Positions 1 to 64,000 of a stretch of 64,000 nucleotides of DNA are shown one piece after another; position 1 is the stretch's first letter, and every line of letters begins with the position of its first letter. The translations under genes were made by a program, and so were the position numbers. Origin of the DNA: an uncultured Candidatus Rokubacteria bacterium (GTDB lineage: Bacteria; Methylomirabilota; Methylomirabilia; Rokubacteriales; CSP1-6); assembly GCA_963789955.1 (NCBI GenBank), contig CAWBMV010000020.1, forward strand, positions 86,111 through 150,110, in the 5' to 3' direction. Under the pieces are notes generated by a model. It was not told the DNA's origin. It worked only from the letters and a program-made list of their open reading frames with translations, and did not search any database.

Positions 1-115
1 CGGGCCGCGGGCGCTTCGAGCGCCCCACGCGCTGACCGGCGACGAATACCGAGCGTTCGCCCATATCGGCGAGCACCGACGCTCGGCTCCTCGGCGAGCT
101 GAGACCGCTCGGCAT
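1..115 (-). CDS. N-terminus of the next dcw gene (partial, possibly FtsQ)
   Basis: ATG at 115-113 directly after the murB stop; reads MPSGLSSPRSRASVLADMGERSVFVAGQRVGRSKRPRP to the window edge. Basic N-tail fits FtsQ better than Ddl; identity rests on position only. Confidence 0.35.
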   Translation of the reverse strand, partial: MPSGLSSPRSRASVLADMGERSVFVAGQRVGRSKRPRP

Positions 116-994
116 CTACTCGCCGATGATCCTGATCTCGTTCTCGAGCGCGACCGAGAAATGCGACTGCACGCGCTCGCGCGTCAGGTCCATGAGCGCC
201 AGGATGTCCGCCGCGGTCGCGCCGCCGCGGTTCACGATGAAGTTGGCGTGCTTCGACGAGATCTCGGCGCCGTTGATGCGCTTGCCCTTGAGACCGCACT
301 TCTCGATCATCCGCGCGGCGACGTCGCCGGCCGGGTTCTTCCAGACGCAGCCGGCCGAGGCGAGCGCCAGCGGCTGGGTGGACTTCTTCACCTTGAGCCG
401 CGCCTTCATCTCCTTCTGAATCTCGGCCAGGGGCTTGCGATGCAGGCGCAGGCGGCAGCCGATCAGCACGGCGCCGACCGGTGCGTTGAAGTTGCGATAG
501 GTGAACGCGCCGGGCGCCGGCTTGAATTCACCGAGCGAGCCGTCCGGATGCAGGAAGTACACGGCGCTGACGAAATCGCCGATCCAGCCGTCGGCCGTCC
601 CGGCGTTCATCGCCAGGGCGCCGCCGATCGTGGCCGGAATCCCGACCAGGCACTCGATGCCGCCGAGATTGAGCGCGGCCGCTTCGCGGATCAGCGCGGA
701 GAGCGACACGCCGGCGCCGGCGATCGCCTCCTCACCGTGGAACTCGGCGCGCCCGAGGCAGCCTTCGAGCCGCAGGACGACGCCGCGCACCCCGCGGTCC
801 TTCACCAGCAAGTTGTTGCCGCCGCCGATCACCGAGACCGGCAGCTGCTCGCGCTCGGCGAACATGAGCGCGTGCCGAATGTCGTCCACGTCCTGTGGCA
901 CGACGAAGATGTCGGCGGTGCCGCCGATGCGGAGCGAGGTGTGGAAGCTCAGAGGCTCCTTGAACCGTACTTCCCCCCGAATCTCTCCTAGCAT
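116..994 (-). CDS. murB: UDP-N-acetylenolpyruvoylglucosamine reductase
   Basis: HTSLRIGG, IGGGNNLL, GIPATIGGALAMNAG, SAGCVWKNP, SKHANFIVN motifs; dcw context. Confidence 0.95.
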   Translation of the reverse strand: MLGEIRGEVRFKEPLSFHTSLRIGGTADIFVVPQDVDDIRHALMFAEREQLPVSVIGGGNNLLVKDRGVRGVVLRLEGCLGRAEFHGEEAIAGAGVSLSALIREAAALNLGGIECLVGIPATIGGALAMNAGTADGWIGDFVSAVYFLHPDGSLGEFKPAPGAFTYRNFNAPVGAVLIGCRLRLHRKPLAEIQKEMKARLKVKKSTQPLALASAGCVWKNPAGDVAARMIEKCGLKGKRINGAEISSKHANFIVNRGGATAADILALMDLTRERVQSHFSVALENEIRIIGE

Positions 995-1007
995 GTGGCC
1001 CTCCCAG

Positions 1008-2387
1008 TCAACGAGTCGCGTCCAAGCGCTTCAGCAGCTCCGGGCCGAGCTGGCTCACGTCGCCGGCGCCGAGCGTGATCACGAGATCGCCACGACGGAC
1101 GATCTCCGCGAGATGCTCGACGATGCGCGTGCGGTCGCTGCCGAGGTAAGTGACATCGCGATGGCCATGCGAGCGGATCCCGTCCGCGAGATCCCGGCCC
1201 GAGACACCGGGGATCGACGGCTCGCCGGCCGCATAGACGTCCATCACGATCAGCACGTCAGCCAGATTGAACGCCGTGAGGAACTCTTGCCGCAGGTGCA
1301 ACGTTCGCGTGTAGCGGTGCGGCTGGAACACCGTCACGACCCGGCAGTCGAACCCGGCCTTGGCGGCGGCCAGGGTCGCCCGGATCTCGGCGGGATGGTG
1401 GCCGTAGTCGTCGACCACCGTGACGCCGCGCGAGCGGCCGAGGATCTGAAACCGGCGCTGGACTCCGGAGAAGCCGGCCAGCGCTTTCTGGATCGTGGCG
1501 AACGGGATTTCGAGGTCGAGCCCGACACCGACCGCCGCGAGCGCGTTGAGCACGTTGTGGCGCCCCGGGATCTGGAGGGTGACCTCGCCGAGCAGGCTCT
1601 CGCGCTGATAGACCTCGAAGCGGCTGGTCATGCCCGAGAGCTGCAGCCGGCGCGCGACGAGGTCCGCGCCCGACTCGAGCCCGTACGAGATGATCCGCTT
1701 CTCGATGCGCGGGATCAGGAGCTGGATGTTCGGCTGATCCAGGCACAGCACCGCCGAGCCGTAGAACGGCACCTTGTTGACGAACGCGACGAACGCGTCG
1801 CGGATCGCGTCGAGGCTCCCGTAGTGGTCGAGGTGCTCGGCGTCGACCGTCGTGACGACCGCGATCGTCGGCGCCAGCTTCAGGAACGACCCGTCGGACT
1901 CGTCGGCCTCGGCGATGAGGAATTCGCCCTGGCCCAGCCGCGCGTTCGAGCCGAGGCTCGACACTCGCCCTCCCACGACGATCGTCGGATCGAGGCGGCC
2001 CTCGGCCAGGACGGCGCCGACCATCGACGTCGTGGTCGTCTTGCCATGCGTGCCCGCCACCGCGATGCCGTACTTGAGGCGCATCAGCTCGGCGAGCATC
2101 TCCGCGCGCGGGATCGCCGGGATCTGGCGCTCGCGCGCGGCCTGGACCTCGACGTTGTCCCGCGAGACCGCCGAGGAATAGACGACGACGTGCGCGCCCT
2201 CGACGTTCGAGGCCTGGTGGCCGATGAACACCTTCGCGCCGAGCTCGGCGAGCCGCTCGACCGCGTCACCCTTCTTCTGATCGGAGCCGGTCACGCGATA
2301 GCCGAGGTTCAGCAAGATCTCGGCGATGCCGGACATGCCGATCCCGCCGATCCCCACGAAGTGGATCTGCTGGTAGCGCTTAAACAT
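1008..2387 (-). CDS. murC: UDP-N-acetylmuramate--L-alanine ligase
   Basis: [47 protein letters not shown] motifs. Confidence 0.97.
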
Positions 2388-3477
2388 GGGCTTGCTGGGA
2401 GATGTTCAGCAGCACTCCCGTCGAGAGCATCGTGACCAGCAAGGCCGAGCCGCCGAACGAGATGAACGGCAGCGGCAGTCCCTTGGTCGGCAAGAGCCCG
2501 GTGACGACACCGAGGTTCACCAGCACCTGGGTGGCGATCAGCATGGTGATCCCGAGGGCCAGGTAGCCGCCGAAGGGATCGGGCGCGCGCAGGCCGATCC
2601 GGAGACCGCGCCAGATCAAGACCACGAAGAGCGCCACGATGATGAGCGCGCCCACCAGGCCCAGCTCCTCGCCGACGATCGCGAAGATGAAATCCGTGTG
2701 CGACTCGGGAAGGTAGAAGAGCTTCTGGCGAGACGCGCCGATGCCCTGGCCGAAGATCCCGCCGTTCCCGAACGCCAGCCACGACTGGATGATCTGGAAT
2801 CCGCTGCCGCGCGGATCCGACCACGGATCGATGAACGCGACGATGCGGCGCAGCCGGTACGGCGCGACCCAGATCGCCACCGCGAGCGGCGGCAATGCCG
2901 CCAGCACGATGAGCCCGAGGTGGCGCGCGTGGCCGCCGGCCAGGAACAGCAACGTGAACGTGAGCGTGATGAGCGTGAGACAGTTGCCGAGATCCGGCTG
3001 CGCCAGCACGAGCAGCGCCAGGAGCCCGGCCACGGCGAGCGGCGGCACGAGCCCGCGCCGGAAGTCCGAGATCTCTTCGCCCTTCTTCGCGAGGAACGCC
3101 GCGAGATACACGACGAGCGCCAGCTTGGCGAGCTCCGCCGGCTGAAACGAGACGGGGCCGAGGCGGATCCAGCGCCGGGTGCCGTTGATCGCCTGGCCGA
3201 ACGGCGAGACGAGCACGAGCACCAGGAGCACGCCGGCGAAGATCAGGAGCGGCAACACGAACCGCTCGAGCCGGCGATAGTCGATGCGGATCGCCATCCA
3301 CATGCAGGCGGCGCCGAGCAGCGCCCAGAAGATCTGCTTCTTGAGGAAGAAGTACGGATCGTGGAAGCGATCGGCCGCGACGATCGCGCTCGCCGAATAG
3401 ACCATCACCACGCCCGCCGAGAGCAGGACGACGGCGACGCCGAAGAGCCAGATGTCGGGCGCGAGCTTCCTGGGCAT
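2380..3477 (-). CDS. ftsW: SEDS peptidoglycan polymerase FtsW
   Basis: Multi-[41 protein letters not shown]; start set at ATG 3477 (MPRKLAPD). Confidence 0.95.
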
Positions 3478-3485
3478 TAGGTGGA

Positions 3486-3528
3486 ATGGGGGGGAGCGAG
3501 CGCCGCTCCTCCCCCATCCCCCCCCACC
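3486..3528. repeat. G/C-run intergenic hairpin (REP-like) between murD and ftsW
   Basis: ATGGGGGGGAGCG...CGCTCCTCCCCCAT imperfect inverted repeat at 3486-3517 followed by a C-run; only one copy seen in the window. Confidence 0.35.
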
Positions 3529-3562
3529 GTTCGGAGGAACGTGCGACGCGGCGTTCTCGACA

Positions 3563-4969
3563 TCAGTCGAGCCGCTCCACGATTTTTTTGAAAACCTCAC
3601 CGCGATGTTCAAAGTTGTCGAACATGTCGAACGAGGCGCAGGCCGGCGAGAGCAGCACGATGCTGCCCGGCGTCGCGACCGCGCGCGCCCGATCGACGGC
3701 GTCCTGGAGCGACGGGGAGAACGTCACCGGAACGGACGCGGCCCCGAGCGCGGCGCCGATCTTCGCGGCGTCCTCGCCGATGAGGACCGCGTGCGCGACG
3801 CTCCGGCGGGCCGCGGCGGCGAGCGGCTTGAAGTCCTGGCCCTTGCCCTTGCCGCCCGCGATCAGCACGATCGGCTCCGAGAAGCTCTCGAGCGCCCGCA
3901 AGGTCGAGTCGACGTTCGTGCCCTTCGAATCGTTGTAGTACTTGACGCCGGCGAGGTCGCGTACCCATTCGATCCGATGGGCCACGCCGCGGAAGCGGCC
4001 GACCGCCGCGCGGATCGCCGCCGGTGAGACACCCGTCCAGAGGGCGCACGCCGTCGCCGCCAGCACGTTCTCGATGTTGTGCTGGCCGCGCAGGAAGATC
4101 TCCGACAGGGGGCAGATTTCCTCGACGTGACCGTTGAGCTTCGCCGCGATCTGGCCGTCGCGGACGAAGACCCCGTGCGACAGCTCGCGGCGCCGGCTGA
4201 ACCACACCACCGGCGCCTTCGCCCGCGAGGCCATCGCCCGTGTCGCCTCGTCGTCGGCGTTCAGCACGGCGCAGTCGGCGGAGGTCTGGTTGGCGAAGAT
4301 CCGCGCCTTCGCATCCCCGTACGCCTCGAAGGTCCGGTGACGATCGAGATGGTCGGGGGTGAGGTTCAGCACCACCGCGACCCTCGGCTGAAAGAGCTCG
4401 GTGGTCTCGAGCTGGAAGCTCGACACCTCGCAGACGACCAGCCCGTCGGCCGGGAACGTGAGCGCGTGGGCGGCGAGCGGCGTGCCGATGTTGCCGGCCA
4501 CCAGCACCGGCCGCGGCTGCAGCGCCAGGATGGAGCCCGTCAGCGCGGTCGTCGTGGTCTTGCCGTTGGTTCCGGTGATCGCGATCGTGTCCGCTTCGGT
4601 CGCGCGCCAGCCGAGCTCGAGCTCGCCGATGATCGGCACGTGCCGGGCGCGCACCGCCGTGAGCGGCGGCGCGTCGAGGGGGACGCCGGGGCTCACCACC
4701 ACCAGCTCGGCGCCGGCGAACGCCGCCATCGGATCCGCGGGCCCGGTGACGAGGCGCACCCCGATCTCGGCCAGCGCCGCCACCTCGCGCCCGAGGGCCG
4801 CGACGGGCTTCGCGTCGGTGCCCACGACGTCGGCGCCGACCGCGCGCAGGAGGCGGGCCGCGGCGACGCCGCTCTTGGCGAGGCCGAACACCGTCACGCG
4901 ACGTCCCGCGAGCGAGCGCAGATATGCCTGACCGCGAGTGGCCATGTCGACCTCGTCGAGCGCGTTCAC
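3563..4969 (-). CDS. murD: UDP-N-acetylmuramoyl-L-alanine--D-glutamate ligase
   Basis: GLAKSG, ITGTNGKTTT, EVSSFQL, NLTPDHLDRH, NDSKGTN, LLSPACASFDMF; start could be ATG 4945. Confidence 0.96.
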   Translation of the reverse strand: MNALDEVDMATRGQAYLRSLAGRRVTVFGLAKSGVAAARLLRAVGADVVGTDAKPVAALGREVAALAEIGVRLVTGPADPMAAFAGAELVVVSPGVPLDAPPLTAVRARHVPIIGELELGWRATEADTIAITGTNGKTTTTALTGSILALQPRPVLVAGNIGTPLAAHALTFPADGLVVCEVSSFQLETTELFQPRVAVVLNLTPDHLDRHRTFEAYGDAKARIFANQTSADCAVLNADDEATRAMASRAKAPVVWFSRRRELSHGVFVRDGQIAAKLNGHVEEICPLSEIFLRGQHNIENVLAATACALWTGVSPAAIRAAVGRFRGVAHRIEWVRDLAGVKYYNDSKGTNVDSTLRALESFSEPIVLIAGGKGKGQDFKPLAAAARRSVAHAVLIGEDAAKIGAALGAASVPVTFSPSLQDAVDRARAVATPGSIVLLSPACASFDMFDNFEHRGEVFKKIVERLD

Positions 4970-4976
4970 GCCGCCC

Positions 4977-6056
4977 TCATCGGAGCTTCAACGTCGTGAT
5001 GGCCAGGAGCGCCAGCGCGAACGAGACGATCCAGAATCGGACGACGATCTTCGGCTCGGGCCATCCGGACAGCTCGTAGTGATGGTGCAAGGGCGCCATG
5101 CGAAAGACGCGGCGTCCGGTCATCTTGAAGCTCGCGACCTGGATGATCACCGAGAGCGCTTCCACGACGTAGAGTCCGCCGATCAGCGGCAACAAGAGCT
5201 CGGCCTTCGTCAACACCGCGAGCGTGCCGATCGCGCCGCCCAGGGCCAGCGAGCCCGCGTCGCCCATGAAGATCTCGGCCGGATGACAGTTGAACCAGAG
5301 AAAGCCGATCGCCGCGCCGATCAGCGCGCCGCAGAAGACCGTCAGCTCGCCCGCCCCGCGCACGTTGAGAATCTTCAAGTAGTCGGCCGCCCGGAAGTTG
5401 CCCGTGAGGTACGCGATCACCCCGAAGGCCGCGCCGGCCATGATGACCGGGCCGATCGCCAGCCCGTCGAGGCCGTCCGTGAGATTCACCGCGTTCGAGG
5501 CGCCCACGACGACGAGGATCGTGAACGGAATCCAGAGCCAGCCGAGGTTCACGAGCCAACCCTTGAAGAACGGAATGGCCAGCACCGGCAGCCAGGCGCT
5601 CGGCGGCTGCCAGAACACGAGCTGCAGCACGGCGAAGGCCACCACGACCTGGGCGACGAACTTGACGCGCGTCGAGATCCCCTTGCGGCGCCGCAGCTTG
5701 GTCGCGTCGTCCCAGACCCCGATGAGCCCGAAGCCGCCGGTCGCCAGGACCGCCACCCAGATGTAGCGATTGGCGAGGTTGGCCCAGAGCAAGGTCGTCG
5801 CGATGAGCGCCGTGAGGATGACGAGCCCGCCCATCGTCGGCGTGCCCTTCTTCGTGCGATGCCGCTCGGGCGTGTCCTCCCGGATCGTCTCGCCGCCGTG
5901 CTGCGCGATCCGGAGCCGCCGGATGATCCACGGGCCGACCACCAGCGAGATGATGAACGCCGAGATCAGCGCCATGAACGACCGGAAGGTCAGATAGCGA
6001 AAGACGTTGAAGACGATGTGGTCTTTCGCGAGCGGGACGAGGAGGTAATAGAGCAT
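4977..6056 (-). CDS. mraY: phospho-N-acetylmuramoyl-pentapeptide transferase
   Basis: KKGTPTMGG, NAVNLTDGLDGL, IFMGDAGS, MAPLHHHYEL. Confidence 0.97.
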   Translation of the reverse strand: MLYYLLVPLAKDHIVFNVFRYLTFRSFMALISAFIISLVVGPWIIRRLRIAQHGGETIREDTPERHRTKKGTPTMGGLVILTALIATTLLWANLANRYIWVAVLATGGFGLIGVWDDATKLRRRKGISTRVKFVAQVVVAFAVLQLVFWQPPSAWLPVLAIPFFKGWLVNLGWLWIPFTILVVVGASNAVNLTDGLDGLAIGPVIMAGAAFGVIAYLTGNFRAADYLKILNVRGAGELTVFCGALIGAAIGFLWFNCHPAEIFMGDAGSLALGGAIGTLAVLTKAELLLPLIGGLYVVEALSVIIQVASFKMTGRRVFRMAPLHHHYELSGWPEPKIVVRFWIVSFALALLAITTLKLR

Positions 6057-6065
6057 CCGTCCCTT

Positions 6066-7455
6066 TCATCGGGCCAGGCGCGCCACCAGCGCATCCACGA
6101 CCCGCTCCATGCGCATGCCCCGCGAGCCCTTGACGAGCACGACGTCACCGGGGGCCACGCCCTTGAGGAGGTGGGCAACCGTGTCCTCGAACGTCGTTGC
6201 GTGGTGCGCGCCGGCCAGGCCCGCGCCGCGGGCGGTCTCGACGGCGAGGCGCGCGAATCGTCCGACGCCCACGAACTCGTCGGCGCCCGCCGCGACCACC
6301 GAGCGTCCCATCTCCTGGTGCGCTTCCTCGGCGATCGCGCCGAGCTCCAGCATATCGCCGAGGACGACGATGAGCCGGCCGGACGACGCGGCACGGCGCG
6401 CGGCGACCGTCTCGAGGGCCGCGCGGACCGACACCGGATTCGCGTTGTAGGTGTCGTCGAGAATGCTGACGCCGCCCGCATCCCGCCAGACGCAGCGGCC
6501 GGCCGCCGGCCGCGCTTCCGAGAGGCCGCGCGCGATCTCCTCCAGCGGCCAGCCGAGCGCCACCCCCACGCCGGCCGCGGCCAGCGCATTCGTCACGTTG
6601 TGACGGCCGGCGAAGGCCAGGGTCACGGGCACGCGGACACCGCCGCTCTCGAGCGTGAACGCGAGGGACTGCCCGCGCTCGACGATGTCGCCGGTCGCCC
6701 GCACGTCGGCGCCGGCCGCTCGACCGTAGGTGATGACGGGCGCTCGCGAGTCTCGCGCCATGCTCGCCACGCGCGGATCGTCGGCGTTCAGCACGGCGCG
6801 CCCCTCGGTCCCGAGCGCCTTGACGAGCTCGACCTTCTCGGCGCGGACGCCGTCGAGCGAGCCGAGAAACTCCGTGTGAGCCTGCGCGACCGTCGTCACG
6901 GCGGCCACCGTCGGCTGCGCCAGCCCGGCGAGCGTGGCGATCTCGCCGGGGTGCTGGGTGCCGATCTCGAGCACGAGCGCCTGGTGGTCCGGGGTCAGCT
7001 TGAGCAAGCGTCAGCGGAAGACCCCACTGGTTGTTGAAGCTCCCGCTCGGCTTCAGCACGTGCCAGCGCATGCCGAGCACGCCGGCGATCAGCTCTTTCG
7101 TGGTCGTCTTCCCGTTCGAGCCCGTCACCGCGACGACCGGAATCGTGAACCGGGCGCGGTGGTACGCCGCGAGCAGGCCGAGCGCGCGGGTCGTGTCCTC
7201 CACGAGCACGAGCGGGACGTTGGCCGGCACGTCGTCGTGCAGCGTGTGGACCACCAGGCACGCCGCGCCGCGCGAGGCGGCATCGGCCAGAAACGCGTGA
7301 CCGTCGAGGCGATAGCCACGGATCGCGAAGAAGGCTTCACCGACCCCGAGCGCTCGGGAATCGATCGAGACCCCGGTGATGGGCACACCGAGATCACCCG
7401 CGACGAGGGCGCCCTGCGTGGCGCGCACGATGTCCTGGACGGTGAATAGTGGCAC
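6066..7455 (-). CDS. murF: UDP-MurNAc-tripeptide--D-Ala-D-Ala ligase (one apparent frameshift near 7007)
   Basis: N-part (IDSR, DGHAF, VTGSNGKTTTKE, SFNNQWGLP) and C-part (VLEIG, DDTYNANP, GDMLELG, KGSRGM) lie in different frames; GTG start 7455. Confidence 0.92.
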
Positions 7456-7462
7456 GGTCGCT

Positions 7463-8953
7463 CTAGGTCCTCTCTCCCGACAGGATCCGCCGCGCGACCT
7501 CACGGTCGTCGAACGGCAGCACGTCGGCGCCCACGATCTGATAGGTCTCGTGACCCTTTCCGGCGATGACCACCGTGTCACCCGCCTCGGCCCAGCCGAG
7601 CACCGCCCGGATCGCGCGCGCGCGATCGGGCTCGGTCGCGAAGCGGCCCGGCGCCGTACCGGCCCGCCGCACGCCGACGACGATCTCGTCGATGATCGCC
7701 TGCGGACGCTCCGAGCGCGGGTTGTCCGAGGTCACCCACACCTGGTCACACAGGCGCGCGGCGATCTCGCCCATGATCGGGCGCTTGGTGCGATCTCGAT
7801 CGCCGCCGCATCCGAAGACGACCGCGAGCCGCCGGCGCGTCAGCTTGCGCGCGGTGGTCAGCACGCGCTCGAGCGCGTCGGGCGTGTGGGCGTAGTCGAC
7901 GACCACGAGAAATGGCTGACCGGCCCGCACCTGCTCGAAGCGGCCGGGCACGGTGCCGACCTCGCCGAGCGCCCGTGCGATCGCGGCCGGCTCGAGGCCC
8001 AGCCCCAGACCTGTCCCGACTGCGCCGAGCAGGTTCATCACGTTGTGCTCGCCGATGAGCGGCGACGTGAGCGTCAGCCGGCCGCGCGGCGTCTCGACCG
8101 TCATCCGGATGCCGTCGAGCGACGACTCGTGCTGGACCGCTCTGACCCGCGCGGCCGCGCCCAGGCCGAACGTGAGGACGTTCAGATCGAGCCCCTCCAC
8201 CATCGACATCCCGGCCGGATCGTCCGCGTTGACCACGGCCGTGCGCGCGGGCTTCGGCGATTCGGCGAGCAGCTCGAAGAGCCGGCGCTTGGCGAGCCGA
8301 TAGCTCTCGAGCGTGCCGTGAAAGTCGAGATGGTCCTGGGTCAGGTTCGTGAAGACCGCGACGTCGAACGCGATCCCGTCGGCACGGGCCAGCGACAGCG
8401 CGTGCGACGACACCTCCATCGCGACGCCGCGAACCCCTCGGTCACGCATGTGCGCGAGCATCGCCTGAAGGTCGAGCGCCTCCGGCGTCGTCTGATTGGC
8501 CGGTCGCGTCTCGTCACCCAGGACGTACCCGATCGTGCCGATCACGCCCGTGGCGAGGCCGCGCGCGCGCAGCAGGGCCTCGATCAGATACGACGTCGTC
8601 GTCTTTCCGTTGGTCCCGGTGATGCCGACGAGCGAGAGCTGCCGCGACGGGTGGCCGTAGAACGCGCCCGCGAGCCGCGCGAGCGAGACCCGCACCGACG
8701 GCACCAGCACCTGAGCCACCGGCAGGTCGGCGACCGGCTCACCCTCGGTGACCACGATCGCGGCACCGCGCCGGATGGCGTCCGGGATGAAGCGGCGCCC
8801 GTCCTGCTTGAACCCGGGAACCGCCACGAAGCAGCCGCCGGGCTCGACCTTGCGCGAGTCGCCGGCGATGGACGACACCGAGCGCGGCGGCTGGCCGATC
8901 ACGCGCTTCTCGGGGAGCGCCGCGAGCAGCTCGCTCATGGCCGCACCCGCCAT
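7463..8953 (-). CDS. murE: UDP-MurNAc-dipeptide--meso-DAP ligase
   Basis: GITGTNGKTT, MEVSSH, TNLTQDHLDFH, VDYAHTPD, FGCGGDRD, DNPR (DAP-type), AGKGHE. Confidence 0.96.
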   Translation of the reverse strand: MAGAAMSELLAALPEKRVIGQPPRSVSSIAGDSRKVEPGGCFVAVPGFKQDGRRFIPDAIRRGAAIVVTEGEPVADLPVAQVLVPSVRVSLARLAGAFYGHPSRQLSLVGITGTNGKTTTSYLIEALLRARGLATGVIGTIGYVLGDETRPANQTTPEALDLQAMLAHMRDRGVRGVAMEVSSHALSLARADGIAFDVAVFTNLTQDHLDFHGTLESYRLAKRRLFELLAESPKPARTAVVNADDPAGMSMVEGLDLNVLTFGLGAAARVRAVQHESSLDGIRMTVETPRGRLTLTSPLIGEHNVMNLLGAVGTGLGLGLEPAAIARALGEVGTVPGRFEQVRAGQPFLVVVDYAHTPDALERVLTTARKLTRRRLAVVFGCGGDRDRTKRPIMGEIAARLCDQVWVTSDNPRSERPQAIIDEIVVGVRRAGTAPGRFATEPDRARAIRAVLGWAEAGDTVVIAGKGHETYQIVGADVLPFDDREVARRILSGERT

Positions 8954-8954
8954 G

Positions 8955-10922
8955 TCACCTGGTACCTCCCGATGCGGTCAACGTCAGGCGTGCGACGGCA
9001 CCGGGCTCGAGGGGATCGCCCGCGGCCGGCAACTGGCGAACGACACGCCCCTGGCCGGCAAGACGCACGTCGATACGGAACGGCTCGAGGGTTTCCAGCG
9101 CCTGACGCAAGGTCTTGCCGCCCAGGTCGGGCATGCGCCGTGTCCCGTCCGGCTCGCGCGCCTCCGCGGTGCTCACGAGCCGCATCCGCGCCGGGGCCAG
9201 GGGCTCGGCGGGCGGCCCGGTGACGATCTGCACCGGCTGGACGTCGCGCGGCGGCACCTCGAGATAGCGGAGGATCTCGCGGCCGATCGCGCTGAAGATC
9301 GGTGCCGCCGCCTCGCTCCCCCACTTCTCGTTGCGAGGCTCGTCGAGCGCCACCAGCATGACGAAGCGCGGCTCGTCGGCGGGCGCGAATCCGACGAAGG
9401 ACAGGACGCCCGGCGCGTGAGAATAGCGCTTGGTCGACGGGTCGAGCTTCTGCGCCGTGCCGGTCTTGCCGGCGACGGCGTAGCCGGGGATGGCCGCGAA
9501 ATGCCCGGTGCCCGACTCGACCACGCCCGTCATCAGATTCGTGAGCGTCCGCGCGGTGGTCGGCGAGATGACTTGCCGCAGCGCCTTGGCTTCGAAGCGC
9601 CGTGTCTCCTGGCCGTCGGCGTCGAAGGTGGAGCGGACGAGGCGCGGCTGCATCAGGGTGCCGCCGTTCGCGATGGCGCCGAACGCCGTCACCAGCTGGA
9701 GCGCCGTCACCGAGATTTCCTGGCCGATCGACATCGTCGGCAGCGACAGGAGCGACCAGCGCTGCGGCTCGCGCAGGAGCCCGCGGCTCTCGCCGGCGAG
9801 GCCGACGCCGGTCGGCGCGCCGAAGCCGAACGCCTTCATGTAGCGGTAGTAGCGATCGCGGCCGAGCGACATGCCGACCTTGATCGAGCCGACGTTGGAC
9901 GAGTTCTGCAGCACCTCGGCGAAGGTGAGCCAGCCGTACTTCTTCCAGTCGCGGATCGTCGTCCCCGCCAACGTGATCGCGCCGTTCTCGGCGTAGATGC
10001 GGTCGTCGGGCCGGACGACGCCTTCCTCCAGCGCCGCCGCGGCCATGATCACCTTGAACGTCGAGCCCGGCTCGAAGGGATCGGTCACGGCCCGATTGCG
10101 CCAGGCGTCCGACGACGGCACGTCCAGGAACGCGTTCGGATTGAACGTCGGCCGCATCGCCATCGCGAGGACGTCGCCGGTGCGCGGATCCAGGACCACC
10201 GCCATCGCGGCCTTCGAGTGGGTCCGCCGATAGGCCGCGTCGATCTCGCGCTCGGCGATGTACTGGATGGTCTTGTCGATCGTCAGCATCACGCCGTGCC
10301 CGGGCTGGGGCTGCTGGAGCACGTGGGGCGCCGCCACCTCGCGGCCGAGCGCGTCGCGGCCGACGATCGCCTTGCCCGGCTGGCCGGCCAGATCGGCGTT
10401 GAACGCGCGCTCGACCCCCTCGAGCCCGCCCTCGCCGCCCTCGAAGCCGAGCACGTGCGCGCCCAGCTCCCGGTTGGGATAGAGGCGAAGCGGCTCCGGG
10501 AGGAAGCCGAGCCCCGGCTCGCGCAACGCCCTCACCTGCTCGGCCATGGTGGGCGGCAGCTTCCGGCGCAGCCACACGAACGAGCGGGCGCTGGTCAGCG
10601 CGGCGTGCACTTCCGACTGTGGCTGGCCGAGGATCGGCGCCAGGCGCGTGGCGACGCGAACCGGGTCGCCGACGCTACGCGGCTGAACGAAGAGCGACTC
10701 GGTCGCGGTCGATGTCGCGAGGGCTCCGCCCTGACGGTCGACGATCGGGCCACGCTGCGCGTAGAGAATGACCGTGCGGGAGTACTGACGCTCGGCGAGC
10801 TGGTTGAGCTCACCGTGCTTGACCACCATCAGCCAGCCGAGGCGACCGACGAGGCCGCCGAACGCGAGGGCGAGGATCGCCGCCAGCATGAGGACGCGCG
10901 TCCGGACGGCCGCATCCTTCAC
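8955..10922 (-). CDS. ftsI: class B penicillin-binding protein FtsI with C-terminal PASTA-like domain
   Basis: N-terminal TM, RGPIVDR, EPGSTFK (SxxK), SSN, KTGT; MPDLGGKTLRQA PASTA-like tail. Confidence 0.94.
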   Translation of the reverse strand: MKDAAVRTRVLMLAAILALAFGGLVGRLGWLMVVKHGELNQLAERQYSRTVILYAQRGPIVDRQGGALATSTATESLFVQPRSVGDPVRVATRLAPILGQPQSEVHAALTSARSFVWLRRKLPPTMAEQVRALREPGLGFLPEPLRLYPNRELGAHVLGFEGGEGGLEGVERAFNADLAGQPGKAIVGRDALGREVAAPHVLQQPQPGHGVMLTIDKTIQYIAEREIDAAYRRTHSKAAMAVVLDPRTGDVLAMAMRPTFNPNAFLDVPSSDAWRNRAVTDPFEPGSTFKVIMAAAALEEGVVRPDDRIYAENGAITLAGTTIRDWKKYGWLTFAEVLQNSSNVGSIKVGMSLGRDRYYRYMKAFGFGAPTGVGLAGESRGLLREPQRWSLLSLPTMSIGQEISVTALQLVTAFGAIANGGTLMQPRLVRSTFDADGQETRRFEAKALRQVISPTTARTLTNLMTGVVESGTGHFAAIPGYAVAGKTGTAQKLDPSTKRYSHAPGVLSFVGFAPADEPRFVMLVALDEPRNEKWGSEAAAPIFSAIGREILRYLEVPPRDVQPVQIVTGPPAEPLAPARMRLVSTAEAREPDGTRRMPDLGGKTLRQALETLEPFRIDVRLAGQGRVVRQLPAAGDPLEPGAVARLTLTASGGTR

Positions 10923-11308
10923 TGAGCCGGCGGCCTCGCGCCGCGGAGCGACGCCGCCCGGGTCGTGTCGGCCGCCAGGCCGGTGCCACCGGCCACGTAC
11001 TCCTTCGCCAGCCTGATCTGATCCCGTCCCGCCGCGACCAGGCCGATCTGCCGGGCACGCGCCTCGATGCGGCTCGGCGAGCGCAAGGTCGCCACCTCGA
11101 TCTCGAGCTGCCGGATCCGATCCTCGGCGCGCCCGCGCTCGGTCTTGATGGCGTCGAGCCGATAGGCGATGTGCACCTGCTCGACCCTGATGCCGACCAC
11201 GGTGAGGGCGCCGGCCACGAGCAGCGCCGAGGTGGCGAACGCCACCACGAGCGAGCGCCGCACCCGGGGATCCTGTTCGCGATGAAGCCGCTGGTCCTTC
11301 TTCTTCAT
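10919..11308 (-). CDS. ftsL: cell division protein FtsL
   Basis: MKKKDQRLHRE... single TM, coiled coil, LRSPSRIEARAR; lies between rsmH and ftsI with 4-nt overlaps. Confidence 0.8.
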   Translation of the reverse strand: MKKKDQRLHREQDPRVRRSLVVAFATSALLVAGALTVVGIRVEQVHIAYRLDAIKTERGRAEDRIRQLEIEVATLRSPSRIEARARQIGLVAAGRDQIRLAKEYVAGGTGLAADTTRAASLRGARPPAQ

Positions 11309-12183
11309 GGGAGCCGCTCCAGCACGCGCAGCTTCGCGCTCCTGGCGCGGGGATTCGCCCGCACCTCGTCGTCGCTGGGCTGACGCGGCGACGGCTCGAG
11401 CTCGGCGAATCCCGCCGGCTCCAGAGCCCGGAACGTCTGCTTCACGATGCGATCTTCGCCCGAATGAAACGAGATGACGCCCAGACGGCCGCCGGCCGTC
11501 AGGAGAGCGGGCGCCTGCGCCAGCGCGTTTCGGAGCGCGCCGGGCTCGTCGTTGACCGCCATGCGGATCGCCTGGAAGGTCCGCGTGGCGACGTGCAAGC
11601 GGCGCGGCCACGCCGCGCGAGGTACCGCGCCGCGGACCGCCGCCACGAGGTCGCCCGTCCGCGCCAGGGGGCGGCGGCGGACGATGGCCCGCGCGATCCG
11701 CCGCGCGTGCGGCTCCTCGCCGTACTCGAAGATGATTCGCGCCAGCTCCGCCTCGGGGACGTGGTTCAGGAGCTTGCCCGCCGGCTCGCCGCTCGAGGGA
11801 TCCAGCCGCATGTCGAGCGGCTCGTCCCCCTGGAACGAGAACCCGCGCCCCGACTGCTCGAGCTGCCACGACGACACGCCCAGATCCATGAGAATCGAGC
11901 GCGCGCGGTCGACGCCGCGCTCGGCGGCGGCCTCGGCGAGACGGCCGAAGCTCGAGTGAGCGAGGGCGACGCGGTCGCCGAACGGCGTCAGGCGTTCGCG
12001 CGCCTGCGCGAGCGCCGCGGCGTCCGTGTCGAGGCCGAGCAGGCGCACGGAGCTGGCGCTGGCGCTCAAGATCGCCTCGGCGTGACCACCCATACCCACC
12101 GTCGCATCGATCACCCACCCCTCGTCGCGCGGTCGCAAGAAGAACACGACCTCGTCGACGAGCACCGGAACGTGAACCGCTAC
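11305..12183 (-). CDS. rsmH: 16S rRNA m4C1402 methyltransferase (start codon uncertain)
   Basis: HVPVL, DATVGMGGHA, DLGVSS, RGFSF, LDMR, FQAIRMAVN, ISFHSGEDR, NPRARSAKLR. Confidence 0.95.
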   Translation of the reverse strand, partial: VAVHVPVLVDEVVFFLRPRDEGWVIDATVGMGGHAEAILSASASSVRLLGLDTDAAALAQARERLTPFGDRVALAHSSFGRLAEAAAERGVDRARSILMDLGVSSWQLEQSGRGFSFQGDEPLDMRLDPSSGEPAGKLLNHVPEAELARIIFEYGEEPHARRIARAIVRRRPLARTGDLVAAVRGAVPRAAWPRRLHVATRTFQAIRMAVNDEPGALRNALAQAPALLTAGGRLGVISFHSGEDRIVKQTFRALEPAGFAELEPSPRQPSDDEVRANPRARSAKLRVLERLP

Positions 12184-12623
12184 ACTCCCAGGCCCGATAG
12201 CCTTTCGAACAACGTCGGCAGCCGCTCGGCGCGTGTGCGCTCGTACTCGTCGAACCGGCTGCGATCCCACACCTCGAACTGGGGAAGCCCGCCGCCCACG
12301 AGCGTGACTTCCTTCTTCGAGAGTCCCGCCTGCTCGCGCACGTCCGGCGGGATGAGCACGCGCCCTGCCGCGTCGAGCGTCGCGTCCTTCGCGCGCGAGA
12401 TGTAGAGCCGGCCCAGCTCACGCACCTCGGGATTGAAGATCGACTGCTCGCGCAACTTCGTCTCGATGCGCTGCCACTCCTCCAACGGATGCACCTCGAG
12501 GCAGTAATCATTCGGGACGACGACCAGCGCGCCGTCGTACTGCGCGAGCGTGTCCCGGAATTTCGCCGGCACGCTCAGGCGCCCTTTCGGATCGATCGTG
12601 TGCTGGTACCGTCCTCTAAACAT
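12180..12623 (-). CDS. mraZ: division/cell wall cluster transcriptional repressor MraZ
   Basis: MFRGRYQHTIDPKGRLSVP and LDAAGRVLIP repeats; first gene of the dcw cluster. Confidence 0.96.
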   Translation of the reverse strand: MFRGRYQHTIDPKGRLSVPAKFRDTLAQYDGALVVVPNDYCLEVHPLEEWQRIETKLREQSIFNPEVRELGRLYISRAKDATLDAAGRVLIPPDVREQAGLSKKEVTLVGGGLPQFEVWDRSRFDEYERTRAERLPTLFERLSGLGV

Positions 12624-12658
12624 ATCCGGATTTCGCCGATCCCTGTCTAAGCCTTCAT

Positions 12659-12675
12659 CCCACTTTGCCCCACTT
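12659..12675 (-). promoter_or_regulatory. MraZ operator (GTGGG repeats, 10-nt period)
   Basis: Minus strand reads AAGTGGGGCAAAGTGGG just downstream of the predicted transcription start; matches the known MraZ TGGG-type direct repeats. Confidence 0.75.
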
Positions 12676-12683
12676 GAAATGCG

Positions 12684-12713
12684 AGATTAGCTGTTAGCCC
12701 AAACCCCTGTCAA
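12684..12713 (-). promoter_or_regulatory. sigma70-type promoter of the dcw operon
   Basis: TTGACA (12713-12708), 18 nt, TAATCT (12689-12684). Confidence 0.75.
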
Positions 12714-12980
12714 GGGTAAAAGAGACGATTTTGAGCGTAATTAGCCTCCGGTGACCCCTGACGACCGGTGGTGTCAGCTGACCCACTTTTACCCCGGGAA
12801 TGGTGGGTAGGCCGGGATCGGGTCTCGGCGAGCCCCGGATCGCCGGGAAACTGGAGGGGTTCAGCTACCCGGCGGGCCCTGGACGTGGGCCGGGTGGACG
12901 GGCCGGCGGGCCGGGAACAGATCGGATCCGGCACGAGCGCGCCGAATCTCGCGAGGCGCGCTCGCGGAGCAAGCGCTGGA

Positions 12981-13508
12981 TCAGCGATTGCGCAATCGCA
13001 CCCGCGTCGAGAATGTCGTCGCGACCGAGCGATCGGCAAGATCCCACGCGGCCTCGGTCACGAGCGTGATCACGACGGTCCGCACGTCGTCGGCAACCGC
13101 GACGGTGTTGCCCGCTGCGTCGAGGTACTCGAGCGTGAATCGCCTGACGCCGTCGATGACCGGCTGAGCGCCGCCGCCGGCGTCACGACGTAAGGTCGCC
13201 CCGACCAATCGCCAGGCGATCGTCTCGCCGGAGCCGGCGATGACGCCGTTTCCGTCGAGGTCGTGATGCAGCACGATGTGCGTCGGCTCGGCCACGGCGA
13301 TCGCGGCAAATGCCGCGGGACTCGGCCCGAGCCCCGCCGTCCGGATCTCCCCTGCAAGACGCTCGACGGCGACGCGCGCGCTTTGCTGAGATTCGGCGCG
13401 AGCGGCGCCGACCATGTAGACCCGGAGTCCTTCCTGGAGCACGGTGAACATGCCCGCCGAGGCGACTCCGAAGACGGCCACGGCGACGAGGAGATCGGCG
13501 AGGTGCAC
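12981..13508 (-). CDS. PilW-like type IV minor pilin/pseudopilin
   Basis: Hydrophobic N-helix then QQSARVAVERLAGEIRTAG, DLDGNG, and C-terminal TRVRLRN typical of PilW/GspJ-like proteins; start uncertain. Confidence 0.65.
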   Translation of the reverse strand: MHLADLLVAVAVFGVASAGMFTVLQEGLRVYMVGAARAESQQSARVAVERLAGEIRTAGLGPSPAAFAAIAVAEPTHIVLHHDLDGNGVIAGSGETIAWRLVGATLRRDAGGGAQPVIDGVRRFTLEYLDAAGNTVAVADDVRTVVITLVTEAAWDLADRSVATTFSTRVRLRNR

Positions 13509-13611
13509 GAAGCCAAGGTCGCCGTGGCCGAGCGCCTGGTCAATGCCCGAAAACGCAGACAGCTGCGGGTTACAAACCTCGCGACTTCGGCGTCAGCCGC
13601 GAAGTAGGCGC

Positions 13612-13845
13612 CTACGGCAGCCGAACCACCGTCCAGCCGCGCGTGAGCATCTCGGAATCCTCGAGCGGTCGAGCACGGCGCCCATACCGACGGCGCTCGG
13701 TCGCCGGCGGAACCTCGTGGCGGCGACGCTTCACGACGCGGCGGTCGAGGATCACCTCGACGTCTCGTTCCTGCCCCAGCACCACGCGAAGCGATTCGTA
13801 GAGCTCTCGCCGGCTCTGCGACACGATGAAGAGGAGCCGCTCCAT
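13612..13845 (-). CDS. Arg-repeat microprotein, paralog 1 (77 aa)
   Basis: FIVS...LYESL...VEVILDRR...RR...ERR..GRR...GW; aligns with 27292-27531 and 54486-54797. Confidence 0.75.
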   Translation of the reverse strand: MERLLFIVSQSRRELYESLRVVLGQERDVEVILDRRVVKRRRHEVPPATERRRYGRRARPLEDSEMLTRGWTVVRLP

Positions 13846-13849
13846 CGCC

Positions 13850-15262
13850 CTACTCCAGCACGGGACGGTGCTGGGCCCATGGACGCGCGCGCTCGAACGC
13901 CGCCGAGGCGCGCAGCACGGTCGAGTCGTCGAAGCGACGGCCGACGATCTGCAGCCCGATCGGCAGACCGTCCTTCGTGAATCCGCACGGCACCGACGCG
14001 GCCGGCTGGCCCGTCACGTTGAACGGATACGTGAACGGGATCCACGCGTAGGCCTCGACCGGCTTCCCCGCGATCTCGGTCGGGTTGTCGAGCCCCACCT
14101 TGAACGGCGGACACGCGATCGTGGGCGTCAGCAGGAGATCGTACTTCTCGAAGAACGCGCGCGGGTGCTGCCACCAGGCGAGACGGTCGAACCACGCCTG
14201 CACGTATTTCGACGGCGGATTCTTGAGCGTCGTCTCGATGATCCGCAGGAGCCCGGGCTCGATGTCGCTCGGCCGATCGACGTACGACGCCATGCGCGTC
14301 GCGATGCCGCCGCAGAAGATCTCGCCCCACGCCTCGCGCGGCGAGGGCCAGCCCGGCTTGACCTCGTCGACCTTGCAGCCGAGCTCGCGAAACGCGCGCG
14401 CCGCCTTGGCGCACGACGCGCGCACCTCCGGGTCGACCGCCTCCACGAAGCCGAGGTCGTCCGTGTACGCGACGCGCAGCCCCTTCACGCCGCCGCGCAT
14501 CGATTTCAGATAGTCCTCGCCCGCGGCGGGCAACGAGTACTGATCGCGCTCGTCGGGGCCGGCGCACACGGTGAGCATCAGCGCGGCGTCGGCGACGGTG
14601 CGCGTCAGCGGGCCGATGTGCGAGAGGCTCCACGCGCCGCTGGCCGGATGCGTCGGGATGCGGCCGTACGACGGCTTGTGGCCGAAGATCCCGGCGCACG
14701 ACGCGGGGATGCGGATCGAGCCGCCGCCGTCGGTGCCGATGTGAAGCGGTCCGAGACCGGCCGCCGCGGCCGCCGAGGCGCCGCCGCTCGAGCCGCCCGG
14801 CGTCCGCTCGAGATTCCACGGATTGCGCGTGATCCCGAAGACGAGGTTGTGCGTGGCGCCGATCCAGCCGAAGGTCGGCGTGTTGGTCTTGCCGAGCATG
14901 ATCCCGCCGGCGGCCTTCATGCGCTCGACCATCGGCGCGTCCTCGGCCGGGACGTTGTCGCGATAGAACGGCGTGCCGAACGTCGTCCGCACGCCCTTCG
15001 TGTTCACGAGGTCCTTCACCGAGAACGGCACGCCGTGCAGCGGCCCCAGCCGTGCGCTCCGCTTGCCGACCGCGCGCTCGGCGGCCTTCGCCTCGCGGCG
15101 CGCGGCGTCGTCGGTCAGGGTCACGAACGCGTTGAGCCGAGGATTGATCTTCTCGATGCGGTCCAGCACCGCATCGACCACCTCGACCGGTGACACCTTC
15201 TTCTTCTGGATCAGCGCCGCCAGCTCGGTCGCCGGCAGCCACGCGAGCCTCGTGTCAGCCAT
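13850..15262 (-). CDS. amidase signature family protein
   Basis: GPLHGVPFSVKD, GKTNTP, PGGSSGG, GTDGGGSIRIP (Ser-cisSer-Lys triad). Confidence 0.92.
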   Translation of the reverse strand: MADTRLAWLPATELAALIQKKKVSPVEVVDAVLDRIEKINPRLNAFVTLTDDAARREAKAAERAVGKRSARLGPLHGVPFSVKDLVNTKGVRTTFGTPFYRDNVPAEDAPMVERMKAAGGIMLGKTNTPTFGWIGATHNLVFGITRNPWNLERTPGGSSGGASAAAAAGLGPLHIGTDGGGSIRIPASCAGIFGHKPSYGRIPTHPASGAWSLSHIGPLTRTVADAALMLTVCAGPDERDQYSLPAAGEDYLKSMRGGVKGLRVAYTDDLGFVEAVDPEVRASCAKAARAFRELGCKVDEVKPGWPSPREAWGEIFCGGIATRMASYVDRPSDIEPGLLRIIETTLKNPPSKYVQAWFDRLAWWQHPRAFFEKYDLLLTPTIACPPFKVGLDNPTEIAGKPVEAYAWIPFTYPFNVTGQPAASVPCGFTKDGLPIGLQIVGRRFDDSTVLRASAAFERARPWAQHRPVLE

Positions 15263-15312
15263 CTGCGCGTCTCCTTGGGTTGCGGTCGCGGGTCGTCATC
15301 GAGCGGATCGCG

Positions 15313-16209
15313 TCAGCTTCCGCGGAGCCGAGGATCGAGTGTGTCGCGCAGCGCGTCGCCGAGCAGGTTCGAGGCGAACACGGCGAGGCTGATCGCGATA
15401 CCCGGGAAGAGCACGAGGTGCGGCGCCTTCTGGGCGTACTCGGCGGCGGAGACCGACAGCATGCGGCCCCACGACGGGTACGGCTCGGGCACCCCGAGCC
15501 CGAGGTAGGACAAGGTCGCCTCGACGAGGATCGCGCTCCCGAGCTGCGCCGTGCACAGCACGATGAACGGACCGATCGTGTTGGGCAGGATGTGGCGGAA
15601 CGCGATACGCAGGTGCTGAACGCCCAGCGAGCGCGCCGCCTCGATGTACTGCATCTCGCGGATCGAGAGCACGCTCGAGCGGATCACGCGCGCCGCCCGC
15701 GGGATGATCGGGATCGAGATCGCGATCACCACGTTCTGCACCGAGGGACCGAGGGCGGCCGACATCACGAGCGCGAGCACGAGCAGCGGCAGCCCCTGCA
15801 AGATGTCCAGGATCCGCTGGGTCACCAGGTCGATCTTGCCGCCGGCGTAGCCGGACAGGAGCCCGATGATGCCGCCGAGGACCGAGCCCAGGAGCGTGGA
15901 GGCGACCCCGACTACCAGCGAGACGCGCGCGCCGTGAACGATCCGCGAGTAGATGTCGCGCCCCAGATGGTCGGTGCCCAGCCAGTGCTCGACATTCGGC
16001 GCGCCGAGCGTGTAGGCCGCGTTGGTGGCGATCGGATCGTGGGTCTGCAGCACGTCGGCGAAGACGGCCGTGATCAGCATCAGCAGCATCAGCGCGCCGC
16101 CGGCGGCGCCGAGCGGCTTCTTGCGGACGAATCGCGCGACCACGGCCCAGGCCCCGGACCGCGGGCGCACGCCAGCCGGTACGGCGATCGCGGCCGGCCT
16201 AACCGCCAT
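15313..16209 (-). CDS. peptide/nickel ABC transporter permease (DppC-like)
   Basis: HWLGTDHLGRDIYSR, YIEAARSLG (EAA loop), RHILPN, LGDALRD. Confidence 0.92.
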   Translation of the reverse strand: MAVRPAAIAVPAGVRPRSGAWAVVARFVRKKPLGAAGGALMLLMLITAVFADVLQTHDPIATNAAYTLGAPNVEHWLGTDHLGRDIYSRIVHGARVSLVVGVASTLLGSVLGGIIGLLSGYAGGKIDLVTQRILDILQGLPLLVLALVMSAALGPSVQNVVIAISIPIIPRAARVIRSSVLSIREMQYIEAARSLGVQHLRIAFRHILPNTIGPFIVLCTAQLGSAILVEATLSYLGLGVPEPYPSWGRMLSVSAAEYAQKAPHLVLFPGIAISLAVFASNLLGDALRDTLDPRLRGS

Positions 16210-17153
16210 AGCGGACTCGCGGGTCGAGGACGCCGTACAGCATGTCCACGAAGAGGTTCGAGAGGATCACGACGATCGCGATGAACATGACGAGGTTCTG
16301 TACCACCGGATAGTCCCGCCACAGGATCGCCTGCACCAGGAACCGCGCGACGCCGGGCAGATTGAACACGGTCTCGGTGACCACGAGCCCGCCGATGAGA
16401 AACGCGAACTCGATCCCGATCACGGTGACGACCGGCAGCAGCGCGTTCTTGAGGGCGTGGCGCCAGATGACGATGCGCCCGGTCTGTCCCTTCGCCCACG
16501 CGGTCCGGATGTAGTCCTCGCGCATCACCTCGAGCAGCGACGAGCGCGTGATGCGCATGATGAGCGCCGACGAGCGATAGCCGACGGCGAGAGCCGGCAA
16601 CAGGAACTGGATCGCGTGCAGCTTCAGATCCTTCGCGGGTGACACGTAGGTGATCGGCGGGATCCAGGCGAACCAGGAGACGAGAGTCAGGATGATCACC
16701 ATGCCCAGCCAGAACGCCGGCATCGAAAGCCCGGCGAGGCTGAACACGCGCAGCGCATAGTCGAGCGTCGTGTCCTGCCGCACGGCGCTGATGACACCCG
16801 TCGGCACGCCGATGAGCACGGCAAAGACCATCGACAGCGCCGCCAGCTCGAGTGTCACCGGCACGCAGCGGCCGGATGACCTCCCAGGCGGGCAGGTCAT
16901 ACCGGTAGGACTTGCCGAGGTCGCCGGTCACGATCTGATGGAGCCAGTCGAGGTACTGGACCACGTACGGCCGGTCCATCCCGAGCTCCTTCAGGATCGC
17001 CTGCTTCTCGGACGGGCTGACGTAGCCGGCGGTCGAAAAGAGAATGTCGACGATGTCGCCCGGCGCCAGGCGCAGCAGGACGAAGATCACCACCGACATC
17101 CCCAGCAACGTCAAGAGCGCGATCGCGAGACGCTGGGCGACGTAGGTTTTCAC
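16199..17153 (-). CDS. peptide/nickel ABC transporter permease (DppB-like; frameshift near 16870)
   Basis: LAPGD, GDLGKSY in one frame; VTLELA, DYIRTAWAKG, ETVFNLPG, RDYPVVQ in another. Confidence 0.88.
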
Positions 17154-17235
17154 GCGCGGCCGTGCGCGCCGCCGGCCGGCGCCGGGCTCGAGCCCCGCCG
17201 GCCGCGGCGCACCATATCGTGAATGGCCGCCCGGT

Positions 17236-18851
17236 CTACTTGTCGCTCCACACGTCCTGCATCCGGGCGAAGTTGTAGATGTTGTGATGCGGGACCAGGT
17301 TCTTCACGTACGGCCACATCGTGAAGTAGTCGATCCGATGGTCCAGCACGGGCCGGGCCGCGTCCTCCTCGAGCTTCTTCTGAATCGTGACCACGATGCC
17401 CAGCCGCCGCTTGACGTCGAGCTCCTGCGACTGCTGGTCGATCATCTTCATGACGTGCTCGTTGCAGTAGAAGCTGTAGTTGCGCGGCGAGCCGCACGCG
17501 AAGTTCTCGTACAGGTTGGCGTCGGGATCGTCCACGCCGAGGCCCGTCAGATTCGCGCCGATCTGATAGTCGCCCGCGCGTGGCCATCGCGTGCCACTGG
17601 GCGGTCTCGATCTGCTTGAGCGTCGCGTCGATCCCCACCTGCTTGAGCTCGTTGATGACGAACGAGGCCATGTCGACGTACACGGCGATCGCGCGCGTGA
17701 CCATCTCGACGCGGAGCGGATGCTGCGGTGTCACGCCCGACTCGGCCAGGAGCTTGCGCGCCCTGATCCTTCATCTCGGACGGCTTGCCGTAGCCGGGCA
17801 AGCTCAGGCAGATCCTTTTCGGGCATCCCCCAGACGCCGTAGGGCCGGGCGCCATCGCCGCGCCGGGAACGGCGGCGCCCTGGTGGACCGCCTGGATCAG
17901 CCCGCGCCGGTCGATGGCGTAGCTCACCGCGAGCCGGATCTTCGGGTTGTCGAAGGGCGGCTTCTTGCTGTTCATGATGATGTTGTCGGTCACCGCGGTG
18001 GCGACCGGCGTGACGACGAGCTGGGGCACCGCCTTCTTGAGCTGCTCGGACGCCGCCTTGGTCGTCTCGCCCGGAAACGCCACGTCGAGCTGGCCGGCTT
18101 GAAGCGCCGCGGTGCGCGTGCCCCGCTCGACGATCACCACGTAGTGGAGCGCGTCGAGGTACGGGCGGCCCTTGATGAAGTAGTCCGGGTTCTTCACGTA
18201 GTCGAGGTACTCACCCTTGCGCCACTCCTTGACCTTGAACGGCCCGGTGCCGACGCAGCTCGTCCGGTAATTCGCGGGCGGAATGTGGGCCGCGTAGATC
18301 GGCGTGTAGCCCGACGCGAGCATCGACAGGAGTGACGGCTGCGGCCGCTTCAGCCGGAAGACGACGGTGTAGGCGTCCGGGGCTTCGATCGCCTCGACGT
18401 TGGCGTACCAGTCCTTCCGCGGATTGATCCGGAGCTTGGCCGGTGCGTCCGGCGCCTCACGCAGCATGTCGAAGGTGAACTTCACGTCCTTCGAGGTGAA
18501 CGGCTTGCCGTCGTGCCACTTGACGTTCTTGCGAAGGAAGAAGACGAGATTCCGGTAATTGTCCTGCCACGACCACTTCTCGGCCAGGTCGCCGACGATG
18601 GTGTCGGTGCTCTCGATCGCCTTGGCTGGATCGAACTGCACCAGGTTGTTGAAGCAGGGCGCGGCCGGGAACACGGTCGAGATCGTCGAGCTCTCATGGA
18701 TCGCGAAACCCTGCGAGAGATCCTCGCGCAGCATGATGTTCAGGTTTCCACCGGATTTCGGCGCCTGGCTCTGGGCCGGGGCGGCGAACGTGAGCGTCGC
18801 GACGATGAGGCCGAGGGCGGCGATATACGGCAAGGCGCGTGAGCGCGGCAT
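17236..18851 (-). CDS. peptide/nickel ABC substrate-binding protein, family 5 (several frameshifts 17575-17850)
   Basis: Signal peptide from ATG 18851; DLAEKW, LRKNVKWHDGKPFT, VGTGPFK, PFDNPKIRLA; C-terminus MQDVWSDK. Confidence 0.88.
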
Positions 18852-18936
18852 TGAGGCCTCCTTGGGATTCAGCGTGACGGAGTTTACGTGAAAACACCGG
18901 AGGCGACAAACCGGTTTCCGCCCGGTGCGGCGCATC

Positions 18937-20206
18937 TCAGAAGAGGCGCAGCGCCAGGTGAATCGCGTAGAGCAGCCCACCGGCCAGGCCGCCGACGACG
19001 GTGCCGTTGACGCGGATGTACTGAAGATCGTCCCCGGCGTGCTCTTCGATGAGTCGCACCGCGCCCTCGGGGCCGAGCGCCAGCACGCCGTTCTCGATGA
19101 ACTCGGCGATCCGCTGGTGATGACGCTCGATGATCTCGAGCACCCGCGCCTTGCCCCAGCGGTCGAGCTGGAGGCGAAGTTCCTCGTCGGCGACCAGCGC
19201 CTGCCGGGCGCGCTCGAGCCGCTCGACGATCCAGACGCGCACCTCGGAGCGCGGCCGCTCGAGGTCGGCCAGAAGGGTCCGGTGGAGCGCCGCGGCGGTA
19301 TCTTCGATGACCCGCGTCGCGATCGGCGTCGCGAGCAGCTCGCGCTTGGCGGCCTCCACGCGTTCGGCCAGGCGGCCGTCGGTGCGGAGGCGGCCGGGCA
19401 GCTCGTTCATCGCCTCCATCAGGCGCTGGCGGACCGGATGGTCGGGCTCCTGCGGCCACCTGGCGCAGCCCGGCCTGGAGCGCCGAGAGCACGCGCTCGC
19501 GATCGATCAACCCGAGCATGCTGGCGACGCCGATCCAGAAGCGCGGATAGGCGCCCATCCGCTCGCGGTAGCGGGCCAGCAGATCGTCCACCAGCTCCCC
19601 GACCGTCGCGCGGAACGCCGGCCGATCGAGCGCCTCCGCGAGCGAGCCGGCCAGCGCCGTGACGATCCGCTGATCCCAGTCGTGGCGACGCACCATCTGC
19701 AGAGCCCCGGCGAGCACCGGCGCCAGCGGCCGGTCGAGCAGCAGGTCGCGGAGCCTGGTGATGACGTCACTCGCGGCTTTCGGCGACATCTCGGCGGCGA
19801 GCCAGCGCGCGAGCTCCCGCGTGGCGACGTCGAGATCGCGTGACGTCAATCGCTCGGCGGCCCGCGCGATCAGGGCGGCGATGTCGACGCGGGCGATCTC
19901 CTGCGCGACATACTCCTTCGTCAGCACACGGCTGCCGACCATCGTCCCGACGCGCGCCGCCATCAGCTCCCAGTTGGCCGGAATCAGCGCGGTGTGCGGG
20001 ATCGGCAGGCCGAGCGGGCGGCGAAAGATCGCCGTGACCGCGAACCAGTCGGCCAGCCCGCCGACGATCCCAGCCTCGGCGATTGCCAGTATCCACCCGC
20101 CCCACCACGTGGCGCGCAGCGGAAAGAAGGCGACGGCCAGCGCCGCCGCCGCCAGCAGCACACCCAGCGCGAGTCGTCGCTGGCGCCGGGGCGCGCGTTC
20201 AGTCAC
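18937..20206 (-). CDS. DUF445 family membrane protein (frameshift near 19450)
   Basis: EAGIVGGLADWFAVTAIFRRPLGLPIPHTA at the N-terminus and DLQYIRVNGTVVGG at the C-terminus. Confidence 0.88.
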
Positions 20207-20248
20207 GCTCGCTCACGGGAGGGCCTGCCCAGGGCGGCCGGCGGCCGA

Positions 20249-21959
20249 TCATCGGCGGCGCCGCGACGGCAGGAGAACTCGGCTCCGCTTGACGTCCCAG
20301 ACGCCGCGGGGGGAGAGGCGCACGGCGGGGAGGAAGTCGGCGGCCAGGAAGAACAGCGAGTAGAGCGGCTCGTGATGCGCGTAGCCCCGCTCGCCGAGCT
20401 GCCGGCGAAGCTCGTCTTCGGACCGAGCCGCTTCCTCGACGGTTCCGCGCGTCATGATGCCCCCGAGCGGCAGCGCCAGCTCATAGACGATCCGCTCGCC
20501 GTCGACGAGCACGATGCCCCCGTGCAGATCGAGGAGCCGGTTGACGGCACGCGCCATCGCCTCGGGCCGGCGACCCAGGGCGAGAATATTGAAGTCGGTG
20601 CTGGTCGTCGTCGCGAACCCGTCGAGCCGGTCGGCGAAGCCCGCCACGACACCCGGCGCGACCCAGCGCCCGGCGCGATCGAGGAGCGCTGCGTGGAGGT
20701 CGCCGGGCTCCATCGGTCGCTCCTGCAGCCGGCTGATCACCGCGCTGACGAGCTGGATGACGGGATAGCGAGCGCGGCGCGGAAGCTCGAAGTCGTCGGG
20801 CCGAGCGCGCCAGCGCACGGTGAGCCGCGCCTGGGGCGATCGGAAGACCCGCCGCCAGGGCGGCTCCGCGACGCGCGCCCATCAGGCGGCCGCCGGCGGC
20901 GATCACCTTGCCGCGCGCGATCACGGTCGACGGCCGCGGCTCGGCGAGGTCGTCGAGCACGCAGATGTCGGCGTAGCGACCCGGCGCGATGCCGCCCAGG
21001 TCGCCGTCGAGCCCGTAGTAGGTCGCCGGGTTCAGGGTCGCCATGCGGTACGCGTCGATCGGCGTCACGCCACGCTCGAGCGCGACCCGGATCAGGTGAT
21101 CGACGAACCCGTGGGTCCGCAGAAACGCGGGCATCGAGCCGTCGTTCGTGAGCATGAGCCGCGAGGCGAGCGCCGGCGCCGTCTTGAGGGCGTCGAGGAG
21201 CCCGACGAGGTCGGGGCGCAGCGACGACTCGCGCAGCATCACCGCGATACCCTGGCGCGCGCGATCGAGCACTTCCTGCGCGGTGATCGGCTCGTGGTCC
21301 GAGGTGAAGCCCGCGGCCGCGATCGCCGGGATCTTCTCGCCGGACGCGCCGGCGGTGTGTCCCTCGACGCGGGCGCCGCGAGCGAGCCCGAGGCGGCGCA
21401 GCAGCTCGGGATCGCCGCGCCAGGCGTCGGGCCAGCGCGTGACCTCCCCGACCGCCAGCGTGCGCGGATGAGCCAGCGCTTTCGCCAGGGTCGCGACGCC
21501 GAATCGCCGCCACTCGTCCGGCGTCCGACTCTGCGCGTGCGGCCGCACCATCCAGTAGAACCGTAGCGGCGACGTCATCAGCGCGTCGGCCACGGTCCGG
21601 AACGCGGCGAGGCCGCCGAGCTCCCAGAACTGCAACGTGTCCGCGACCACCGCGGTGGTGCCGAGCGGCAGGATGAATCGGGCGAGCGCCGACGGTGTCG
21701 TCAGGGTCGCCGGATGAACGTGCGGGTCGATGTAGCCGGGGACCAGGACGTGGCCGGTCGCATCGAGAACCTGCGTGCGCGCGCCCACCATCTCGTCGCG
21801 CACGCCGACGTACGCGATCCGCTCGCCCCGCGTCGCGACGTTGGCCGGGTACAGCTCGCCGGTATAGACGTTGAGCAGAGTGCCGCCGCGCACGTACAGA
21901 TCGGCGGGAGCGGCGCCACGAGCCACGTCGGTCAGGCGCCGACGCTCAGCGATGGTCAC
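20249..21959 (-). CDS. adenine deaminase-like amidohydrolase (frameshift near 20870)
   Basis: PGYIDPHVH, GTT, GEV, EGH, SDHE, ATLNPA, IAPGRYAD; C-terminal ELALPLGGIM. Confidence 0.8.
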
Positions 21960-21995
21960 GATAGATGATTATAGCGGCGGCAGTACAATCGACCC

Positions 21996-22421
21996 ATGAG
22001 TCGCGCGATCGTCGTCAATGACCGGGTGCGCGTGCCCGACAGGGCGCTGCACGTCCGGGCCGTGCGCGCGTCGGGGCCGGGCGGCCAGAACGTGAACAAG
22101 GTCGCGACGAAGGTCGACCTGCGCGTCGATCTCGATGCGATCGAGGGCCTTTCGGAGCCCGCGCTCGCGAGGTTGCGAGCGCTCTGTCGCCACCGGCTCG
22201 ACGCCGACGGCCGATTGATGGTCTCGAGCCAGACCGAGCGGAATCAGGCGCGGAATCTGGCGGACGCCCTCGACCGGGTCCGCGCACTGGTGACCGCCGC
22301 GCTGCGCGAGCCCCGATCCCGCAAGGCCTCGCGGCCCTCGGTGGCCTCTCGTGAGCGCAGGATCGAGACCAAGAAGCGGCGGAGCGCGCTCAAGCGCGAG
22401 CGCGCCCGCGAGCAGGACTGA
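21996..22421 (+). CDS. arfB: alternative ribosome-rescue factor B (peptidyl-tRNA hydrolase)
   Basis: RASGPGGQNVNKVAT, Q..N motif and basic tail RRIETKKRRSALKRER. Confidence 0.93.
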   Translation: MSRAIVVNDRVRVPDRALHVRAVRASGPGGQNVNKVATKVDLRVDLDAIEGLSEPALARLRALCRHRLDADGRLMVSSQTERNQARNLADALDRVRALVTAALREPRSRKASRPSVASRERRIETKKRRSALKRERAREQD

Positions 22422-22427
22422 GCGAGC

Positions 22428-22694
22428 TCAGCGCTTGGGGGCGCGACCCGCTCGGTACGCGGCCGTGCCCGCCCGCACGCCGACGCGGACGCTGCGACTC
22501 AGCAGCGCCGCCTGAGCGACGGCCTCGCGCACGCGCGGCTCGGTGCGGCGGATCATCCGCTCGACCTCGACCCGGGTGCGGCGCTCGAGCCGCCGCATGC
22601 GACGACGCGCCTGACCGGTCGCCCGGTCGGCTTCCGTCTTGAGCGTCTTGAGGTGCTTTTGCAGCGCCTTCATCTGCCGCTCGAGATTGGTCAT
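22428..22694 (-). CDS. small basic helical hypothetical protein
   Basis: 88-aa ORF with GAGG RBS directly after the IOR stop; coiled-coil-like, Arg-rich. Confidence 0.6.
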   Translation of the reverse strand: MTNLERQMKALQKHLKTLKTEADRATGQARRRMRRLERRTRVEVERMIRRTEPRVREAVAQAALLSRSVRVGVRAGTAAYRAGRAPKR

Positions 22695-22702
22695 GGGTTA
22701 CC

Positions 22703-25700
22703 TCAGAAGCCCAGAGCCCGCACTTCGTCGCGGAAGCGCTGGACGTTGCGGAGCTTGATCTCCTCGTAGCCTCGGATCACATCGGGCAGCCCGGCAAGCT
22801 TCACCGCCCGCTCGTAGCTCTCCGGCGAGAGACCGACCAGCGCCTTTTCGACGAGGGCCCGATACTCGCCGACCAGCTGCCGCTCGACCCGGCGCACCGC
22901 GGCGAACCCGAAGGGATCGAGCGGCGTGCCGCGCAGCACCTTCATGCGGGCCAGCACCTTGAAGACCGAGCCGAACCACGGGCCGAGCTTGAGCTTCTCC
23001 TTGAGACCGAAAGCCCGGAGCATCGGCGGGTGGAGATTGTAGGAGAGCTTCACCCCGCCGGGGAACTCCTCGGCCAGTGCGCGGCCGATGTCGGGCTTGA
23101 GCGAGAGGCGCGCCACTTCGTACTCGTCCTTGTAGGCCATCAGCTTGAAGAGATAGCGCGCGACCGCCTCGGCCAGGCGCGACTCTCCCGGCACGGTTGC
23201 GGCTTCGGCCTCGCGCACGCGCCGGACGAACTGAGCGTACGCGCGCGCGTAGCCCGCGCTCTTGTAGGCGATCAGCTCGGGCACGCGGATCTCCAGGAGC
23301 CGCTCGAGCTCGCCCGCGCCGCCGACCGAGTCCACGATGGTGCGTGCCTGCGCCGATAGCTCCGGCGCCGTCGCGATGGCGCCCAGGCGCCGCCGGACCA
23401 CCGTGCGCGCCCACGCTGGATCCGCCACCAGCAGCCGGCCCACGCGGAACGCCTGGCTGTTCATCTGCACGGAGACGCCGTTCAACACGATCGCTTCCTC
23501 GATCGCCGCCTCGCTCACGGGCAAGGCGCCCGCCTGCCAGGCCGCGCCGAGCACGATCATGTTGGCCGCCATGTGGTCGTCGAAGAGCGTCTCGGCCAAT
23601 CCGAGCGCGTCCAGGAAGACGTTCTCGTCCTTGCGGGTCACGCGATTGATCGAGGTGATCGAGTCCGTTGGCCTCGGGGAACTCGACCGCCGTCGACGTC
23701 ACCATCGCGCCGGTCGGCACCTGGCTGGTCGAGACGATCGCGATCGTGCGCTCGGGGCGCGCGTGATCGAGGTTCTGCGGCGAGGTCGCCACGAGGATGT
23801 CGAAGCCGAGATAGCAGTCCGCGGAGCCGGCCGCGATCTTGGACGAGGCCTGCGTGGCCCGGTCGAGGATCTTCAGATGCGAGACCACCGGCCCGCCCTT
23901 CTGGCTCAGACCGGTCTGATCGAGGCCGCGCACGAGCTTGCCGTCGAGGAGCGCGGCGGTGCCCAGGATCTGGTTGACCGTGACGACGCCGGTGCCGCCG
24001 ATGCCCATCATGAAGACGTTGGCCTCGGCCGGGACCTTGGCGTCCGGCTCGGGCAAGGTCCGGTCGACCTTGAAGACCCGGCGCTCCTTCTTTCGCGGAT
24101 CCGCGAGCGGCACCACCGTCAGGAACGACGGGCAGTCACCCTTCAGGCACGAGTAGTCCTTGTTGCAGGACGACTGATGGATCTGCGTCTTGCGCCCGAA
24201 CTCGGTCTCGACCGGATGCACCGACAGGCAGTTGCTCTTCACGCCGCAGTCGCCGCATCCCTCGCAGATCGCCTCGTTGATGAAGACGCGCATCTCGGGA
24301 TCGGGCAGCCGGCCACGCTTGCGCAGGCGCCGCTTCTCGGCGGCGCACCGCTGGTCGTACACGAGGGCCGTGACGCCGGGGATATCGCGCAGCAACCGCT
24401 GAGCCTCGTCGAGCCGATCGCGATGCCACACCTCGACGCCGGACGCCCACGCGGTGCCTTTCGGATACTTGTCGGGCTCGTCGGTCATCACGATGATGCG
24501 CTTGACGCCCTCGGCGGCGATCGAGCGCGTCAGCTCGGGCACCGGCATCGCGCCCGCGGCGTCCTGCCCGCCCGTCATCGCCACCGCCGAGTTGTAGAGG
24601 ATCTTGTAGGTGATGTTGGCGCTCGAGGCGACCGCCTGACGGATCGCCAGGGAGCCGGAGTGGAAGAAGGTGCCGTCGCCGAGGTTCTGGAAGAGATGCT
24701 TCGTCTCGGTGAAGGGCGCGATGCCCACCCACTGCACACCTTCGCCGCCCATGTGCGTGAGCCCCATCGTGCGGCGGTCCATCAAGAGCGCCATGCCGTG
24801 GCAGCCGATGCCCGCGCTGGCCATCGACCCCTCGGGCAGTACGGTCGAGCGGTTGTGCGGGCAGCCCGAGCAGAAGTAGGGCTGACGGCTCAGGGTCAGC
24901 GGCGCGGGCCGCTGGCGCAACGCCTCGAGCAGCGCCACACGCGCGGTGATCGAATCGAGATGGATTCGGCGCTCGAGACGCGAGGCCAGGATCTGGGCGA
25001 TCCGGTCGGCGTCGAGCTCGCTGTCGGCGGGCACGAGCGGACGGCCCTGCTCGTCCTGCTTGCCGACCACCCGGGGGCGCTCGGCCTGGTTATAGAGGAT
25101 GTCGCGGATGAAGAGCTCGCAGAACGCGCGCTTCTCCTCGATGACCAGGAGCTCCTCGAGACCCAGGGCGAACTCGCGGACCGTACCCCGGCTCCATCGG
25201 GAACATCATCTCGATCTGCATCAGACGGATGCCGTACTGCCGGAGCGCCGCGTTGTCGAGCCCGAGCTCGGCGAGCGCCTCGCGCAGGTCGTAGTACGTC
25301 TTGCCGGGCGCCGCGATGCCGAGCCACGCGTTCGGCGTCGGCAACGTGATGCGATTGAGCTTGTTCGCCGCGGCGAACGCCTTCGCCGCCTCGAGCCGCC
25401 CGTAGTGGATCTCGCGCTCGGCCTCGAGCCCCCACGGCGGCATCAAGAGCGGGGTCTGCCGCGCCTGCCAGGGCCGTCCTTCATAGAGGAAGCCCGGATC
25501 GGCGATGACGATACGGTCGGGCGCCACCTCGGCCGTGCCGATCTCGTCGGCCACGTTGGTGACGATCTTGAAGCCGACCCAGAGCCCGGAGTAGCGCGAG
25601 AGCTCGAAGCCGAGCCGGCCGAGGTCGAGGATCTCCTGCGCGCTGCCGGGATAGAGCACCGGGAAGAGCGCGTCGTAGAACGCCACTTCCGAGTGCGACG

Positions 25701-26169
25701 GGATCGTCGATGACTTCGAGAGCGGATCGTCGCCGCCGAGCGCCAGCACGCCGCCGTTGCGCCCGACACCGGCGAAGTTCGCGTGCTTGAAGATGTCGCC
25801 GGTGCGATCGACACCCGGGCCCTTGCCGTACCACATGCCGAGCACGCCGTCGTACTTCGGCTGCGGGAACAGATTGGCGAGCTGGCTGCCGTAGACGGCC
25901 GTCGCGCCGAGGTCCTCGTTGACACCCGAGAGGAAGACGACGTTGTGCTGACGGAGCAGGTCGGGGTTCCGCTCCAGGGTGAGATCCAGTCCGCCCAGCG
26001 GCGAGCCGCGATAGCCGGAGATGAGGGTAGCGGTGTTGAGCCCGCGGCGCTTGTCGGCGCGGTGCTGGTCGAGCGGCAAACGCACCAACGCCTGAATGCC
26101 CGAGAGGAAGATGAGACCTTCCTCCTGGCGGTATTTGGCGTCCAGAGTGAAATCACGCTTGATCGCCAT
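22703..26169 (-). CDS. fused indolepyruvate ferredoxin oxidoreductase family protein (frameshifts near 23650 and 25185)
   Basis: SGYRGSPLGG, NEDLGAT, WYGKGPGVDR, PYFCSGCPHN, GDGTFFHSG, CEGCGDC ferredoxin motif, GIGGTGVVT, KLMAYKDEYEVARL. Confidence 0.92.
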
Positions 26170-26249
26170 GGGTCTCCTCTCGAAGTGACTGCACGTATGA
26201 TACGGGGCGCCACGGGTGGGGCGCAAATCGGTCCGGAGGTGCGAGCGCG

Positions 26250-26672
26250 ATGATCGAGATCAGGCCGTGCCGTCTCGAGGAGTGTGCCGCGGTGCTGGCG
26301 ATGTGGGCGCGCGCGGGCGCGATTCCAAGCCCGACCGACACCCTCGAGGAGGTGAGCCACCTCGTGCGCGAGCACGCCGACTCTCTCCTCGTCGCGATCC
26401 GCCAGGGTTCCATCGTCGGAAGCATCATCGGCGGATGGGACGGCTGGCGCGGCAACATCTATCGCCTGGCGGTCGCCCCGGAGGCCCGGCGGGCCGGGCT
26501 CGCGCGGCGGCTCGTCGACGCCGCCGAGCGCATGCTCGTCTCGAAGGGCGCGCGCCGGTTCTCAGCCCTCGTCGAGCGCCACGAGGCTCACGCGGTCGGT
26601 TTCTGGGACGCCCTCGCGGACCGTGGCTGGCACCGCGACGAGCGCATGATGCGCTACATCAAGATGGCCTAG
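26250..26672 (+). CDS. GNAT family N-acetyltransferase (YpeA-like)
   Basis: GWDGWRGNIYRLAVAPEARRAGLA acetyl-CoA motif A. Confidence 0.88.
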   Translation: MIEIRPCRLEECAAVLAMWARAGAIPSPTDTLEEVSHLVREHADSLLVAIRQGSIVGSIIGGWDGWRGNIYRLAVAPEARRAGLARRLVDAAERMLVSKGARRFSALVERHEAHAVGFWDALADRGWHRDERMMRYIKMA

Positions 26673-26740
26673 CCGGCGGCTGGAAAAGGCCCATCTGCTA
26701 CGTTGGCGCCCTCGTAGCTGGACCTTTTCCAGCCGCCGGC
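26672..26740. terminator. long hairpin between convergent genes
   Basis: Perfect 18-bp arms GCCGGCGGCTGGAAAAGG (26672-26689) / CCTTTTCCAGCCGCCGGC (26723-26740) plus inner GCTACG/CGTAGC stem. Confidence 0.55.
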
Positions 26741-26757
26741 CGGTCTGCAGGCTTCGG

Positions 26758-27228
26758 CTAGGTCGGGCGCCACAGGCCGCGGTGGGCGCCGCGTGCTTCG
26801 CGCTGGAGCTTCATGAAGAGGTCCTGGTGTCGCACGTTCGGCGGGACCGTCATGACCTGGGCATAGCCGAGTCGAAGCAGCTCCGCGTTGACCATCGTGT
26901 TGCCCACCCAGACGTAGGCCAGGAGCCGCCCGTAGCGATCCCGAGTGCGCACGTCCAGCTCGAGACGGACGTGGTGGCCATCGACGAGACGGCGGTTCAC
27001 CTCGGCCGCTTCACGACCGCCCGGCTCTTCGCCCTTGATCGGATGGTGGATCTCCGGAGAGTTGACGCCGATGTAGCGGATCTTCTCCACGCGATCGCCG
27101 AGCTGCACATAGATCGTGTCGCCGTCGACGACCTTGACGACCGTGCCTTCGATCGAACCGGCCGCTGCCGAGCTCGCCGCGAGGAACAGGAGGAGCGGAA
27201 CGAGAAGATGAGCTCGGCGGAGCGCCAC
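26758..27228 (-). CDS. secreted thermonuclease (SNase) family protein
   Basis: Signal peptide; VVDGDTI, RYIGVNSPE, DRYGRLLAYV, NAELLRLGYA, RGLW. Confidence 0.92.
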   Translation of the reverse strand: MALRRAHLLVPLLLFLAASSAAAGSIEGTVVKVVDGDTIYVQLGDRVEKIRYIGVNSPEIHHPIKGEEPGGREAAEVNRRLVDGHHVRLELDVRTRDRYGRLLAYVWVGNTMVNAELLRLGYAQVMTVPPNVRHQDLFMKLQREARGAHRGLWRPT

Positions 27229-27291
27229 GCCGACACGGTGTCACCGCGGGTCGACGGGTGTCAAGAATTGGAGACGGCGAAGCGTGGATTG

Positions 27292-27531
27292 CTACTGGAC
27301 GCGGAACATGGCGTAGCCGAGGGACCTCAACTGCGTGTCGACGAACGGCTGATGGCGGCGATCGCTGCTTCTCCGCTCGCCGGTGTCCCTGTTGGCCTCG
27401 CCCAGGCGACGGTCACGACCGGATCGACGATCCAGGAAGACCTCGACGTTTTCTTCGGCGGCGAACTGCCGTGTGAGGTACTCACACAGGCTGGCCTGGT
27501 CGCGCGCGACGATGAAGTAGTGCCGAGTCAT
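27292..27531 (-). CDS. Arg-repeat microprotein, paralog 2 (79 aa)
   Basis: MTRHYFIVARDQASLCEYL...VEVFLDRRSGRDRR...ERRSSDRR...LRSLGY. Confidence 0.75.
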   Translation of the reverse strand: MTRHYFIVARDQASLCEYLTRQFAAEENVEVFLDRRSGRDRRLGEANRDTGERRSSDRRHQPFVDTQLRSLGYAMFRVQ

Positions 27532-27571
27532 GACTGCCACACGGCAATTTTCCACGAAACGCGCGCGAGGG

Positions 27572-28091
27572 TCAAGGTTGGCGGAGGCGTCCGAGGGCCC
27601 GTCGGGCCTGTCGCGCTTTCTTGGAAAGTCGGCGGGGGTTACCGCGCTTCTCCCGACCCGGCTCATCGTCGGAATCGTCCTTTGAATCGGGCGTATCCGC
27701 GCCCGACGAGCTTTCCGGAACTTCCAGCGCTTCCAGAAATTGCTCGGCCGTCAGCACCGCGCTCCCGGCCCGCCGGGCGGCGTCCTGGACCTTCCGATCC
27801 GAGCTGACGACGACGGCGCCGTTTCGCAGCTGCCGCGCGAGCCGCATCAGCTCATCGTCGGCCGTCAGCGGCGGGCGCGAGAAGACCACACGAATGCGTC
27901 CCGGCGGCGGCGTGCCGCCGGAGAGTCGCGCCCCGTCGAACACGACGGTGAACTCGTCCTTCGGGGCGCGGTCGGCCCGCGCGATGAGAGTGCACGAGCG
28001 CTCGCCGTCCCGCTTCCAGGCTCTCGGCTTCTCGAGCCCGGAGGTCCGGATCGCGTCGGATGAGGTTGTAGCCATCGACGAGCCAGCGCAT
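27572..28091 (-). CDS. YacP/Rae1-like NYN-domain ribonuclease (frameshift near 27990)
   Basis: MRWLVDGYNLI, VVFDG, TADDEL, VVSSDRKVQ acidic NYN motifs. Confidence 0.82.
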
Positions 28092-28132
28092 GAGCCAAGT
28101 ATCCTATTCTCTCCTCCGATACGGAACGATCC

Positions 28133-29311
28133 ATGGACGATCCTTCGCTGATCCTGGTCGGGGGCGGCTCCCTGACGCCCGAGTCCGCGCGGTCCCTTCC
28201 GCCCGGCGGCATCGTCCGATTGATGGTCTATCGACCCTCGATCCCGCCGGTTGACGTGGGTGACGTGGTAGAGGTCATCCCGGGAGCGCGCGGACGCGTC
28301 GGTGACCTCGTGCTCTGTGTCGACGCCGATCGATGTGAGCTCGGACGGGTTATCAGTCATGACGGACCTTCCGTCGTGATCGAAGTCGGCGCGGAGGGGA
28401 TTCGCCACGCGCTCGGCGCCGGTGCCGTCCTCGGTGTCGCGGCGGCTCTCGAGCAGGGCGATCTGCTGTTCGACCTCCAGCGCGGACGCTGGCGCGCGGC
28501 GGGCCGCCTCGCGGCGACCGTCCCGGCCCGGCTCGGCGGCTTCATGACGGCCCTGTCGTGGCTGGAGCGCCTGCGCCGCCCATTGTTCCCGCCGCTCTTC
28601 ATGGGCAGCGAGGCGCAGCTGCTGGAGCGCCTCACCGCCGCCTACGACACTGAGGTCGAGGTCACCGGCCGCGAGACGGCGCTCCTGCCCGAGGAGCAGA
28701 CTTTGCTCGAGCATCATCTACGGCCAGGCCAGCGGCTGCTCGACGTGGGCTGCGGGGCGGGCCGCGAGGCGATCGGCTTCGCGCGCGCAGGGCTATCCGT
28801 CGTCGGGATCGACGTGGCGCCGGCGATGGTGGCCCTGGCGCGCGCGCGGGCGCGGCAGGCGGGACTCACGATCGAGCTCGCAGTTGCCGAGCCTCTGACC
28901 TTGCCCGCGAACTTCGGCCGGTTCGACGCGGTCTACTTCAGCCCGGGGATCTACGCCCACATCCCCAGTCGAGAGCGCCGCGTGCGGACGCTCTCGCGGC
29001 TACGCGAGATGCTCGCCCCAGGCGGGCTGATCGTGGTCGGTCCCGTTCTCGCCCCGACCCTGCGAGCGTTCTCCCGCGCCCGTCTCGTCGACGCGCTCCG
29101 GAGGGTTGGCCGCCGTGCGGGCCTCCACCGGCTGGCCGAGCCAGGCGACCGCTTGTATCGCGGTCACGCGCTCGACCGCGCCGCGACCTCGCACCGCTAC
29201 ATCCACTACTTCAGCACCAGCGAGGAGGCCGAGATGGAGATGGGGGAAGCCGGCCTCGCGGTGACCGAGCGGCTCGACGTGACCTGCTGGATCCTCCGCC
29301 CGCGCAGCTGA
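28133..29311 (+). CDS. degenerate S24/S26-like domain fused to class I SAM-dependent methyltransferase
   Basis: C-half LLDVGCGAGRE, VVGIDVA, FDAV, LAPGG; N-half aligns by eye with the S26 peptidase at 33623-34068. Confidence 0.8.
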   Translation: MDDPSLILVGGGSLTPESARSLPPGGIVRLMVYRPSIPPVDVGDVVEVIPGARGRVGDLVLCVDADRCELGRVISHDGPSVVIEVGAEGIRHALGAGAVLGVAAALEQGDLLFDLQRGRWRAAGRLAATVPARLGGFMTALSWLERLRRPLFPPLFMGSEAQLLERLTAAYDTEVEVTGRETALLPEEQTLLEHHLRPGQRLLDVGCGAGREAIGFARAGLSVVGIDVAPAMVALARARARQAGLTIELAVAEPLTLPANFGRFDAVYFSPGIYAHIPSRERRVRTLSRLREMLAPGGLIVVGPVLAPTLRAFSRARLVDALRRVGRRAGLHRLAEPGDRLYRGHALDRAATSHRYIHYFSTSEEAEMEMGEAGLAVTERLDVTCWILRPRS

Positions 29312-30487
29312 CTAGCGAAGCTGGCGTGCCGCCAGCCAGCACACTCTCAGCGGATGCACGGCGCGATAGAGCGGCACCTGCCACGGCTCGAGCGCGTAGT
29401 GGTGCCTGAGCCACGTGGCCGAGGGAAAGAACGTCCACGCGAAGACCCGCATGACGTCGGACGCGCGGTCCATCAGGAGCGTCTGAGCCGGATAGACGCG
29501 CGTGTCGTCGAGCGCGCCCGCGAGACTCGGTGGCGCGGACGCGCCGATGCGCTCCGCGACCGCCGCGCGGCGCCATCGGCCCCGCTCGAGGCGTTCGAGG
29601 AGCCTGGCAGGGAGCGGCGTGTCGAACGAGCGCGTGACGACACAGAGCGTCCAGCCGATGAGCGTCCGGACGCGCCAGCGGTCGGCCTCCTTCACGAGGA
29701 GGTCCCAGTCGAGCTCAGCGGCAAATCGGCGGACGACCGCATCGATATCGGCGTACCAGAGCGCGCGCGCGAAGTCCGAGCCGAGCGTCAGGTGCAGGAC
29801 GAGGTGCAGCAGCAGATCCTCGGGCGAGAGCATGAGGCTCTGACCCTCGGGCGTGAGGAGCGGCCGGGCCCGACTCCACATCCCCTCGTGGTCGACCTCG
29901 ACGACCCCCTCGAATCGGAGGTAGCGCGCGGCATGCCAGTGGAGATCGATCCGCGTCCCGTCGCGCACGAGCTCTGCGAAGCTCCGCGACTCGCCGAGGA
30001 GATCGGCTCCTTCCCCGGGCGTCCGATATCCGAGGGCCCGCAGCGTGGCGAGCGCGACAGCGCGTTCTGTCGGACGCACGAGGAGGTCGACGTCCGCCAT
30101 CGGTCGGAGACCAGGCTCGGCGTAGACGACATTCGCGAGCGCCATACCCTTGAGGGTGAGTGTCACGACACCCGCCTGGCGAAGCGCCGCGGTCGCTTCG
30201 CCCCAGTGACGCGCGAGCACGGCGTTCGCGGCCCAGACGGCCCGCGCGACCTCGGTCAGACGACGACGCGCCGGAGTCGGCAGGCGATCGAGCAGATCGA
30301 GGCGATGAAGGTGGGAGCGGAGAAGAGGCGCCGTGCCTTCGCGAACCGCGAGCTCGACGAGAGCGGGCCAGTCGACGGCGCCGGACACGAGGGCCGCGAG
30401 CTCGACATCACCCGAGGATTCGACATGGCTGCGCGCGCCCAGGAGCAACAGTCGCGCGTCCGGATAGAGCTCGGCGCGCGGGAGCAT
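29312..30487 (-). CDS. nucleotidyltransferase of the lasso-cluster-associated (NTP_transf_5-like) family
   Basis: LTLKGMALA..VY..PGLRPMADVDLLV, IDLHW, LSPEDLLLHLVLH, WYADID; ATG 30487. Confidence 0.85.
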   Translation of the reverse strand: MLPRAELYPDARLLLLGARSHVESSGDVELAALVSGAVDWPALVELAVREGTAPLLRSHLHRLDLLDRLPTPARRRLTEVARAVWAANAVLARHWGEATAALRQAGVVTLTLKGMALANVVYAEPGLRPMADVDLLVRPTERAVALATLRALGYRTPGEGADLLGESRSFAELVRDGTRIDLHWHAARYLRFEGVVEVDHEGMWSRARPLLTPEGQSLMLSPEDLLLHLVLHLTLGSDFARALWYADIDAVVRRFAAELDWDLLVKEADRWRVRTLIGWTLCVVTRSFDTPLPARLLERLERGRWRRAAVAERIGASAPPSLAGALDDTRVYPAQTLLMDRASDVMRVFAWTFFPSATWLRHHYALEPWQVPLYRAVHPLRVCWLAARQLR

Positions 30488-30492
30488 GCCGC

Positions 30493-30654
30493 CTACGACG
30501 TCGTGCTCGTCCGACTCCCCTTGCCCATACTCGTCCGCTGCGCGTTGCTGCACGTCCCGTTGGTGGCGCGGCAGCACGTGGTCGTGTCGGCGCCGAAGAT
30601 ACTACTCGGCTCGAGCATGGGCTTCTCGTAGGGCCGCTTGTCCTGGGTTGCCAT
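30493..30654 (-). CDS. putative RiPP precursor peptide (53 aa)
   Basis: GGAGGAG RBS; MATQDKRPYEKPMLEPSSIFGADTTTCCRATNGTCSNAQRTSMGKGSRTSTTS with a YxxPxL RRE-binding motif and a Cys/Ser/Thr-rich core; sits between rSAM and nucleotidyltransferase genes. Confidence 0.85.
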   Translation of the reverse strand: MATQDKRPYEKPMLEPSSIFGADTTTCCRATNGTCSNAQRTSMGKGSRTSTTS

Positions 30655-31789
30655 CGTCAGCTCCTCCCGCGGTACGGATCTGGTAAAGACGGCGCTGGGC
30701 GCCGGCAAGCGTGCGCGCCCGCTCGTGGCATTGCTTCCACTCGCCCTCGCCGCGTTCGAGCAGGTTGTCGCCATGGCAGCGGTTGCAGAACCCGACGACC
30801 TCGCAGGAGGAGCACTCCGGCAGGTCGGCGTAGTGCTGGACCGACAGAAGATCCCGGATCGCCGGCGGCGGGGCCGTCCAGAGCTCGCGGAACGGCGTTT
30901 GCCGCACGTTGCCCATGGGGACGCGAAACGCGATGCACGGGAACACGTTGCCGTACGGATCGATGCAGCAGCCATTCGTCGCGGGTCCGCACGTGGCGCG
31001 CTGGCGGGCAACGTCCTCGGGGCGGCCTTCCTGCGGCTCGAGCTGCTCGCTCCACGTCGACTCGCGGAGGTACCGGAGCAGCTCGTCGCCGTCGAGCTGA
31101 TACTCCTGCGGCACGTGACCATCGCGCGGCACAGCGCCGTCGATCCGGGGGCTCACCTCGCAGCTATAGGTGTGAGTGAACACGCCGAGGTCCTTGCCGA
31201 GCCGGTCGAGCTTCGCGAGGCCGTCGATGTTCGGCTTCATCACGACGGTTTTGAGGTAGACGCGCAGGCCGTGGCGCTGCAGGCGCTCGACCGCGGCCAT
31301 GAGCCTCCGGAAGGAGCCCGGCACGCGGGTGATCGCATCGTGCACCGCCGGATCCGCGGAGAAGATCGACAGCTCGACGGTCAAGGGCTCGAGCGCCGCC
31401 AGCCGCTCGACCTTCGCCTCTGTGAGGCCGATCCCGTTGGTGAAGATCCGGTACGCGAAGCCGCGCCGGCGCGCATGCTCGGCAATGTCGAAGAAGTCGG
31501 GCCGTACCATGACCTCGCCGCCCGAGAGCGTCAGATAAAGCCCGCCCATGCCGGCCAACTCGTCGAGGAGCCTGCGGATCTCGTCGAGCGTGAGCTCGTG
31601 GCGGCGCACCTCCTGCTCGCGACCGTGCTCGACCACGCAGTAGCAATGGACGCACTGCTCGTTGCACCGGTAGGTGAGCTCGAGATGGACGTTGAGGGGC
31701 GTCCGATTCCGGTCCGCCTTGGCGCTGATCAGCGCCATCAGCGAGGCATCGCCGAGTCCCGCGTTCTGAGCGCAGCCTTCGAAGATCAT
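30602..31789 (-). CDS. radical SAM/SPASM peptide maturase
   Basis: ELTYRCNEQCVHC (CxxxCxxC), SGGE, TNG; SPASM C..ATNGCCIDPYGNVFPC...CSSCEVVGFCNRC; ATGA overlap with the PqqD gene. Confidence 0.92.
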   Translation of the reverse strand: MIFEGCAQNAGLGDASLMALISAKADRNRTPLNVHLELTYRCNEQCVHCYCVVEHGREQEVRRHELTLDEIRRLLDELAGMGGLYLTLSGGEVMVRPDFFDIAEHARRRGFAYRIFTNGIGLTEAKVERLAALEPLTVELSIFSADPAVHDAITRVPGSFRRLMAAVERLQRHGLRVYLKTVVMKPNIDGLAKLDRLGKDLGVFTHTYSCEVSPRIDGAVPRDGHVPQEYQLDGDELLRYLRESTWSEQLEPQEGRPEDVARQRATCGPATNGCCIDPYGNVFPCIAFRVPMGNVRQTPFRELWTAPPPAIRDLLSVQHYADLPECSSCEVVGFCNRCHGDNLLERGEGEWKQCHERARTLAGAQRRLYQIRTAGGADDGNPGQAALREAHARAE

Positions 31790-32082
31790 CGGCTCTCTCC
31801 CTTGCGCCGGCGCTCGATGGAGACCAGCTTGGCGTCGGCGAGCCGTTCGAGGAACTCGATCGCGTCGGCACGAATCGTCGGCTCGGGCGCTTCGAACTCG
31901 GCCGCGAGCACGCCGACGATCTCGTCCACGCTCCGCGCGCCGTCGCACAGATCCCAGATCCGCGCACCGACGCTGTTGAGAGGGTAAAGCAATCCGCCTT
32001 TGACGTCTACGACGAGAGCCTCCGTGTCGAGCGTCCGCCACGGCACCGATTTGCGCACGGGAAACGCGTCAGTCCCGTCCAT
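31786..32082 (-). CDS. PqqD family RiPP recognition element (RRE)
   Basis: LNSVGARIWDLCDGARSVDEIV..L..EF.....IRADAIEFLERL. Confidence 0.92.
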   Translation of the reverse strand: MDGTDAFPVRKSVPWRTLDTEALVVDVKGGLLYPLNSVGARIWDLCDGARSVDEIVGVLAAEFEAPEPTIRADAIEFLERLADAKLVSIERRRKGESR

Positions 32083-32872
32083 CGAGATAGCTCCAGAGCG
32101 CGGGCTCCGGTTTGAACGCGAGCTCCCACGTGGGCACCGTCGCGACGAGCGTGGCGAGCGTCTCGAGGAGTCGCGTGGTCACGCGGTCGTCGCGTTTGGG
32201 CAGCATGACCTCCGGGAACGCGCGGGCGACCGCCTCCGAGGCCGGCAGTCGCCGGCGGGCGAAGTGATCGGCCTTGCGAAGAAAGCACAGACCACGAATC
32301 GGGGCGCGCTCGTTCGTGCGAGCCATGGACGGGCCGCCGGATCCATAGAAGGGCGTCGCGCAGGCCTCCCAGCCTCGCGGGCCGGGACGTAGCGCGATCG
32401 TCTCGTCGTTGAGCACGGGCCGGTCGCCCGCGAGGCCGGCGATGGTGGTCTTGCCGCTGCCCGAGGGACCTGAGAAGACCCACGCGCGACCTCCGTCGAC
32501 GACGGAGGACGCGTGGAGCAGGACCCCACCTTTTTGCATGAGGAGGAAGCTGCACAGGAGCCGGAACAGGTCGGGATTCAGCGCCGGTCCGGGGCCAGCA
32601 CGGAAATCCACCCGGCGGCGTCCGAGATCGCCGTGCGCTCGAGAAGGATGGCTTGCGAGCGCGAAGCGACCCCCCTCCCACGTCGCCGACGGGCGCGGCG
32701 TGCGGCCCGGACGATAGCGCTCGGTCGCCCGCACGCGTACTCCGAAGGTCGGCGCCCGTCGTGACAAGAACGGACCGTATCGATCCTCCACCCACGCGCG
32801 CGCGGTGGCGCCGAGACCCGCGACGCCGAACACGACGCCCGCGACCTCGATCCGCGGAGTCCGTTCAGCCAA
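32069..32872 (-). CDS. HPr kinase-like peptide kinase
   Basis: GVLLHASSV, Walker A FSGPSGSGKTT, LNDE, ATPFYG. Confidence 0.82.
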   Translation of the reverse strand: MAERTPRIEVAGVVFGVAGLGATARAWVEDRYGPFLSRRAPTFGVRVRATERYRPGRTPRPSATWEGGRFALASHPSRAHGDLGRRRVDFRAGPGPALNPDLFRLLCSFLLMQKGGVLLHASSVVDGGRAWVFSGPSGSGKTTIAGLAGDRPVLNDETIALRPGPRGWEACATPFYGSGGPSMARTNERAPIRGLCFLRKADHFARRRLPASEAVARAFPEVMLPKRDDRVTTRLLETLATLVATVPTWELAFKPEPALWSYLDGRD

Positions 32873-33626
32873 CGGCCACGCCTTCGGTCAGCGGATTGGA
32901 CGCGTCAAGCCCGCGGCAGCGCAGGACCGCCACGACGCGGGTCGCGAGGTCGAGGGTGCGCTCGACGGCGGGGCGCCGCCGGTCGGCTTGCCAGATCGAA
33001 GGGAGCAATGCGCGCACCGCCTCGGCCGCACTCAGCGGTTCCTGGCCGCCGGGCAACCCGAGCGTCGTCGCGCGCCAGCCGTTCGCAGGCCGCGGGCCGT
33101 CGCCGACGAGAAACGGCGTCACAAGGACGGCGACGTGGTCCGCCGTGGGCCTCACCGCAAACCAACCAGCAGTCGCGGACGAAGGTATCGCCCAAGCCGG
33201 CAGCCCGCAGATAAGAGTCGCTGATTCGGTAGGGCCGAAGCAGGCGGCCTGAACGAGCAAGGTCTCGCACTCGGCGAGCCACAGCGCGGTCAGGGTCCGC
33301 ATGAGGCCGGCGACGTCGAATCCCGCCGCTATCTTGACGGTGACACGACCGCCCGGCACGTCGACGACCGCCCGGTAGTAGCCCGTCGACACGCGAAGAT
33401 TCCGACCGCGACGGCTCACGGTGGCCGCGTCGGCGACCGTGTCGCCGACCGATCGCCAGCCGTGGCGCCCGTCGCGCTCCTCGTAGTCGATTCGCACGGT
33501 CACGTCGGGCCGACGGCACGTGATGAATGCGGGATGGTTTCGAGCCCAGAACCCGGGCTTCGGGAAGGGACAGGACAGCTGAAAAACGATACCCGCGACG
33601 TCGACCTTGTCGGTGTGGCGCCTCAC
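32865..33626 (-). CDS. degenerate HPr kinase-like paralog (no Walker A)
   Basis: Shares VAG(I/V)VF, F...R.P...VR, TPF and ..EAV with 32069-32872, but has LLVQAAC for LLHASS and LICGLPA for FSGPSGSGKT. Confidence 0.6.
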   Translation of the reverse strand: MRRHTDKVDVAGIVFQLSCPFPKPGFWARNHPAFITCRRPDVTVRIDYEERDGRHGWRSVGDTVADAATVSRRGRNLRVSTGYYRAVVDVPGGRVTVKIAAGFDVAGLMRTLTALWLAECETLLVQAACFGPTESATLICGLPAWAIPSSATAGWFAVRPTADHVAVLVTPFLVGDGPRPANGWRATTLGLPGGQEPLSAAEAVRALLPSIWQADRRRPAVERTLDLATRVVAVLRCRGLDASNPLTEGVAVG

Positions 33627-34068
33627 GCCCGCGGCCGCGCGCGGCAGCGCGTACCAGCCACGCCGCCGCTCCGAAGGAGCGCGCGGCCGTGAAGATCGCC
33701 AGCGCCCGTTGGCGGAGCGTCGACAGGTCGACGGTGACGCCGCGACGCTCGAACGCCGTCACGATGCCGAGGATCTGCGGCGCGGTCACCACCTCCGGCC
33801 CGACACCGCGATTGTCCGCGCGGGTCAGCAGCGCGGCGCCGCGCCGGCCGATCACGCGGTGACACACGAGGGTGCCCTCGCTCTCGTACGCGAGCAGATC
33901 GCCGAATCGCGCAGGCGCCGGAGGCGTGACGAAGATCCACGCGCCCGCACCGAGCAGGGGTCGCATGCTCCGGCCGCGTATCGGCAACCAGACCGACTCG
34001 CCGGCCCCGAGGCGTTCGCGGAGGATCTCGGTCACGACCGGTCGCCAGACGGCGGCGGGGCTCGACAT
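33623..34068 (-). CDS. S24/S26 family (signal peptidase I-like) Ser-His peptidase; apparent 1-nt indel near 3' end
   Basis: IRGRSMRPLL (catalytic Ser), GDLL, CHRVI, TRADN, ILGIV; natural stop probably the TGA at 33623 overlapping the next start. Confidence 0.78.
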
Positions 34069-34119
34069 ATCGCCTCATCCTACCCCGAATCATCGCCGCC
34101 CTCTGCTACCATCGCGCGC

Positions 34120-35736
34120 GTGACCGCCGCGACCCGCTGGCCCGAAGCCCACGCGTCGCGCGGGCTCGTCGCGACCCCGCACGCGCTCGCTTCCGAGGCC
34201 GGGCTGGCGATCCTCGCGCGCGGCGGCAACGCCGTGGACGCCGCGATCGCAGCCGGCGCAGCGATCGCCGTCGTCTATCCGCACATGAACGGGGTCGGCG
34301 GGGACAGCTTCTGGCTGATCTACGACGGGCGCCATCGCCGGCTGCGCGCGCTGAACGCGGCGGGCCGATCGGCGGCGGCGGCCGATCTCGAGCAATATCG
34401 CGCGCGCTTCGGCGTAGCGATTCCGGTGCGCGGCGGGGTCGCGGCGCTGACGGTGCCCGGCGTCGTCTCGGGCTGGTGGGCGGCCCACGCGCTGAGCCGC
34501 GACTCGCTGGGCTCCCCCATCACCTGGAGCACGCTGCTCGAGGCGGCGATCCATCACGCGCGCGACGGCTTCCCGCCGTCACAAAGCCAAGGTCGCGAGA
34601 CCGCCGACGCCACGGATCTCTTCGGTGACGCGACGCCGGCCGACCTCCGCGAGTCACTCTGGCCCGTCTTTCATCCCGAGCTCTTGAAGCGCGAGCGGTT
34701 CGTCCAGGCGGATCTGGCGTCGACCCTGGAAGAGATCGCCCGGAGCGGGGGTGACGCGTTCTATCGCGGCGCGCTCGCTCGCCGCCTCGCTCGAGCCGCT
34801 GGTGCCGCCGGCAGCCTCCTGACCGCCGACGATCTGGCGCGCCACCGGCCCGAGTGGGTCGAGCCGCTGCGCATTCCCTACCGCGGCGGCGAGGCCACGA
34901 GCTTTCCGCCGCCGACCCAGGGTTTCGCCGCGCTCGCGATCCTGTCGCTGCTCGAGGGGTTCGAGATCAAGTCCCTGGCCGAGGCCGACTACGTGCACCT
35001 CGTCGTCGAAGCGACGAAGCTCGCGTTCGAGGACCGCGATCGCTATCTCGCCGATCCGACGGTCGCGTCCGTTCCGGTCGCCCAGTGCCTCGATCCGGCG
35101 CGCCTCGCCGAGCGCCGCCGGCGAATCTCGCGACGGGCCGCGATGCCGGCCGCCGGACCGGCCGCGAAGGGCGACACGATCGCCATCGTCACCGCGGACG
35201 CGCAGGGGAACGCGGTGTCACTGATCCAGAGCCTCTACTGGGAATTCGGCTCGGGCGTGGTCGCGGGCGACACCGGCGTCCTTCTTCAGAACCGGGGCGC
35301 GTTCTTCTCGCTCGACCCGGGGCACGTGAATTGCCTGGCGCCGCACAAGCAGACGGCGCACACCTTGATCCCGTCCATGTACCTCGTCGACGGACGTCCG
35401 CGTCTCGTCTACGGCACGATGGGCGGAGAGGGCCAGCCGCAGACGCAGGCGGCCCTCGTCACGCGCATCGTCGATCGCGGACTCGGTCCACAAGCGGCGG
35501 TCGAGGCGCCGCGCTGGCTCTTCGGGCGAACCTGGGGCGAGGAGACCCGCTCGCTGAGGCTCGAGGATCGATTTGGCGACGACGTCCGGGACGCGCTTCG
35601 CGAGCGGGGGCACGAGGTGGAGATCGTCGAAGGTTGGAGCGATCTGATGGGCCACGCGCAGGTCATTCGTCTCGACGCGACCGGACTCACCGGCGCTTCG
35701 GATCCACGCGCCGACGGGGCGGCTCTCGGCTTCTAG
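34120..35736 (+). CDS. ggt: gamma-glutamyltransferase family protein
   Basis: GGNAVDAAIA, GVGGDSF, TVPG, GDT (autoprocessing Thr), SLIQS, LQNRG, GTMGGEGQPQ, SDPRADG. Confidence 0.92.
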   Translation: MTAATRWPEAHASRGLVATPHALASEAGLAILARGGNAVDAAIAAGAAIAVVYPHMNGVGGDSFWLIYDGRHRRLRALNAAGRSAAAADLEQYRARFGVAIPVRGGVAALTVPGVVSGWWAAHALSRDSLGSPITWSTLLEAAIHHARDGFPPSQSQGRETADATDLFGDATPADLRESLWPVFHPELLKRERFVQADLASTLEEIARSGGDAFYRGALARRLARAAGAAGSLLTADDLARHRPEWVEPLRIPYRGGEATSFPPPTQGFAALAILSLLEGFEIKSLAEADYVHLVVEATKLAFEDRDRYLADPTVASVPVAQCLDPARLAERRRRISRRAAMPAAGPAAKGDTIAIVTADAQGNAVSLIQSLYWEFGSGVVAGDTGVLLQNRGAFFSLDPGHVNCLAPHKQTAHTLIPSMYLVDGRPRLVYGTMGGEGQPQTQAALVTRIVDRGLGPQAAVEAPRWLFGRTWGEETRSLRLEDRFGDDVRDALRERGHEVEIVEGWSDLMGHAQVIRLDATGLTGASDPRADGAALGF

Positions 35737-36948
35737 CTCAGCGGCAGCTCCCGCTCGAAGACCGTGAACGGGAGAGCGGCGCGCGGCGTCGAGGGCCTGG
35801 CGGATTTGCGCCTCGCCGCGGCCGGCGCCCTGCTGGAGCAAGGTCTCGAAGAAGGCCACGTAGAACGCGTCCGGCTCGACGACGACGGCCACCCGCGCCC
35901 GCAGTCCGGTCGCGTCGATCGTCGTCCGATAGGTGAGCGTCGTGCTCTTGCCGGGCATGAGGCGGGTGTCGAAGAGCTCGCGCGAGAGGTCGAGGGCCAC
36001 CTCCGCGACCGATGATCTGCTCCCGCCGGCTGCCGGCGACGACCTGGCCGGTATCGTCGACCAGCTCGAGCGCTCAGGACCACGCGCGGCGTGACGTACG
36101 TCGGCAACGCGTGGCCGATGCGCGTGCTGCTCACCCGGAGCGTGACGAGCGCGAGCTCGCCGGGGCGATAGCGCGGGGCCCCCGCCTTGGCCTCGATCGT
36201 GAGCCCGGACCGCACCATGCTCGAGATCGTGGATCCCGCGCCAGCGGTGGCGCCGGTCGGGCATGTGGCAGTCCTGGCACTGCACGCCCTGGCGCGCGAA
36301 GCGGCTCGCCTTCCACTCGTCGTAGGTCGCCTGGAGCAGCTTGCCGTTGAGCGCGAACCCGTCGGGCGTGAACTGGTGGCAGCCCCGGCAGAACTCGGCC
36401 TTGAGGAACGCCGGCGTTCGCGTCACGCCGTTGTGGGGCAAGGTCTCATGCGGGGCGCCGCTCGCCAGCGAGCCGTCTCGCCGGGGCGGGCCGAAGCGTT
36501 CGTGGCCCCGGACGTGACAGCCCGCGCACGGCACGCCCCGGCCCGCGAGCGAGGCGTCGTAGTCCGGGTTCTCGCGAAGCTCGCGGCCCACGGCCGCGAA
36601 GGGTCCCTGCTCGGCGAGCGGGGCGTGACAGACGAGACACGCGTGCGCCGACGACGGATCGCTCTCCCGCATCTCGACGAGCTGGCCGGCGACACCGGGT
36701 CCGCTCGCGGCGGCGTGCAGGCTCTCGCGCCAGTCGGCGAGCTGCGCGGGATGGCAGGTCCCGCACGACTCCGGCTGGAGCGAGGCTTCCAGCGGCGAGA
36801 ATCGCGCCGGCGGCGCGCCTTGCGGCGCCAGCGGCTGGCGCCAGTGCCGTCGGATGAAATCCTGGATCGCGTCGGCGCCGGCGGCCGCCGCGGCCCCGAG
36901 CAGCACGGTCGCGGCCGCCGCGCACGCGAGACGGAAGCGAAGTCGCAT
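35733..36948 (-). CDS. exported pentaheme c-type cytochrome (several frameshifts in the 3' third)
   Basis: Signal peptide; five CxxCH motifs CGTCH, CLVCH, CAGCH, CRGCH, CQDCH; GHALPT C-terminal segment. Confidence 0.85.
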
Positions 36949-37027
36949 CGACGGGATGCATGATAGCGTGCGCCGACTGCTGTACAGTAGGATCCGCAGT
37001 CATCCTGACCGCTTCCGGAGAACGCTG

Positions 37028-39585
37028 GTGGATCCGTATCGCCTGCCGCGACACGTGCGACCGACCCGGTACGATCTGCGCCTCGAGCCCGATCTGGCGA
37101 CCCTGACGTTCACGGGCGACGAGACGATCACGCTCGAGATCCAGGAGCCGACCGCGGAGGTGGTGCTCAATGCCGTGGACCTCGCGTTCGGCGAGGCGAC
37201 GCTCGCGAACGCGCGCGGCGAATCGCTGCGCGGAACGCCGGTCGTCGACGAGGCCGCCGAGCGCTGCCGCATCGCGTTTCCGTCGCAGATCGCGCCGGGT
37301 ACCTGGCGGCTGCGCCTCGCCTTCACCGGCACCTTGAACGACAAGCTGCGCGGCTTCTACCGGTCGAGCTACAAGGATCCGACCGGCGAGGCGCGGCTGA
37401 TGGCCGCCACCCAGTTCGAGGCGACCGATGCGCGCCGGGCGTTTCCGTGCTGGGACGAACCGGCCTTCAAGGCCGTGTTCGCGGTGACGCTCGTGATCGA
37501 TCCGACGCTGACCGCGGTGTCGAACACGTCGATCGTCGGCGAGCGCGTCGAGCGCGGCCGGAAGGTCGTGACCTTCGCCGACACGATGAAAATGTCGACC
37601 TATCTGGTGGCGTTCGTCGTCGGCGAGCTCGAGGCCACCGACGCGATGATGGTCGGCCGGGCCCCGGTCCGCGTCTGGTGCGTCCCGGGCAAGCGTCATC
37701 TGGCCGCGTTCGGCCACGAGATCGGCGTCGCCTCGCTGCGATTCTTCGAGGAGTACTACGGGCTGCCGTATCCGAGCGACAAGCTCGACCTGCTCGCGAT
37801 TCCGGACTTCGCGGCTGGGGCCATGGAGAACCTGGGCGCGATCACCTTCCGGGAGACCGCGCTCCTGGTCGACGCCCGCGCTGCGTCCCACTCCGAGCTG
37901 GAGCGGGTCGCCGACGTGGTCGCGCACGAGAACGCGCACATGTGGTTCGGCGATCTGGTGACGATGACGTGGTGGAACGGCATCTGGCTCAACGAGGCGT
38001 TCGCCACGTTCATGGAGATCCTCGCGGTCGACGCCTGGAAGCCCGAGTGGCAGCGCTGGACGACGTTCGGCGTCTCGCGCGCCGCCGCCCTCTCGGTCGA
38101 CGGGCTGCACTCGACGCGCCCGATCGAGTTTCGCGTCGAGGCCCCGCGCGACGCCGACGCGATGTTCGACGTGCTCACCTACGAGAAGGGCGCGTCGGTG
38201 CTGCGCATGCTCGAGCAGTATCTCGGCGCGACGGTGTTCCGTGACGGCGTGCGCGAGTACCTCCGGCGCCACGCCTACGCCAACGCCGAGACCGGCGATC
38301 TCTGGGCCGCGCTCGGGCGGGCCGCGAACCAGCCGATCCCCGAGGTGATGGACGCCTGGATCTTCCAGCCCGGCTATCCGCTCGTGAGCGCCCGGCTCGA
38401 CGGCAACCAGCTCGTGCTGAGCCAGCAGCGCTTCACCTATTTGCCGGAGCCCCTGCCCGGCTCGACGCCTTCGCCGCGCGAATCAGCAGTGGCAGGTGCC
38501 GGTGCAGGTCCGCTTCAACGCCGCGGGGCGCGTATCGACGGAGCGGCGGCTCCTCGCGGGCGGCGAAGCCCGCGTGCCGGCTCCCGAACGCCTCGAATCC
38601 GTCCTCGTCAACGACGGCGGCCACGGCTTCTACCGCGTCCGCTACAGCGGCGAGCTGCTCGAGCGCCTCCTCGGCGGGCTCGAGCGGCTCGGCGGCATCG
38701 AGCGCTTCAACCTCGTCAACGACGCGTGGGCGGTGACGGTGGCCGGCCACATGGCCGTGACCGACTATCTCGAATTGACCGACGCGCTTCCGCGGCGAGC
38801 GCGATCGCAACGTGTGGTCGGTGCTGATCGCCTCGTTCTCGATGTTGAACCGTATCGCGGAGCCGGCGCAGCGGCCGCGACTCGCCGCACTCGTCCGCGA
38901 CCGCGTCGCGCCGGCCTTCACCGAGCTCGGCTGGACACCGCGAGCCGGAGAAGACGAGCTCACGCGCCAGCTCCGCGGCGACCTGGTGCGCGTGATGGGC
39001 GCGCTCGGCGACGATCGGGCCGTGCAGGCGCGGGCCACCGAGCTCTACGCGAAGGCGGCGGCCGAGCTCGATCCCAACGTCCTGCCCGCCATCATCGGCG
39101 TGCTCGCGCACGCGGGCGACGGGGCGCGTTACGACGAATTTCTGAAGAAGTTCCAGTCCGCGGCGACGCCTCAGGAGGAGCAGCGCTTCCTCTACGCGCT
39201 GGCCGCCTTCCGCCAGCGCGAGCTGCTGACCCAGACGCTCGCCCGCGCGATCAACGGCGAGTTCCGGACCCAGGACGCACCGTTCGTCGTGCGCTCGCTG
39301 CTCACGTCCGTGTACGGGCGCGAGCTCGCCTGGGAGTTCGTGAAGACCAACTGGGACACGATGGAGCGGCAGTACCCGAAGGCGGGACTCCGGCGACTGG
39401 CCGAGGGCGTCGTCGGGCTCGCGACGCCGGAGCTCGAGCGGGACGTCCACGCCTTCTTCCAGGCCCGCCGGCCCGAGTTCGGCGGCAAGACCCTGGAGCA
39501 ATACCTGGAGCAGCTTCGCATCGCGGTCCGCCTGCGCGAGCGCGAGTCGACGGCGCTCACCACCTATCTGGCGCGATTCGCCTGA
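37028..39585 (+). CDS. pepN: M1 family aminopeptidase with ERAP1-like C-terminal domain (frameshifts near 38480 and 38790)
   Basis: TQFEATDARRAFPCWDEP, GAMEN, HENAH..WFG..NEAFA (HEXXH-18-E), YEKG. Confidence 0.9.
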
Positions 39586-39627
39586 GGGACATCGACGGAT
39601 CTATCACGACGCCCGCTGGAGCGGGCG

Positions 39628-39972
39628 TTAATCCGCCGCGTCCGGCGCGTAGCGGAGAACTCGTACCTTCTCCATCGTGACCAGACCGCCCTTCATGAGG
39701 CGGTCGATCTCCGGCAGCACTGCCGCCAGATGCTCCTCGCTGTCCACGACCTCGATCACGAGCGGGAGATCCTCCGAGAGCCTCAGGATGTTCGCGGTGT
39801 GGATTACCGAATTGGCGCCGAAGCCGGCGACGCCTTTGAGAACGGTCGCGCCGGCCAGCCCCCGAGCTCGCAGCAGCTCGAGCAGCGCGGTGTGCAGCGG
39901 TCGGTGACCGGCTCGATCGGACTCTCCGACGAACAGGCGCATCAGAACTTGCTCCCCGTCGATCTTCCGCAT
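39628..39972 (-). CDS. DUF190 (PII-like) protein
   Basis: LFVGESD, GLAGATVLKGVAGFG, LSEDLPLVIEVVD; typical partner downstream of crcB. Confidence 0.88.
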   Translation of the reverse strand: MRKIDGEQVLMRLFVGESDRAGHRPLHTALLELLRARGLAGATVLKGVAGFGANSVIHTANILRLSEDLPLVIEVVDSEEHLAAVLPEIDRLMKGGLVTMEKVRVLRYAPDAAD

Positions 39973-39974
39973 GA

Positions 39975-40364
39975 CTACACCTGCACTCCGACGATCTGCC
40001 TGCCCACCGCGATACCGAGAAAGCACACGCCCAGGCAGACTGCGGTCGTCACCAGGACATTGACCCACGCCTCACCCCACGCGCCCATCTGCGCCAGTCG
40101 AACCGTCTCGTAGCTGAACGACGAGTACGTCGTGAGACCGCCCATGATGCCCACGGTCAGGAACAGCCGCGTCGTGTCCGGTATGAGCAGGCTCGCGTGC
40201 CGATCTGCTGGATCAGACCGATGAGGAAGGAGCCGACGATGTTGACGATCAGGGTGCCGTACGGGAAATCGGCGCCGAGCCACCGCGCCGCCAGGCCCGA
40301 CGGTCAGATAACGCAGGCCCGCCCCGATCGCGCCACCGAGGCAGATCACTAGGAAGCGTTCCAC
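39975..40364 (-). CDS. crcB: fluoride efflux channel Fluc/CrcB (two compensating frameshifts)
   Basis: GGAIGAGLRY, FPYGTL..NIVG (alternate frame), GIMGGLTTYSSFSYET. Confidence 0.88.
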   Translation of the reverse strand: MERFLVICLGGAIGAGLRYLTVGPGGAVARRRFPVRHPDRQHRRLLPHRSDPADRHASLLIPDTTRLFLTVGIMGGLTTYSSFSYETVRLAQMGAWGEAWVNVLVTTAVCLGVCFLGIAVGRQIVGVQV

Positions 40365-40390
40365 CGATCGCGTCCCCCGGTCATACGCCG

Positions 40391-41064
40391 TTAGTCGATC
40401 TCGATCGGCTCGTCGACGATACACGGTGTACGTGCGCGGCCGGCCGCGCTCGCCGTCGTCGGGTCGACGTACATGATGGACGTTCGGCCGCGGATCTCGC
40501 GCGGGAGGATCGCGACGCGAACGAAGCTGGTGGCCTCGTCCTTCGACGCGCGCGCCAGCACGGGCTCGCGTCCGCTCTCGAACCACGCGCCGCCCGGTGT
40601 CACCGTCCTGCGCGGGTGTCTCGCCCACGGTGACCTCGAGGGTCGCCGGCGATCAGACAGCGAATGCCTCCGCCGCGGTGCCGGTGCGGGAGCGCGACGC
40701 CGCCGGGCGCGAAATCGACGCGGTCGGCGCGCATCAGGTATTCGGCGCGCGGGTCGAGCTCGATCGCGTGCTCGAGGAGCACGTTCGTCTTGCCGCCCGC
40801 GACCGTTTCGGGGGCCGCGGCGCCGCGCTTCAGCTCGTAGCGCAGCACGCTGCCGCCCGCCTCACCCGCAACGACCTGGCAGGCGTGCGCGCCGTGCCAC
40901 GCCTCACCCTCGGACAGGCGCGTCTCGCGCGCCGGGCTCGTGACCGTCACGCTCCCACGCCGGACGAAGAGGACGCGGTTCAACGCGCCGAACGCGCCGC
41001 GACCGGCTCTCGGCAACGTGTCTTCGCACACACTCAGCGTGAAATCACGATCTCCGGGAGGCAC
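40391..41064 (-). CDS. cupin-like hypothetical protein (frameshifted)
   Basis: NRVLFVRRGSV, RADRVDFAPGGVALPHRHRGGGIRCLIAG, AWFESG; GTG 41064 preferred as start (7 nt after TACAAT). Confidence 0.6.
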
Positions 41065-41110
41065 GGGCGTCATTGTACGCTGCGCGGGCTCCGTGATACG
41101 TTGCGGGGGC

Positions 41111-43089
41111 ATGAGAGCCTTGATGCTCGGGCTCCTCCTCGTGGGCGCCTGGCTCGGTGCTCCAAGTCTCCTCGCGGCGTACTCGGTCCAGGAAGCGATC
41201 CTGCGCGTCAAGCCGGCCGTCGTCCTCATCACGACCGAAGTGCGCGGCGACGTCACCTTGAATTGCGGGCGCGGCCCCATCACGGTCAGCCCGGCGCCGT
41301 ACATCGAGACCGGCACCGGCTGGTTCGTCGACGGCCGCGGCTACGTCGTCACCAACGCCCACGTCGTCGACCCCGCCCATCGCCTGCCGCCCTGGGTCAC
41401 GCACGAGCTGAAGAAGAAGGCGATCGAGCAGGCGTGCGTCGAGCCGCAGCTCAAGGCGCGCGGCCTCATGCACGGGCAGCGGCCGGACGTCGAGGAGAGC
41501 GATCCGCCAGGCCGCCGCGAGCGGTCGCCCTGGCCAGCGCCAAGCTCGAGGCCGAGCCCCAGATCACGGTGATGCTGTCGAACGGCGTGAAGCTCCCGGC
41601 GGAGGTCCAGAAATTCAGCCCGCCGCCGACGGTCGACAGCGCTGGGCAAGCCGACTCCGGACTCCGGGCGCGACCTCGCGCTGCTTCGGGTGCAGGACGG
41701 CGTCTATCCCGCGATCGGGCTCACCACGCGCGAGGTGCAGATCGGCGATCCGGTGCACATCCTGGGCTTCCCGGGCGTCGTGCTGTCCCACGAGCTCCTG
41801 AACCAGAACGTGACGCTCGAGGCCTCCGCCACGAACGGCGCCGTGTCCGGCTTCAAGATGGACGTCATCAACCAGGACCTGGTCCAGACGGACGCGCCCG
41901 CCGCGCACGGCAACAGCGGCGGGCCGGCCGTCACCGACGACGCGACGCTCGTCGGGCGTGATGCAGTTCGTGTCGCTTTCGGCCTCGGGCGCGAACGTGC
42001 AGGGCTTCAACTTCCTGATCCCCGCGCAGCGACGTCGGCAAGTTCCTGCAGGGCACCGAGGTCAAGAAGCCCGGCGACGAGCAAGTTCAACACCGTCTGG
42101 GCCGGCGGCGTCGAGGCGTTGCTGGCCCAGCGCTACAAGGTGGCGCTGCGAAGATCTGACCGAGGCCAACAAGCTCGTGCCGAACCTGACCGACGTGAAG
42201 CACGCGCTCGAGCAGGCGCGAGGAGAAGGTGAAGAATCCGCCGCCCGAGCCGTTCCCGTGGGCGCTGGCGACGCTCGGCGTGACCCTCGTGAGCGTCGGC
42301 GTCTATGGCGGCATGTGGGGCAAGCGGTGGTGGAAGAACCGCTTCCGCGTCACGCCGACGCAGGTCATCGGCTTCATCGAGCGCGGCCTCAATCCGGTCC
42401 TGCTCGACGTGCGCACCAAGACCGACTTCGAGACGAGCCCGCTGAAGCTGCCGGGCTCGACCCGGCTGGCGCCGGAGGAGGCCGAGCGCGCGCCGATCAA
42501 CTTCGAGCCCGAGCAGATGATCATCACGTACTGCACGAGCCCGGAGGAGCAGCAGAGCGCGCGGGTCGCCCAGATTCTTCGGCAGCGCGGCTTCAAGACG
42601 GTGCGCATCCTCAAGGGCGGTCTCGGCGGCTGGACCAACGCGCGCCTGCCGGTCGAGGGGAAGTCGGCGCTGCCGTCGGTCGGGCTCGAGCTCTACAAGA
42701 ACCTGTCGCTCGGCGACATCGAGCGGCGGCGGTTCAAGCAGGGCGAGGTCATCTTCAAGGAAGGCGCCGAGGCGCAGGACGAGGCTTTCGTGATCCACGC
42801 GGGCACGGTCGAGATCCGCCGCAACTTCGACGGGGTCGAGCGGGTGGTGAACCGGATCGGCGAAGGCGAGCCGCTCGGCGAGATGGCGGTCTTCCGCGGG
42901 GGAGCGCGGCGCTCGGCGAGCGCCGTCGCGGCCGAGGACGTCGAGCTGCTGGTCATCAAGGAAGAGCGCCTCGAGTGGCTGGTTCGCAATCGGCCTCAGC
43001 TCGCGCTCGAGCTTCTCAAGCGGCTCTCGAATCTGGTCGTCGCCACCGACCAGGAGCGCGCTCAGGCCCACGCCGGCGGCGTCAGATGA
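41111..43089 (+). CDS. trypsin-like serine protease - TM - rhodanese - cNMP-binding multidomain protein (frameshifted)
   Basis: Signal peptide; VVTNAHVV (His), RDLALL (Asp), GNSGGP (Ser); TM WALATLGV; LLDVR..YCTSPEE..LKGGLGGW rhodanese; IFKEG..GEGEPLGEMA..RSASAVA cNMP domain. Confidence 0.75.
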
Positions 43090-44296
43090 CGCCGCGTTCG
43101 CTCAGCCGGGTCAGCTCGGCGCTCGAGATCCCGAGCCTGCCGCAGTAGATCTCCTCGTTGTGCTCGCCCGGCCTGGACGGCCCGGCGCTCTCGATCCGTC
43201 CCGGCGTCAGGGTGAGCCGCGGCACCACGCCCGGCATCGTGATCCGGCCGAGGAGCGGGAGCACGGCGGACACGATGTTCTCTCGCGCCCGCACGTGCGC
43301 ATCCTCGAACAGGTCGCGCACGCTCGCGACGAGCGCCGAGGGCACTTCGGCGGCCTCGAGCGCCGCGAGCGCCTCGGGCGCGTCGCGCTCGCCGACCCAG
43401 CCGGCGACGAGCCCGTCCACGAGGGCGCGGTGCTCGAGTCGCGCGGGTGTCGTCGTCATCCGCGGATCGGCCGCGAGGTCGGGGCGCCCCATCGCCTGAC
43501 TCAATCGCGCGAACATCCGGTCGTTGGTGCAGGCGATCGCGACCCAGCGCCCGTCGCGGGTTTGATAGTGGTTGTGCGGGACCGCGCTCTCCGTTCCCGA
43601 GCCGATGCGCTCCCGCACCTGGCCCGTGCCGCCGAAGACGGCGATCGCGTCGTCGAGCACGCGCAGCACCGGCTCGTAGAGGCCGAGATCGACGACCTGG
43701 CCCTCGCCGGTGCGCTCGGCGTGGCGGAGCGCCACGAGCGCGCCGACGGCGGCGAACACGCCGGCCAGGTAGTCGGGGACCGTGGGCGTCCCCGGCGAGA
43801 CCGGCGCGCGATCGGGATAGCCCGCGAGGTACGCGAGGCCGCCGACCGCGGCGGCGATCCGCCCGAAGCCGGGGCGCTCGCGGTTCGGCCCGGTCTGCCC
43901 GAACGCCGAGATGCGCACCATGACGAGCGAGGGCCTGAGCCGGGCGAGGTCGTCCCAGCCGAGATTCCACCGCTCGAGCGTTCCGGGACGGAAGTTCTCG
44001 GTGACGACGTGGGCGGACGTGACCAGCCGGCGAATCAGCGCCTGACCTTCAGGATCTCTCAGGTTGCACGTGATCGACTTCTTGTTGCGCGCCTCGACGA
44101 ACCACCAGTAGGAGCCGCCGGCCGACGGCGCGACGGGCCGGCCCAGGCGCCGCAGGTCGTCGCCGACGCGAGGCTGCTCCACCTTGATCACGTCGGCGCC
44201 GAACTCGCCCAGGAGCGTCGCGCAGACGGGCGCGGCCAGATAGGTCGCGAGATCGAGGACGGTGACGCCGGCGAGGGCGTGGCGGGGCTCGGACAC
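43082..44296 (-). CDS. CaiB/BaiF class III CoA transferase
   Basis: LAGVTVLDL, FGADVIKVE, RNKKSI, ENFRPG, ISAFGQTGP, DYLAG, GQVVD. Confidence 0.92.
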   Translation of the reverse strand: MSEPRHALAGVTVLDLATYLAAPVCATLLGEFGADVIKVEQPRVGDDLRRLGRPVAPSAGGSYWWFVEARNKKSITCNLRDPEGQALIRRLVTSAHVVTENFRPGTLERWNLGWDDLARLRPSLVMVRISAFGQTGPNRERPGFGRIAAAVGGLAYLAGYPDRAPVSPGTPTVPDYLAGVFAAVGALVALRHAERTGEGQVVDLGLYEPVLRVLDDAIAVFGGTGQVRERIGSGTESAVPHNHYQTRDGRWVAIACTNDRMFARLSQAMGRPDLAADPRMTTTPARLEHRALVDGLVAGWVGERDAPEALAALEAAEVPSALVASVRDLFEDAHVRARENIVSAVLPLLGRITMPGVVPRLTLTPGRIESAGPSRPGEHNEEIYCGRLGISSAELTRLSERGVI

Positions 44297-44375
44297 GGCG
44301 GCATCTTACCGCGGTCGTGCTACGATTCGGCCGGCTCGGGCGTGAATCGCCGCGCCCGCCGACCGCGAGGATGCG

Positions 44376-45350
44376 ATGAAAGTGATGCTGGCGCGCGCGT
44401 GGGGCGATCCGTCGACGCTCGAGTACGCGGACGTGCCGACTCCACGACCGAACGCCGGCGAGGTCGTCATCGAAGTCCGCGCGATCGGCTGCAACTTCCC
44501 CGACATCCTGATCGTCCAGGGCAAGTATCAATACAAGCCCGAGCTGCCGTTCAGTCCCGGCTGCGAGGTCTCGGGCATCGTGCGCGGGATCGGCGCCGGG
44601 GTCACCGAGGTTGGTCTGGGCGAGCGCGTGTTCGCGACGATGGCGTGGGGCGGCTACGCGGGCGTGGTCGCGGTGGATCAGCGTCACGTGTACGCCCTTC
44701 CCGACTTCATGACCTTCGAGGAGGGCGCGGTCTTCGGGCTCGCGTACCAGACGGCCTGGTGCGGCCTCGTCCATCGCGCCGGGCTTCGCCGCGGCGAAAC
44801 TCTGCTGGTCCACGCCGCCGCCGGCGGAACCGGGCTCGCGGCGGTGCAGCTCGGCCGCGCGCTGGGCGCTCGGGTCATCGCGACCGCGGGCTCGGCCGCG
44901 AAGCTCGAGGTCGCGCGGGCCAACGGCGCCGACGTCTGCATCGACTACCGGACCGAGGCGTGGGTGGAGCGCGTGACCCGCGAGACTCACGGCGAGGGCG
45001 CCAACGTCATCTTCGATCCGGTCGGCGGCGACGTCTTCGAGGGCTCGACTCGCTGTATCGCGTTCGAGGGACGGCTGCTCGTGGTCGGCTTCGCGGGCGG
45101 CCGCATCGCCGACGTTGCCGGCAATCGGGTGCTCCTGAAGAACATCAGCGTGGTCGGCGTCCACTGGGGGCTCTACCGGCAGCGCGACGCGACGCGGGTG
45201 CGGCGCTGGATGGTCGAGCTCTTGAAGCTCGCGGAGGCCCGTCAGCTGACGCCGGTCATCTGGAGGTCGTTCCCGCTGGAGCGCGCGGCGCGGGCGCTCG
45301 CCGCCATCGGCGGGCGCGAGAGCTACGGCAAGGTCGTGCTGATCCCGTGA
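44376..45350 (+). CDS. NADPH:quinone oxidoreductase family (zinc-independent MDR)
   Basis: NFPDILIVQGKYQ, VHAAAGGTG, FDPVGG, GRLLVVGFAGG, GKVVL. Confidence 0.9.
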   Translation: MKVMLARAWGDPSTLEYADVPTPRPNAGEVVIEVRAIGCNFPDILIVQGKYQYKPELPFSPGCEVSGIVRGIGAGVTEVGLGERVFATMAWGGYAGVVAVDQRHVYALPDFMTFEEGAVFGLAYQTAWCGLVHRAGLRRGETLLVHAAAGGTGLAAVQLGRALGARVIATAGSAAKLEVARANGADVCIDYRTEAWVERVTRETHGEGANVIFDPVGGDVFEGSTRCIAFEGRLLVVGFAGGRIADVAGNRVLLKNISVVGVHWGLYRQRDATRVRRWMVELLKLAEARQLTPVIWRSFPLERAARALAAIGGRESYGKVVLIP

Positions 45351-45778
45351 TCAAGCTTCCGCTCACGCGCCTCGATCCGTCGATCGAGCTGCCGTCCTAC
45401 GCGCGCGAGGGCGACGCGGGCCTCGACCTTCGCGCCGCGCACGACGCGACGCTCGAGCCGGGCGGCCGCGGGCTCGTCGGCACGGGCCTCGCGGTCGCGA
45501 TCCCTCCGGGCTACGCCGGGCTCGTGCTTCCGCGCTCCGGCCTCGCGCTGAGCCAGGGCGTGACCGTCCTCAACGCGCCGGGGCTCGTCGACGCCGGCTA
45601 CCGCGGTGAGCTGAAGGTGCTGCTCGTCAACCACGGTGACAAGCCGGTGCCCGTGCGTCGCGGCGACCGCATCGCGCAGCTCGTCATCCAGCGCGTCGAG
45701 CGCGCGGAGCTGATCGAAGTGAACGAGCTCCCCACGAGCGAGCGCGGCGCCGGCGGATTCGGCTCGACCGGCGTCTGA
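45347..45778 (+). CDS. dut: dUTP diphosphatase
   Basis: AGLDL, PRSGLA, NAPGLVDAGYRGE, GDRIAQLV, RGAGGFGSTG; GTGA overlap with the upstream gene. Confidence 0.95.
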   Translation: MIKLPLTRLDPSIELPSYAREGDAGLDLRAAHDATLEPGGRGLVGTGLAVAIPPGYAGLVLPRSGLALSQGVTVLNAPGLVDAGYRGELKVLLVNHGDKPVPVRRGDRIAQLVIQRVERAELIEVNELPTSERGAGGFGSTGV

Positions 45779-45816
45779 CGGCCCGGCGGACGGGTCCGCG
45801 GCGGGCCGGCCGCGAT

Positions 45817-45993
45817 TCAGTAGCCGCCGCCACCGCTCTCGCGCTGGCAGGTGCCGCCACGCCACAGCCCGCCGGAGCGCTCGCACTCCTGCTGCAGCGA
45901 CGCCACCGGCGCGGTCGACCCGCCCTGCATGCACCCGGCCGTGCTCGATACGAGGACCAAGAAGCCGAAGCCCGCGACCAGCGCCTTTTTCAT
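45817..45993 (-). CDS. small lipoprotein with CxxxGGxW..C motif
   Basis: GGAG RBS; MKK, hydrophobic core, TAGC lipobox; CERSGGLWRGGTC. Confidence 0.65.
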   Translation of the reverse strand: MKKALVAGFGFLVLVSSTAGCMQGGSTAPVASLQQECERSGGLWRGGTCQRESGGGGY

Positions 45994-46056
45994 GGCTCCC
46001 CTCCGCCGGAGGAACACGCGGAGCGGCGCGTGTGGTTCCGGGGTGCGACGAGAGTC

Positions 46057-47691
46057 TCAGTCGCCCGGCGCCATGAACGGGTAACGGAAGTCGGTCGGCG
46101 GCACGAACGTCTCCTTGATCGCGCGCGGGCTCACCCAGCGCAGGAGGTTCAGGACGCTGCCCGCCTTGTCGTTCGTCCCCGACGCGCGCGCGCCGCCGAA
46201 CGGTTGCTGGCCGACGACGGCGCCCGTCGGCTTGTCGTTCACGTAGAAATTACCCGCGGCGTTCGTCAAGACCTCCGTCATGTGGGCGATCGCCGCCCGA
46301 TCGCGCGCGAAGACCGCGCCGGTGAGCGCATACGGTGAGCCGCTCTCGCAGAGCTCGAGCGCGGTGTCGAGATCGCGGTCCTCGTAGACCCACACCGTGA
46401 GCACCGGGCCGAAGATCTCCTCGCGCAGGAGCTTGAGATCCGGCCGCTTCGCCAGGATCACGGTGGGCTCGACGAAGTAGCCCTTGCCGTCGTCATACCC
46501 GCCGCCGGCGAGGATCGCGGCGTCCGGAGACTGTCGCGCGAAGTCGAGATAGCTCTTGATCGTCGCGAAGGCGTGACCGTCGATCACCGCGCCCATGAAG
46601 TTGGTGAAGTCGGCGGGATCACCGATCCGGATCTCGGCGACCTGCCGGAGCAGGTGCTCCTGGACCGCCGGCCAGAGGGACGCGGGCACGAACGCGCGCG
46701 AGGCGGCCGAGCACTTCTGGCCCTGGTACTCGAAGGCGCCGCGGGTCAACGCCGTCACGAGTGCGGCCACGTCGGCCGACGCGTGAGCGAAGACGAAATC
46801 CTTGCCGCCGGTCTCGCCGACGATCCGCGGATAGGACCGGTAGCGCCGGATGTTCCGTCCGACCGTCTCCCACATCCCCTGGAACGTCGCGGTCGATCCG
46901 GTGAAGTGAATGCCCGCGAGCGCCGGCGAGGCCAGTGCCGGGTCACCGATGTCGGCGCCCGCGCCCGGCACCATGTTGATGACGCCAGGCGGCAGACCCG
47001 CCGCCTCGAGGATCTCCATGATGAAGTGGGCGGAGTAGAGCGCGGACGACGCCGGCTTCCACACGACGGTGTTGCCCAGGATGGCGGGCGCGGTCGGTAA
47101 GTTGCCGCCGATCGACGTGAAGTTGAACGGCGTCACCGCGAACACGAACCCTTCGAGCGCACGGTGCTCGAGCCGGTTCCACACGCCCGGCGACGACAGC
47201 GGCTGCTGGCGATAGATCTCCTCCGCGAAGGCGACGTTGAATCGCCAGAAGTCGATCAGCTCGCATGCGGCGTCGATCTCGGCCTGGTGCGCCGTCTTGG
47301 ACTGGCCGAGCATCGTCGCGGCATTCAAGGTCATCCGGTACGGTCCCGCGAGGAGATCGGCGGCCTTGAGAAAGATCGCCGCGCGGTCGTGAAAGGGGAG
47401 CCGCGACCACTCGCGATGCGCCGCGCCCGCCGCGTCGATCGCGCGCTGCACCTCGGAGGCGCCGGCCTTGTGCCAGACGGCCAGAACGTGACGATGGTCG
47501 TGCGGCATGACGGCTTCCGCCGTCCGGCCGGTGGTGATCCGACGCCCGTCGATGCGCGGCGCGATCTCGATGACCTGGCCGCCCAGGCGGTCGAGCTCCG
47601 TGCGGAGCGCCTTCCGTTCCGGACTCCCGGGGGTGTAGCCGAGGACCGGCTCGTTGCGGGGTGGGGGCACATTGAAGATCCCGTTGCTCAT
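46057..47691 (-). CDS. pruA: L-glutamate gamma-semialdehyde (P5C) dehydrogenase
   Basis: NEPVLGY, EIDAACELIDFWRFN, PFNFT, FTGS, GETGGKDF, FEYQGQKCSA, EEIFGP, GNFYVNDKPTG. Confidence 0.94.
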   Translation of the reverse strand: MSNGIFNVPPPRNEPVLGYTPGSPERKALRTELDRLGGQVIEIAPRIDGRRITTGRTAEAVMPHDHRHVLAVWHKAGASEVQRAIDAAGAAHREWSRLPFHDRAAIFLKAADLLAGPYRMTLNAATMLGQSKTAHQAEIDAACELIDFWRFNVAFAEEIYRQQPLSSPGVWNRLEHRALEGFVFAVTPFNFTSIGGNLPTAPAILGNTVVWKPASSALYSAHFIMEILEAAGLPPGVINMVPGAGADIGDPALASPALAGIHFTGSTATFQGMWETVGRNIRRYRSYPRIVGETGGKDFVFAHASADVAALVTALTRGAFEYQGQKCSAASRAFVPASLWPAVQEHLLRQVAEIRIGDPADFTNFMGAVIDGHAFATIKSYLDFARQSPDAAILAGGGYDDGKGYFVEPTVILAKRPDLKLLREEIFGPVLTVWVYEDRDLDTALELCESGSPYALTGAVFARDRAAIAHMTEVLTNAAGNFYVNDKPTGAVVGQQPFGGARASGTNDKAGSVLNLLRWVSPRAIKETFVPPTDFRYPFMAPGD

Positions 47692-47722
47692 GGCGGACCT
47701 CCTTCTGCCTATCGACCCCAGC

Positions 47723-49897
47723 TTACCGCCGGCGGGCGTCGGCCTCCGCCTCGTCGATCTCGTCGTCGCGATTGCGGCCGCGCGCCACGTAGTCGGCGAC
47801 CAGCGACGCCGAGCCCGCATCCAGCGACGTGAACTGGATACCGGCCTTCTCGCCGCGACGCGAGACGATCGTGCCCTCGCGCGACGATCTTCCGACCGAC
47901 CTCACCGCCTTCGAGGCGGACCTCCACCGTGCTGCCGGTCGCCCATTCGGCCGGGACGTCGACCAGTCCGAGTCCGCCTTCGCTGATGTCGAAGGTACGC
48001 GCTCGGCACGTGCGCCCGTCGGCGACGGTGAGCTGGACGACCGCGTCCAGCGGGGCGCGCGGATGCTTGCGCATGCTGGACGGCATGACGCCGTAGATCT
48101 TCACGGGCTGTGACTTGCCCTTCACCGTCACCGTGTCGAGCTCTTTGGTCGGGAACCGGCCCTTCACGTACTCGTACGTGTACTCGCTGATGATGATCGG
48201 AACGCCGTAGTCCTTGGTGACGGACTCGAGTCGGGCCGCCAGGTTGACGGGGTCGCCGATCGCCGTGTACTCGTTCCGCTGCTTGGAGCCGAGGCTCCCC
48301 ACGATGGCCTCGCCCGAGTTGATGCCGACGCCGCAGCGAATCGACACGCCGAGCTTCGTCTGCCACCGGGCGGAGAACCCAATGGCCCGCTCCTGGAACT
48401 CGAGGGCGGTACGGATCGCGTTCAGCGCGTGCTCGGCGTCTTCGCGCGGCGCGTTGTAGAGCGCCATGATGCCGTCGCCCATGTACTTGTCGATGGTGCC
48501 CCGATGGCGGAAGACGACTTCCGTCATCACGGTGAGGTACTCGCGGAGCATCTCGTCGACCTGCTCCGGCGCCAGACGCTCCGAGATCGTCGTGAACCCT
48601 CGAATGTCCGAGAAGAGCACGGTCACGAGGCGCTTTTGCGGGCGAAGCAGGTGCCCGTCGCGATCGCGAACCACCTCGCGCAGCACGTCGGGCGAGAAGA
48701 ACCGCGACAGGCGCTGCTTCTCGCGCTGCTCGCGCACGAAGTTCTCGACGACGGTCGCGCCGTAGCCGAGCACCAGGCCGAAGGTGGGCGCCATCCCGCG
48801 CATCCACACATTGCCGTACTTGAAGGCGACGAACGCGACCAGGCCGGCCGCGACCCACACGACGACCACGACGACCAGCGCCCTGAAGGCGCGCAGCCGG
48901 ATCGCGAGCAAGGACCCCGCCAGCGCCGCGATCGCCGCGAGCACCATCGACGCGAGCTTCGGGACCTCTCGAATCCGGTCGCCGCGGATGAGCGTCTCGA
49001 GCGCGTTGGCGTGAATGACCACGCCCGGCATGTCGCCGCCGGCGGCGAACGCCGTCGCGAACACGTCGTGCAGGATCTCGCTGGTCGGAGCCGATCAAGA
49101 CGATCTTGTCGCGAAACTGGCCCGCCGGGATCTCGCCGTTCACGACGCGGTAGTACGGGCACGCGCTCGAAGCTCCGTGAGCCGACCGCCGAAGTTGACC
49201 AGGATCTCCCCGACGTTCGGCAGCGGCTTCGGTCGGGAAGCCCGCGGCGGTCACCTAGCGATGCAGCTGCGCGTCGAAGGCCGAGCCACCATTCGTAGCT
49301 CGTGTTCGGGATCCGGGCACCCGCACGCGAACGGGCACGCGCCGCACGTGGCTGTCCGGCGTCGGGAGGGACGTTGAACGGGCGCGACAGCCGCGGCCCT
49401 CTCGCGAATGACCGGCAAGCGGCATGTTGACGACCTCGCGCCGCGGCCCTGTGCCGGCCGCGTTCGAGTGACGACGAGCTGCTCGTCCTCGGACGATCGG
49501 CGAGTCCGAGCACGACGTTGCCCGCGCGACGCGATGGCGGCGCCGAGCGCCTTGTCGTCCTCGGGCCCGTACCTCGAGTCGCTTTCGAAGATGACGTCGA
49601 GGCCGATGACGAGCGGACGGTCCGCGCTGATCCGGTCGATGAGCTTGCCATGCAGCGCGCGAGGAAACGGCCACTGGAGGTTGAGCTCCTGGAAGGAGGA
49701 CTCGTCGATCATGACGATCACGATGGGCGAGGTCGGCGGACGAATGCCACGAAGCTCGAAGAGCTGATCGAACAACAAGAGCTCGAGTTGCTCGAGCGGC
49801 CCGAAGAACACGAGCTGCCACCGTGATGGCGGCCGCCAGGATGCCGACCACGTATTTCCGGATTTGACGCCGTGAGGCGCGCGGCGAAGCGACCCAT
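47723..49897 (-). CDS. CHASE2-domain class III adenylate cyclase with C-terminal PilZ domain (multiple frameshifts)
   Basis: CHASE2 IVIVMIDESS, WPFPR, IGLDVIF, KIVLIG, MPGVVIHA; three TMs; LFSDIRGFT, DKYMGDG, YTAIGDPVNLAARLE; PilZ RKHPR...DISEGG. Confidence 0.88.
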
Positions 49898-50017
49898 CGT
49901 CGCAACTCTAAGCCAGCGTTGGTCTGCTGACCACGCAGTTTCCGTGACCCGAGAGCCCGCTGGATGATCGTTCGTTCATTCCAGTAAATATTCCGGAAAT
50001 CCTTATTTGATCGACAC

Positions 50018-50047
50018 TTGACAAGCTTGGCTGGGTGCGGCGATAGT
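50018..50047 (+). promoter_or_regulatory. candidate sigma70 promoter for the FecR-domain gene
   Basis: TTGACA (50018-50023), 18 nt, GATAGT, within an AT-rich divergent intergenic region. Confidence 0.45.
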
Positions 50048-50147
50048 CGGAGGTCAAAGCTGGCCATTGGTACCGATTGATGCAGACGTCTCCCTGGTCT
50101 CGGGTGGCCGCCCTGGACGCTCTGACGTTGTTGAGGAGGACGCCGTT

Positions 50148-52769
50148 ATGAAGAGTGCCCCTCGCATTGTCGTCGCGCTGTCGCTCCTGCTCGCCGCCGT
50201 TTGGCCGGCCTCCGCCAGCGCTCAGACCACTAAAGCGGGTGTCGTCACCACCCTGGAAGGCAACGTGACCGCCGCCCGCACCTCGGGGACTCAGCCGGTC
50301 GCGCTGAAGTTCAAGGACGACGTGTTCGTGAACGATCGCGTCGTCACCGGCGATCGCTCCCTTGCACGTCTCCTGCTGGGCGGCAAGGCGGTCGTCACCG
50401 TGCGCGAGCGCTCGGCTCTGACGATCACCGAGGTTCCGGGCCGCTCCACGATCGACCTCGACTCCGGCAAGGTCGCCGTCGCGGTCGCCAAGGACAAGAT
50501 GCGGTCGGGCGAGCAGATCGAGGTCAAGACTCCGAATGCCGTCGCCGCAGTTCGCGGCACCGTGTTCATCGCCGAGGTCATTCGCGCCTCCGCCAGCGCG
50601 AACAACGCTCAGGGCGGGACGACCGCCAACTTCTATGTGCTGACGGGTCAGGTCGCCGTCACGAGCGGCACGCAGGTCATTACGGTCGGCCCCAATAACT
50701 TCGCGACCGTGACCGGCGGCATCGTGAACACCGGCGTCATGAGCCCGGCGATGCGGGCCAACGCTGCGGGTGGCCTCTCCTCGAGCAGCCTGCCGCAGGT
50801 CAGCGGCGCCGAAGACGACGCGAAGCAGACCGCGATGAACACGACCATCGCGACGTTCTCGGCGGGCACGGCGCCCTTCGTCACGCCCCCGGTGATCCCG
50901 CCGCCGCCGACGGTTCAGCTCCCGAAGATTCAAGACGCCCTGACCCCCGGAGGCCCGGGGGTCACCACGACGCCACCGCCCATGGAGGCGGCGCCTATCA
51001 TGCCGCCGCCACCGCCGCCCATCACACCGCCGCCCCCGCCGCCCATCACACCGGGACCGCCCGGCTCGATGAAAGCCGGCGGCATGCTCCTCTTCGGGGA
51101 CGCGGACATTTCACCGAGCGTCCCGTCGCGGGCCGCTCTGGCGGCGGATCTGCGGGCCGTTCAACCCAGCGCACTCATCACCAATCTGAACGGTTCCAAG
51201 CTGCCCGCTGACCTGTCGGCGTACGGCAGCATCTGGTACGTGGGCGCGTTCAGTGCGATCAGCGCCGATGACCAGTCGAAGCTCGCTCAATTTCTCGCCA
51301 AAGGAGGCGGTGTCTACCTCACGGGCGAGCGGCCATGCTGCCAGGCGCTCAACAATTCCGTTCAAAGCCTCCTTCGCACCGTGGTTGTCGGGGGAGAGAA
51401 CATCACCGTCGGTAGCAACACTGACTTCCCCGGGCTCGCCACGTTCAACCCCACGGCGCGAGGCGGGGTCACATCAGCACCCAACGTGCTGACGACGTGG
51501 GCCCCGAATGGGCCGGGGGAATTGATTGGCATCTCTGGCGCCAACGTCCTTGCCACGGCAGGCAACGGGATCGTAGGCGGCGTTTGGAACGAAACAGATC
51601 TGGCCGGCAACGCCGGTCGGATCGTCCTGATGATGGACGTCGATTGGCTGTCGAACGGCGACTCGCTGTCGCTCTGCAGCGCCCAGTGCCGGCAGGACAT
51701 CATCGGGAACTTCGCGGCATTTCTAGAGGATTCGGTCAGCCCCCTCGCGCTGGACGGCCCGCTCTTCCGATCGGTCGGTGAGCAATTCGCAACGCAGTCC
51801 ACCTTCTTCGATGCGCCCGGCGTGACGGTCGTGGGTAGCTCGCTCGATCCGCTCATCTGGCTCAGCGGCAGCACGATCACGGCTCAGGGTGGGCTGGCGC
51901 GCATGAGCGACAGCACCGTGTTCATGGCGGGAAGCTTCCTGCGCCTCGACTCCGGCGCTCAAATCAGGCAGACCGGTACGGATCCGCTCGTCTCCATGGC
52001 CGGCGGCGTGCTCGTGGTTGGCGCCGGTACCCCGGGCCACCTCTTCGATCTCGTAGGGCGCGCGGGCATCACCCAGATCGATCCCGACACCGGTCTCACC
52101 ATCGGCGCCGACCAGCCGATTCTGCCTGGGGCCCAGGCGCCGCTGTTCAGCGCGGACCGGGGCGCGGTCGCCGTCGTCACCGGCAACGCGTACCGGATCG
52201 ACACCGCGCTGCTCGAGGCGACGGCGCCGCTCCTCAACCTCAACGGCGGAAGCGGGCTGACCACGGGCGACCACGCCGTCAACCTGGTCGGAAGCGCCAA
52301 GGTATCGATCCCGAACGACGCCGTGGCGATGATCAATCTCAGGGCCAGCGCCCTCGCCGTGGCCAACGGCCACCTCGTGAACGTGGCCGGCGGCAGCGTG
52401 CTCAACATCGCGGGCAACCTCGTGAACCTCGCGGACAGCAGCACCCTGAGCATCCTGAACGGTCTGCTGCTCAACGTGTCCGGCGGCTCGTCGGCCTCGA
52501 TCGGCCGCTCGCTCGTGAGCTTCTCGGGTACCGGTAACGTCCTGAACGTCACCAACTCGATCGTGCCGACCGCGATCGTCAACGGGATCCCCGTCTCCGG
52601 GCCGACCGACAGCTTCCGCATCGGCGCCAACGCGATCGCCGGCGCAGCCGCGGGCACCATCCGCATCAACGGTGTGGTGCTGACTCCCACCACGCCGCTG
52701 TCGAGCCTCACCGGCAGCCTGGTCGCGGTGCAGAGCGGCGGCACCGTGAAGGTCGGGGTCGGTCAGTAA
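50148..52769 (+). CDS. exported FecR-domain protein with Pro-rich linker, central alpha/beta module and C-terminal beta-helix-like region
   Basis: GAGGAGG RBS, signal peptide; GVVTTLEGNV, DRVVTG, VKTPNAVAAVRGT (FecR_N-like); poly-Pro linker; Gly/Leu/Asn/Ser-rich C-terminal repeats. Confidence 0.8.
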   Translation: MKSAPRIVVALSLLLAAVWPASASAQTTKAGVVTTLEGNVTAARTSGTQPVALKFKDDVFVNDRVVTGDRSLARLLLGGKAVVTVRERSALTITEVPGRSTIDLDSGKVAVAVAKDKMRSGEQIEVKTPNAVAAVRGTVFIAEVIRASASANNAQGGTTANFYVLTGQVAVTSGTQVITVGPNNFATVTGGIVNTGVMSPAMRANAAGGLSSSSLPQVSGAEDDAKQTAMNTTIATFSAGTAPFVTPPVIPPPPTVQLPKIQDALTPGGPGVTTTPPPMEAAPIMPPPPPPITPPPPPPITPGPPGSMKAGGMLLFGDADISPSVPSRAALAADLRAVQPSALITNLNGSKLPADLSAYGSIWYVGAFSAISADDQSKLAQFLAKGGGVYLTGERPCCQALNNSVQSLLRTVVVGGENITVGSNTDFPGLATFNPTARGGVTSAPNVLTTWAPNGPGELIGISGANVLATAGNGIVGGVWNETDLAGNAGRIVLMMDVDWLSNGDSLSLCSAQCRQDIIGNFAAFLEDSVSPLALDGPLFRSVGEQFATQSTFFDAPGVTVVGSSLDPLIWLSGSTITAQGGLARMSDSTVFMAGSFLRLDSGAQIRQTGTDPLVSMAGGVLVVGAGTPGHLFDLVGRAGITQIDPDTGLTIGADQPILPGAQAPLFSADRGAVAVVTGNAYRIDTALLEATAPLLNLNGGSGLTTGDHAVNLVGSAKVSIPNDAVAMINLRASALAVANGHLVNVAGGSVLNIAGNLVNLADSSTLSILNGLLLNVSGGSSASIGRSLVSFSGTGNVLNVTNSIVPTAIVNGIPVSGPTDSFRIGANAIAGAAAGTIRINGVVLTPTTPLSSLTGSLVAVQSGGTVKVGVGQ
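51012..51053 (+). repeat. tandem 24-nt-period repeat encoding PPPITP x2
   Basis: CCGCCGCCCATCACACCG at 51012-51029 and 51036-51053. Confidence 0.8.
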
Positions 52770-52796
52770 GGCGACGAGGAGAACGTCAGGCGAAGA

Positions 52797-54386
52797 TCAG
52801 TAGGACCAGATCAGGCTGAGCGAGACGACGTTGCGGAGGTAGGAGTACACCTCGATGTTGGACCAGTCGCGCGTCACCTGATACTCGGCGGCGAGCGTGA
52901 AGTTGGCCGGCAGCGGCAGCTCCGCGCGCACGATGTTCGTCATCTCCTGGTCCTGGCGCCACTTCGAGCCCGGCGCGTAGGACGGCAGGACCGTGTTCTT
53001 GTACACGTAGTCGCGGAAGTGAACGTCGAGGTCGTACTTCAGCCGTAGCGCCCGCCAGGGCAAGGTGTACTGCGCGCCGAAGTTCACGCGGTTGCCGAAG
53101 TACATCCAGTTCCGCCCGCTGGTGTTGCCGGTGTCGTCCCAGTCGAACTGATAGCCGGCCTTGATGTAGTGCCGGTCTTCGGCGAAGCGGATGTAGTGCA
53201 GGAAGCCCACCATGTAGTTGTCGCCGGTCCGGTTGTCGTTCGCGATCAGCACGGCCTGATTGACGTTCTCGAAAATCTTCGCCTGGAAGCGGAAGAAGCC
53301 CTGCGTGAAGTTCCGGTCGCTCTCGATGACGAGGCCGGACAGGGCCACGGTGTGGCGCTGCAGGAACTGCTCGGTGCCGAGGATCGTGTCATCGTAGGCG
53401 TACTGGAGGCTCACCTGCGTCGGCAGCGAGGCCAGCGCCGTCTTGTAGGTCAGGCTCGCGGTGCCGAGGTTGTTGATGACGTTGAACGACGGCATCGCGT
53501 TCTGGTACGTCATGAAGAACGAATAGCCGATCGACGACTCCCAGTCCAGGGTCCGCCACCACACGTAGCTCGTGTTCACGCCGAAGAGCTCGCCGAAGGA
53601 CTCGTGCTTGTGGCGCCGGATCTCCGCCACCAATGGTTCGATGGGCGGGTCGTTGTCCTGCACGGGGCGCACGTCCACGTTGTCGTCCCAGGTGAGCCCC
53701 ACGCGCGCCTCGAACGAGAACCGACGGTCCTTGCTGCCCGAGGCTACGATCGAATCGCGAAGCCGCTCGGCCGGTCCCGTCAGCTGCGAGCCCGGCGCCA
53801 GACGGATCGCCTGCTCGACCTCCGCCGCCGCCTGGCCCGGCAGGCCGAGCACGCCGAGGGCGAGACCGCTGTAGAAGCGCGTGAGCTGCTGGATCTCCGG
53901 ATCGTTCGAGCGTCCGTCGCGAAACGCGGCAAGCGCGCCCCGGTAGTCCTTCTTGCGATAACGCAGGAATCCGACGTAGTAACCGAGGCCGTCCAGATCG
54001 CGATTCGCGCGGAACGCCTCTTCCAGGAGCGGCTGCGCCTTGTCGTATTGCTGCTGGGCGAAGTAGACCAGGCCCAGCTGGTAGGCGATCGACGGATCCT
54101 TGGGCGACTTCGCGCGGGCACGCTCGAGATACGGCGCCGCCAGATCGGGGCGCTTCTGCGCCGCGTAGACCGCGCCGGTGAAATACAACGCCTCGACGTG
54201 ATCGGGCTCGAGCTGGAGCGCGCGGCGCAGATTCTCGAGCGCGGCATCGTATTTCTTGTCGTCGAACTCGAGCACGGCCTGCGCGACGTAGACGTCGGCC
54301 TCGGTCGTCTGGGCCTGGGCTATCGCCGAGTCGAGGATCAGTGCGAGCGAGAGGACGAACCAGACCGCCGCAAGGGCGCGGATCAC
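52797..54386 (-). CDS. TPR + outer-membrane beta-barrel protein (Slam/DUF560-like)
   Basis: Signal peptide, several TPR repeats, WDDNV barrel start, alternating aromatic strands, C-terminal SLSLIWSY beta-signal. Confidence 0.8.
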   Translation of the reverse strand: MIRALAAVWFVLSLALILDSAIAQAQTTEADVYVAQAVLEFDDKKYDAALENLRRALQLEPDHVEALYFTGAVYAAQKRPDLAAPYLERARAKSPKDPSIAYQLGLVYFAQQQYDKAQPLLEEAFRANRDLDGLGYYVGFLRYRKKDYRGALAAFRDGRSNDPEIQQLTRFYSGLALGVLGLPGQAAAEVEQAIRLAPGSQLTGPAERLRDSIVASGSKDRRFSFEARVGLTWDDNVDVRPVQDNDPPIEPLVAEIRRHKHESFGELFGVNTSYVWWRTLDWESSIGYSFFMTYQNAMPSFNVINNLGTASLTYKTALASLPTQVSLQYAYDDTILGTEQFLQRHTVALSGLVIESDRNFTQGFFRFQAKIFENVNQAVLIANDNRTGDNYMVGFLHYIRFAEDRHYIKAGYQFDWDDTGNTSGRNWMYFGNRVNFGAQYTLPWRALRLKYDLDVHFRDYVYKNTVLPSYAPGSKWRQDQEMTNIVRAELPLPANFTLAAEYQVTRDWSNIEVYSYLRNVVSLSLIWSY

Positions 54387-54444
54387 AGGGTGCGTTATAT
54401 CGAAGGTTCAGCGCCAAATCAAATCTCGCGCGCGGCCGCGTTTC

Positions 54445-54474
54445 TTGACCCGCGCCGGGCGATGACGCTACGAT
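54445..54474 (+). promoter_or_regulatory. sigma70 promoter of microprotein paralog 3
   Basis: TTGACC (54445-54450), 18 nt, TACGAT (54469-54474), 11 nt upstream of the ATG. Confidence 0.55.
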
Positions 54475-54485
54475 TTTTCAAGCCC

Positions 54486-54797
54486 ATGGCTCAGCTGGTG
54501 TTCATCGTCTCGCGCCACCGGCCGAAGCTTCACGAATACCTGCAGGAGGAGTTCGCCGGCAACGCCGAGGTTGCCGTCATCGTCGACCGCCGTCTCGGGG
54601 AGCGCCGCCTGCGCGAGCTCGAGCACAGCCCGGATCGGCGGCAGACCGACCGCCGGGACGCCCTCGCCGAGGAGCGACTCCGATCGATGGGCTGGGCGGT
54701 CGTCTGGCGCGACGAGTCGACAACCGTCTACGTCGCGCGCGAGGAAGCGATCTTGCTACCGCCCGAGGCCCGCACGCCCCCGACCGACGGCTCCTGA
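54486..54797 (+). CDS. Arg-repeat microprotein, paralog 3 (103 aa)
   Basis: MAQLVFIVSRHRPKLHEYL...VAVIVDRRLGERR...DRRQTDRR...LRSMGW. Confidence 0.78.
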   Translation: MAQLVFIVSRHRPKLHEYLQEEFAGNAEVAVIVDRRLGERRLRELEHSPDRRQTDRRDALAEERLRSMGWAVVWRDESTTVYVAREEAILLPPEARTPPTDGS

Positions 54798-54800
54798 TCG

Positions 54801-55415
54801 TCAGTGCGCGCGATATCCGACCAGGCCGGCGTCGAGCGAGCGCCGATCGACCCGGGAGAGGCTCCGCGTCATCGCAGACGTGAGAAGGCGCGTGTGCCGC
54901 ACGCCCACGAGATGCTCGGCGATCCACCAGAGGTCGGCCTCCGACGTCATCCAGCCCCGGTGACTCCGATCGAAGCGGGCCAGATTGACCGGACGCGAGT
55001 ACGCGCGCAGGGTCCGCTCGCCGCGCAGGTTGATGTAGGCCTCGAAATAGCTCATCACGAGCTCGCGCACGCTGCGGTAGACCGGCTCGCGAAAGCGGAG
55101 TCCCGAGAAATTCGACTTGGCGATCGCGCCCCAGTGGCCGCGCACCCGGAAGACGCTGATGACGTGATCGGTGTCCTGGACGGCCTCCAGATCGAGGAGC
55201 AGCGGCGTGAAGCCCAGGACCCTAAGCGCCGCCGCGGCAAAAATAGCGCCCTCCAGGCAGTGCGCGGTGCCCTCGCGGAGCACGCGTCGCGGTGACCAGA
55301 CGCTGGAGGCGACGTGATAGGGCATGGCCTCCAACGCCCGCTGGATCCCGACGGGTGTTCGGAGCGCGCGCAAGCTGCGCCACTCCCGGGATGTGAAGCC
55401 GAAATCGCCACTCAT
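54801..55415 (-). CDS. transglutaminase-like hypothetical protein
   Basis: SPRRVL..GTAHCLEGA, DHVI, WGAIAKSN; Cys-His arrangement suggests a papain-like fold. Confidence 0.65.
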   Translation of the reverse strand: MSGDFGFTSREWRSLRALRTPVGIQRALEAMPYHVASSVWSPRRVLREGTAHCLEGAIFAAAALRVLGFTPLLLDLEAVQDTDHVISVFRVRGHWGAIAKSNFSGLRFREPVYRSVRELVMSYFEAYINLRGERTLRAYSRPVNLARFDRSHRGWMTSEADLWWIAEHLVGVRHTRLLTSAMTRSLSRVDRRSLDAGLVGYRAH

Positions 55416-55583
55416 CTCGTGCGCCGCAAAGCGGCCGCCCATCCTAGCATCCTCGCTGTCGAGCCCGTGACGCTGTCCGTGCTGGTGCGACGCCGCTCGG
55501 ACGTCCGATCAGGTGTCAGAACGCCAAAGCCGACCAGCGATGAGGGCTTCAAGAACGGCACGCGTCTTGCCCCCGGGTCGAGC

Positions 55584-55769
55584 ATGTCCGACCCGCGGCG
55601 CCTGCGGCGACTCTTTGGAGCGGCCGCACACCTGTGTCAGGTCGAGGTCGACCTCGCCGCCGCCGGGTATCCCGAGCTCGTTGCAAAGCTCGAGGATATC
55701 CGCGCCGTGATCGATCTCGAGATCGCCTGTCTCGAGCCCGACGATCTGAGCCAGCCACACTGCGGCTGA
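55584..55769 (+). CDS. small hypothetical protein (61 aa)
   Basis: ORF MSDPRRLRRLFG... with genome-like codon usage; no recognised motif. Confidence 0.4.
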   Translation: MSDPRRLRRLFGAAAHLCQVEVDLAAAGYPELVAKLEDIRAVIDLEIACLEPDDLSQPHCG

Positions 55770-55829
55770 GCGGGAGCCCGCGCTCCGGTCGTAACGACGT
55801 CGCCGTCCGAGAGCTGGCTCACTGCGCAA

Positions 55830-55858
55830 TTGACAGGCACCCCGCGTCAACATAGAGT
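55830..55858 (+). promoter_or_regulatory. sigma70 promoter of the solute-binding protein gene
   Basis: TTGACA (55830-55835), 17 nt, TAGAGT (55853-55858), then AGGAGG RBS. Confidence 0.7.
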
Positions 55859-55878
55859 CCGTCGCCAGGAGGCGGGCG

Positions 55879-57202
55879 ATGAGCCAAAGCGGACTGCCAC
55901 GGACCATCGGAAGCTCCCAGAGCAGCGCCGGACGGCGCGCGTTCCTCAGGACCGGCGGACGCGCCCTGGCGGGTGTCGCCGGCATCCTCGCCGCCGGCCG
56001 CGCGCCGGCCAGCTGGGCCGCGCGCGAGTTGAGTCTCCTGACCGCCGTCAACTACGCGCCCGCCTCGGACGTGAAGCTGGCCGAGCTCGCGAAGCGCTTC
56101 ACGAAGGCCTCCGGCGTCAACGTGCGCATCGACCACATCCAGAGCGTGCAGATGCCCGCCAAGCTGTCGGCGGAGATCATGAGCAAGTCGGGTCACGACA
56201 TCATGAGCCTGGAGATGCACTACGCCTGGCTCTTCCAGCCCGGACTGGCCGACGTGTCCGACATCGCGAACGACCTCGCGAAGAAGCACGGCGACTGGTA
56301 CCCGTTCTTGAAGGAACACGCCCTGGTCAAGGGGCAGTGGCTCGGCGTTCCGTTCATGTACACCTCCTTCCCGGGCAGTCATCGGATCGACCTGTTCGAG
56401 AAGGTCAGCGAGCGCGAACCCGATACCTGGGACGACTTGCTGCGCGCCGGGCGCAAGCTGAAGAAGCTCGGCAACCCCGTCGGGTTCGCGATCAGCCAGA
56501 CGACCGACTCGGTCTCGACGCTCTACTCGATCCTCTGGTGCTACGGCGCCAAGGACGTCGCTGAGGACGGCAAGACGATCGCGATCAACTCGAAGCGACC
56601 GAGATGGCGATCGAGTACGTGCAGACCCTCTACAACGACGCGATGGACCCGGCCGTGCTCTCGTGGGACAACGCGGGCAACAACCAGTGGTTGAACTCGG
56701 GGAAGGGCTCCTGGATTCACAACCCGATCAGCCACTACGTGGTCGCCAAGCAGGAAAAGCTCGCGGTGGCCGAGCAGACCGGCTTCCATCCGTCGCCGGC
56801 GGGGCCGAACGGCCGTCACACCGTCGGCGTGCCGCGAAGCCTCGGCATCTGGAAGTTCAGCAAGAACGTCGACGTCGCGCGCGATTTCCTGAAGTGGTTC
56901 TTCGAGCCCGCGCAGTACCACGAGTGGATCGTCTCGGGCGACAGCTACAACCACCCACCTGGCGCGACATGGAAAACCACCCGGTGTGGGACATCGACAA
57001 GAAATACAAGCCGCTCAAGGGGGCGGCGAAATACTCGCACCTGTACGGGTGGCCCGCACCGCCGGACGAGAAGATTCAGCTGATCACGAACAGCTACATC
57101 ATCCCGAACATGTTCGCGCGGGTGGTCACGAACGCCTCCAAGCCCAAGGAGGCGATGCTCTGGGCCGAGACGGAGATCAAGCGGGCGTTCGAGCGCAGCT
57201 AG
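55879..57202 (+). CDS. Tat-exported sugar-type (family 1) ABC substrate-binding protein (frameshifts near 56600 and 56960)
   Basis: GRRAFL twin-arginine signal; GHDI, WLGVP, PDTWDDL, WDNAGNNQ, SLGIWKFSKN. Confidence 0.82.
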
Positions 57203-57205
57203 CCG

Positions 57206-58042
57206 TCACTCCTTGCCGCCGATCTCCTCTTCCTTCGCGCCCGCGACGGGCACGAACAGGGGCTGCCCGTATTTGTCGACGCCGAAGGTCTTGATGAGCT
57301 TCTGCGTCTCGGCCGACAGCATGAACTCGGCGAACGCCGTGCCGCCGGCCGTGTTGACCTTCGGGCCGTTGCTCGGATTCACCAGCATCACGGAGTAGAT
57401 GTTCAGCAGCGGCTTGTCGCCCTCGACCAGGATCGGCAGACGCACGCGCTTCTGAAAGGCGAGAAACGTCCCGCGGTCCGTCAGGGTGTAGGCCTTCCGA
57501 TCGTCGGCGATGCCGAGCGTCGCGCCCATGCCCTGCCCCGCCTCGATGTACCAGGCGCCCTGCGGCTCGACGCCGGCCAGCTTCCACAGTGTCTTCTCGA
57601 GCAGGTGCGTGCCGGAGTTGTCGCCGCGTGAGACGAAGCGTGAGCCGGTCGCCGCGATCGCCTTCATCGCGTCGGCCGCCTTCGTCACGCCCTTGATCTT
57701 CGCGGGATCGTCCGCCGGACCGATGATGACGAAGTCGTTGTACATGACGAGCCGGCGGTCGAGCATCTTGCCGTCCGCGACGTATTTCTTCTCGAGCGCG
57801 GGCGCGTGGGCGAGCACGACGTCGGCCTCGCCCCGCGCCGCCAGCGCGAGCGCCTGACCGGTGCCCACCGCGATCGTCTTGACCGTGTAGCCGGTTTTTT
57901 GCTCGAAGAGCGGGACCAGGACGTCGAGCAGACCCGAATCCTGTGTGCTGGTGGTCGTCGACAGGATGACCGGGGAGCGCTGCGCCGCCGCGGGCGCCGG
58001 AAGTATCGTCAGAAAAAGCGCGGCCAGCAACGTCCAGAGCAT
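57206..58042 (-). CDS. tupA: tungstate ABC transporter substrate-binding protein
   Basis: STTTSTQDSGLL (TTTS), VGTGQAL, FVSRGDNSGTH, GQGMGATL, YTLTDRGT. Confidence 0.9.
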   Translation of the reverse strand: MLWTLLAALFLTILPAPAAAQRSPVILSTTTSTQDSGLLDVLVPLFEQKTGYTVKTIAVGTGQALALAARGEADVVLAHAPALEKKYVADGKMLDRRLVMYNDFVIIGPADDPAKIKGVTKAADAMKAIAATGSRFVSRGDNSGTHLLEKTLWKLAGVEPQGAWYIEAGQGMGATLGIADDRKAYTLTDRGTFLAFQKRVRLPILVEGDKPLLNIYSVMLVNPSNGPKVNTAGGTAFAEFMLSAETQKLIKTFGVDKYGQPLFVPVAGAKEEEIGGKE

Positions 58043-58238
58043 CGAATCTCTCCTTGTTCGCCGCCCCTTTAGGTGTCGAGACGGCGGCGGCGACGGTCGA
58101 CGAGAAGCCGCGGACCGATGCGCGCCGATATGGTCTCGTCTCGCGCGGCGTCGGACAACTAACACGCGACCCCGACGGTGGTCAAGCCGTCGCTCGGCGC
58201 GGCCCGATAACTTGAGTCGATCGGGATGGGGGAGTACG

Positions 58239-58553
58239 TTGAATCACGTGCTCGCTGGATTGATCACGCTCGCGTTCGTCGGGATGCTGCAGTCGCTCGG
58301 CGCCCTCGCCGACACTGTTCCCGTCGACCCGACGTGGCGGAGCGACGCATCCAGCGACGACGAGCGCGGACACGCCGCCGGACGCGGACCGTCGAGTCAC
58401 GACGCGATCGGTCCCGTCGCGGTCAGCATCCCGTGTCGCGCCCAGCCGACACTCGACCTCATCGCCGACACGGCAGCGCTTCTCTCGAGCGTTCGACTCC
58501 CCTCCCAGGAGTCGCGCGCTCCGCCGGCTCTCCTCTCGCAGGTCTCGCTCTAA
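58239..58553 (+). CDS. putative ribosome-arrest leader peptide (signal/TM N-terminus, C-terminal RAPP)
   Basis: GGGGAG RBS, TTG start; hydrophobic N-terminus, PVDPTW..D..DD, SRAPP eight residues before the stop. Confidence 0.65.
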   Translation: MNHVLAGLITLAFVGMLQSLGALADTVPVDPTWRSDASSDDERGHAAGRGPSSHDAIGPVAVSIPCRAQPTLDLIADTAALLSSVRLPSQESRAPPALLSQVSL

Positions 58554-58606
58554 CTCGATCGAGATGGCCCGTGGTGACCACGGGCCGCGAAGTGCTGCGA
58601 TAGGAG
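58530..58606 (+). promoter_or_regulatory. anti-SD/SD sequestering stem (translational attenuator)
   Basis: CTCCTCTCGCAG (58530-58541) pairs 11/12 with CTGCGATAGGAG (58595-58606, contains the SD); inner perfect hairpin GGCCCGTGG-TGA-CCACGGGCC (58566-58586). Confidence 0.65.
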
Positions 58607-58615
58607 GCAACAACT

Positions 58616-59314
58616 ATGCGTCGATTCCAGATTCTCATGCTGGCCGTGTCGCTTACTCTGATCGCTCCGGTGGGGCACGCACTGGCCGACGGCCCGGGCG
58701 CCGGCTATAGCGGAGTGAAGATCGCCCAGGTCAGCTTCATCGACCGCGCGCTCAGTTTGATCCAGCTGTCGGACGGGATGGAGCTCAAAGCCCCCGATCC
58801 GCAGATGCTCGCCGGTCTCAAGGTCGGCGAGTGGGTGAAGGTCGATTTCTCCTCGGACGGCGCGCGCAATGTGGTCAACAGCGTCCGGGCCACCCGGTCC
58901 AGACGAGGTTTCCATGCTCTCCCCCGCGATGAGCGGGGACGTCGCCAACCGCGGCTGAGTCACCAGCGCGTCTTCGGCGGCTCCGGACGGCCTCGGGCCG
59001 CTCCGGGGTCGCCGGGGTCGATCGACGACATGCTGATGCCGCCAACCGACGCCGGCCCGGGCCGTCGGCGTGCTGCTCGTGGACGACGACACCGAGCTCG
59101 GCGAGCTCGTTCGCGAATACCTCGCGCGCGAGGGCTTCTCGCTCGAGGCGGTCGAGAGCGACCGACGGACGCGAGGTCACGTGCCGCGAGCGTCGCGGAC
59201 CCACGACACATCACGGCGCTTCCGCGCGACGGCTCGAACGGCACACCGCATGCACAACGTCGACGCGCCTACCACATGAGGCGGACGTCGCTCCGGGGCC
59301 TGGAGTCGGGGTGA
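58616..59314 (+). CDS. exported small OB-fold protein (DUF1344-like); ORF tail after ~58900 probably spurious
   Basis: AGGAGG RBS, signal peptide ending ALA-D; ID....I.LSDG......L.GLKVGEWVKVDF...G....V pattern. Confidence 0.6.
   Translation: MRRFQILMLAVSLTLIAPVGHALADGPGAGYSGVKIAQVSFIDRALSLIQLSDGMELKAPDPQMLAGLKVGEWVKVDFSSDGARNVVNSVRATRSRRGFHALPRDERGRRQPRLSHQRVFGGSGRPRAAPGSPGSIDDMLMPPTDAGPGRRRAARGRRHRARRARSRIPRARGLLARGGRERPTDARSRAASVADPRHITALPRDGSNGTPHAQRRRAYHMRRTSLRGLESG
59028..59165 (+). pseudogene. truncated OmpR/CpxR-like response regulator remnant
   Basis: VLLVDDDTELGELVREYLAREGFSLEAV receiver start, with no phospho-Asp or DNA-binding domain in any frame after it. Confidence 0.6.
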
Positions 59315-59583
59315 TCTGATTGCCGACGGCATCTCGTCGAGCCCGGTGCGTCACTCGGCCGGCGGCGCGTGACGTCGGCGCCCGTCGCGAGATGGGCCGC
59401 CGGTGTCGCCGACTGGACGAGGCACATCCGTACCTTGCCCTCTCGAACCAGAATCGCCAGAAGCGAGGCGGCCGACGTCTCGGAGAATCCGAGACGCCGT
59501 CCGACCTCTGCGGGTGTGGCAAGCCCGATCTCTTCCACACAGCTCAGCAGCTCGTTCTCGAGCTCGGCCCACCAGTCAGTCAT
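59269..59583 (-). CDS. small winged-helix-like protein
   Basis: GGAGG RBS; TPAEVGRRLGFSETSAASLL..L.REGKVR HTH-wing pattern. Confidence 0.65.
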   Translation of the reverse strand: MTDWWAELENELLSCVEEIGLATPAEVGRRLGFSETSAASLLAILVREGKVRMCLVQSATPAAHLATGADVTRRRPSDAPGSTRCRRQSDHPDSRPRSDVRLMW

Positions 59584-59610
59584 ACGCGTGCCTCCCTCTC
59601 GTGTTGCCGA

Positions 59611-60450
59611 TCAGACGTGGTACGGATCAGCGCCGGCCAGCGACGTGAGCCCTACCGGCCACATCGGAGTCGGACGCTCGCGCGGGATGGGAACGCTGTA
59701 GGCGATCAGGAGCAGCCAGCGCGCCCAGGCCTGATTCCAGTCGTCGGTCGGCCGACGCATCGCTCGCTCGAGATCGCTGACGACGAGGCCGACCCACACG
59801 CTCCACACCGCGCGGTCGTCCGGCGGAATCATCTCGAGGAGCGTGCTGCCGAGGTGCTTGATCGTCTGGCGGATCTCGAACGGCGCCGTTCGGCCGTCGG
59901 CCGCCGGGATGAGGATGTGCTCGGCGATCCATCGATGTGTTTTCAGGACCAGCGCACGGCGCAGAAGCGGCTCGATGCCGAGCCAGGACGGCGCCATGGC
60001 GTCGTACCAGGCCTGGAGCGCGTGAAGCTCGGTCGAGGACGCGAAGGGCGGCGACACGTCGAGGGCCCGCGGTGGGGTCCGCCGGCGCGACTGCGTCTGG
60101 CTCGTGAGGTAGCGCTCGTCGGCCGCGTACCGCTCGGCGACGGCCGTGAGCTGGGCACGCCGTGCGGTATCGGCGTCGTACCGGCATGGCCACTCGTTCA
60201 TGACGGCGGCCGCCGTGCCGAGGGGCTGCCATTGCAGAATCATGAAGCCGCCGCCGAACCCGGCCGCTCGGAGCTTCGTGGTCGCCGCCCGAGCGGCGCT
60301 GCGCGTGGCGCGGCGCAGGCTGGAGAATTCCTCAGGCAGCGGCACCAGGGTCTGGCGGAGCAGCAGCGCGAAGCGGCCGTCGGGCGATTCGTAAATGGCG
60401 ACGAGGTCAGGGCATTCCTGGCACACGGCGGAGTAGCGGTCGACCCACAT
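59611..60450 (-). CDS. hypothetical protein with N-terminal CxxC
   Basis: AAGGA RBS; MWVDRYSAVCQECPD...; 279 aa, divergent from the response regulator. Confidence 0.55.
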   Translation of the reverse strand: MWVDRYSAVCQECPDLVAIYESPDGRFALLLRQTLVPLPEEFSSLRRATRSAARAATTKLRAAGFGGGFMILQWQPLGTAAAVMNEWPCRYDADTARRAQLTAVAERYAADERYLTSQTQSRRRTPPRALDVSPPFASSTELHALQAWYDAMAPSWLGIEPLLRRALVLKTHRWIAEHILIPAADGRTAPFEIRQTIKHLGSTLLEMIPPDDRAVWSVWVGLVVSDLERAMRRPTDDWNQAWARWLLLIAYSVPIPRERPTPMWPVGLTSLAGADPYHV

Positions 60451-60507
60451 GGTGTTCCTTTCCACGATCGGGGTTGGCTGCGTCTGCCCCGAAGATGAAC
60501 GCTCACC

Positions 60508-60544
60508 ATGACGAGCAAATGAGACGCACATGAGAAACGTCTCA
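60508..60544. promoter_or_regulatory. candidate OmpR/CusR-type binding array
   Basis: ATGA(C/G) at 60508, 60519 and 60530 (11-nt period); the last copy forms the palindrome TGAGA-AACG-TCTCA. Confidence 0.55.
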
Positions 60545-60618
60545 GGATCGGCGATTCGTCCAGATTCCGGGCGTCGGCAGACGGCGATCGGCGCGGTCCG
60601 TCGACCCGGAGGCGCGGC

Positions 60619-61296
60619 GTGAGAATCCTGGTCGTCGAAGACGATCGGAAAGTCGCAAGATTCGTGCGGCAGGGCCTCTGCGAGGAGGGTCACGCCGTCG
60701 AAATCGCCACCGACGGCGCCGAAGCGCTCGATTTCGTGCTCACCGAGCCGGCGTACGATTTGATCATTCTCGACGTCATGCTGCCGGGCCAGGACGGGTT
60801 CGGCGTGCTGAAGACCTTGCGGGCTCACAAGGTCGCGGTGCCGGTGCTCATCCTGACCGCGCGCGACAGCGTTCCCGACCGGGTGGCCGGTCTCGATCTC
60901 GGGGCCGACGACTATCTGACGAAGCCGTTCGCGTTCGAGGAATTCCTCGCCCGCGTGCGCGCCCTGCTGCGACGGCGCGACGTCGCGCGGGCGCCGATCC
61001 TGACCATCGACGATCTCGTCGTGGATCCGGCCACGCGACGGGTCACGCGCGGCGAGCGGCGCATCGAGCTCACCGCGCGGCAGTACGCGCTGCTCGAGTA
61101 CTTCCTGCGCAACACCGGCCGCGTCCTGAGCCGGCAGATGATCGCGCAGCACGTGTGGGGACTGGGGTTCGACGCCGAGAGCAACGTCATCGACGTGTAC
61201 GTCGGCTACCTCCGCCGCAAGATCGATCGCGACCGCGAGCGCCGCCTCCTGCACACCGTGCGCGGCGCCGGCTACGTGCTGCAGGTCGAAGAGTGA
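60619..61296 (+). CDS. heavy-metal-type OmpR family response regulator (CusR/CzcR-like)
   Basis: RILVVEDD, ILDVMLPG, LTARD, GADDYLTKPF, SNVIDVYVGYLRRKID, HTVRGAGY. Confidence 0.92.
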   Translation: MRILVVEDDRKVARFVRQGLCEEGHAVEIATDGAEALDFVLTEPAYDLIILDVMLPGQDGFGVLKTLRAHKVAVPVLILTARDSVPDRVAGLDLGADDYLTKPFAFEEFLARVRALLRRRDVARAPILTIDDLVVDPATRRVTRGERRIELTARQYALLEYFLRNTGRVLSRQMIAQHVWGLGFDAESNVIDVYVGYLRRKIDRDRERRLLHTVRGAGYVLQVEE

Positions 61297-62690
61297 GGTG
61301 GCTCGGCCGCGCCCTTTCGGTGCGGACGCGGTTGACCTTGTGGTACGGCGGCGTCCTGCTGGCGATCGTGCTCGTCATCAGCGCCGTCTCGTACTTCCTG
61401 CTCCGACGGACCTTGATCAGCGGCGCCGACGTCGAGCTCCTGATGGTCGGCCAAACCGTTCGCGATGCCGGGATCGGCGAAGCCCGACGGTCCGAGGCGG
61501 AGGTCCGCGAGATTCTCGGGACGCGGTTTCTCGACGTGTTCTATCGGGTCATCGGGCCGGACGGCCAGCCGCGAGCGGAGTCCGGCGCTCTGCGCGGCCG
61601 GCACCTGCGGCTCTCGGCCAAGGCGCGCAAGCGCGGACGCTCGGGCGATCCCACATTCGAGACGGTCGTCCTCTCGCACGGTGAGCGCGTACGCCTGCTG
61701 ACCATCCCGCTCACGCAGGCGCCGGCGCCCGAGCAATTCATCCAGGTCGGCGCCGCGTTCACCGACATCGATCGCGCGCTCGCCGGCTACATGGAGACTC
61801 TCGCCATCATGGTGCCGATGGGACTCGGGCTCGCGCTGGTCGGCGGCGCCTGGCTCGCGCACTCCGCGCTGCGTCCGGTGAGAACGATGTCGCGCGCGGC
61901 CCGGCGCATCAGCGCCCAGGACCTCACGCGTCGCCTGCCGCTGCGCGGGACGGACGACGAGCTCGATCACCTGGCCGAGACGCTCAACGCGATGTTCGGA
62001 CGCCTCGAGACGGCCTTCACCCACGTCCGGCGGTTCGCCGTCGACGCCGCGCACGAGCTGCGGACGCCGCTGACGGTGCTCAAGGGCGGGATCGAAGTGG
62101 CGCTCCGGGCCGACCGCACCCCGCCGGAGTACCGCGAGGTGCTCCGCTCGAGCCTCGAGGAGGTCGAGCAGCTGATCGCGCTCGCCGAGAATCTCTTGCT
62201 GCTGTCGCGCCTCCGCATGGAGATGGTCCTTCCTCGACACACGATCGAGCTCGAGACGTTGCTCATGGACGTGGTCGACACGGGGGCGCGGCTGGCGAAC
62301 GGGCGCGGCGTGATCGTCCGCCTCGGTCCCGTCGAGCCGCTCGTCGTCAACGGGGATCATTTGACGCTCCGGCGCGCCATCGTCAACCTGGTCGAGAACG
62401 CGATCAAGTACACGCAGGCGGGAGGCACGGTCGAGCTCTCGCTCGAGCGCGACGGTGAGCACGCGGTGGTGGCGGTGACCGACACCGGCGTCGGCATGAA
62501 CCCGGCGGACGCGGAGCGCATCTTCGAGCCGTTCGTCCGGCTCGACGCGGCGCGGACCGGCGAGGCCGGCGGCGCGGGGCTCGGCCTGTCGATCGTTCAC
62601 TCGATCGTCGTCGCGCACGACGGACAGCTCTCGGTGCAAACGGCGCCCGGAGTCGGCAGCACGTTCGCCATGCGGCTGCCGCTCGGCTGA
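61293..62690 (+). CDS. heavy-metal-type sensor histidine kinase (CusS/CzcS-like)
   Basis: RTRLTLWY TM1, TM2, HAMP, DAAHELRTPL, NLVENAIKY, DTGVG, FEPFVR, GAGLGLSI. Confidence 0.92.
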   Translation: MRWLGRALSVRTRLTLWYGGVLLAIVLVISAVSYFLLRRTLISGADVELLMVGQTVRDAGIGEARRSEAEVREILGTRFLDVFYRVIGPDGQPRAESGALRGRHLRLSAKARKRGRSGDPTFETVVLSHGERVRLLTIPLTQAPAPEQFIQVGAAFTDIDRALAGYMETLAIMVPMGLGLALVGGAWLAHSALRPVRTMSRAARRISAQDLTRRLPLRGTDDELDHLAETLNAMFGRLETAFTHVRRFAVDAAHELRTPLTVLKGGIEVALRADRTPPEYREVLRSSLEEVEQLIALAENLLLLSRLRMEMVLPRHTIELETLLMDVVDTGARLANGRGVIVRLGPVEPLVVNGDHLTLRRAIVNLVENAIKYTQAGGTVELSLERDGEHAVVAVTDTGVGMNPADAERIFEPFVRLDAARTGEAGGAGLGLSIVHSIVVAHDGQLSVQTAPGVGSTFAMRLPLG

Positions 62691-62777
62691 CGGCCGGGGT
62701 CGCCGCGATGTCCATTGCGGCCAGCCCTCCGCCCTGATTTCTTGGTCTCACTGCGAAGCCGACAGAAACTAGGTGGC

Positions 62778-63407
62778 GTGTTCACCACGGACCGTCGGTT
62801 CGATCGGGTGTGCCGTCTGCTCGGTCTCGCCGGAGTCGTGGCCTTCCTCGTCACCGCGTTCACTCCGGTCGCTCATCGCCTGAACCTATGGATGGCCGTC
62901 CCGCCCGACCTCGTTCACTCGGACGCCATCGTCGTGCTCGGCGGATCGGTGTCGCCGTCCGGCATGCTGGGTCTCGAATCCCAGCGCCGGACCAATCGCG
63001 GCATCGAGCTGTACCAGCGCGGCCTCGCCCCGGTCCTGGTCCTTCTGGGTGGAGGCACCGGAGGTGGGCCGACCGAAGCCGACGTGCGCGCGGAGCAGGC
63101 GCGCCTGCACGGCATTCCCAGCACCGCGATCCTGACGGAAGCCCGGGCGAACACGACGCGAGAAGAAGCCGTTCGGGTGAAGGCGCTCCTTCAGTCGCGC
63201 GGCGCCCGCAGCGTGTTGCTGGTCACCAACGCCGGGCACCTCGCGCGCGCGTGCGCCTTGTTCGAGCGCGCCGGGTTCGAGGTGCACGCGGCGCCCTCGG
63301 ACACGTTCGTCGAAGCCGACGCTCCCGAGTCACGGCTGGCGCTGATGCGTGTCCTGATCACGGAGTCGCTCGGGTGGCTCTACTACCGGATCGCTGGCTA
63401 CATCTAG
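62778..63407 (+). CDS. YdcF/ElyC (DUF218) family protein
   Basis: DAIVVLGG, R...G..LY, TEA, E....TREEA, LLVTNAGHLARA. Confidence 0.88.
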   Translation: MFTTDRRFDRVCRLLGLAGVVAFLVTAFTPVAHRLNLWMAVPPDLVHSDAIVVLGGSVSPSGMLGLESQRRTNRGIELYQRGLAPVLVLLGGGTGGGPTEADVRAEQARLHGIPSTAILTEARANTTREEAVRVKALLQSRGARSVLLVTNAGHLARACALFERAGFEVHAAPSDTFVEADAPESRLALMRVLITESLGWLYYRIAGYI

Positions 63408-63421
63408 CACTGGAGGACATC

Positions 63422-63751
63422 ATGGAGGCGACCTTCATCGCGGCGCTGGCGGGGCTGACGTCCATCGGCGCCTACTATTTCGGCGCGAAGACGCTCCGGC
63501 TCTCCACCGCCAGCCTCGGAGCCGCCATCGGTAAGATGCTCGAATCTGTGGGGCTGATCCTGGTCTTTTTCGCCGTGAATCTCGGGGCGGCGGTCGCGGT
63601 CGTGCTGGTGGTGCGCGGCCTGACCGGAACGTTCGTGTCGGCGTACGTCACCGACGACGCGGTCTGGCTCGGTCTCTCGCTGATTCAGGGGCTCGCCTTC
63701 CAGTGGTGGCGAGGTGTGTCGGCCGAGGCGGCTTCGGCGAATCCGAGCTAG
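63422..63751 (+). CDS. small integral membrane protein
   Basis: GGAGG RBS; 109 aa with about three hydrophobic helices. Confidence 0.7.
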   Translation: MEATFIAALAGLTSIGAYYFGAKTLRLSTASLGAAIGKMLESVGLILVFFAVNLGAAVAVVLVVRGLTGTFVSAYVTDDAVWLGLSLIQGLAFQWWRGVSAEAASANPS

Positions 63752-63757
63752 AGGCCG

Positions 63758-64000
63758 CTACGCGGAACGGGCCAGCGCCGTGCGGACCGCGTCGACGACC
63801 TGCCGAAGATCGTACGGCTTTCCGATGATCTCGAGCGCCTCGGTCTCGCCGACCAGCTGCTCGAGCGCGGGCTTGTTGGTCGTGGTCAGCACGAACTGGT
63901 GCTTCTTCAGGGATTCCGAGCTGCGCACGAGCCGGAGGAATCGCCCGTTCGCGTCGTACGGCGGCGAGATGTCGTAGAGGATCACCGCCGGCGTGTGATG
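63758..64000 (-). CDS. response regulator receiver domain protein (5' end outside window)
   Basis: PAVILYDISPP, VLTT, IIGKPYDL receiver motifs. Confidence 0.75.
   Translation of the reverse strand, partial: HHTPAVILYDISPPYDANGRFLRLVRSSESLKKHQFVLTTTNKPALEQLVGETEALEIIGKPYDLRQVVDAVRTALARSA

Follow-up and report, generated by a model that had tools for sequence, protein, structure and literature searches.

The closest known system to the gene cassette described here is that of the linear polyphosphorylated peptides (LPP) of Bacillota, encoded by lppA-K-B-S-D-N (Popov et al., Nat Commun 2026; PMC13381572). The LPP system combines a SpI-like peptidase, an RRE, an HprK kinase and an NTP-transferase without a cyclase. 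LppS cuts in an RRE-dependent manner after F-3/E-2/T-1, residues which it needs; LppK acts on core Ser3 and rejects Thr, the S3T variant being unphosphorylated; and the NTP-transferase LppN was inactive in B. subtilis (PMC13381572). The term "radical SAM" is absent from the main text of that paper, and the ten SpI rows that it gives for Acidobacteriota are not in cluster 1 and have "ND" as precursor (PMC13381572). Among lasso peptides, a C-terminal Ser is the target of both the paeninodin and the pseudomycoidin kinase, and PsmN puts a hexose on the phosphorylated residue (PMC8498205).

The present cassette lies in a 64,000-nucleotide stretch of DNA from an uncultured Candidatus Rokubacteria bacterium (the window). 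It shares with LPP the discrete lasso-type RRE, the HprK-like kinase, the NTP-transferase and the absence of a cyclase, a SpI-like Ser-His-Asp peptidase beside the RRE, and a YxxP leader with Phe at position -3 relative to the predicted cut; polysaccharide genes often adjoin both. The first-pass annotation, which does not mention LPP, had proposed a candidate new class on the basis of an rSAM maturase combined with lasso-type tailoring enzymes but no lasso cyclase. A kinase, an NTP-transferase and an RRE without a cyclase are no longer unprecedented, because LPP already has the set (PMC13381572), and lasso tailoring without a cyclase was therefore already known. Unlike LPP, the cassette has an eight-cysteine radical SAM (rSAM)-SPASM enzyme in every locus, an invariant Cys-x-Lys/Arg, a second Cys and a terminal Ser in the precursor, a seemingly dead second kinase and an S26-fused methyltransferase. 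Its leader spacing is Px7F versus Px9F in LPP (motif Px9Fx[T/A]), core Ser3, the LPP phosphorylation site, is missing, no MsbA-like exporter as in the LPP core cluster was found among the window ORFs scanned, and the hosts are Methylomirabilota and Acidobacteriota instead of Bacillota.

The cassette is almost certainly a real RiPP pathway, and a non-lasso modified peptide made on an LPP-type chassis is, with modest confidence, the best explanation of the whole. It brings the phospho-tailoring of LPP and lasso systems together with maturation by a radical SAM enzyme, and its minimal core of five genes is directly expressible.

Gene organization and conservation

As listed in Table 1, all eight cassette genes of the first-pass annotation were found in the window, with the catalytic motifs intact where claimed. 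The minus-strand operon runs from the S26 peptidase through the degenerate HprK-like protein, the HprK-like kinase, the RRE, the rSAM enzyme and the precursor to the nucleotidyltransferase, and its abutment with the convergent methyltransferase is borne out by the coordinates. The N-terminal ~120 residues of the methyltransferase match the S26 profile (96.2%, E 2.5e-9). When the ORFs (12 + 56) were compared with Pfam, no AsnB, transglutaminase, LanC/LanM, YcaO or exporter family was found in the window, as had been noted.

Table 1. Positions of the cassette genes in the window and the evidence for each
Feature	Coordinates	Strand	Evidence
S24/S26 peptidase	33623..34068	-	PF00717 + TIGR02228 matches; orthologue + contig comparison
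Degenerate HprK-like paralogue	32865..33626	-	hhalign to active-kinase alignment; no Pfam match
HprK/PEPCK-like P-loop kinase	32069..32872	-	motifs + weak ScmC, HprK-rel, PEPCK matches
Discrete PqqD-type RRE	31786..32082	-	PF05402, 70.9 bits
Radical SAM-SPASM enzyme	30602..31789 (window frame)	-	CxxxCxxC + eight SPASM cysteines
53-aa precursor	30493..30654	-	YxxPxL leader; AGGAG ribosome site upstream
NTP_transf_5 nucleotidyltransferase	29312..30487	-	PF14907, 158.8 bits
Class I SAM methyltransferase + N-terminal S26-like domain	28133..29311	+	abuts nucleotidyltransferase, 0-nt gap

The window frame of the peptidase gene (from 34068) extends to 32905, and its orthologues stop at the position matching 33623. 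Likewise, the frame of the rSAM gene (from 31789) extends to 30602, and its orthologues, of 374-377 residues, stop at the position matching 30657. Contigs of independent runs give the same indels, at 33644 and 33657 (X18, X19) and after 30665 (X1, X2). Given the orthologue stops and these contigs, errors in the assembly are the probable source of the indels in both genes. Contigs of the RNA libraries X18 and X19 cover parts of the cassette (22/30 and 12/30 bins), from which transcription is not inferable, and a promoter and terminator scan of the cassette gave a signal at chance level.

Gene-neighbourhood conservation was confirmed in 71 related loci, a set without L021-L024 (duplicates of L037-L040) and without loci having less than 3 kb on either side. 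The rSAM, RRE and kinase genes are each present in all 71, the precursor in 69, the S26 peptidase in 68 and an AsnB-like gene in 0. The orthologous clusters, for which the lack of a conserved precursor had been considered, thus have one in 69/71 loci. Judged from the pairwise differences among seven orthologues (388 at third positions versus 117 and 96 at first and second positions), the precursor is under purifying selection and is therefore not a chance frame. The family is large, with 905 clusters at 50% identity (E<=0.001), and NCBIfam models gave no match to 13 family precursors. The precursor cores vary widely in length and sequence.

The combination of PqqD, HprK-like and rSAM-SPASM proteins is also found in the SynChlorMet, GeoRSP and HPr-rel cassettes (TIGR04248-04251, TIGR04303, TIGR04352/04355), which are likewise uncharacterised; unlike this group, the present cassette has a single rSAM. 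The resemblance to SynChlorMet pointed out by the first-pass annotation holds for this combination and does not extend to membership, which was rejected since ScmC, ScmD, ScmE and ScmF score far below the NCBIfam cut-offs (16.8/125, 27.5/100, 82.4/400 and 61.3/400); the GeoRSP rSAM model gave 67.4/400. No characterised product was found in the literature searched, which did not include subscription journals or bioRxiv supplements.

Predicted leader recognition and cleavage

From the observed genes, motifs, conservation and co-occurrence, we infer every reaction discussed below. The window precursor has a YEKPML leader of the YxxPxL type, Phe20, Cys27-Cys28-Arg29, Cys35 and terminal Ser53. An alignment of 38 precursors shows Cys27 and Cys35 without exception, and a Lys or Arg lies two residues after the first Cys in 79/83 locus precursors and 150/150 representatives. 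The Phe seven residues before the first Cys is found in 150/150 representatives and 72/83 locus precursors, usually with [EV]-T after it. Seven residues separate P and F of the leader in each of the 74 locus precursors (out of 84) that matched and in 149/150 representatives. A propeller-precursor fusion in one locus (L104) was rejected as a frame artefact.

The RRE, which would bind the YEKPML leader, has TbiB1, LppB 9x8z (E 1.2e-10) and PbaB1 9x90 as its best PDB matches. By these matches, TbiB1 and LppB are its closest solved relatives, placing it in the lasso-B1/LppB kind, and its residues N36 and D73 are kept in 31/32 sequences. The peptidase is of the archaeal SpI/SipW type, with Ser34, His70 and Asp85 in 12/14, 14/14 and 14/14 sequences (alignment A5), and it is predicted to be the RRE-dependent leader peptidase. 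RRE-dependent cleavage by this enzyme is very likely, and the cut is likely to fall after Ala22, such that cleavage after Phe20-Gly21-Ala22 would release a 31-residue core. The computed mass of the unmodified core is 3183.38 Da from Asp23 and 2765.21 Da from Cys27.

The lasso-type leader, RRE, kinase and nucleotidyltransferase would also be accounted for by an ordinary lasso peptide whose cyclase and B2 peptidase are encoded elsewhere. The phosphorylated and phosphoglycosylated lasso systems (paeninodin kinase, PsmK/PsmN; PMC8498205) share with the cassette the HPr-kinase homologue, the C-terminal precursor Ser, the nucleotidyltransferase and the discrete RRE; the cassette, unlike paeninodin and pseudomycoidin, has no macrolactam cyclase, B2 peptidase or ring-forming Asp/Glu, and has an rSAM and cysteines. 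The lasso-type C-terminal Ser is a sequence feature only. Lasso peptides carry Asp or Glu at core position 7-9, which the window peptide does not, since there is no acidic residue in the precursor beyond Asp23. AsnB homologues are present in the genome of the window, in seven regions; however, the best-scoring models for these are amidotransferase or asparagine synthase (NF033535 <=76.6 bits), and none is near the three PqqD genes of that genome. A transglutaminase-like B2 peptidase (PF13471) was not found in this genome (87.2% complete), although a B2-like gene occurs on another contig in 1/5 orthologue genomes, and no AsnB-like macrolactam cyclase lies within 7 kb in the related loci (0/71). 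As far as this 87.2%-complete genome goes, the lasso explanation is largely refuted, and it was rejected as extremely improbable. The earlier claim of a non-lasso product agrees with these results, lasso machinery being absent in cis and, as far as the 87%-complete genome shows, in trans.

Active and degenerate HprK-like proteins

In the active kinase, His120, Lys141 (Walker A) and Asp156 are kept in 24/24 sequences and Glu157 in 23/24; HPr kinases have Asp-Asp where this enzyme has Asp-Glu, a point against the best explanation. The matches to the ScmC, HprK-rel and PEPCK models are weak and all below cut-off, and the assignment as HprK-like is based on the motifs and these family matches.

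By analogy with the lasso kinases, the active kinase is predicted to phosphorylate terminal Ser53, one of 14 Ser/Thr in the window core, and phosphorylation of the terminal Ser is quite likely. A terminal Ser is present in 82/84 precursors, compared with 108/987 called genes (11%) in the background, and in 79/81 precursors found by a leader-only profile. Which residue is phosphorylated does not follow from the family name, since the LPP kinase acts on core Ser3 and not on the terminus. Phosphorylation might occur near the core start as by LppK (PMC13381572), combined with a cut directly before Cys27 according to the small-x-small signal-peptidase rule; the terminal Ser would then be a recognition element or a substrate of the rSAM or the nucleotidyltransferase. 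The residues before the first Cys suit such a cut (Ala at -3 in 149/150 and Ser/Ala/Thr at -1 in 138/150 representatives). However, core position 3 in the LPP register is Leu in 149/150 representatives, Ser in 1/74 and Thr in the window precursor, Thr being rejected by LppK, position 4 is Ala in 46/150 representatives, and the F-3/E-2/T-1 pattern required by LppS (PMC13381572) is retained in the precursor family. This alternative is therefore improbable, and terminal Ser53 is kept as the preferred site.

The degenerate paralogue lacks the His, the P-loop and the Asp-Glu and looks catalytically dead. It matches the second kinase profile with a probability of 99.3% (E 3.7e-20, 234 columns; hhalign), and its six orthologues, at 30-77% identity, belong to the clade of the window only; the tally "K1 in 42 loci" consisted mostly of cross-matches to the active kinase and was excluded as evidence. 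It is predicted from its sequence to be a non-catalytic partner and would probably act as such.

Radical SAM-SPASM enzyme

The SPASM domain contains eight cysteines (267, 274, 285, 326, 329, 335, 338 and 354). The eighth is found in 79/84 rSAM sequences with the full motif, and Cys274 is present in 83/94 sequences and lost in 11/94; this position is taken by Leu in CteB and by Trp in SkfB. It is highly probable that the enzyme acts on the 53-residue precursor, where it would crosslink the Cys27/Cys35 core, most likely via a sulfur-carbon thioether, although the thioether itself is only tentatively assigned. The thioether formers SkfB and CteB are among its top sequence and fold matches, and SkfB, CteB, PapB and Tte1186 share with the cassette the RRE-dependent rSAM-SPASM fold (Z 24.4-24.8) and a Cys-containing precursor. 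The differences from the sactipeptide and ranthipeptide maturases are the identity of ~20%, the extra Cys where CteB and SkfB have none, and the stand-alone RRE, kinase, nucleotidyltransferase and S26 partners. In the AF2 model of an orthologue (L037; pLDDT 86), the fold matches to CteB, SkfB, SuiB, ChlB and anSME are tied (Z 23.7-24.8), which speaks against the thioether reading insofar as they include non-thioether enzymes. A search of the Atlas gave generic rSAM clusters only.

In CteB, PapB and Tte1186, an open AuxI iron site binds the substrate thiol (PMC10177961), and anSME, SuiB and AhbD have no such open site (PMC10452713). If Cys274 ligates AuxI, by analogy the substrate-binding open site would be missing in the cassette enzyme, and the usual thioether mechanism is less favoured because of this extra cysteine. 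The same pathway could then involve an rSAM with a fully ligated AuxI and non-thioether chemistry. It would either decarboxylate the terminal (phospho)Ser oxidatively, in the way that MftC, AhbD and BlsE-type enzymes treat carboxylates, or act on the Cys-x-Lys/Arg motif by oxidation or by C-C/C-O coupling, with the cysteines forming a disulfide or binding a metal. Besides the frequency of the eighth cysteine, this is consistent with the highest curated scores (AhbD 123 and MftC 121 bits, both decarboxylating families), with the BlsE decarboxylase as third PDB sequence match, and with the daptides, which are modified at an invariant C-terminal residue (PMC11002830). However, the AhbD and MftC scores fall far short of their cut-offs (500 and 265) and stem from the barrel that these enzymes have in common, the kinase already accounts for the terminal Ser, Cys274 is missing in some family members, and the invariant cysteines lie in a peptide without an export signal or linked disulfide machinery. 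Non-thioether chemistry is accordingly rather unlikely, and the thioether is retained as the tentative assignment. The cassette is well suited to deciding whether thioethers can form only where an auxiliary iron site is open.

Membership in a characterised cofactor family, which would have spoken against a RiPP maturase, was rejected; the enzyme is below the NCBIfam equivalog cut-off of every curated family shown, including PqqE (103/381) and NirJ (113/515) as well as MftC and AhbD. When 31 relatives were searched for a true MftC with which to compare the cysteine positions, none was found. In a tree of 31/94 sequences without a characterised outgroup, the window clade is supported (99/99) and the deeper forks are not, and hence no evolutionary order is claimed.

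Nucleotidyltransferase and methyltransferase

The catalytic residues Asp132, Asp134 and Asp181 of the nucleotidyltransferase are kept in 18/18, 18/18 and 17/18 sequences, and solved structures include no meaningful relative. Its gene was found in 12/12 Acidobacteria genomes with the rSAM versus 4/59 without it at E<=1e-37 (15/59 at E<=1e-15); these counts come from related genomes, in each of which only 24-28 candidates were scored. Where the cassette lacks it, the gene is elsewhere in the genome (10/10 genomes). The enzyme would probably attach a sugar to the phosphate, as PsmN does, and by this analogy a sugar is slightly favoured over an NMP. The product had been described as phosphorylated and/or nucleotidylated; phosphorylation stands as predicted, and, with PsmN as precedent (PMC8498205), nucleotidylation is less likely than glycosylation of the phosphate. 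For the NTP_transf_5 family, of which the LPP member was inactive, the cassette offers a natural substrate.

The methyltransferase is an optional cassette member by its distribution, being present in 9/61 relatives, all in S26/RRE context, and it lies inside the operon and co-oriented in three loci (L025, L028, L044). Its S26-like domain looks catalytically dead, as the catalytic His is absent in 8/8 aligned orthologues. Methylation of the peptide is reasonably likely; in the clade of the window, the enzyme probably adds a methyl group while docking on the RRE-leader complex via this domain. As far as the literature searched goes, such a domain on a methyltransferase suggests an undescribed recruitment route for tailoring enzymes.

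Genomic surroundings and possible role of the product

The hosts are soil lineages including Acidobacteriota and Methylomirabilota, and related cassettes adjoin polysaccharide genes, GT-C glycosyltransferases or genes of secreted beta-propeller proteins. No exporter is encoded near the cassette, which counts against the best explanation. A PQQ- or mycofactocin-like intracellular or periplasmic cofactor or ligand, cut from the core and used by a secreted beta-propeller protein, would fit this lack of an exporter and the propeller genes, which lie directly upstream in 35/57 Acidobacteria loci and in the vicinity of 10 Rokubacteria loci, with PQQ_2 repeats in several cases. Against it, the propeller is absent in 20/57 Acidobacteria loci and a remnant in 2, no propeller partner gene was found in the genome of the window, the model of the Acidobacteria upstream protein (AF2, pLDDT 79) matched generic propellers only, the core varies widely, and a single peptidase is present. 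This role is very improbable, and the modified peptide on an LPP-type chassis remains preferred. An Atlas search with the upstream protein gave unnamed clusters only.

A more far-reaching reading is doubtful: a large new RiPP class in which an eight-cysteine rSAM-SPASM enzyme performs unseen chemistry, a phosphoglycosylated peptide works at the envelope with secreted beta-propellers, and dead S26 domains form a new peptide-recognition module. If true, such domains would bring tailoring enzymes to the RRE-leader complex. Such chemistry could, for example, join Cys to the Lys/Arg at i+2 with no open iron site involved, or decarboxylate a terminal phosphoserine. An end use of the product at the cell envelope is conceivable and is put forward with some reserve.

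Organization of the cassette

The cassette is, in our assessment, a real, widespread and uncharacterised radical-SAM variant of the chassis shared by linear polyphosphorylated peptides (LPP) and lasso phosphopeptides; that its family constitutes a new class is judged rather unlikely. All eight genes reported by the first-pass annotation, a minus-strand operon and its methyltransferase, were recovered at their positions. Neighboring minus-strand genes overlap or are spaced by no more than 5 nt, and the methyltransferase meets the operon tail-to-tail with a 0-nt gap, as had been described. The families matched in Pfam were Peptidase_S24, PqqD, Radical_SAM with SPASM, NTP_transf_5 and class I methyltransferase. 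No Pfam family fits the first kinase. By profile, it matches the second kinase over 234 columns (99.3%), and it is degenerate, lacking the His, P-loop and Asp-Glu of the latter. The N-terminus of the methyltransferase matches the S26 profile (96.2%), where the catalytic His is missing in all eight aligned orthologues and the Ser is retained in two.

The peptidase and rSAM frames in the window extend past the stops of their orthologues. These overruns are probably assembly errors, because DNA alignments with the orthologues and contigs of independent runs place single-base indels there. The frame-split housekeeping genes listed in the table are consistent with indel errors in the assembly of the window. 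For the flanking genes, a common insertion site, and not membership of the cassette, is suggested.

Coordinates of the features discussed
Feature	Location	Observation
Window	G000:C20:86111-150110	Own genome, contig C20
Single-base indels	window 33644, 33657, 30665	Probable assembly errors
Frame-split housekeeping genes	window 22698-26226, 27572-28091, 35218-36948, 36854-39680	Indolepyruvate oxidoreductase, NYN nuclease, multiheme cytochrome, M1 aminopeptidase; orthologues intact
Cassette flank	window 34118-36948	Gamma-glutamyltranspeptidase, multiheme cytochrome; same genes border differing cassette types in many Rokubacteria
Cassette flank	window 26250-28091	NYN nuclease, SNase, GNAT; likewise
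Second cassette, same genome	G000:C21:84563-91121 (L032:7924-14125)	S26, RRE, two rSAMs, precursor (64 aa, three Cys, terminal Ser), kinase, third rSAM, nucleotidyltransferase; adjoins Wzc/Wza-like genes
Tandem 80-aa precursors (Eisenbacteria)	L109:2924-3439	Same leader, aromatic-rich cores, terminal Ser
B2-like transglutaminase gene	G001:C297:46307-52810 (L128)	Separate NTP_transf_5 gene ~5 kb away
Window-clade membrane proteins	L041:10557-12482, L042:2060-5503, L025:2303-3388	Right after nucleotidyltransferase; PMT_2 (GT-C glycosyltransferase) match in L041
Family rSAMs with short or degenerate SPASM	L028:9633-10670, L030:9414-10487, L032:8960-9871	Second auxiliary cluster Cys wholly or partly lost; adjacent precursors intact

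Distribution and precursor

The cassette rSAM is present in 5 of 60 relatives (identity 65-95%), and four further orthologues (L041-L044, 69-91%) were obtained from the genome collection. The gene order of the window recurs at L037, L039, L040, L041 and L043, and at L025 and L044 the methyltransferase sits within the operon on the same strand. Remoter cassettes (rSAM identity 28-46%) are spread over further Rokubacteria, many Acidobacteriota and a few additional phyla. In the 71 loci flanked on each side by 3 kb or more, the rSAM, RRE and kinase are each present in all 71, the precursor in 69, the S26 peptidase in 68, the nucleotidyltransferase in 18 and the S26-fused methyltransferase in 7; an AsnB-like gene was found in none. 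The window's cell holds two YxxP-leader pathways, the second being the three-rSAM cassette on C21, a member of this family.

The precursor is conserved in orthologous clusters, with 388 third-position differences against 117 and 96 at the first and second positions (pairwise, seven close orthologues). With an iterated profile, 84 distinct precursors were collected, ending in Ser (82) or Thr (2), where the background of C-terminal Ser is 108 of 987 called genes; with a leader-only profile, the terminal Ser was found in 79 of 81. A search of 1.84 billion representatives yielded 905 precursor clusters at E<=0.001, and 148 of the best 150 of their representatives end in Ser, a count that is not independent because the profile contains the terminal position and matches mostly Acidobacteria-type sequences. 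An alignment of 38 precursors shows no variation at Pro12, Cys27 or Cys35. Relative to the first Cys, Phe at -7 occurs in 150/150 representatives and 72/83 locus precursors, and Lys/Arg at +2 in 150/150 and 79/83, respectively; in the window clade, precursors have one more Cys, the third, and their tail is longer. NCBIfam models gave zero matches for 13 family precursors and one unrelated weak match for a fourteenth.

Predicted leader recognition and cleavage

As described for LPP, the peptidase LppS requires the RRE and Ser29/His68/Asp93 and cleaves after Phe-Glu-Thr, Asn33 and Asp70 of the RRE LppB hold the leader Pro and Tyr, the kinase LppK polyphosphorylates core Ser3 and does not accept Thr, and no activity was seen for the NTP-transferase LppN (PMC13381572). 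The cassette S26 peptidase retains Ser34, His70 and Asp85, and the RRE, whose best solved-structure matches are TbiB1, LppB and PbaB1, retains Asn36 and Asp73. By their spacing, we take these two residues to be the counterparts of LppB Asn33 and Asp70. Read in the LPP register, the cassette peptidase would cut after Phe20-Gly21-Ala22.

However, the Pro-to-Phe spacer is 9 in LPP and 7 in the cassette, and core position 3 is Ser in LPP, whereas it is Leu (149/150) or, in the window, Thr in the cassette. Unlike LPP, the cassette has no exporter among the scanned window ORFs, and it has an rSAM, whereas the main text of PMC13381572 never mentions 'radical SAM'. Judged from sequence, the cassette resembles LPP in recognition and cleavage, yet it is not LPP by the features given in that text.

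Proposed terminal modification and methylation

The active kinase retains His120, Lys141 and Asp156 in 24/24 sequences. Among solved structures, it matches by sequence only PEPCK and generic P-loops. In the lasso precedent, the C-terminal Ser is phosphorylated, after which a nucleotidyltransferase adds hexose (PMC8498205). By analogy, the cassette kinase would phosphorylate the terminal Ser, and the nucleotidyltransferase, which retains three acidic residues, would then add hexose. This precedent appears to fit best, because Ser3 is absent and the terminal Ser is nearly invariant.

Where cassettes lack the nucleotidyltransferase, the gene lies elsewhere in 10/10 genomes. In the Acidobacteria order (71 genomes, which are kin and not independent, with 24-28 candidates scored per genome), it occurs in 12/12 genomes having the rSAM, and among the 59 without it, which include the unpublished G097, in 4 at E<=1e-37 or 15 at E<=1e-15. 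The family has further roles, since weaker homologues are frequent in Rokubacteria (42/61).

The S26-fused methyltransferase was found in 9/61 relatives (the unpublished G025 being among those without). Eight of these nine belong to the 17 genomes that carry the cassette rSAM; the ninth has the gene in an S26-RRE-methyltransferase unit where a contig ends. We regard the fused methyltransferase as a true cassette member, though an optional one. Its dead S26 domain would dock the methyltransferase on the RRE and leader, because LppS is modelled as touching both (PMC13381572).

Chemistry of the rSAM

The rSAM was not placed in a characterised cofactor family: its scores stay below the cut-offs of each of the 25 NCBIfam families shown, the top scores (score/cut-off) being AhbD 123/500 and MftC 121/265. 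An AF2 model of the L037 orthologue (pLDDT 86) matches CteB, SkfB, SuiB, ChlB and anSME with Z of 23.7-24.8, within about one unit (rmsd 3.5-4.2, 280-318 aligned); because these five are near-tied, the modelled fold does not give the reaction. The seven-Cys SPASM motif is present in 84 of 94 family sequences, and in 79 of those 84 an eighth Cys stands seven positions past the first SPASM Cys, where CteB has Leu, SkfB Trp and PqqE Met.

In the thioether formers CteB, PapB and Tte1186, three Cys hold the first auxiliary cluster (AuxI), which binds the substrate thiol (PMC10177961; PMC10470005); in anSME, SuiB and AhbD, it has four ligands (PMC10452713). Set against the three-Cys AuxI, the eighth Cys, a possible AuxI ligand, is the main evidence, at the sequence level, against the standard thioether mechanism, and the main rival is that the rSAM performs decarboxylation or another oxidation. 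Thioether formation is nevertheless ranked first, tentatively, among the chemistries, for two reasons: the peptide has two invariant Cys but neither an export signal nor any linked disulfide machinery, and the core of the window peptide lacks an aromatic residue for known C-C cyclophane chemistry.

Search for lasso machinery in trans, and precedent

The absence of AsnB, transglutaminase, LanM, YcaO and exporter families noted by the first-pass annotation held among the 12 + 56 window ORFs scanned with Pfam, where LanC was absent as well, the 56 being a selection from our own gene calls and long ORFs. No lasso cyclase acting in trans was identified in the own genome (87.2% complete): each of its seven AsnB regions (taken as fragments) scores highest as an amidotransferase or asparagine synthase, none is close to the three PqqD genes, and PF13471 (B2 peptidase) is absent. 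The window peptide has zero Asp/Glu after Asp23. A B2-like gene lies on another contig in one of five orthologue genomes, and L128 may be a genuine lasso cluster that shares one such genome with the cassette.

Consistent with the earlier claim, the literature covered, which excludes subscription journals and bioRxiv supplements, yielded no characterised product of such a set of enzymes. Lasso-like RREs without a cyclase, and others beside rSAMs, were reported with RRE-Finder; the cassette itself is not described in the passages covered from that paper (PMC7470986), nor in those from PMC12710340, PMC11002830 and PMC9389541.

Genomic context

An envelope role for the product is a lead, not a result, because the window's genome has no propeller partner of the kind described below. 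In 35 of 57 Acidobacteria loci (L047, L051, L052, L055, L059 and L071 among them), a 600-800-aa secreted-type protein, predicted to adopt a beta-propeller fold with no specific match, is encoded directly upstream of the precursor, and two more (L053, L066) hold its remnant after deletion. Ten Rokubacteria loci (L026-L030, L034-L036, L091, L106) encode secreted proteins rich in Ser/Thr that end in a PQQ_2-like propeller at the C-terminus, in genes adjoining or inside the cassettes; seven have a small (~150-aa) secreted partner of no Pfam family (profiles built from eight and six of the loci). Other loci adjoin Wzc/Wza, O-antigen ligase, GT4 or GT-C genes, much as LPP clusters are located in capsule loci (PMC13381572).

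Follow-up and report, generated by a model that had tools for sequence, protein, structure and literature searches.

Linear polyphosphorylated peptides (LPPs) are made by the lppA-K-B-S-D-N cluster of Paenibacillus alginolyticus, and the following facts on them come from the report by Popov et al. 2026 (PMC13381572). The LPP precursor carries the motif YxxPxVLxHQxIxFETxxS, and residues L32, N33, V35, D70 and F74 of LppB fix the Tyr and Pro of the leader. LppS, a SpI-like protein, acts with LppB and cuts after F-E-T, with F-3, E-2 and T-1 all being needed. The kinase LppK phosphorylates Ser3 of the core, not the C-terminus, and rejects Thr at position 3; deletion of lppN caused no change in a heterologous host (PMC13381572). 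For pseudomycoidin, PsmK is described as phosphorylating the C-terminal Ser and PsmN as needed for a hexose on the same Ser (PMC6993621).

The words “radical” and “rSAM” do not occur in the main text of the LPP paper. In a term search of its supplements, Acidobacteriota SpI proteins with RREs fall in another network cluster, and “Radical_SAM” occurs once, as a matrix column (PMC13381572). These entries may bear on how far its authors saw radical-SAM (rSAM) clusters. Our literature search, which left subscription papers mostly outside its reach, found no study of a cluster of the rSAM-containing kind detailed herein or of its product; PMC7470986, PMC12710340 and PMC13692751 do not describe one in the passages matched by a term search.

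We have studied such a cluster in a 64,000-nt stretch of DNA (hereafter “the window”) from an uncultured Candidatus Rokubacteria bacterium. On comparative sequence grounds, a 53-codon ORF in the window is almost certainly a real RiPP precursor gene under purifying selection, and it is very probably the substrate of the operon that surrounds it.

The operon and its relation to described systems

The genes of the minus-strand operon overlap or abut one another and encode an S24/S26 peptidase, a kinase-like protein, an HprK-like kinase, an RRE, an rSAM/SPASM enzyme, the precursor and an NTP_transf_5 protein (Table 1).

Table 1. Features of the precursor locus, in coordinates of the window.
Feature	Position	Strand	Details
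Class I methyltransferase with N-terminal S26-like domain	28133..29311	plus	abuts NTP_transf_5 gene tail to tail
NTP_transf_5 (PF14907), nucleotidyltransferase fold	29312..30487	minus	DxD motif
Precursor gene, 53 aa	30493..30654	minus	leader YEKPML + FGA(DT); core C27-C28-R29, C35, invariant C-terminal S53
TGA, the rSAM stop in orthologues	30657..30659	minus	out of frame in present assembly
RBS GGAGGAG	30661..30667	minus	6 nt 5' of precursor ATG; (A/G)GGAG in 7/7 closest orthologues
Radical SAM/SPASM maturase	30602..31789	minus	CxxxCxxC 42-49; SPASM Cys 267, 274, 285, 326, 329, 335, 338, 354
Discrete RRE, PqqD family (PF05402)	31786..32082	minus	counterparts of LppB L32/N33/V35/D70/F74 are L35/N36/V38/D73/F77
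HprK-like kinase	32069..32872	minus	intact His, Walker A (GPSGSGKT), NDE motif
Pseudokinase	32865..33626	minus	kinase paralogue without Walker A and acidic motifs
S24/S26 (SEC11-like) peptidase	33623..34068	minus	S34, H70, D85; frameshifted 3' end, reads on to 32905

Judged by sequence, the closest described system is that of the LPPs and not that of the lasso peptides. The two clusters have in common a discrete RRE in which the residues that fix Tyr and Pro agree, and a YxxP leader (the binding being modelled here), a SpI/SEC11-like (archaeal-type) leader peptidase with Ser-His-Asp, an HprK-like kinase with an NTP transferase, and an F-x-x motif that closes the leader; neither has a lasso cyclase. 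The window's cluster nevertheless lies outside the LPPs in its motif, in Ser3, in the exporter and, presumably, in the linearity of the product. Its Tyr-to-Phe spacing is 11 rather than the 13 of LPP, FGA(D/E) stands where LPP has FET, and HQ is missing. There is no Ser at core position 3, but the C-terminal Ser is invariant. No MsbA-like exporter is nearby, and a scan of 43 ORFs (18.9-45.4 kb) found neither an exporter of any kind nor a glycosyltransferase. The LPP product is linear; the additions here are three conserved Cys and an rSAM/SPASM enzyme, the gene for which is intact and stands beside the precursor in 14/14 loci. A pseudokinase and a methyltransferase are also added, and the host does not belong to the Bacillota.

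Paeninodin and pseudomycoidin, as described in PMC6993621, share with this system a YxxPxL leader with a stand-alone RRE, an HprK-like kinase, a C-terminal Ser and an NTP transferase that is uncharacterised and has an Asp-x-Asp motif. They differ from it in that the present operon has an S26 peptidase, an rSAM enzyme and a Cys-rich core, and no macrolactam cyclase.

Sactipeptide and ranthipeptide systems (SkfB, AlbA, CteB and PapB) have family features that recur here, namely an RRE-assisted rSAM/SPASM enzyme with auxiliary-cluster Cys beside a Cys-containing precursor devoid of core aromatics; in PapB-type ranthipeptides, the spacing is Cys-x3-Asp/Glu. However, identity to those enzymes is only ~17-21%, the RRE is a separate gene here, and the kinase, NTP transferase and S26 peptidase are foreign to those systems; thioethers would be assigned here by analogy. 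The kinase, RRE and rSAM enzyme also match the models for SynChlorMet (ScmC/D/E/F), GeoRSP and HPr-rel-A weakly. For SynChlorMet the curated cut-offs are missed by a wide margin (ScmE 81 vs. 400 bits, ScmD 27.5 vs. 100, ScmC 16.8 vs. 125); for GeoRSP and HPr-rel-A, too, the operon proteins stay below the NCBIfam cut-offs, and the precursor matches no NCBIfam model.

The system thus looks like a hybrid: its leader handling is of the LPP type, its terminal Ser of the paeninodin type, and its maturase resembles those of sacti- and ranthipeptides. Since every module has a described counterpart, we do not consider it a new kind of system. It resembles the recently described phosphorylated peptides with an rSAM enzyme added, and its product would be new chemistry.

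The precursor gene

Translation of the minus strand from 30654 to 30493 gives MATQDKRPYEKPMLEPSSIFGADTTTCCRATNGTCSNAQRTSMGKGSRTSTTS*. The initial annotation, made from the letters of the window alone, had pointed to this ORF as hidden in the tail of a longer one, and it is indeed the tail of a 209-aa ORF (30493-31122). The annotation was also right that it has its own RBS, GGAGGAG at 30667-30661, which is kept as GGAG-type in the closest orthologues, and it correctly counted, over the C-terminal 33 residues, 3 Cys (C27, C28 and C35, that is, CC-x6-C) along with 14 Ser/Thr. The core has no aromatic residue.

A profile search yielded 82 homologues from 83 candidates, and these were aligned with the window peptide, none being dropped, to give 83 sequences. 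P8, Y9, P12, F20, G21, R29 and the C-terminal Ser are invariant among them, and L14 is found in 82/83. C27 is retained in 82, C28 in 81 and C35 in 82. The terminal residue is Ser in 83/83, never Thr; Thr occurs at -2 in 67 sequences and at -3 in 55. Position 25 is Thr in 58/83 and Gly in 22/83, and 82/83 have Thr or Ser at position 26. A sequence logo had been predicted to conserve YxxPxL, the Cys residues and a terminal Ser, and all of these are conserved in the alignment. A further search, run against representatives at 50% identity, matched 33, of which ~28 appear to be whole precursors; P0103 was discarded as a false positive, and P0080, P0091, P0105 and P0108 are apparently frameshifted or extended.

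Could the ORF be spurious, a high-GC by-product between two genes? No Pfam or NCBIfam family matched it, and most orthologues have other frames open too, as such a by-product might. We nonetheless regard this reading as vanishingly improbable, and the conservation of the precursor refutes it. In seven orthologous 162-nt genes, variation falls mainly on the third codon position (39/54, against 15 for the first and 11 for the second), and pN/pS is 0.11-0.29 (uncorrected; window vs. six other orthologues); the RBS is retained as well. To these are added the 82 homologues and a distant one in 42%-GC DNA that has a GGAGGA RBS and is accompanied by the same enzymes. In order, the genes in that locus encode an rSAM enzyme, a four-helix-bundle protein, the precursor, an S26 peptidase, a kinase, an RRE and an NTP transferase, with neither methyltransferase nor pseudokinase. 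This gene set implies that six genes form the core of the system and that two (methyltransferase and pseudokinase) are additions of particular lineages. A search of metagenomes with a single distant peptide returned one locus from 576 candidate stretches.

The gene is single-copy in its own genome: among 115,183 six-frame segments, a profile built from the 83 precursors had a single match, the window locus (E 3e-31), and a runner-up at 0.53. The initial annotation called the peptide unannotated. This stands insofar as it belongs to no Pfam or NCBIfam family (of the 10 precursors used as NCBIfam queries, P0001, P0050, P0058, P0070 and P0077 were whole, and some others were hand-cut and possibly out of frame), but the exact peptide is already present in the protein collection. 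Clustering at 90% identity puts it in a group of 92 members; among the 40 members listed, 16 are named, and every name listed is “hypothetical protein”. The close relatives that are named carry the labels Candidatus Rokubacteria or Methylomirabilia, which makes their phylum the most probable source of the window; one is labelled Binatia.

Within the phylum, the precursor with adjacent Cys (hereafter “CC-type”) occurs in 14/251 genomes and in 5/104 of those of best quality. In 14/14 of these loci the rSAM/SPASM gene immediately precedes it. An equivalent small ORF is therefore conserved in place in every orthologous cluster found, which bears out the initial identification of the precursor. Of the 14 fetched loci, BLAST searches found 12 with a methyltransferase, 8 with the pseudokinase and 11 with the S26 gene. 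The methyltransferase gene, convergent in the window, is on the same strand and between the precursor and NTP transferase genes in 5/14 loci. Three genomes (G029, 97% complete; G011, 66%; G222, 76%) gave no match for the S26 gene in a search run without a positive control, and the contigs of G011 and G222 stop inside the operon. The pseudokinase gene of the window is immediately upstream of that for the active kinase, and the 8/14 CC-type loci that have a pseudokinase all belong to the window's family.

A scan for promoters and terminators gave no promoter-like site and two terminator-like sites, both within genes, against 1.1 expected. Contigs of related strains from two RNA libraries span 29/30 and 16/30 bins of the region; there was no silent-stretch control, and such contigs give neither level nor strand. 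Among the 24 sequencing runs listed, none contained half of the searched words.

Probable single-base errors in the assembly

As assembled, the rSAM ORF ends at 30602 and so overlaps the precursor by 53 nt, with a length of 395 aa vs. 377 aa in close orthologues. The initial annotation had suspected an indel artefact, and the comparison agrees: a 1-base deletion peculiar to the present assembly is absent from the orthologues. The rSAM stop precedes the precursor Tyr codon in 13/13 other loci, and in the six closest it lies 2 nt before the precursor start. The G run at 30666-30668 has three G in the window vs. four in G004 and G011. Further, contigs of related strains from two DNA runs have an extra base at 30665 (depth 14.6 of 17.9 in one, 7.5 of 7.5 in the other); in one RNA run that spans the site, the extra base is not listed. 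The deletion is most likely an error of sequencing or assembly, and the overlap would then have no biological meaning.

One might instead suppose that the operon is decaying in the source strain and that the terminal frameshifts of the rSAM and S26 genes are real mutations. Both are peculiar to the window, as this supposition would have it. But the window assembly alone has unpaired single-base indels, at least eight of them, in 25.2-37.0 kb (25189-36957), most lying outside the operon, as expected of assembly errors. Both frameshifts also lie after all catalytic residues, with the last 2 residues of the rSAM enzyme replaced by 20 and the S26 peptidase altered after ~residue 137, and the DNA contigs of related strains restore the base at 30665. 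We consider decay very improbable. Among neighbouring genes, those for an indolepyruvate oxidoreductase-like protein (22.7-26.2 kb), a multiheme cytochrome (35.2-36.9 kb) and an M1 aminopeptidase (36.9-39.7 kb) are apparently split or extended.

Proposed recognition and cleavage of the leader

The discrete RRE is highly likely to bind the leader through Y9-x-x-P12-x-L14. Its best match in the PDB is the lasso RRE TbiB1 (E 3e-10), followed by two RREs from the LPP paper, and L35, N36, V38, D73 and F77 are invariant in 13 sequences. A predicted complex of the RRE with residues 1-36 of the precursor scored 0.50, vs. 0.02 for the best control, with contacts that agree to at least 96% and a partner pLDDT of at least 59, a result that the tool classes as weak support. 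The mark used for such scores was reached by 116/157 solved complexes and 2/215 mismatched pairs; of the 157, just 18 reached it at 0.60 or below, as did both mismatched pairs. Because like complexes have been solved (5v1u, 9x8z and 9x90), the score may reflect memorisation by the predictor.

The description of the leader as lasso-type holds for its RRE-binding motif, YxxPxL, but not for its processing: in place of a lasso B2 peptidase there is an S26/SEC11-like one, and LPP is the nearer model. A search of the organism's own genome, which is 87% complete, for a B2 peptidase (PF13471) gave no match, and the operon ORFs include no member of the macrolactam cyclase family. A lasso reading, with a cut by B2 after T-2/-1, was rejected for want of both enzymes. 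The operon peptidase matches Pfam S24 and TIGR02228, and its best PDB matches are SEC11A/C (E 5e-10); S34 and H70 are invariant, and D85 is nearly so, in 14 sequences.

FGA(D) aligns with the FET cleavage motif of LPP, making FGA/FET the likely site of the S26 cut. We therefore propose that the S26 peptidase probably cuts near residues 22-24 of a leader presented by the RRE, which would leave a core of 29-31 residues. The cut could fall at F-G-A|D23, with Phe at P3 and a core of D23-S53, or at A-D-T|T25, with an acid at P2, Thr at P1 and a core of T25-S53. Unmodified, these cores have calculated monoisotopic masses of 3183.38 Da (D23-S53) and 2967.30 Da (T25-S53). Longer variants of the precursor (FGAE-x5-CC) favour neither option over the other.

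A wider family of precursors

With the rSAM alignment as query, we took the best 80 of 570 confirmed loci, mostly from Acidobacteriota, four of which are CC-type repeats already counted. These were searched for a precursor motif (Y/W-x-x-P...F...C) that did not demand a terminal Ser. There were 53 matches in 50/80 loci, and 51 of them end in Ser; the other two are unlike precursors. Some of the 30/80 loci with no match are cut short, and others may differ in spacing. The common pattern is Y-x-K-P-x-F/L-x5-F-E-T-x-A-L-x-C-G-K-x5-8-C-x-Ser, followed by the stop. In these “CG-type” relatives, Cys occurs exactly twice, at a distance of 6-10 residues, and the residues between FET and Cys are mostly A, L, M or T.

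The window peptide is in register with this pattern: 11 residues separate Tyr and Phe, C27 is at Phe+7, C28 replaces Gly, and R29 replaces Lys. Distant CC-type peptides have F/L/Y/I-E-A/T at the FGA position, in agreement with the LPP motif, and one of them has FET with CCK, which bridges the two types. Sequence comparison thus identifies the window peptide as a Cys-Cys-Arg subtype of a widespread family defined by Y-x-x-P-x-F/L, F-E-T, C-G-K, C and a terminal Ser.

In a tree of 95 rSAM sequences (FastTree, midpoint root), 12/13 CC-type enzymes form one clade with support of 0.985; support for all 13 is 0.44. As the CC-type loci were chosen within one phylum, kinship explains the clade, which is therefore no evidence of co-evolution.

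Several further features were noted among the loci. One Acidobacteriota locus has two near-identical CG-type precursor genes 2.6 kb apart (L117:1599 and L117:4173). The second SPASM cluster motif is missing in 4/48 CG-type rSAM enzymes, and the rSAM enzymes at L027:9618-10667 and L007:289-1350 have lost it; the L027 precursor still has two Cys. The methyltransferase fused to a catalytically dead S26-like domain, a domain that lies at 28133-28552 (plus strand) in the window, recurs beside the CG-type precursor in L027. Several cassettes have as neighbours large proteins that are beta-propellers or look secreted (SBBP/DUF7948, RCC1 repeats, C25 peptidase; L025:7585-9780, L053:167-3154 and L142:1024-6390).

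The rSAM enzyme and the cysteines

By profile, the nearest solved relatives of the rSAM enzyme are PqqE and the sactipeptide maturase SkfB, at ~21% identity, and no curated NCBIfam family was matched above its cut-off; hence, the reaction cannot be read from homology. The structure model (mean pLDDT 81.6) matches known SPASM enzymes at 14-21% identity.

We give roughly even chances to a scheme in which the rSAM/SPASM enzyme would use C27, C28 and C35 as sulfur donors, forming thioether rings in place of the lasso ring. The conserved Cys, the intact SPASM domain and the lack of an aromatic core residue, which removes the usual cyclophane donors, favour thioethers. No conserved Asp/Glu acceptor was found after the Cys residues in the 83-sequence alignment, and the Cys-x3-Asp/Glu motif is absent, with T, N and Q at positions 31, 32 and 39, all of them variable.

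As no acceptor motif is conserved, epimerisation or other oxidation is a serious rival to thioether formation, if in our estimate a rather unlikely one. The enzyme would then act on the Ser/Thr-rich core in an EpeE/PoyD-like or anSME-like manner, and the Cys residues would serve as disulfides or metal ligands. The fold matches include EpeE and anSME, but EpeE ranks below SkfB, PqqE, SuiB and CteB. The spacing of 6-10 residues between the two Cys of the CG-type peptides fits a disulfide, but the three Cys of the CC-type cannot all pair. In radical-SAM epimerases a Cys serves as the H-atom donor, and CC-type enzymes have extra Cys when compared with CG-type ones (C51 in 13/13 vs. 0/48, C210 in 12/13 vs. 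0/48, C275 in 11/13 vs. 0/48). C210, which follows the last barrel strand in the structure model, could be such a donor. Against this, the extra Cys are missing from the wider family despite the common precursor pattern.

The terminal serine and the tailoring enzymes

The closest solved relative of the HprK-like kinase is PEPCK (E 0.1). The kinase, perhaps aided by its dead paralogue, probably phosphorylates or polyphosphorylates Ser53 at the C-terminus, as happens in paeninodin and pseudomycoidin. The terminal site is preferred because the peptide has no Ser3, and its invariant last Ser corresponds to the site used by PadeK and PsmK.

The alternative is placement as in LPP, in which the kinase would target T25/T26 or several Ser/Thr of the tail, the terminal Ser being kept for another reason, be it as a substrate of the rSAM enzyme or the NTP transferase or for recognition. 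LppK does modify Ser3 of its core, the leader and peptidase are LPP-like, and position 26 is almost always Thr or Ser. However, LppK refuses Thr at position 3, position 25 is often Gly, and in CG-type peptides the residues from FET to Cys are mostly A/L/M/T, while the terminal Ser is fixed. We judge this alternative improbable.

With Ser53 as the phosphorylation site, the PF14907 protein might add a hexose or a nucleotidyl group to the phospho-Ser, a step to which we assign about as much chance of being right as wrong. In lineages that have the gene, the methyltransferase would add a methyl group; its N-terminal domain is homologous to the S26 peptidase (hhalign 97.4%, E 1e-11), and the catalytic His is absent. 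The full scheme has as its most likely product a thioether-cross-linked core with a terminal Ser that is phosphorylated and then glycosylated or nucleotidylated; it could equally well prove correct or not.

Implications and genomic surroundings

The precursor supplies a substrate for widespread, unstudied clusters that join leader handling of the LPP/paeninodin type, phosphorylation, an NTP transferase and an rSAM enzyme. Now that the precursor is defined along with its likely cut sites and invariant positions, co-expression can directly test the rSAM reaction and the unexplained reaction of PF14907 proteins. The work also provides a defined RiPP from uncultured soil bacteria of the Rokubacteria type.

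A bolder reading is conceivable, although we hold it to be doubtful. Here, the peptides would form a three-way family (lasso, linear and thioether-cyclic) in which Cys rings made by rSAM enzymes take the place of the lasso ring; the terminal phospho-Ser would prime or anchor surface polysaccharide, with the PF14907 protein starting a glycan on the peptide-Ser-phosphate; and the pseudokinase and S26-like domain would dock the tailoring enzymes to the RRE-leader complex. The idea of a polysaccharide anchor comes from Wza/Wzc genes, which abut the NTP transferase gene in 2/14 loci and abut a second cassette in the organism's own genome, and from the capsule loci in which LPP and paeninodin clusters also sit, as stated in the LPP paper (PMC13381572). 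The window locus has no Wza/Wzc neighbours.

The second cassette of the same genome (L026:5005-11122; G000:C21 ~85000-91100) comprises genes for an S26 peptidase, an RRE, two rSAM enzymes, a precursor, a kinase, a third rSAM enzyme and an NTP_transf_5 protein, followed by convergent Wzc- and Wza-like genes. Its precursor has 64 aa, with a YVPPVL leader and three Cys, and ends in Ser-Ser. A third PqqD-family gene of the genome lies beside another rSAM gene (G000:C1:15324-15518). In another genome (G080), a second methyltransferase gene and a second NTP_transf_5 gene (L050:609-1664 and 11392-12495) flank the cassette, with transposase-like genes between.
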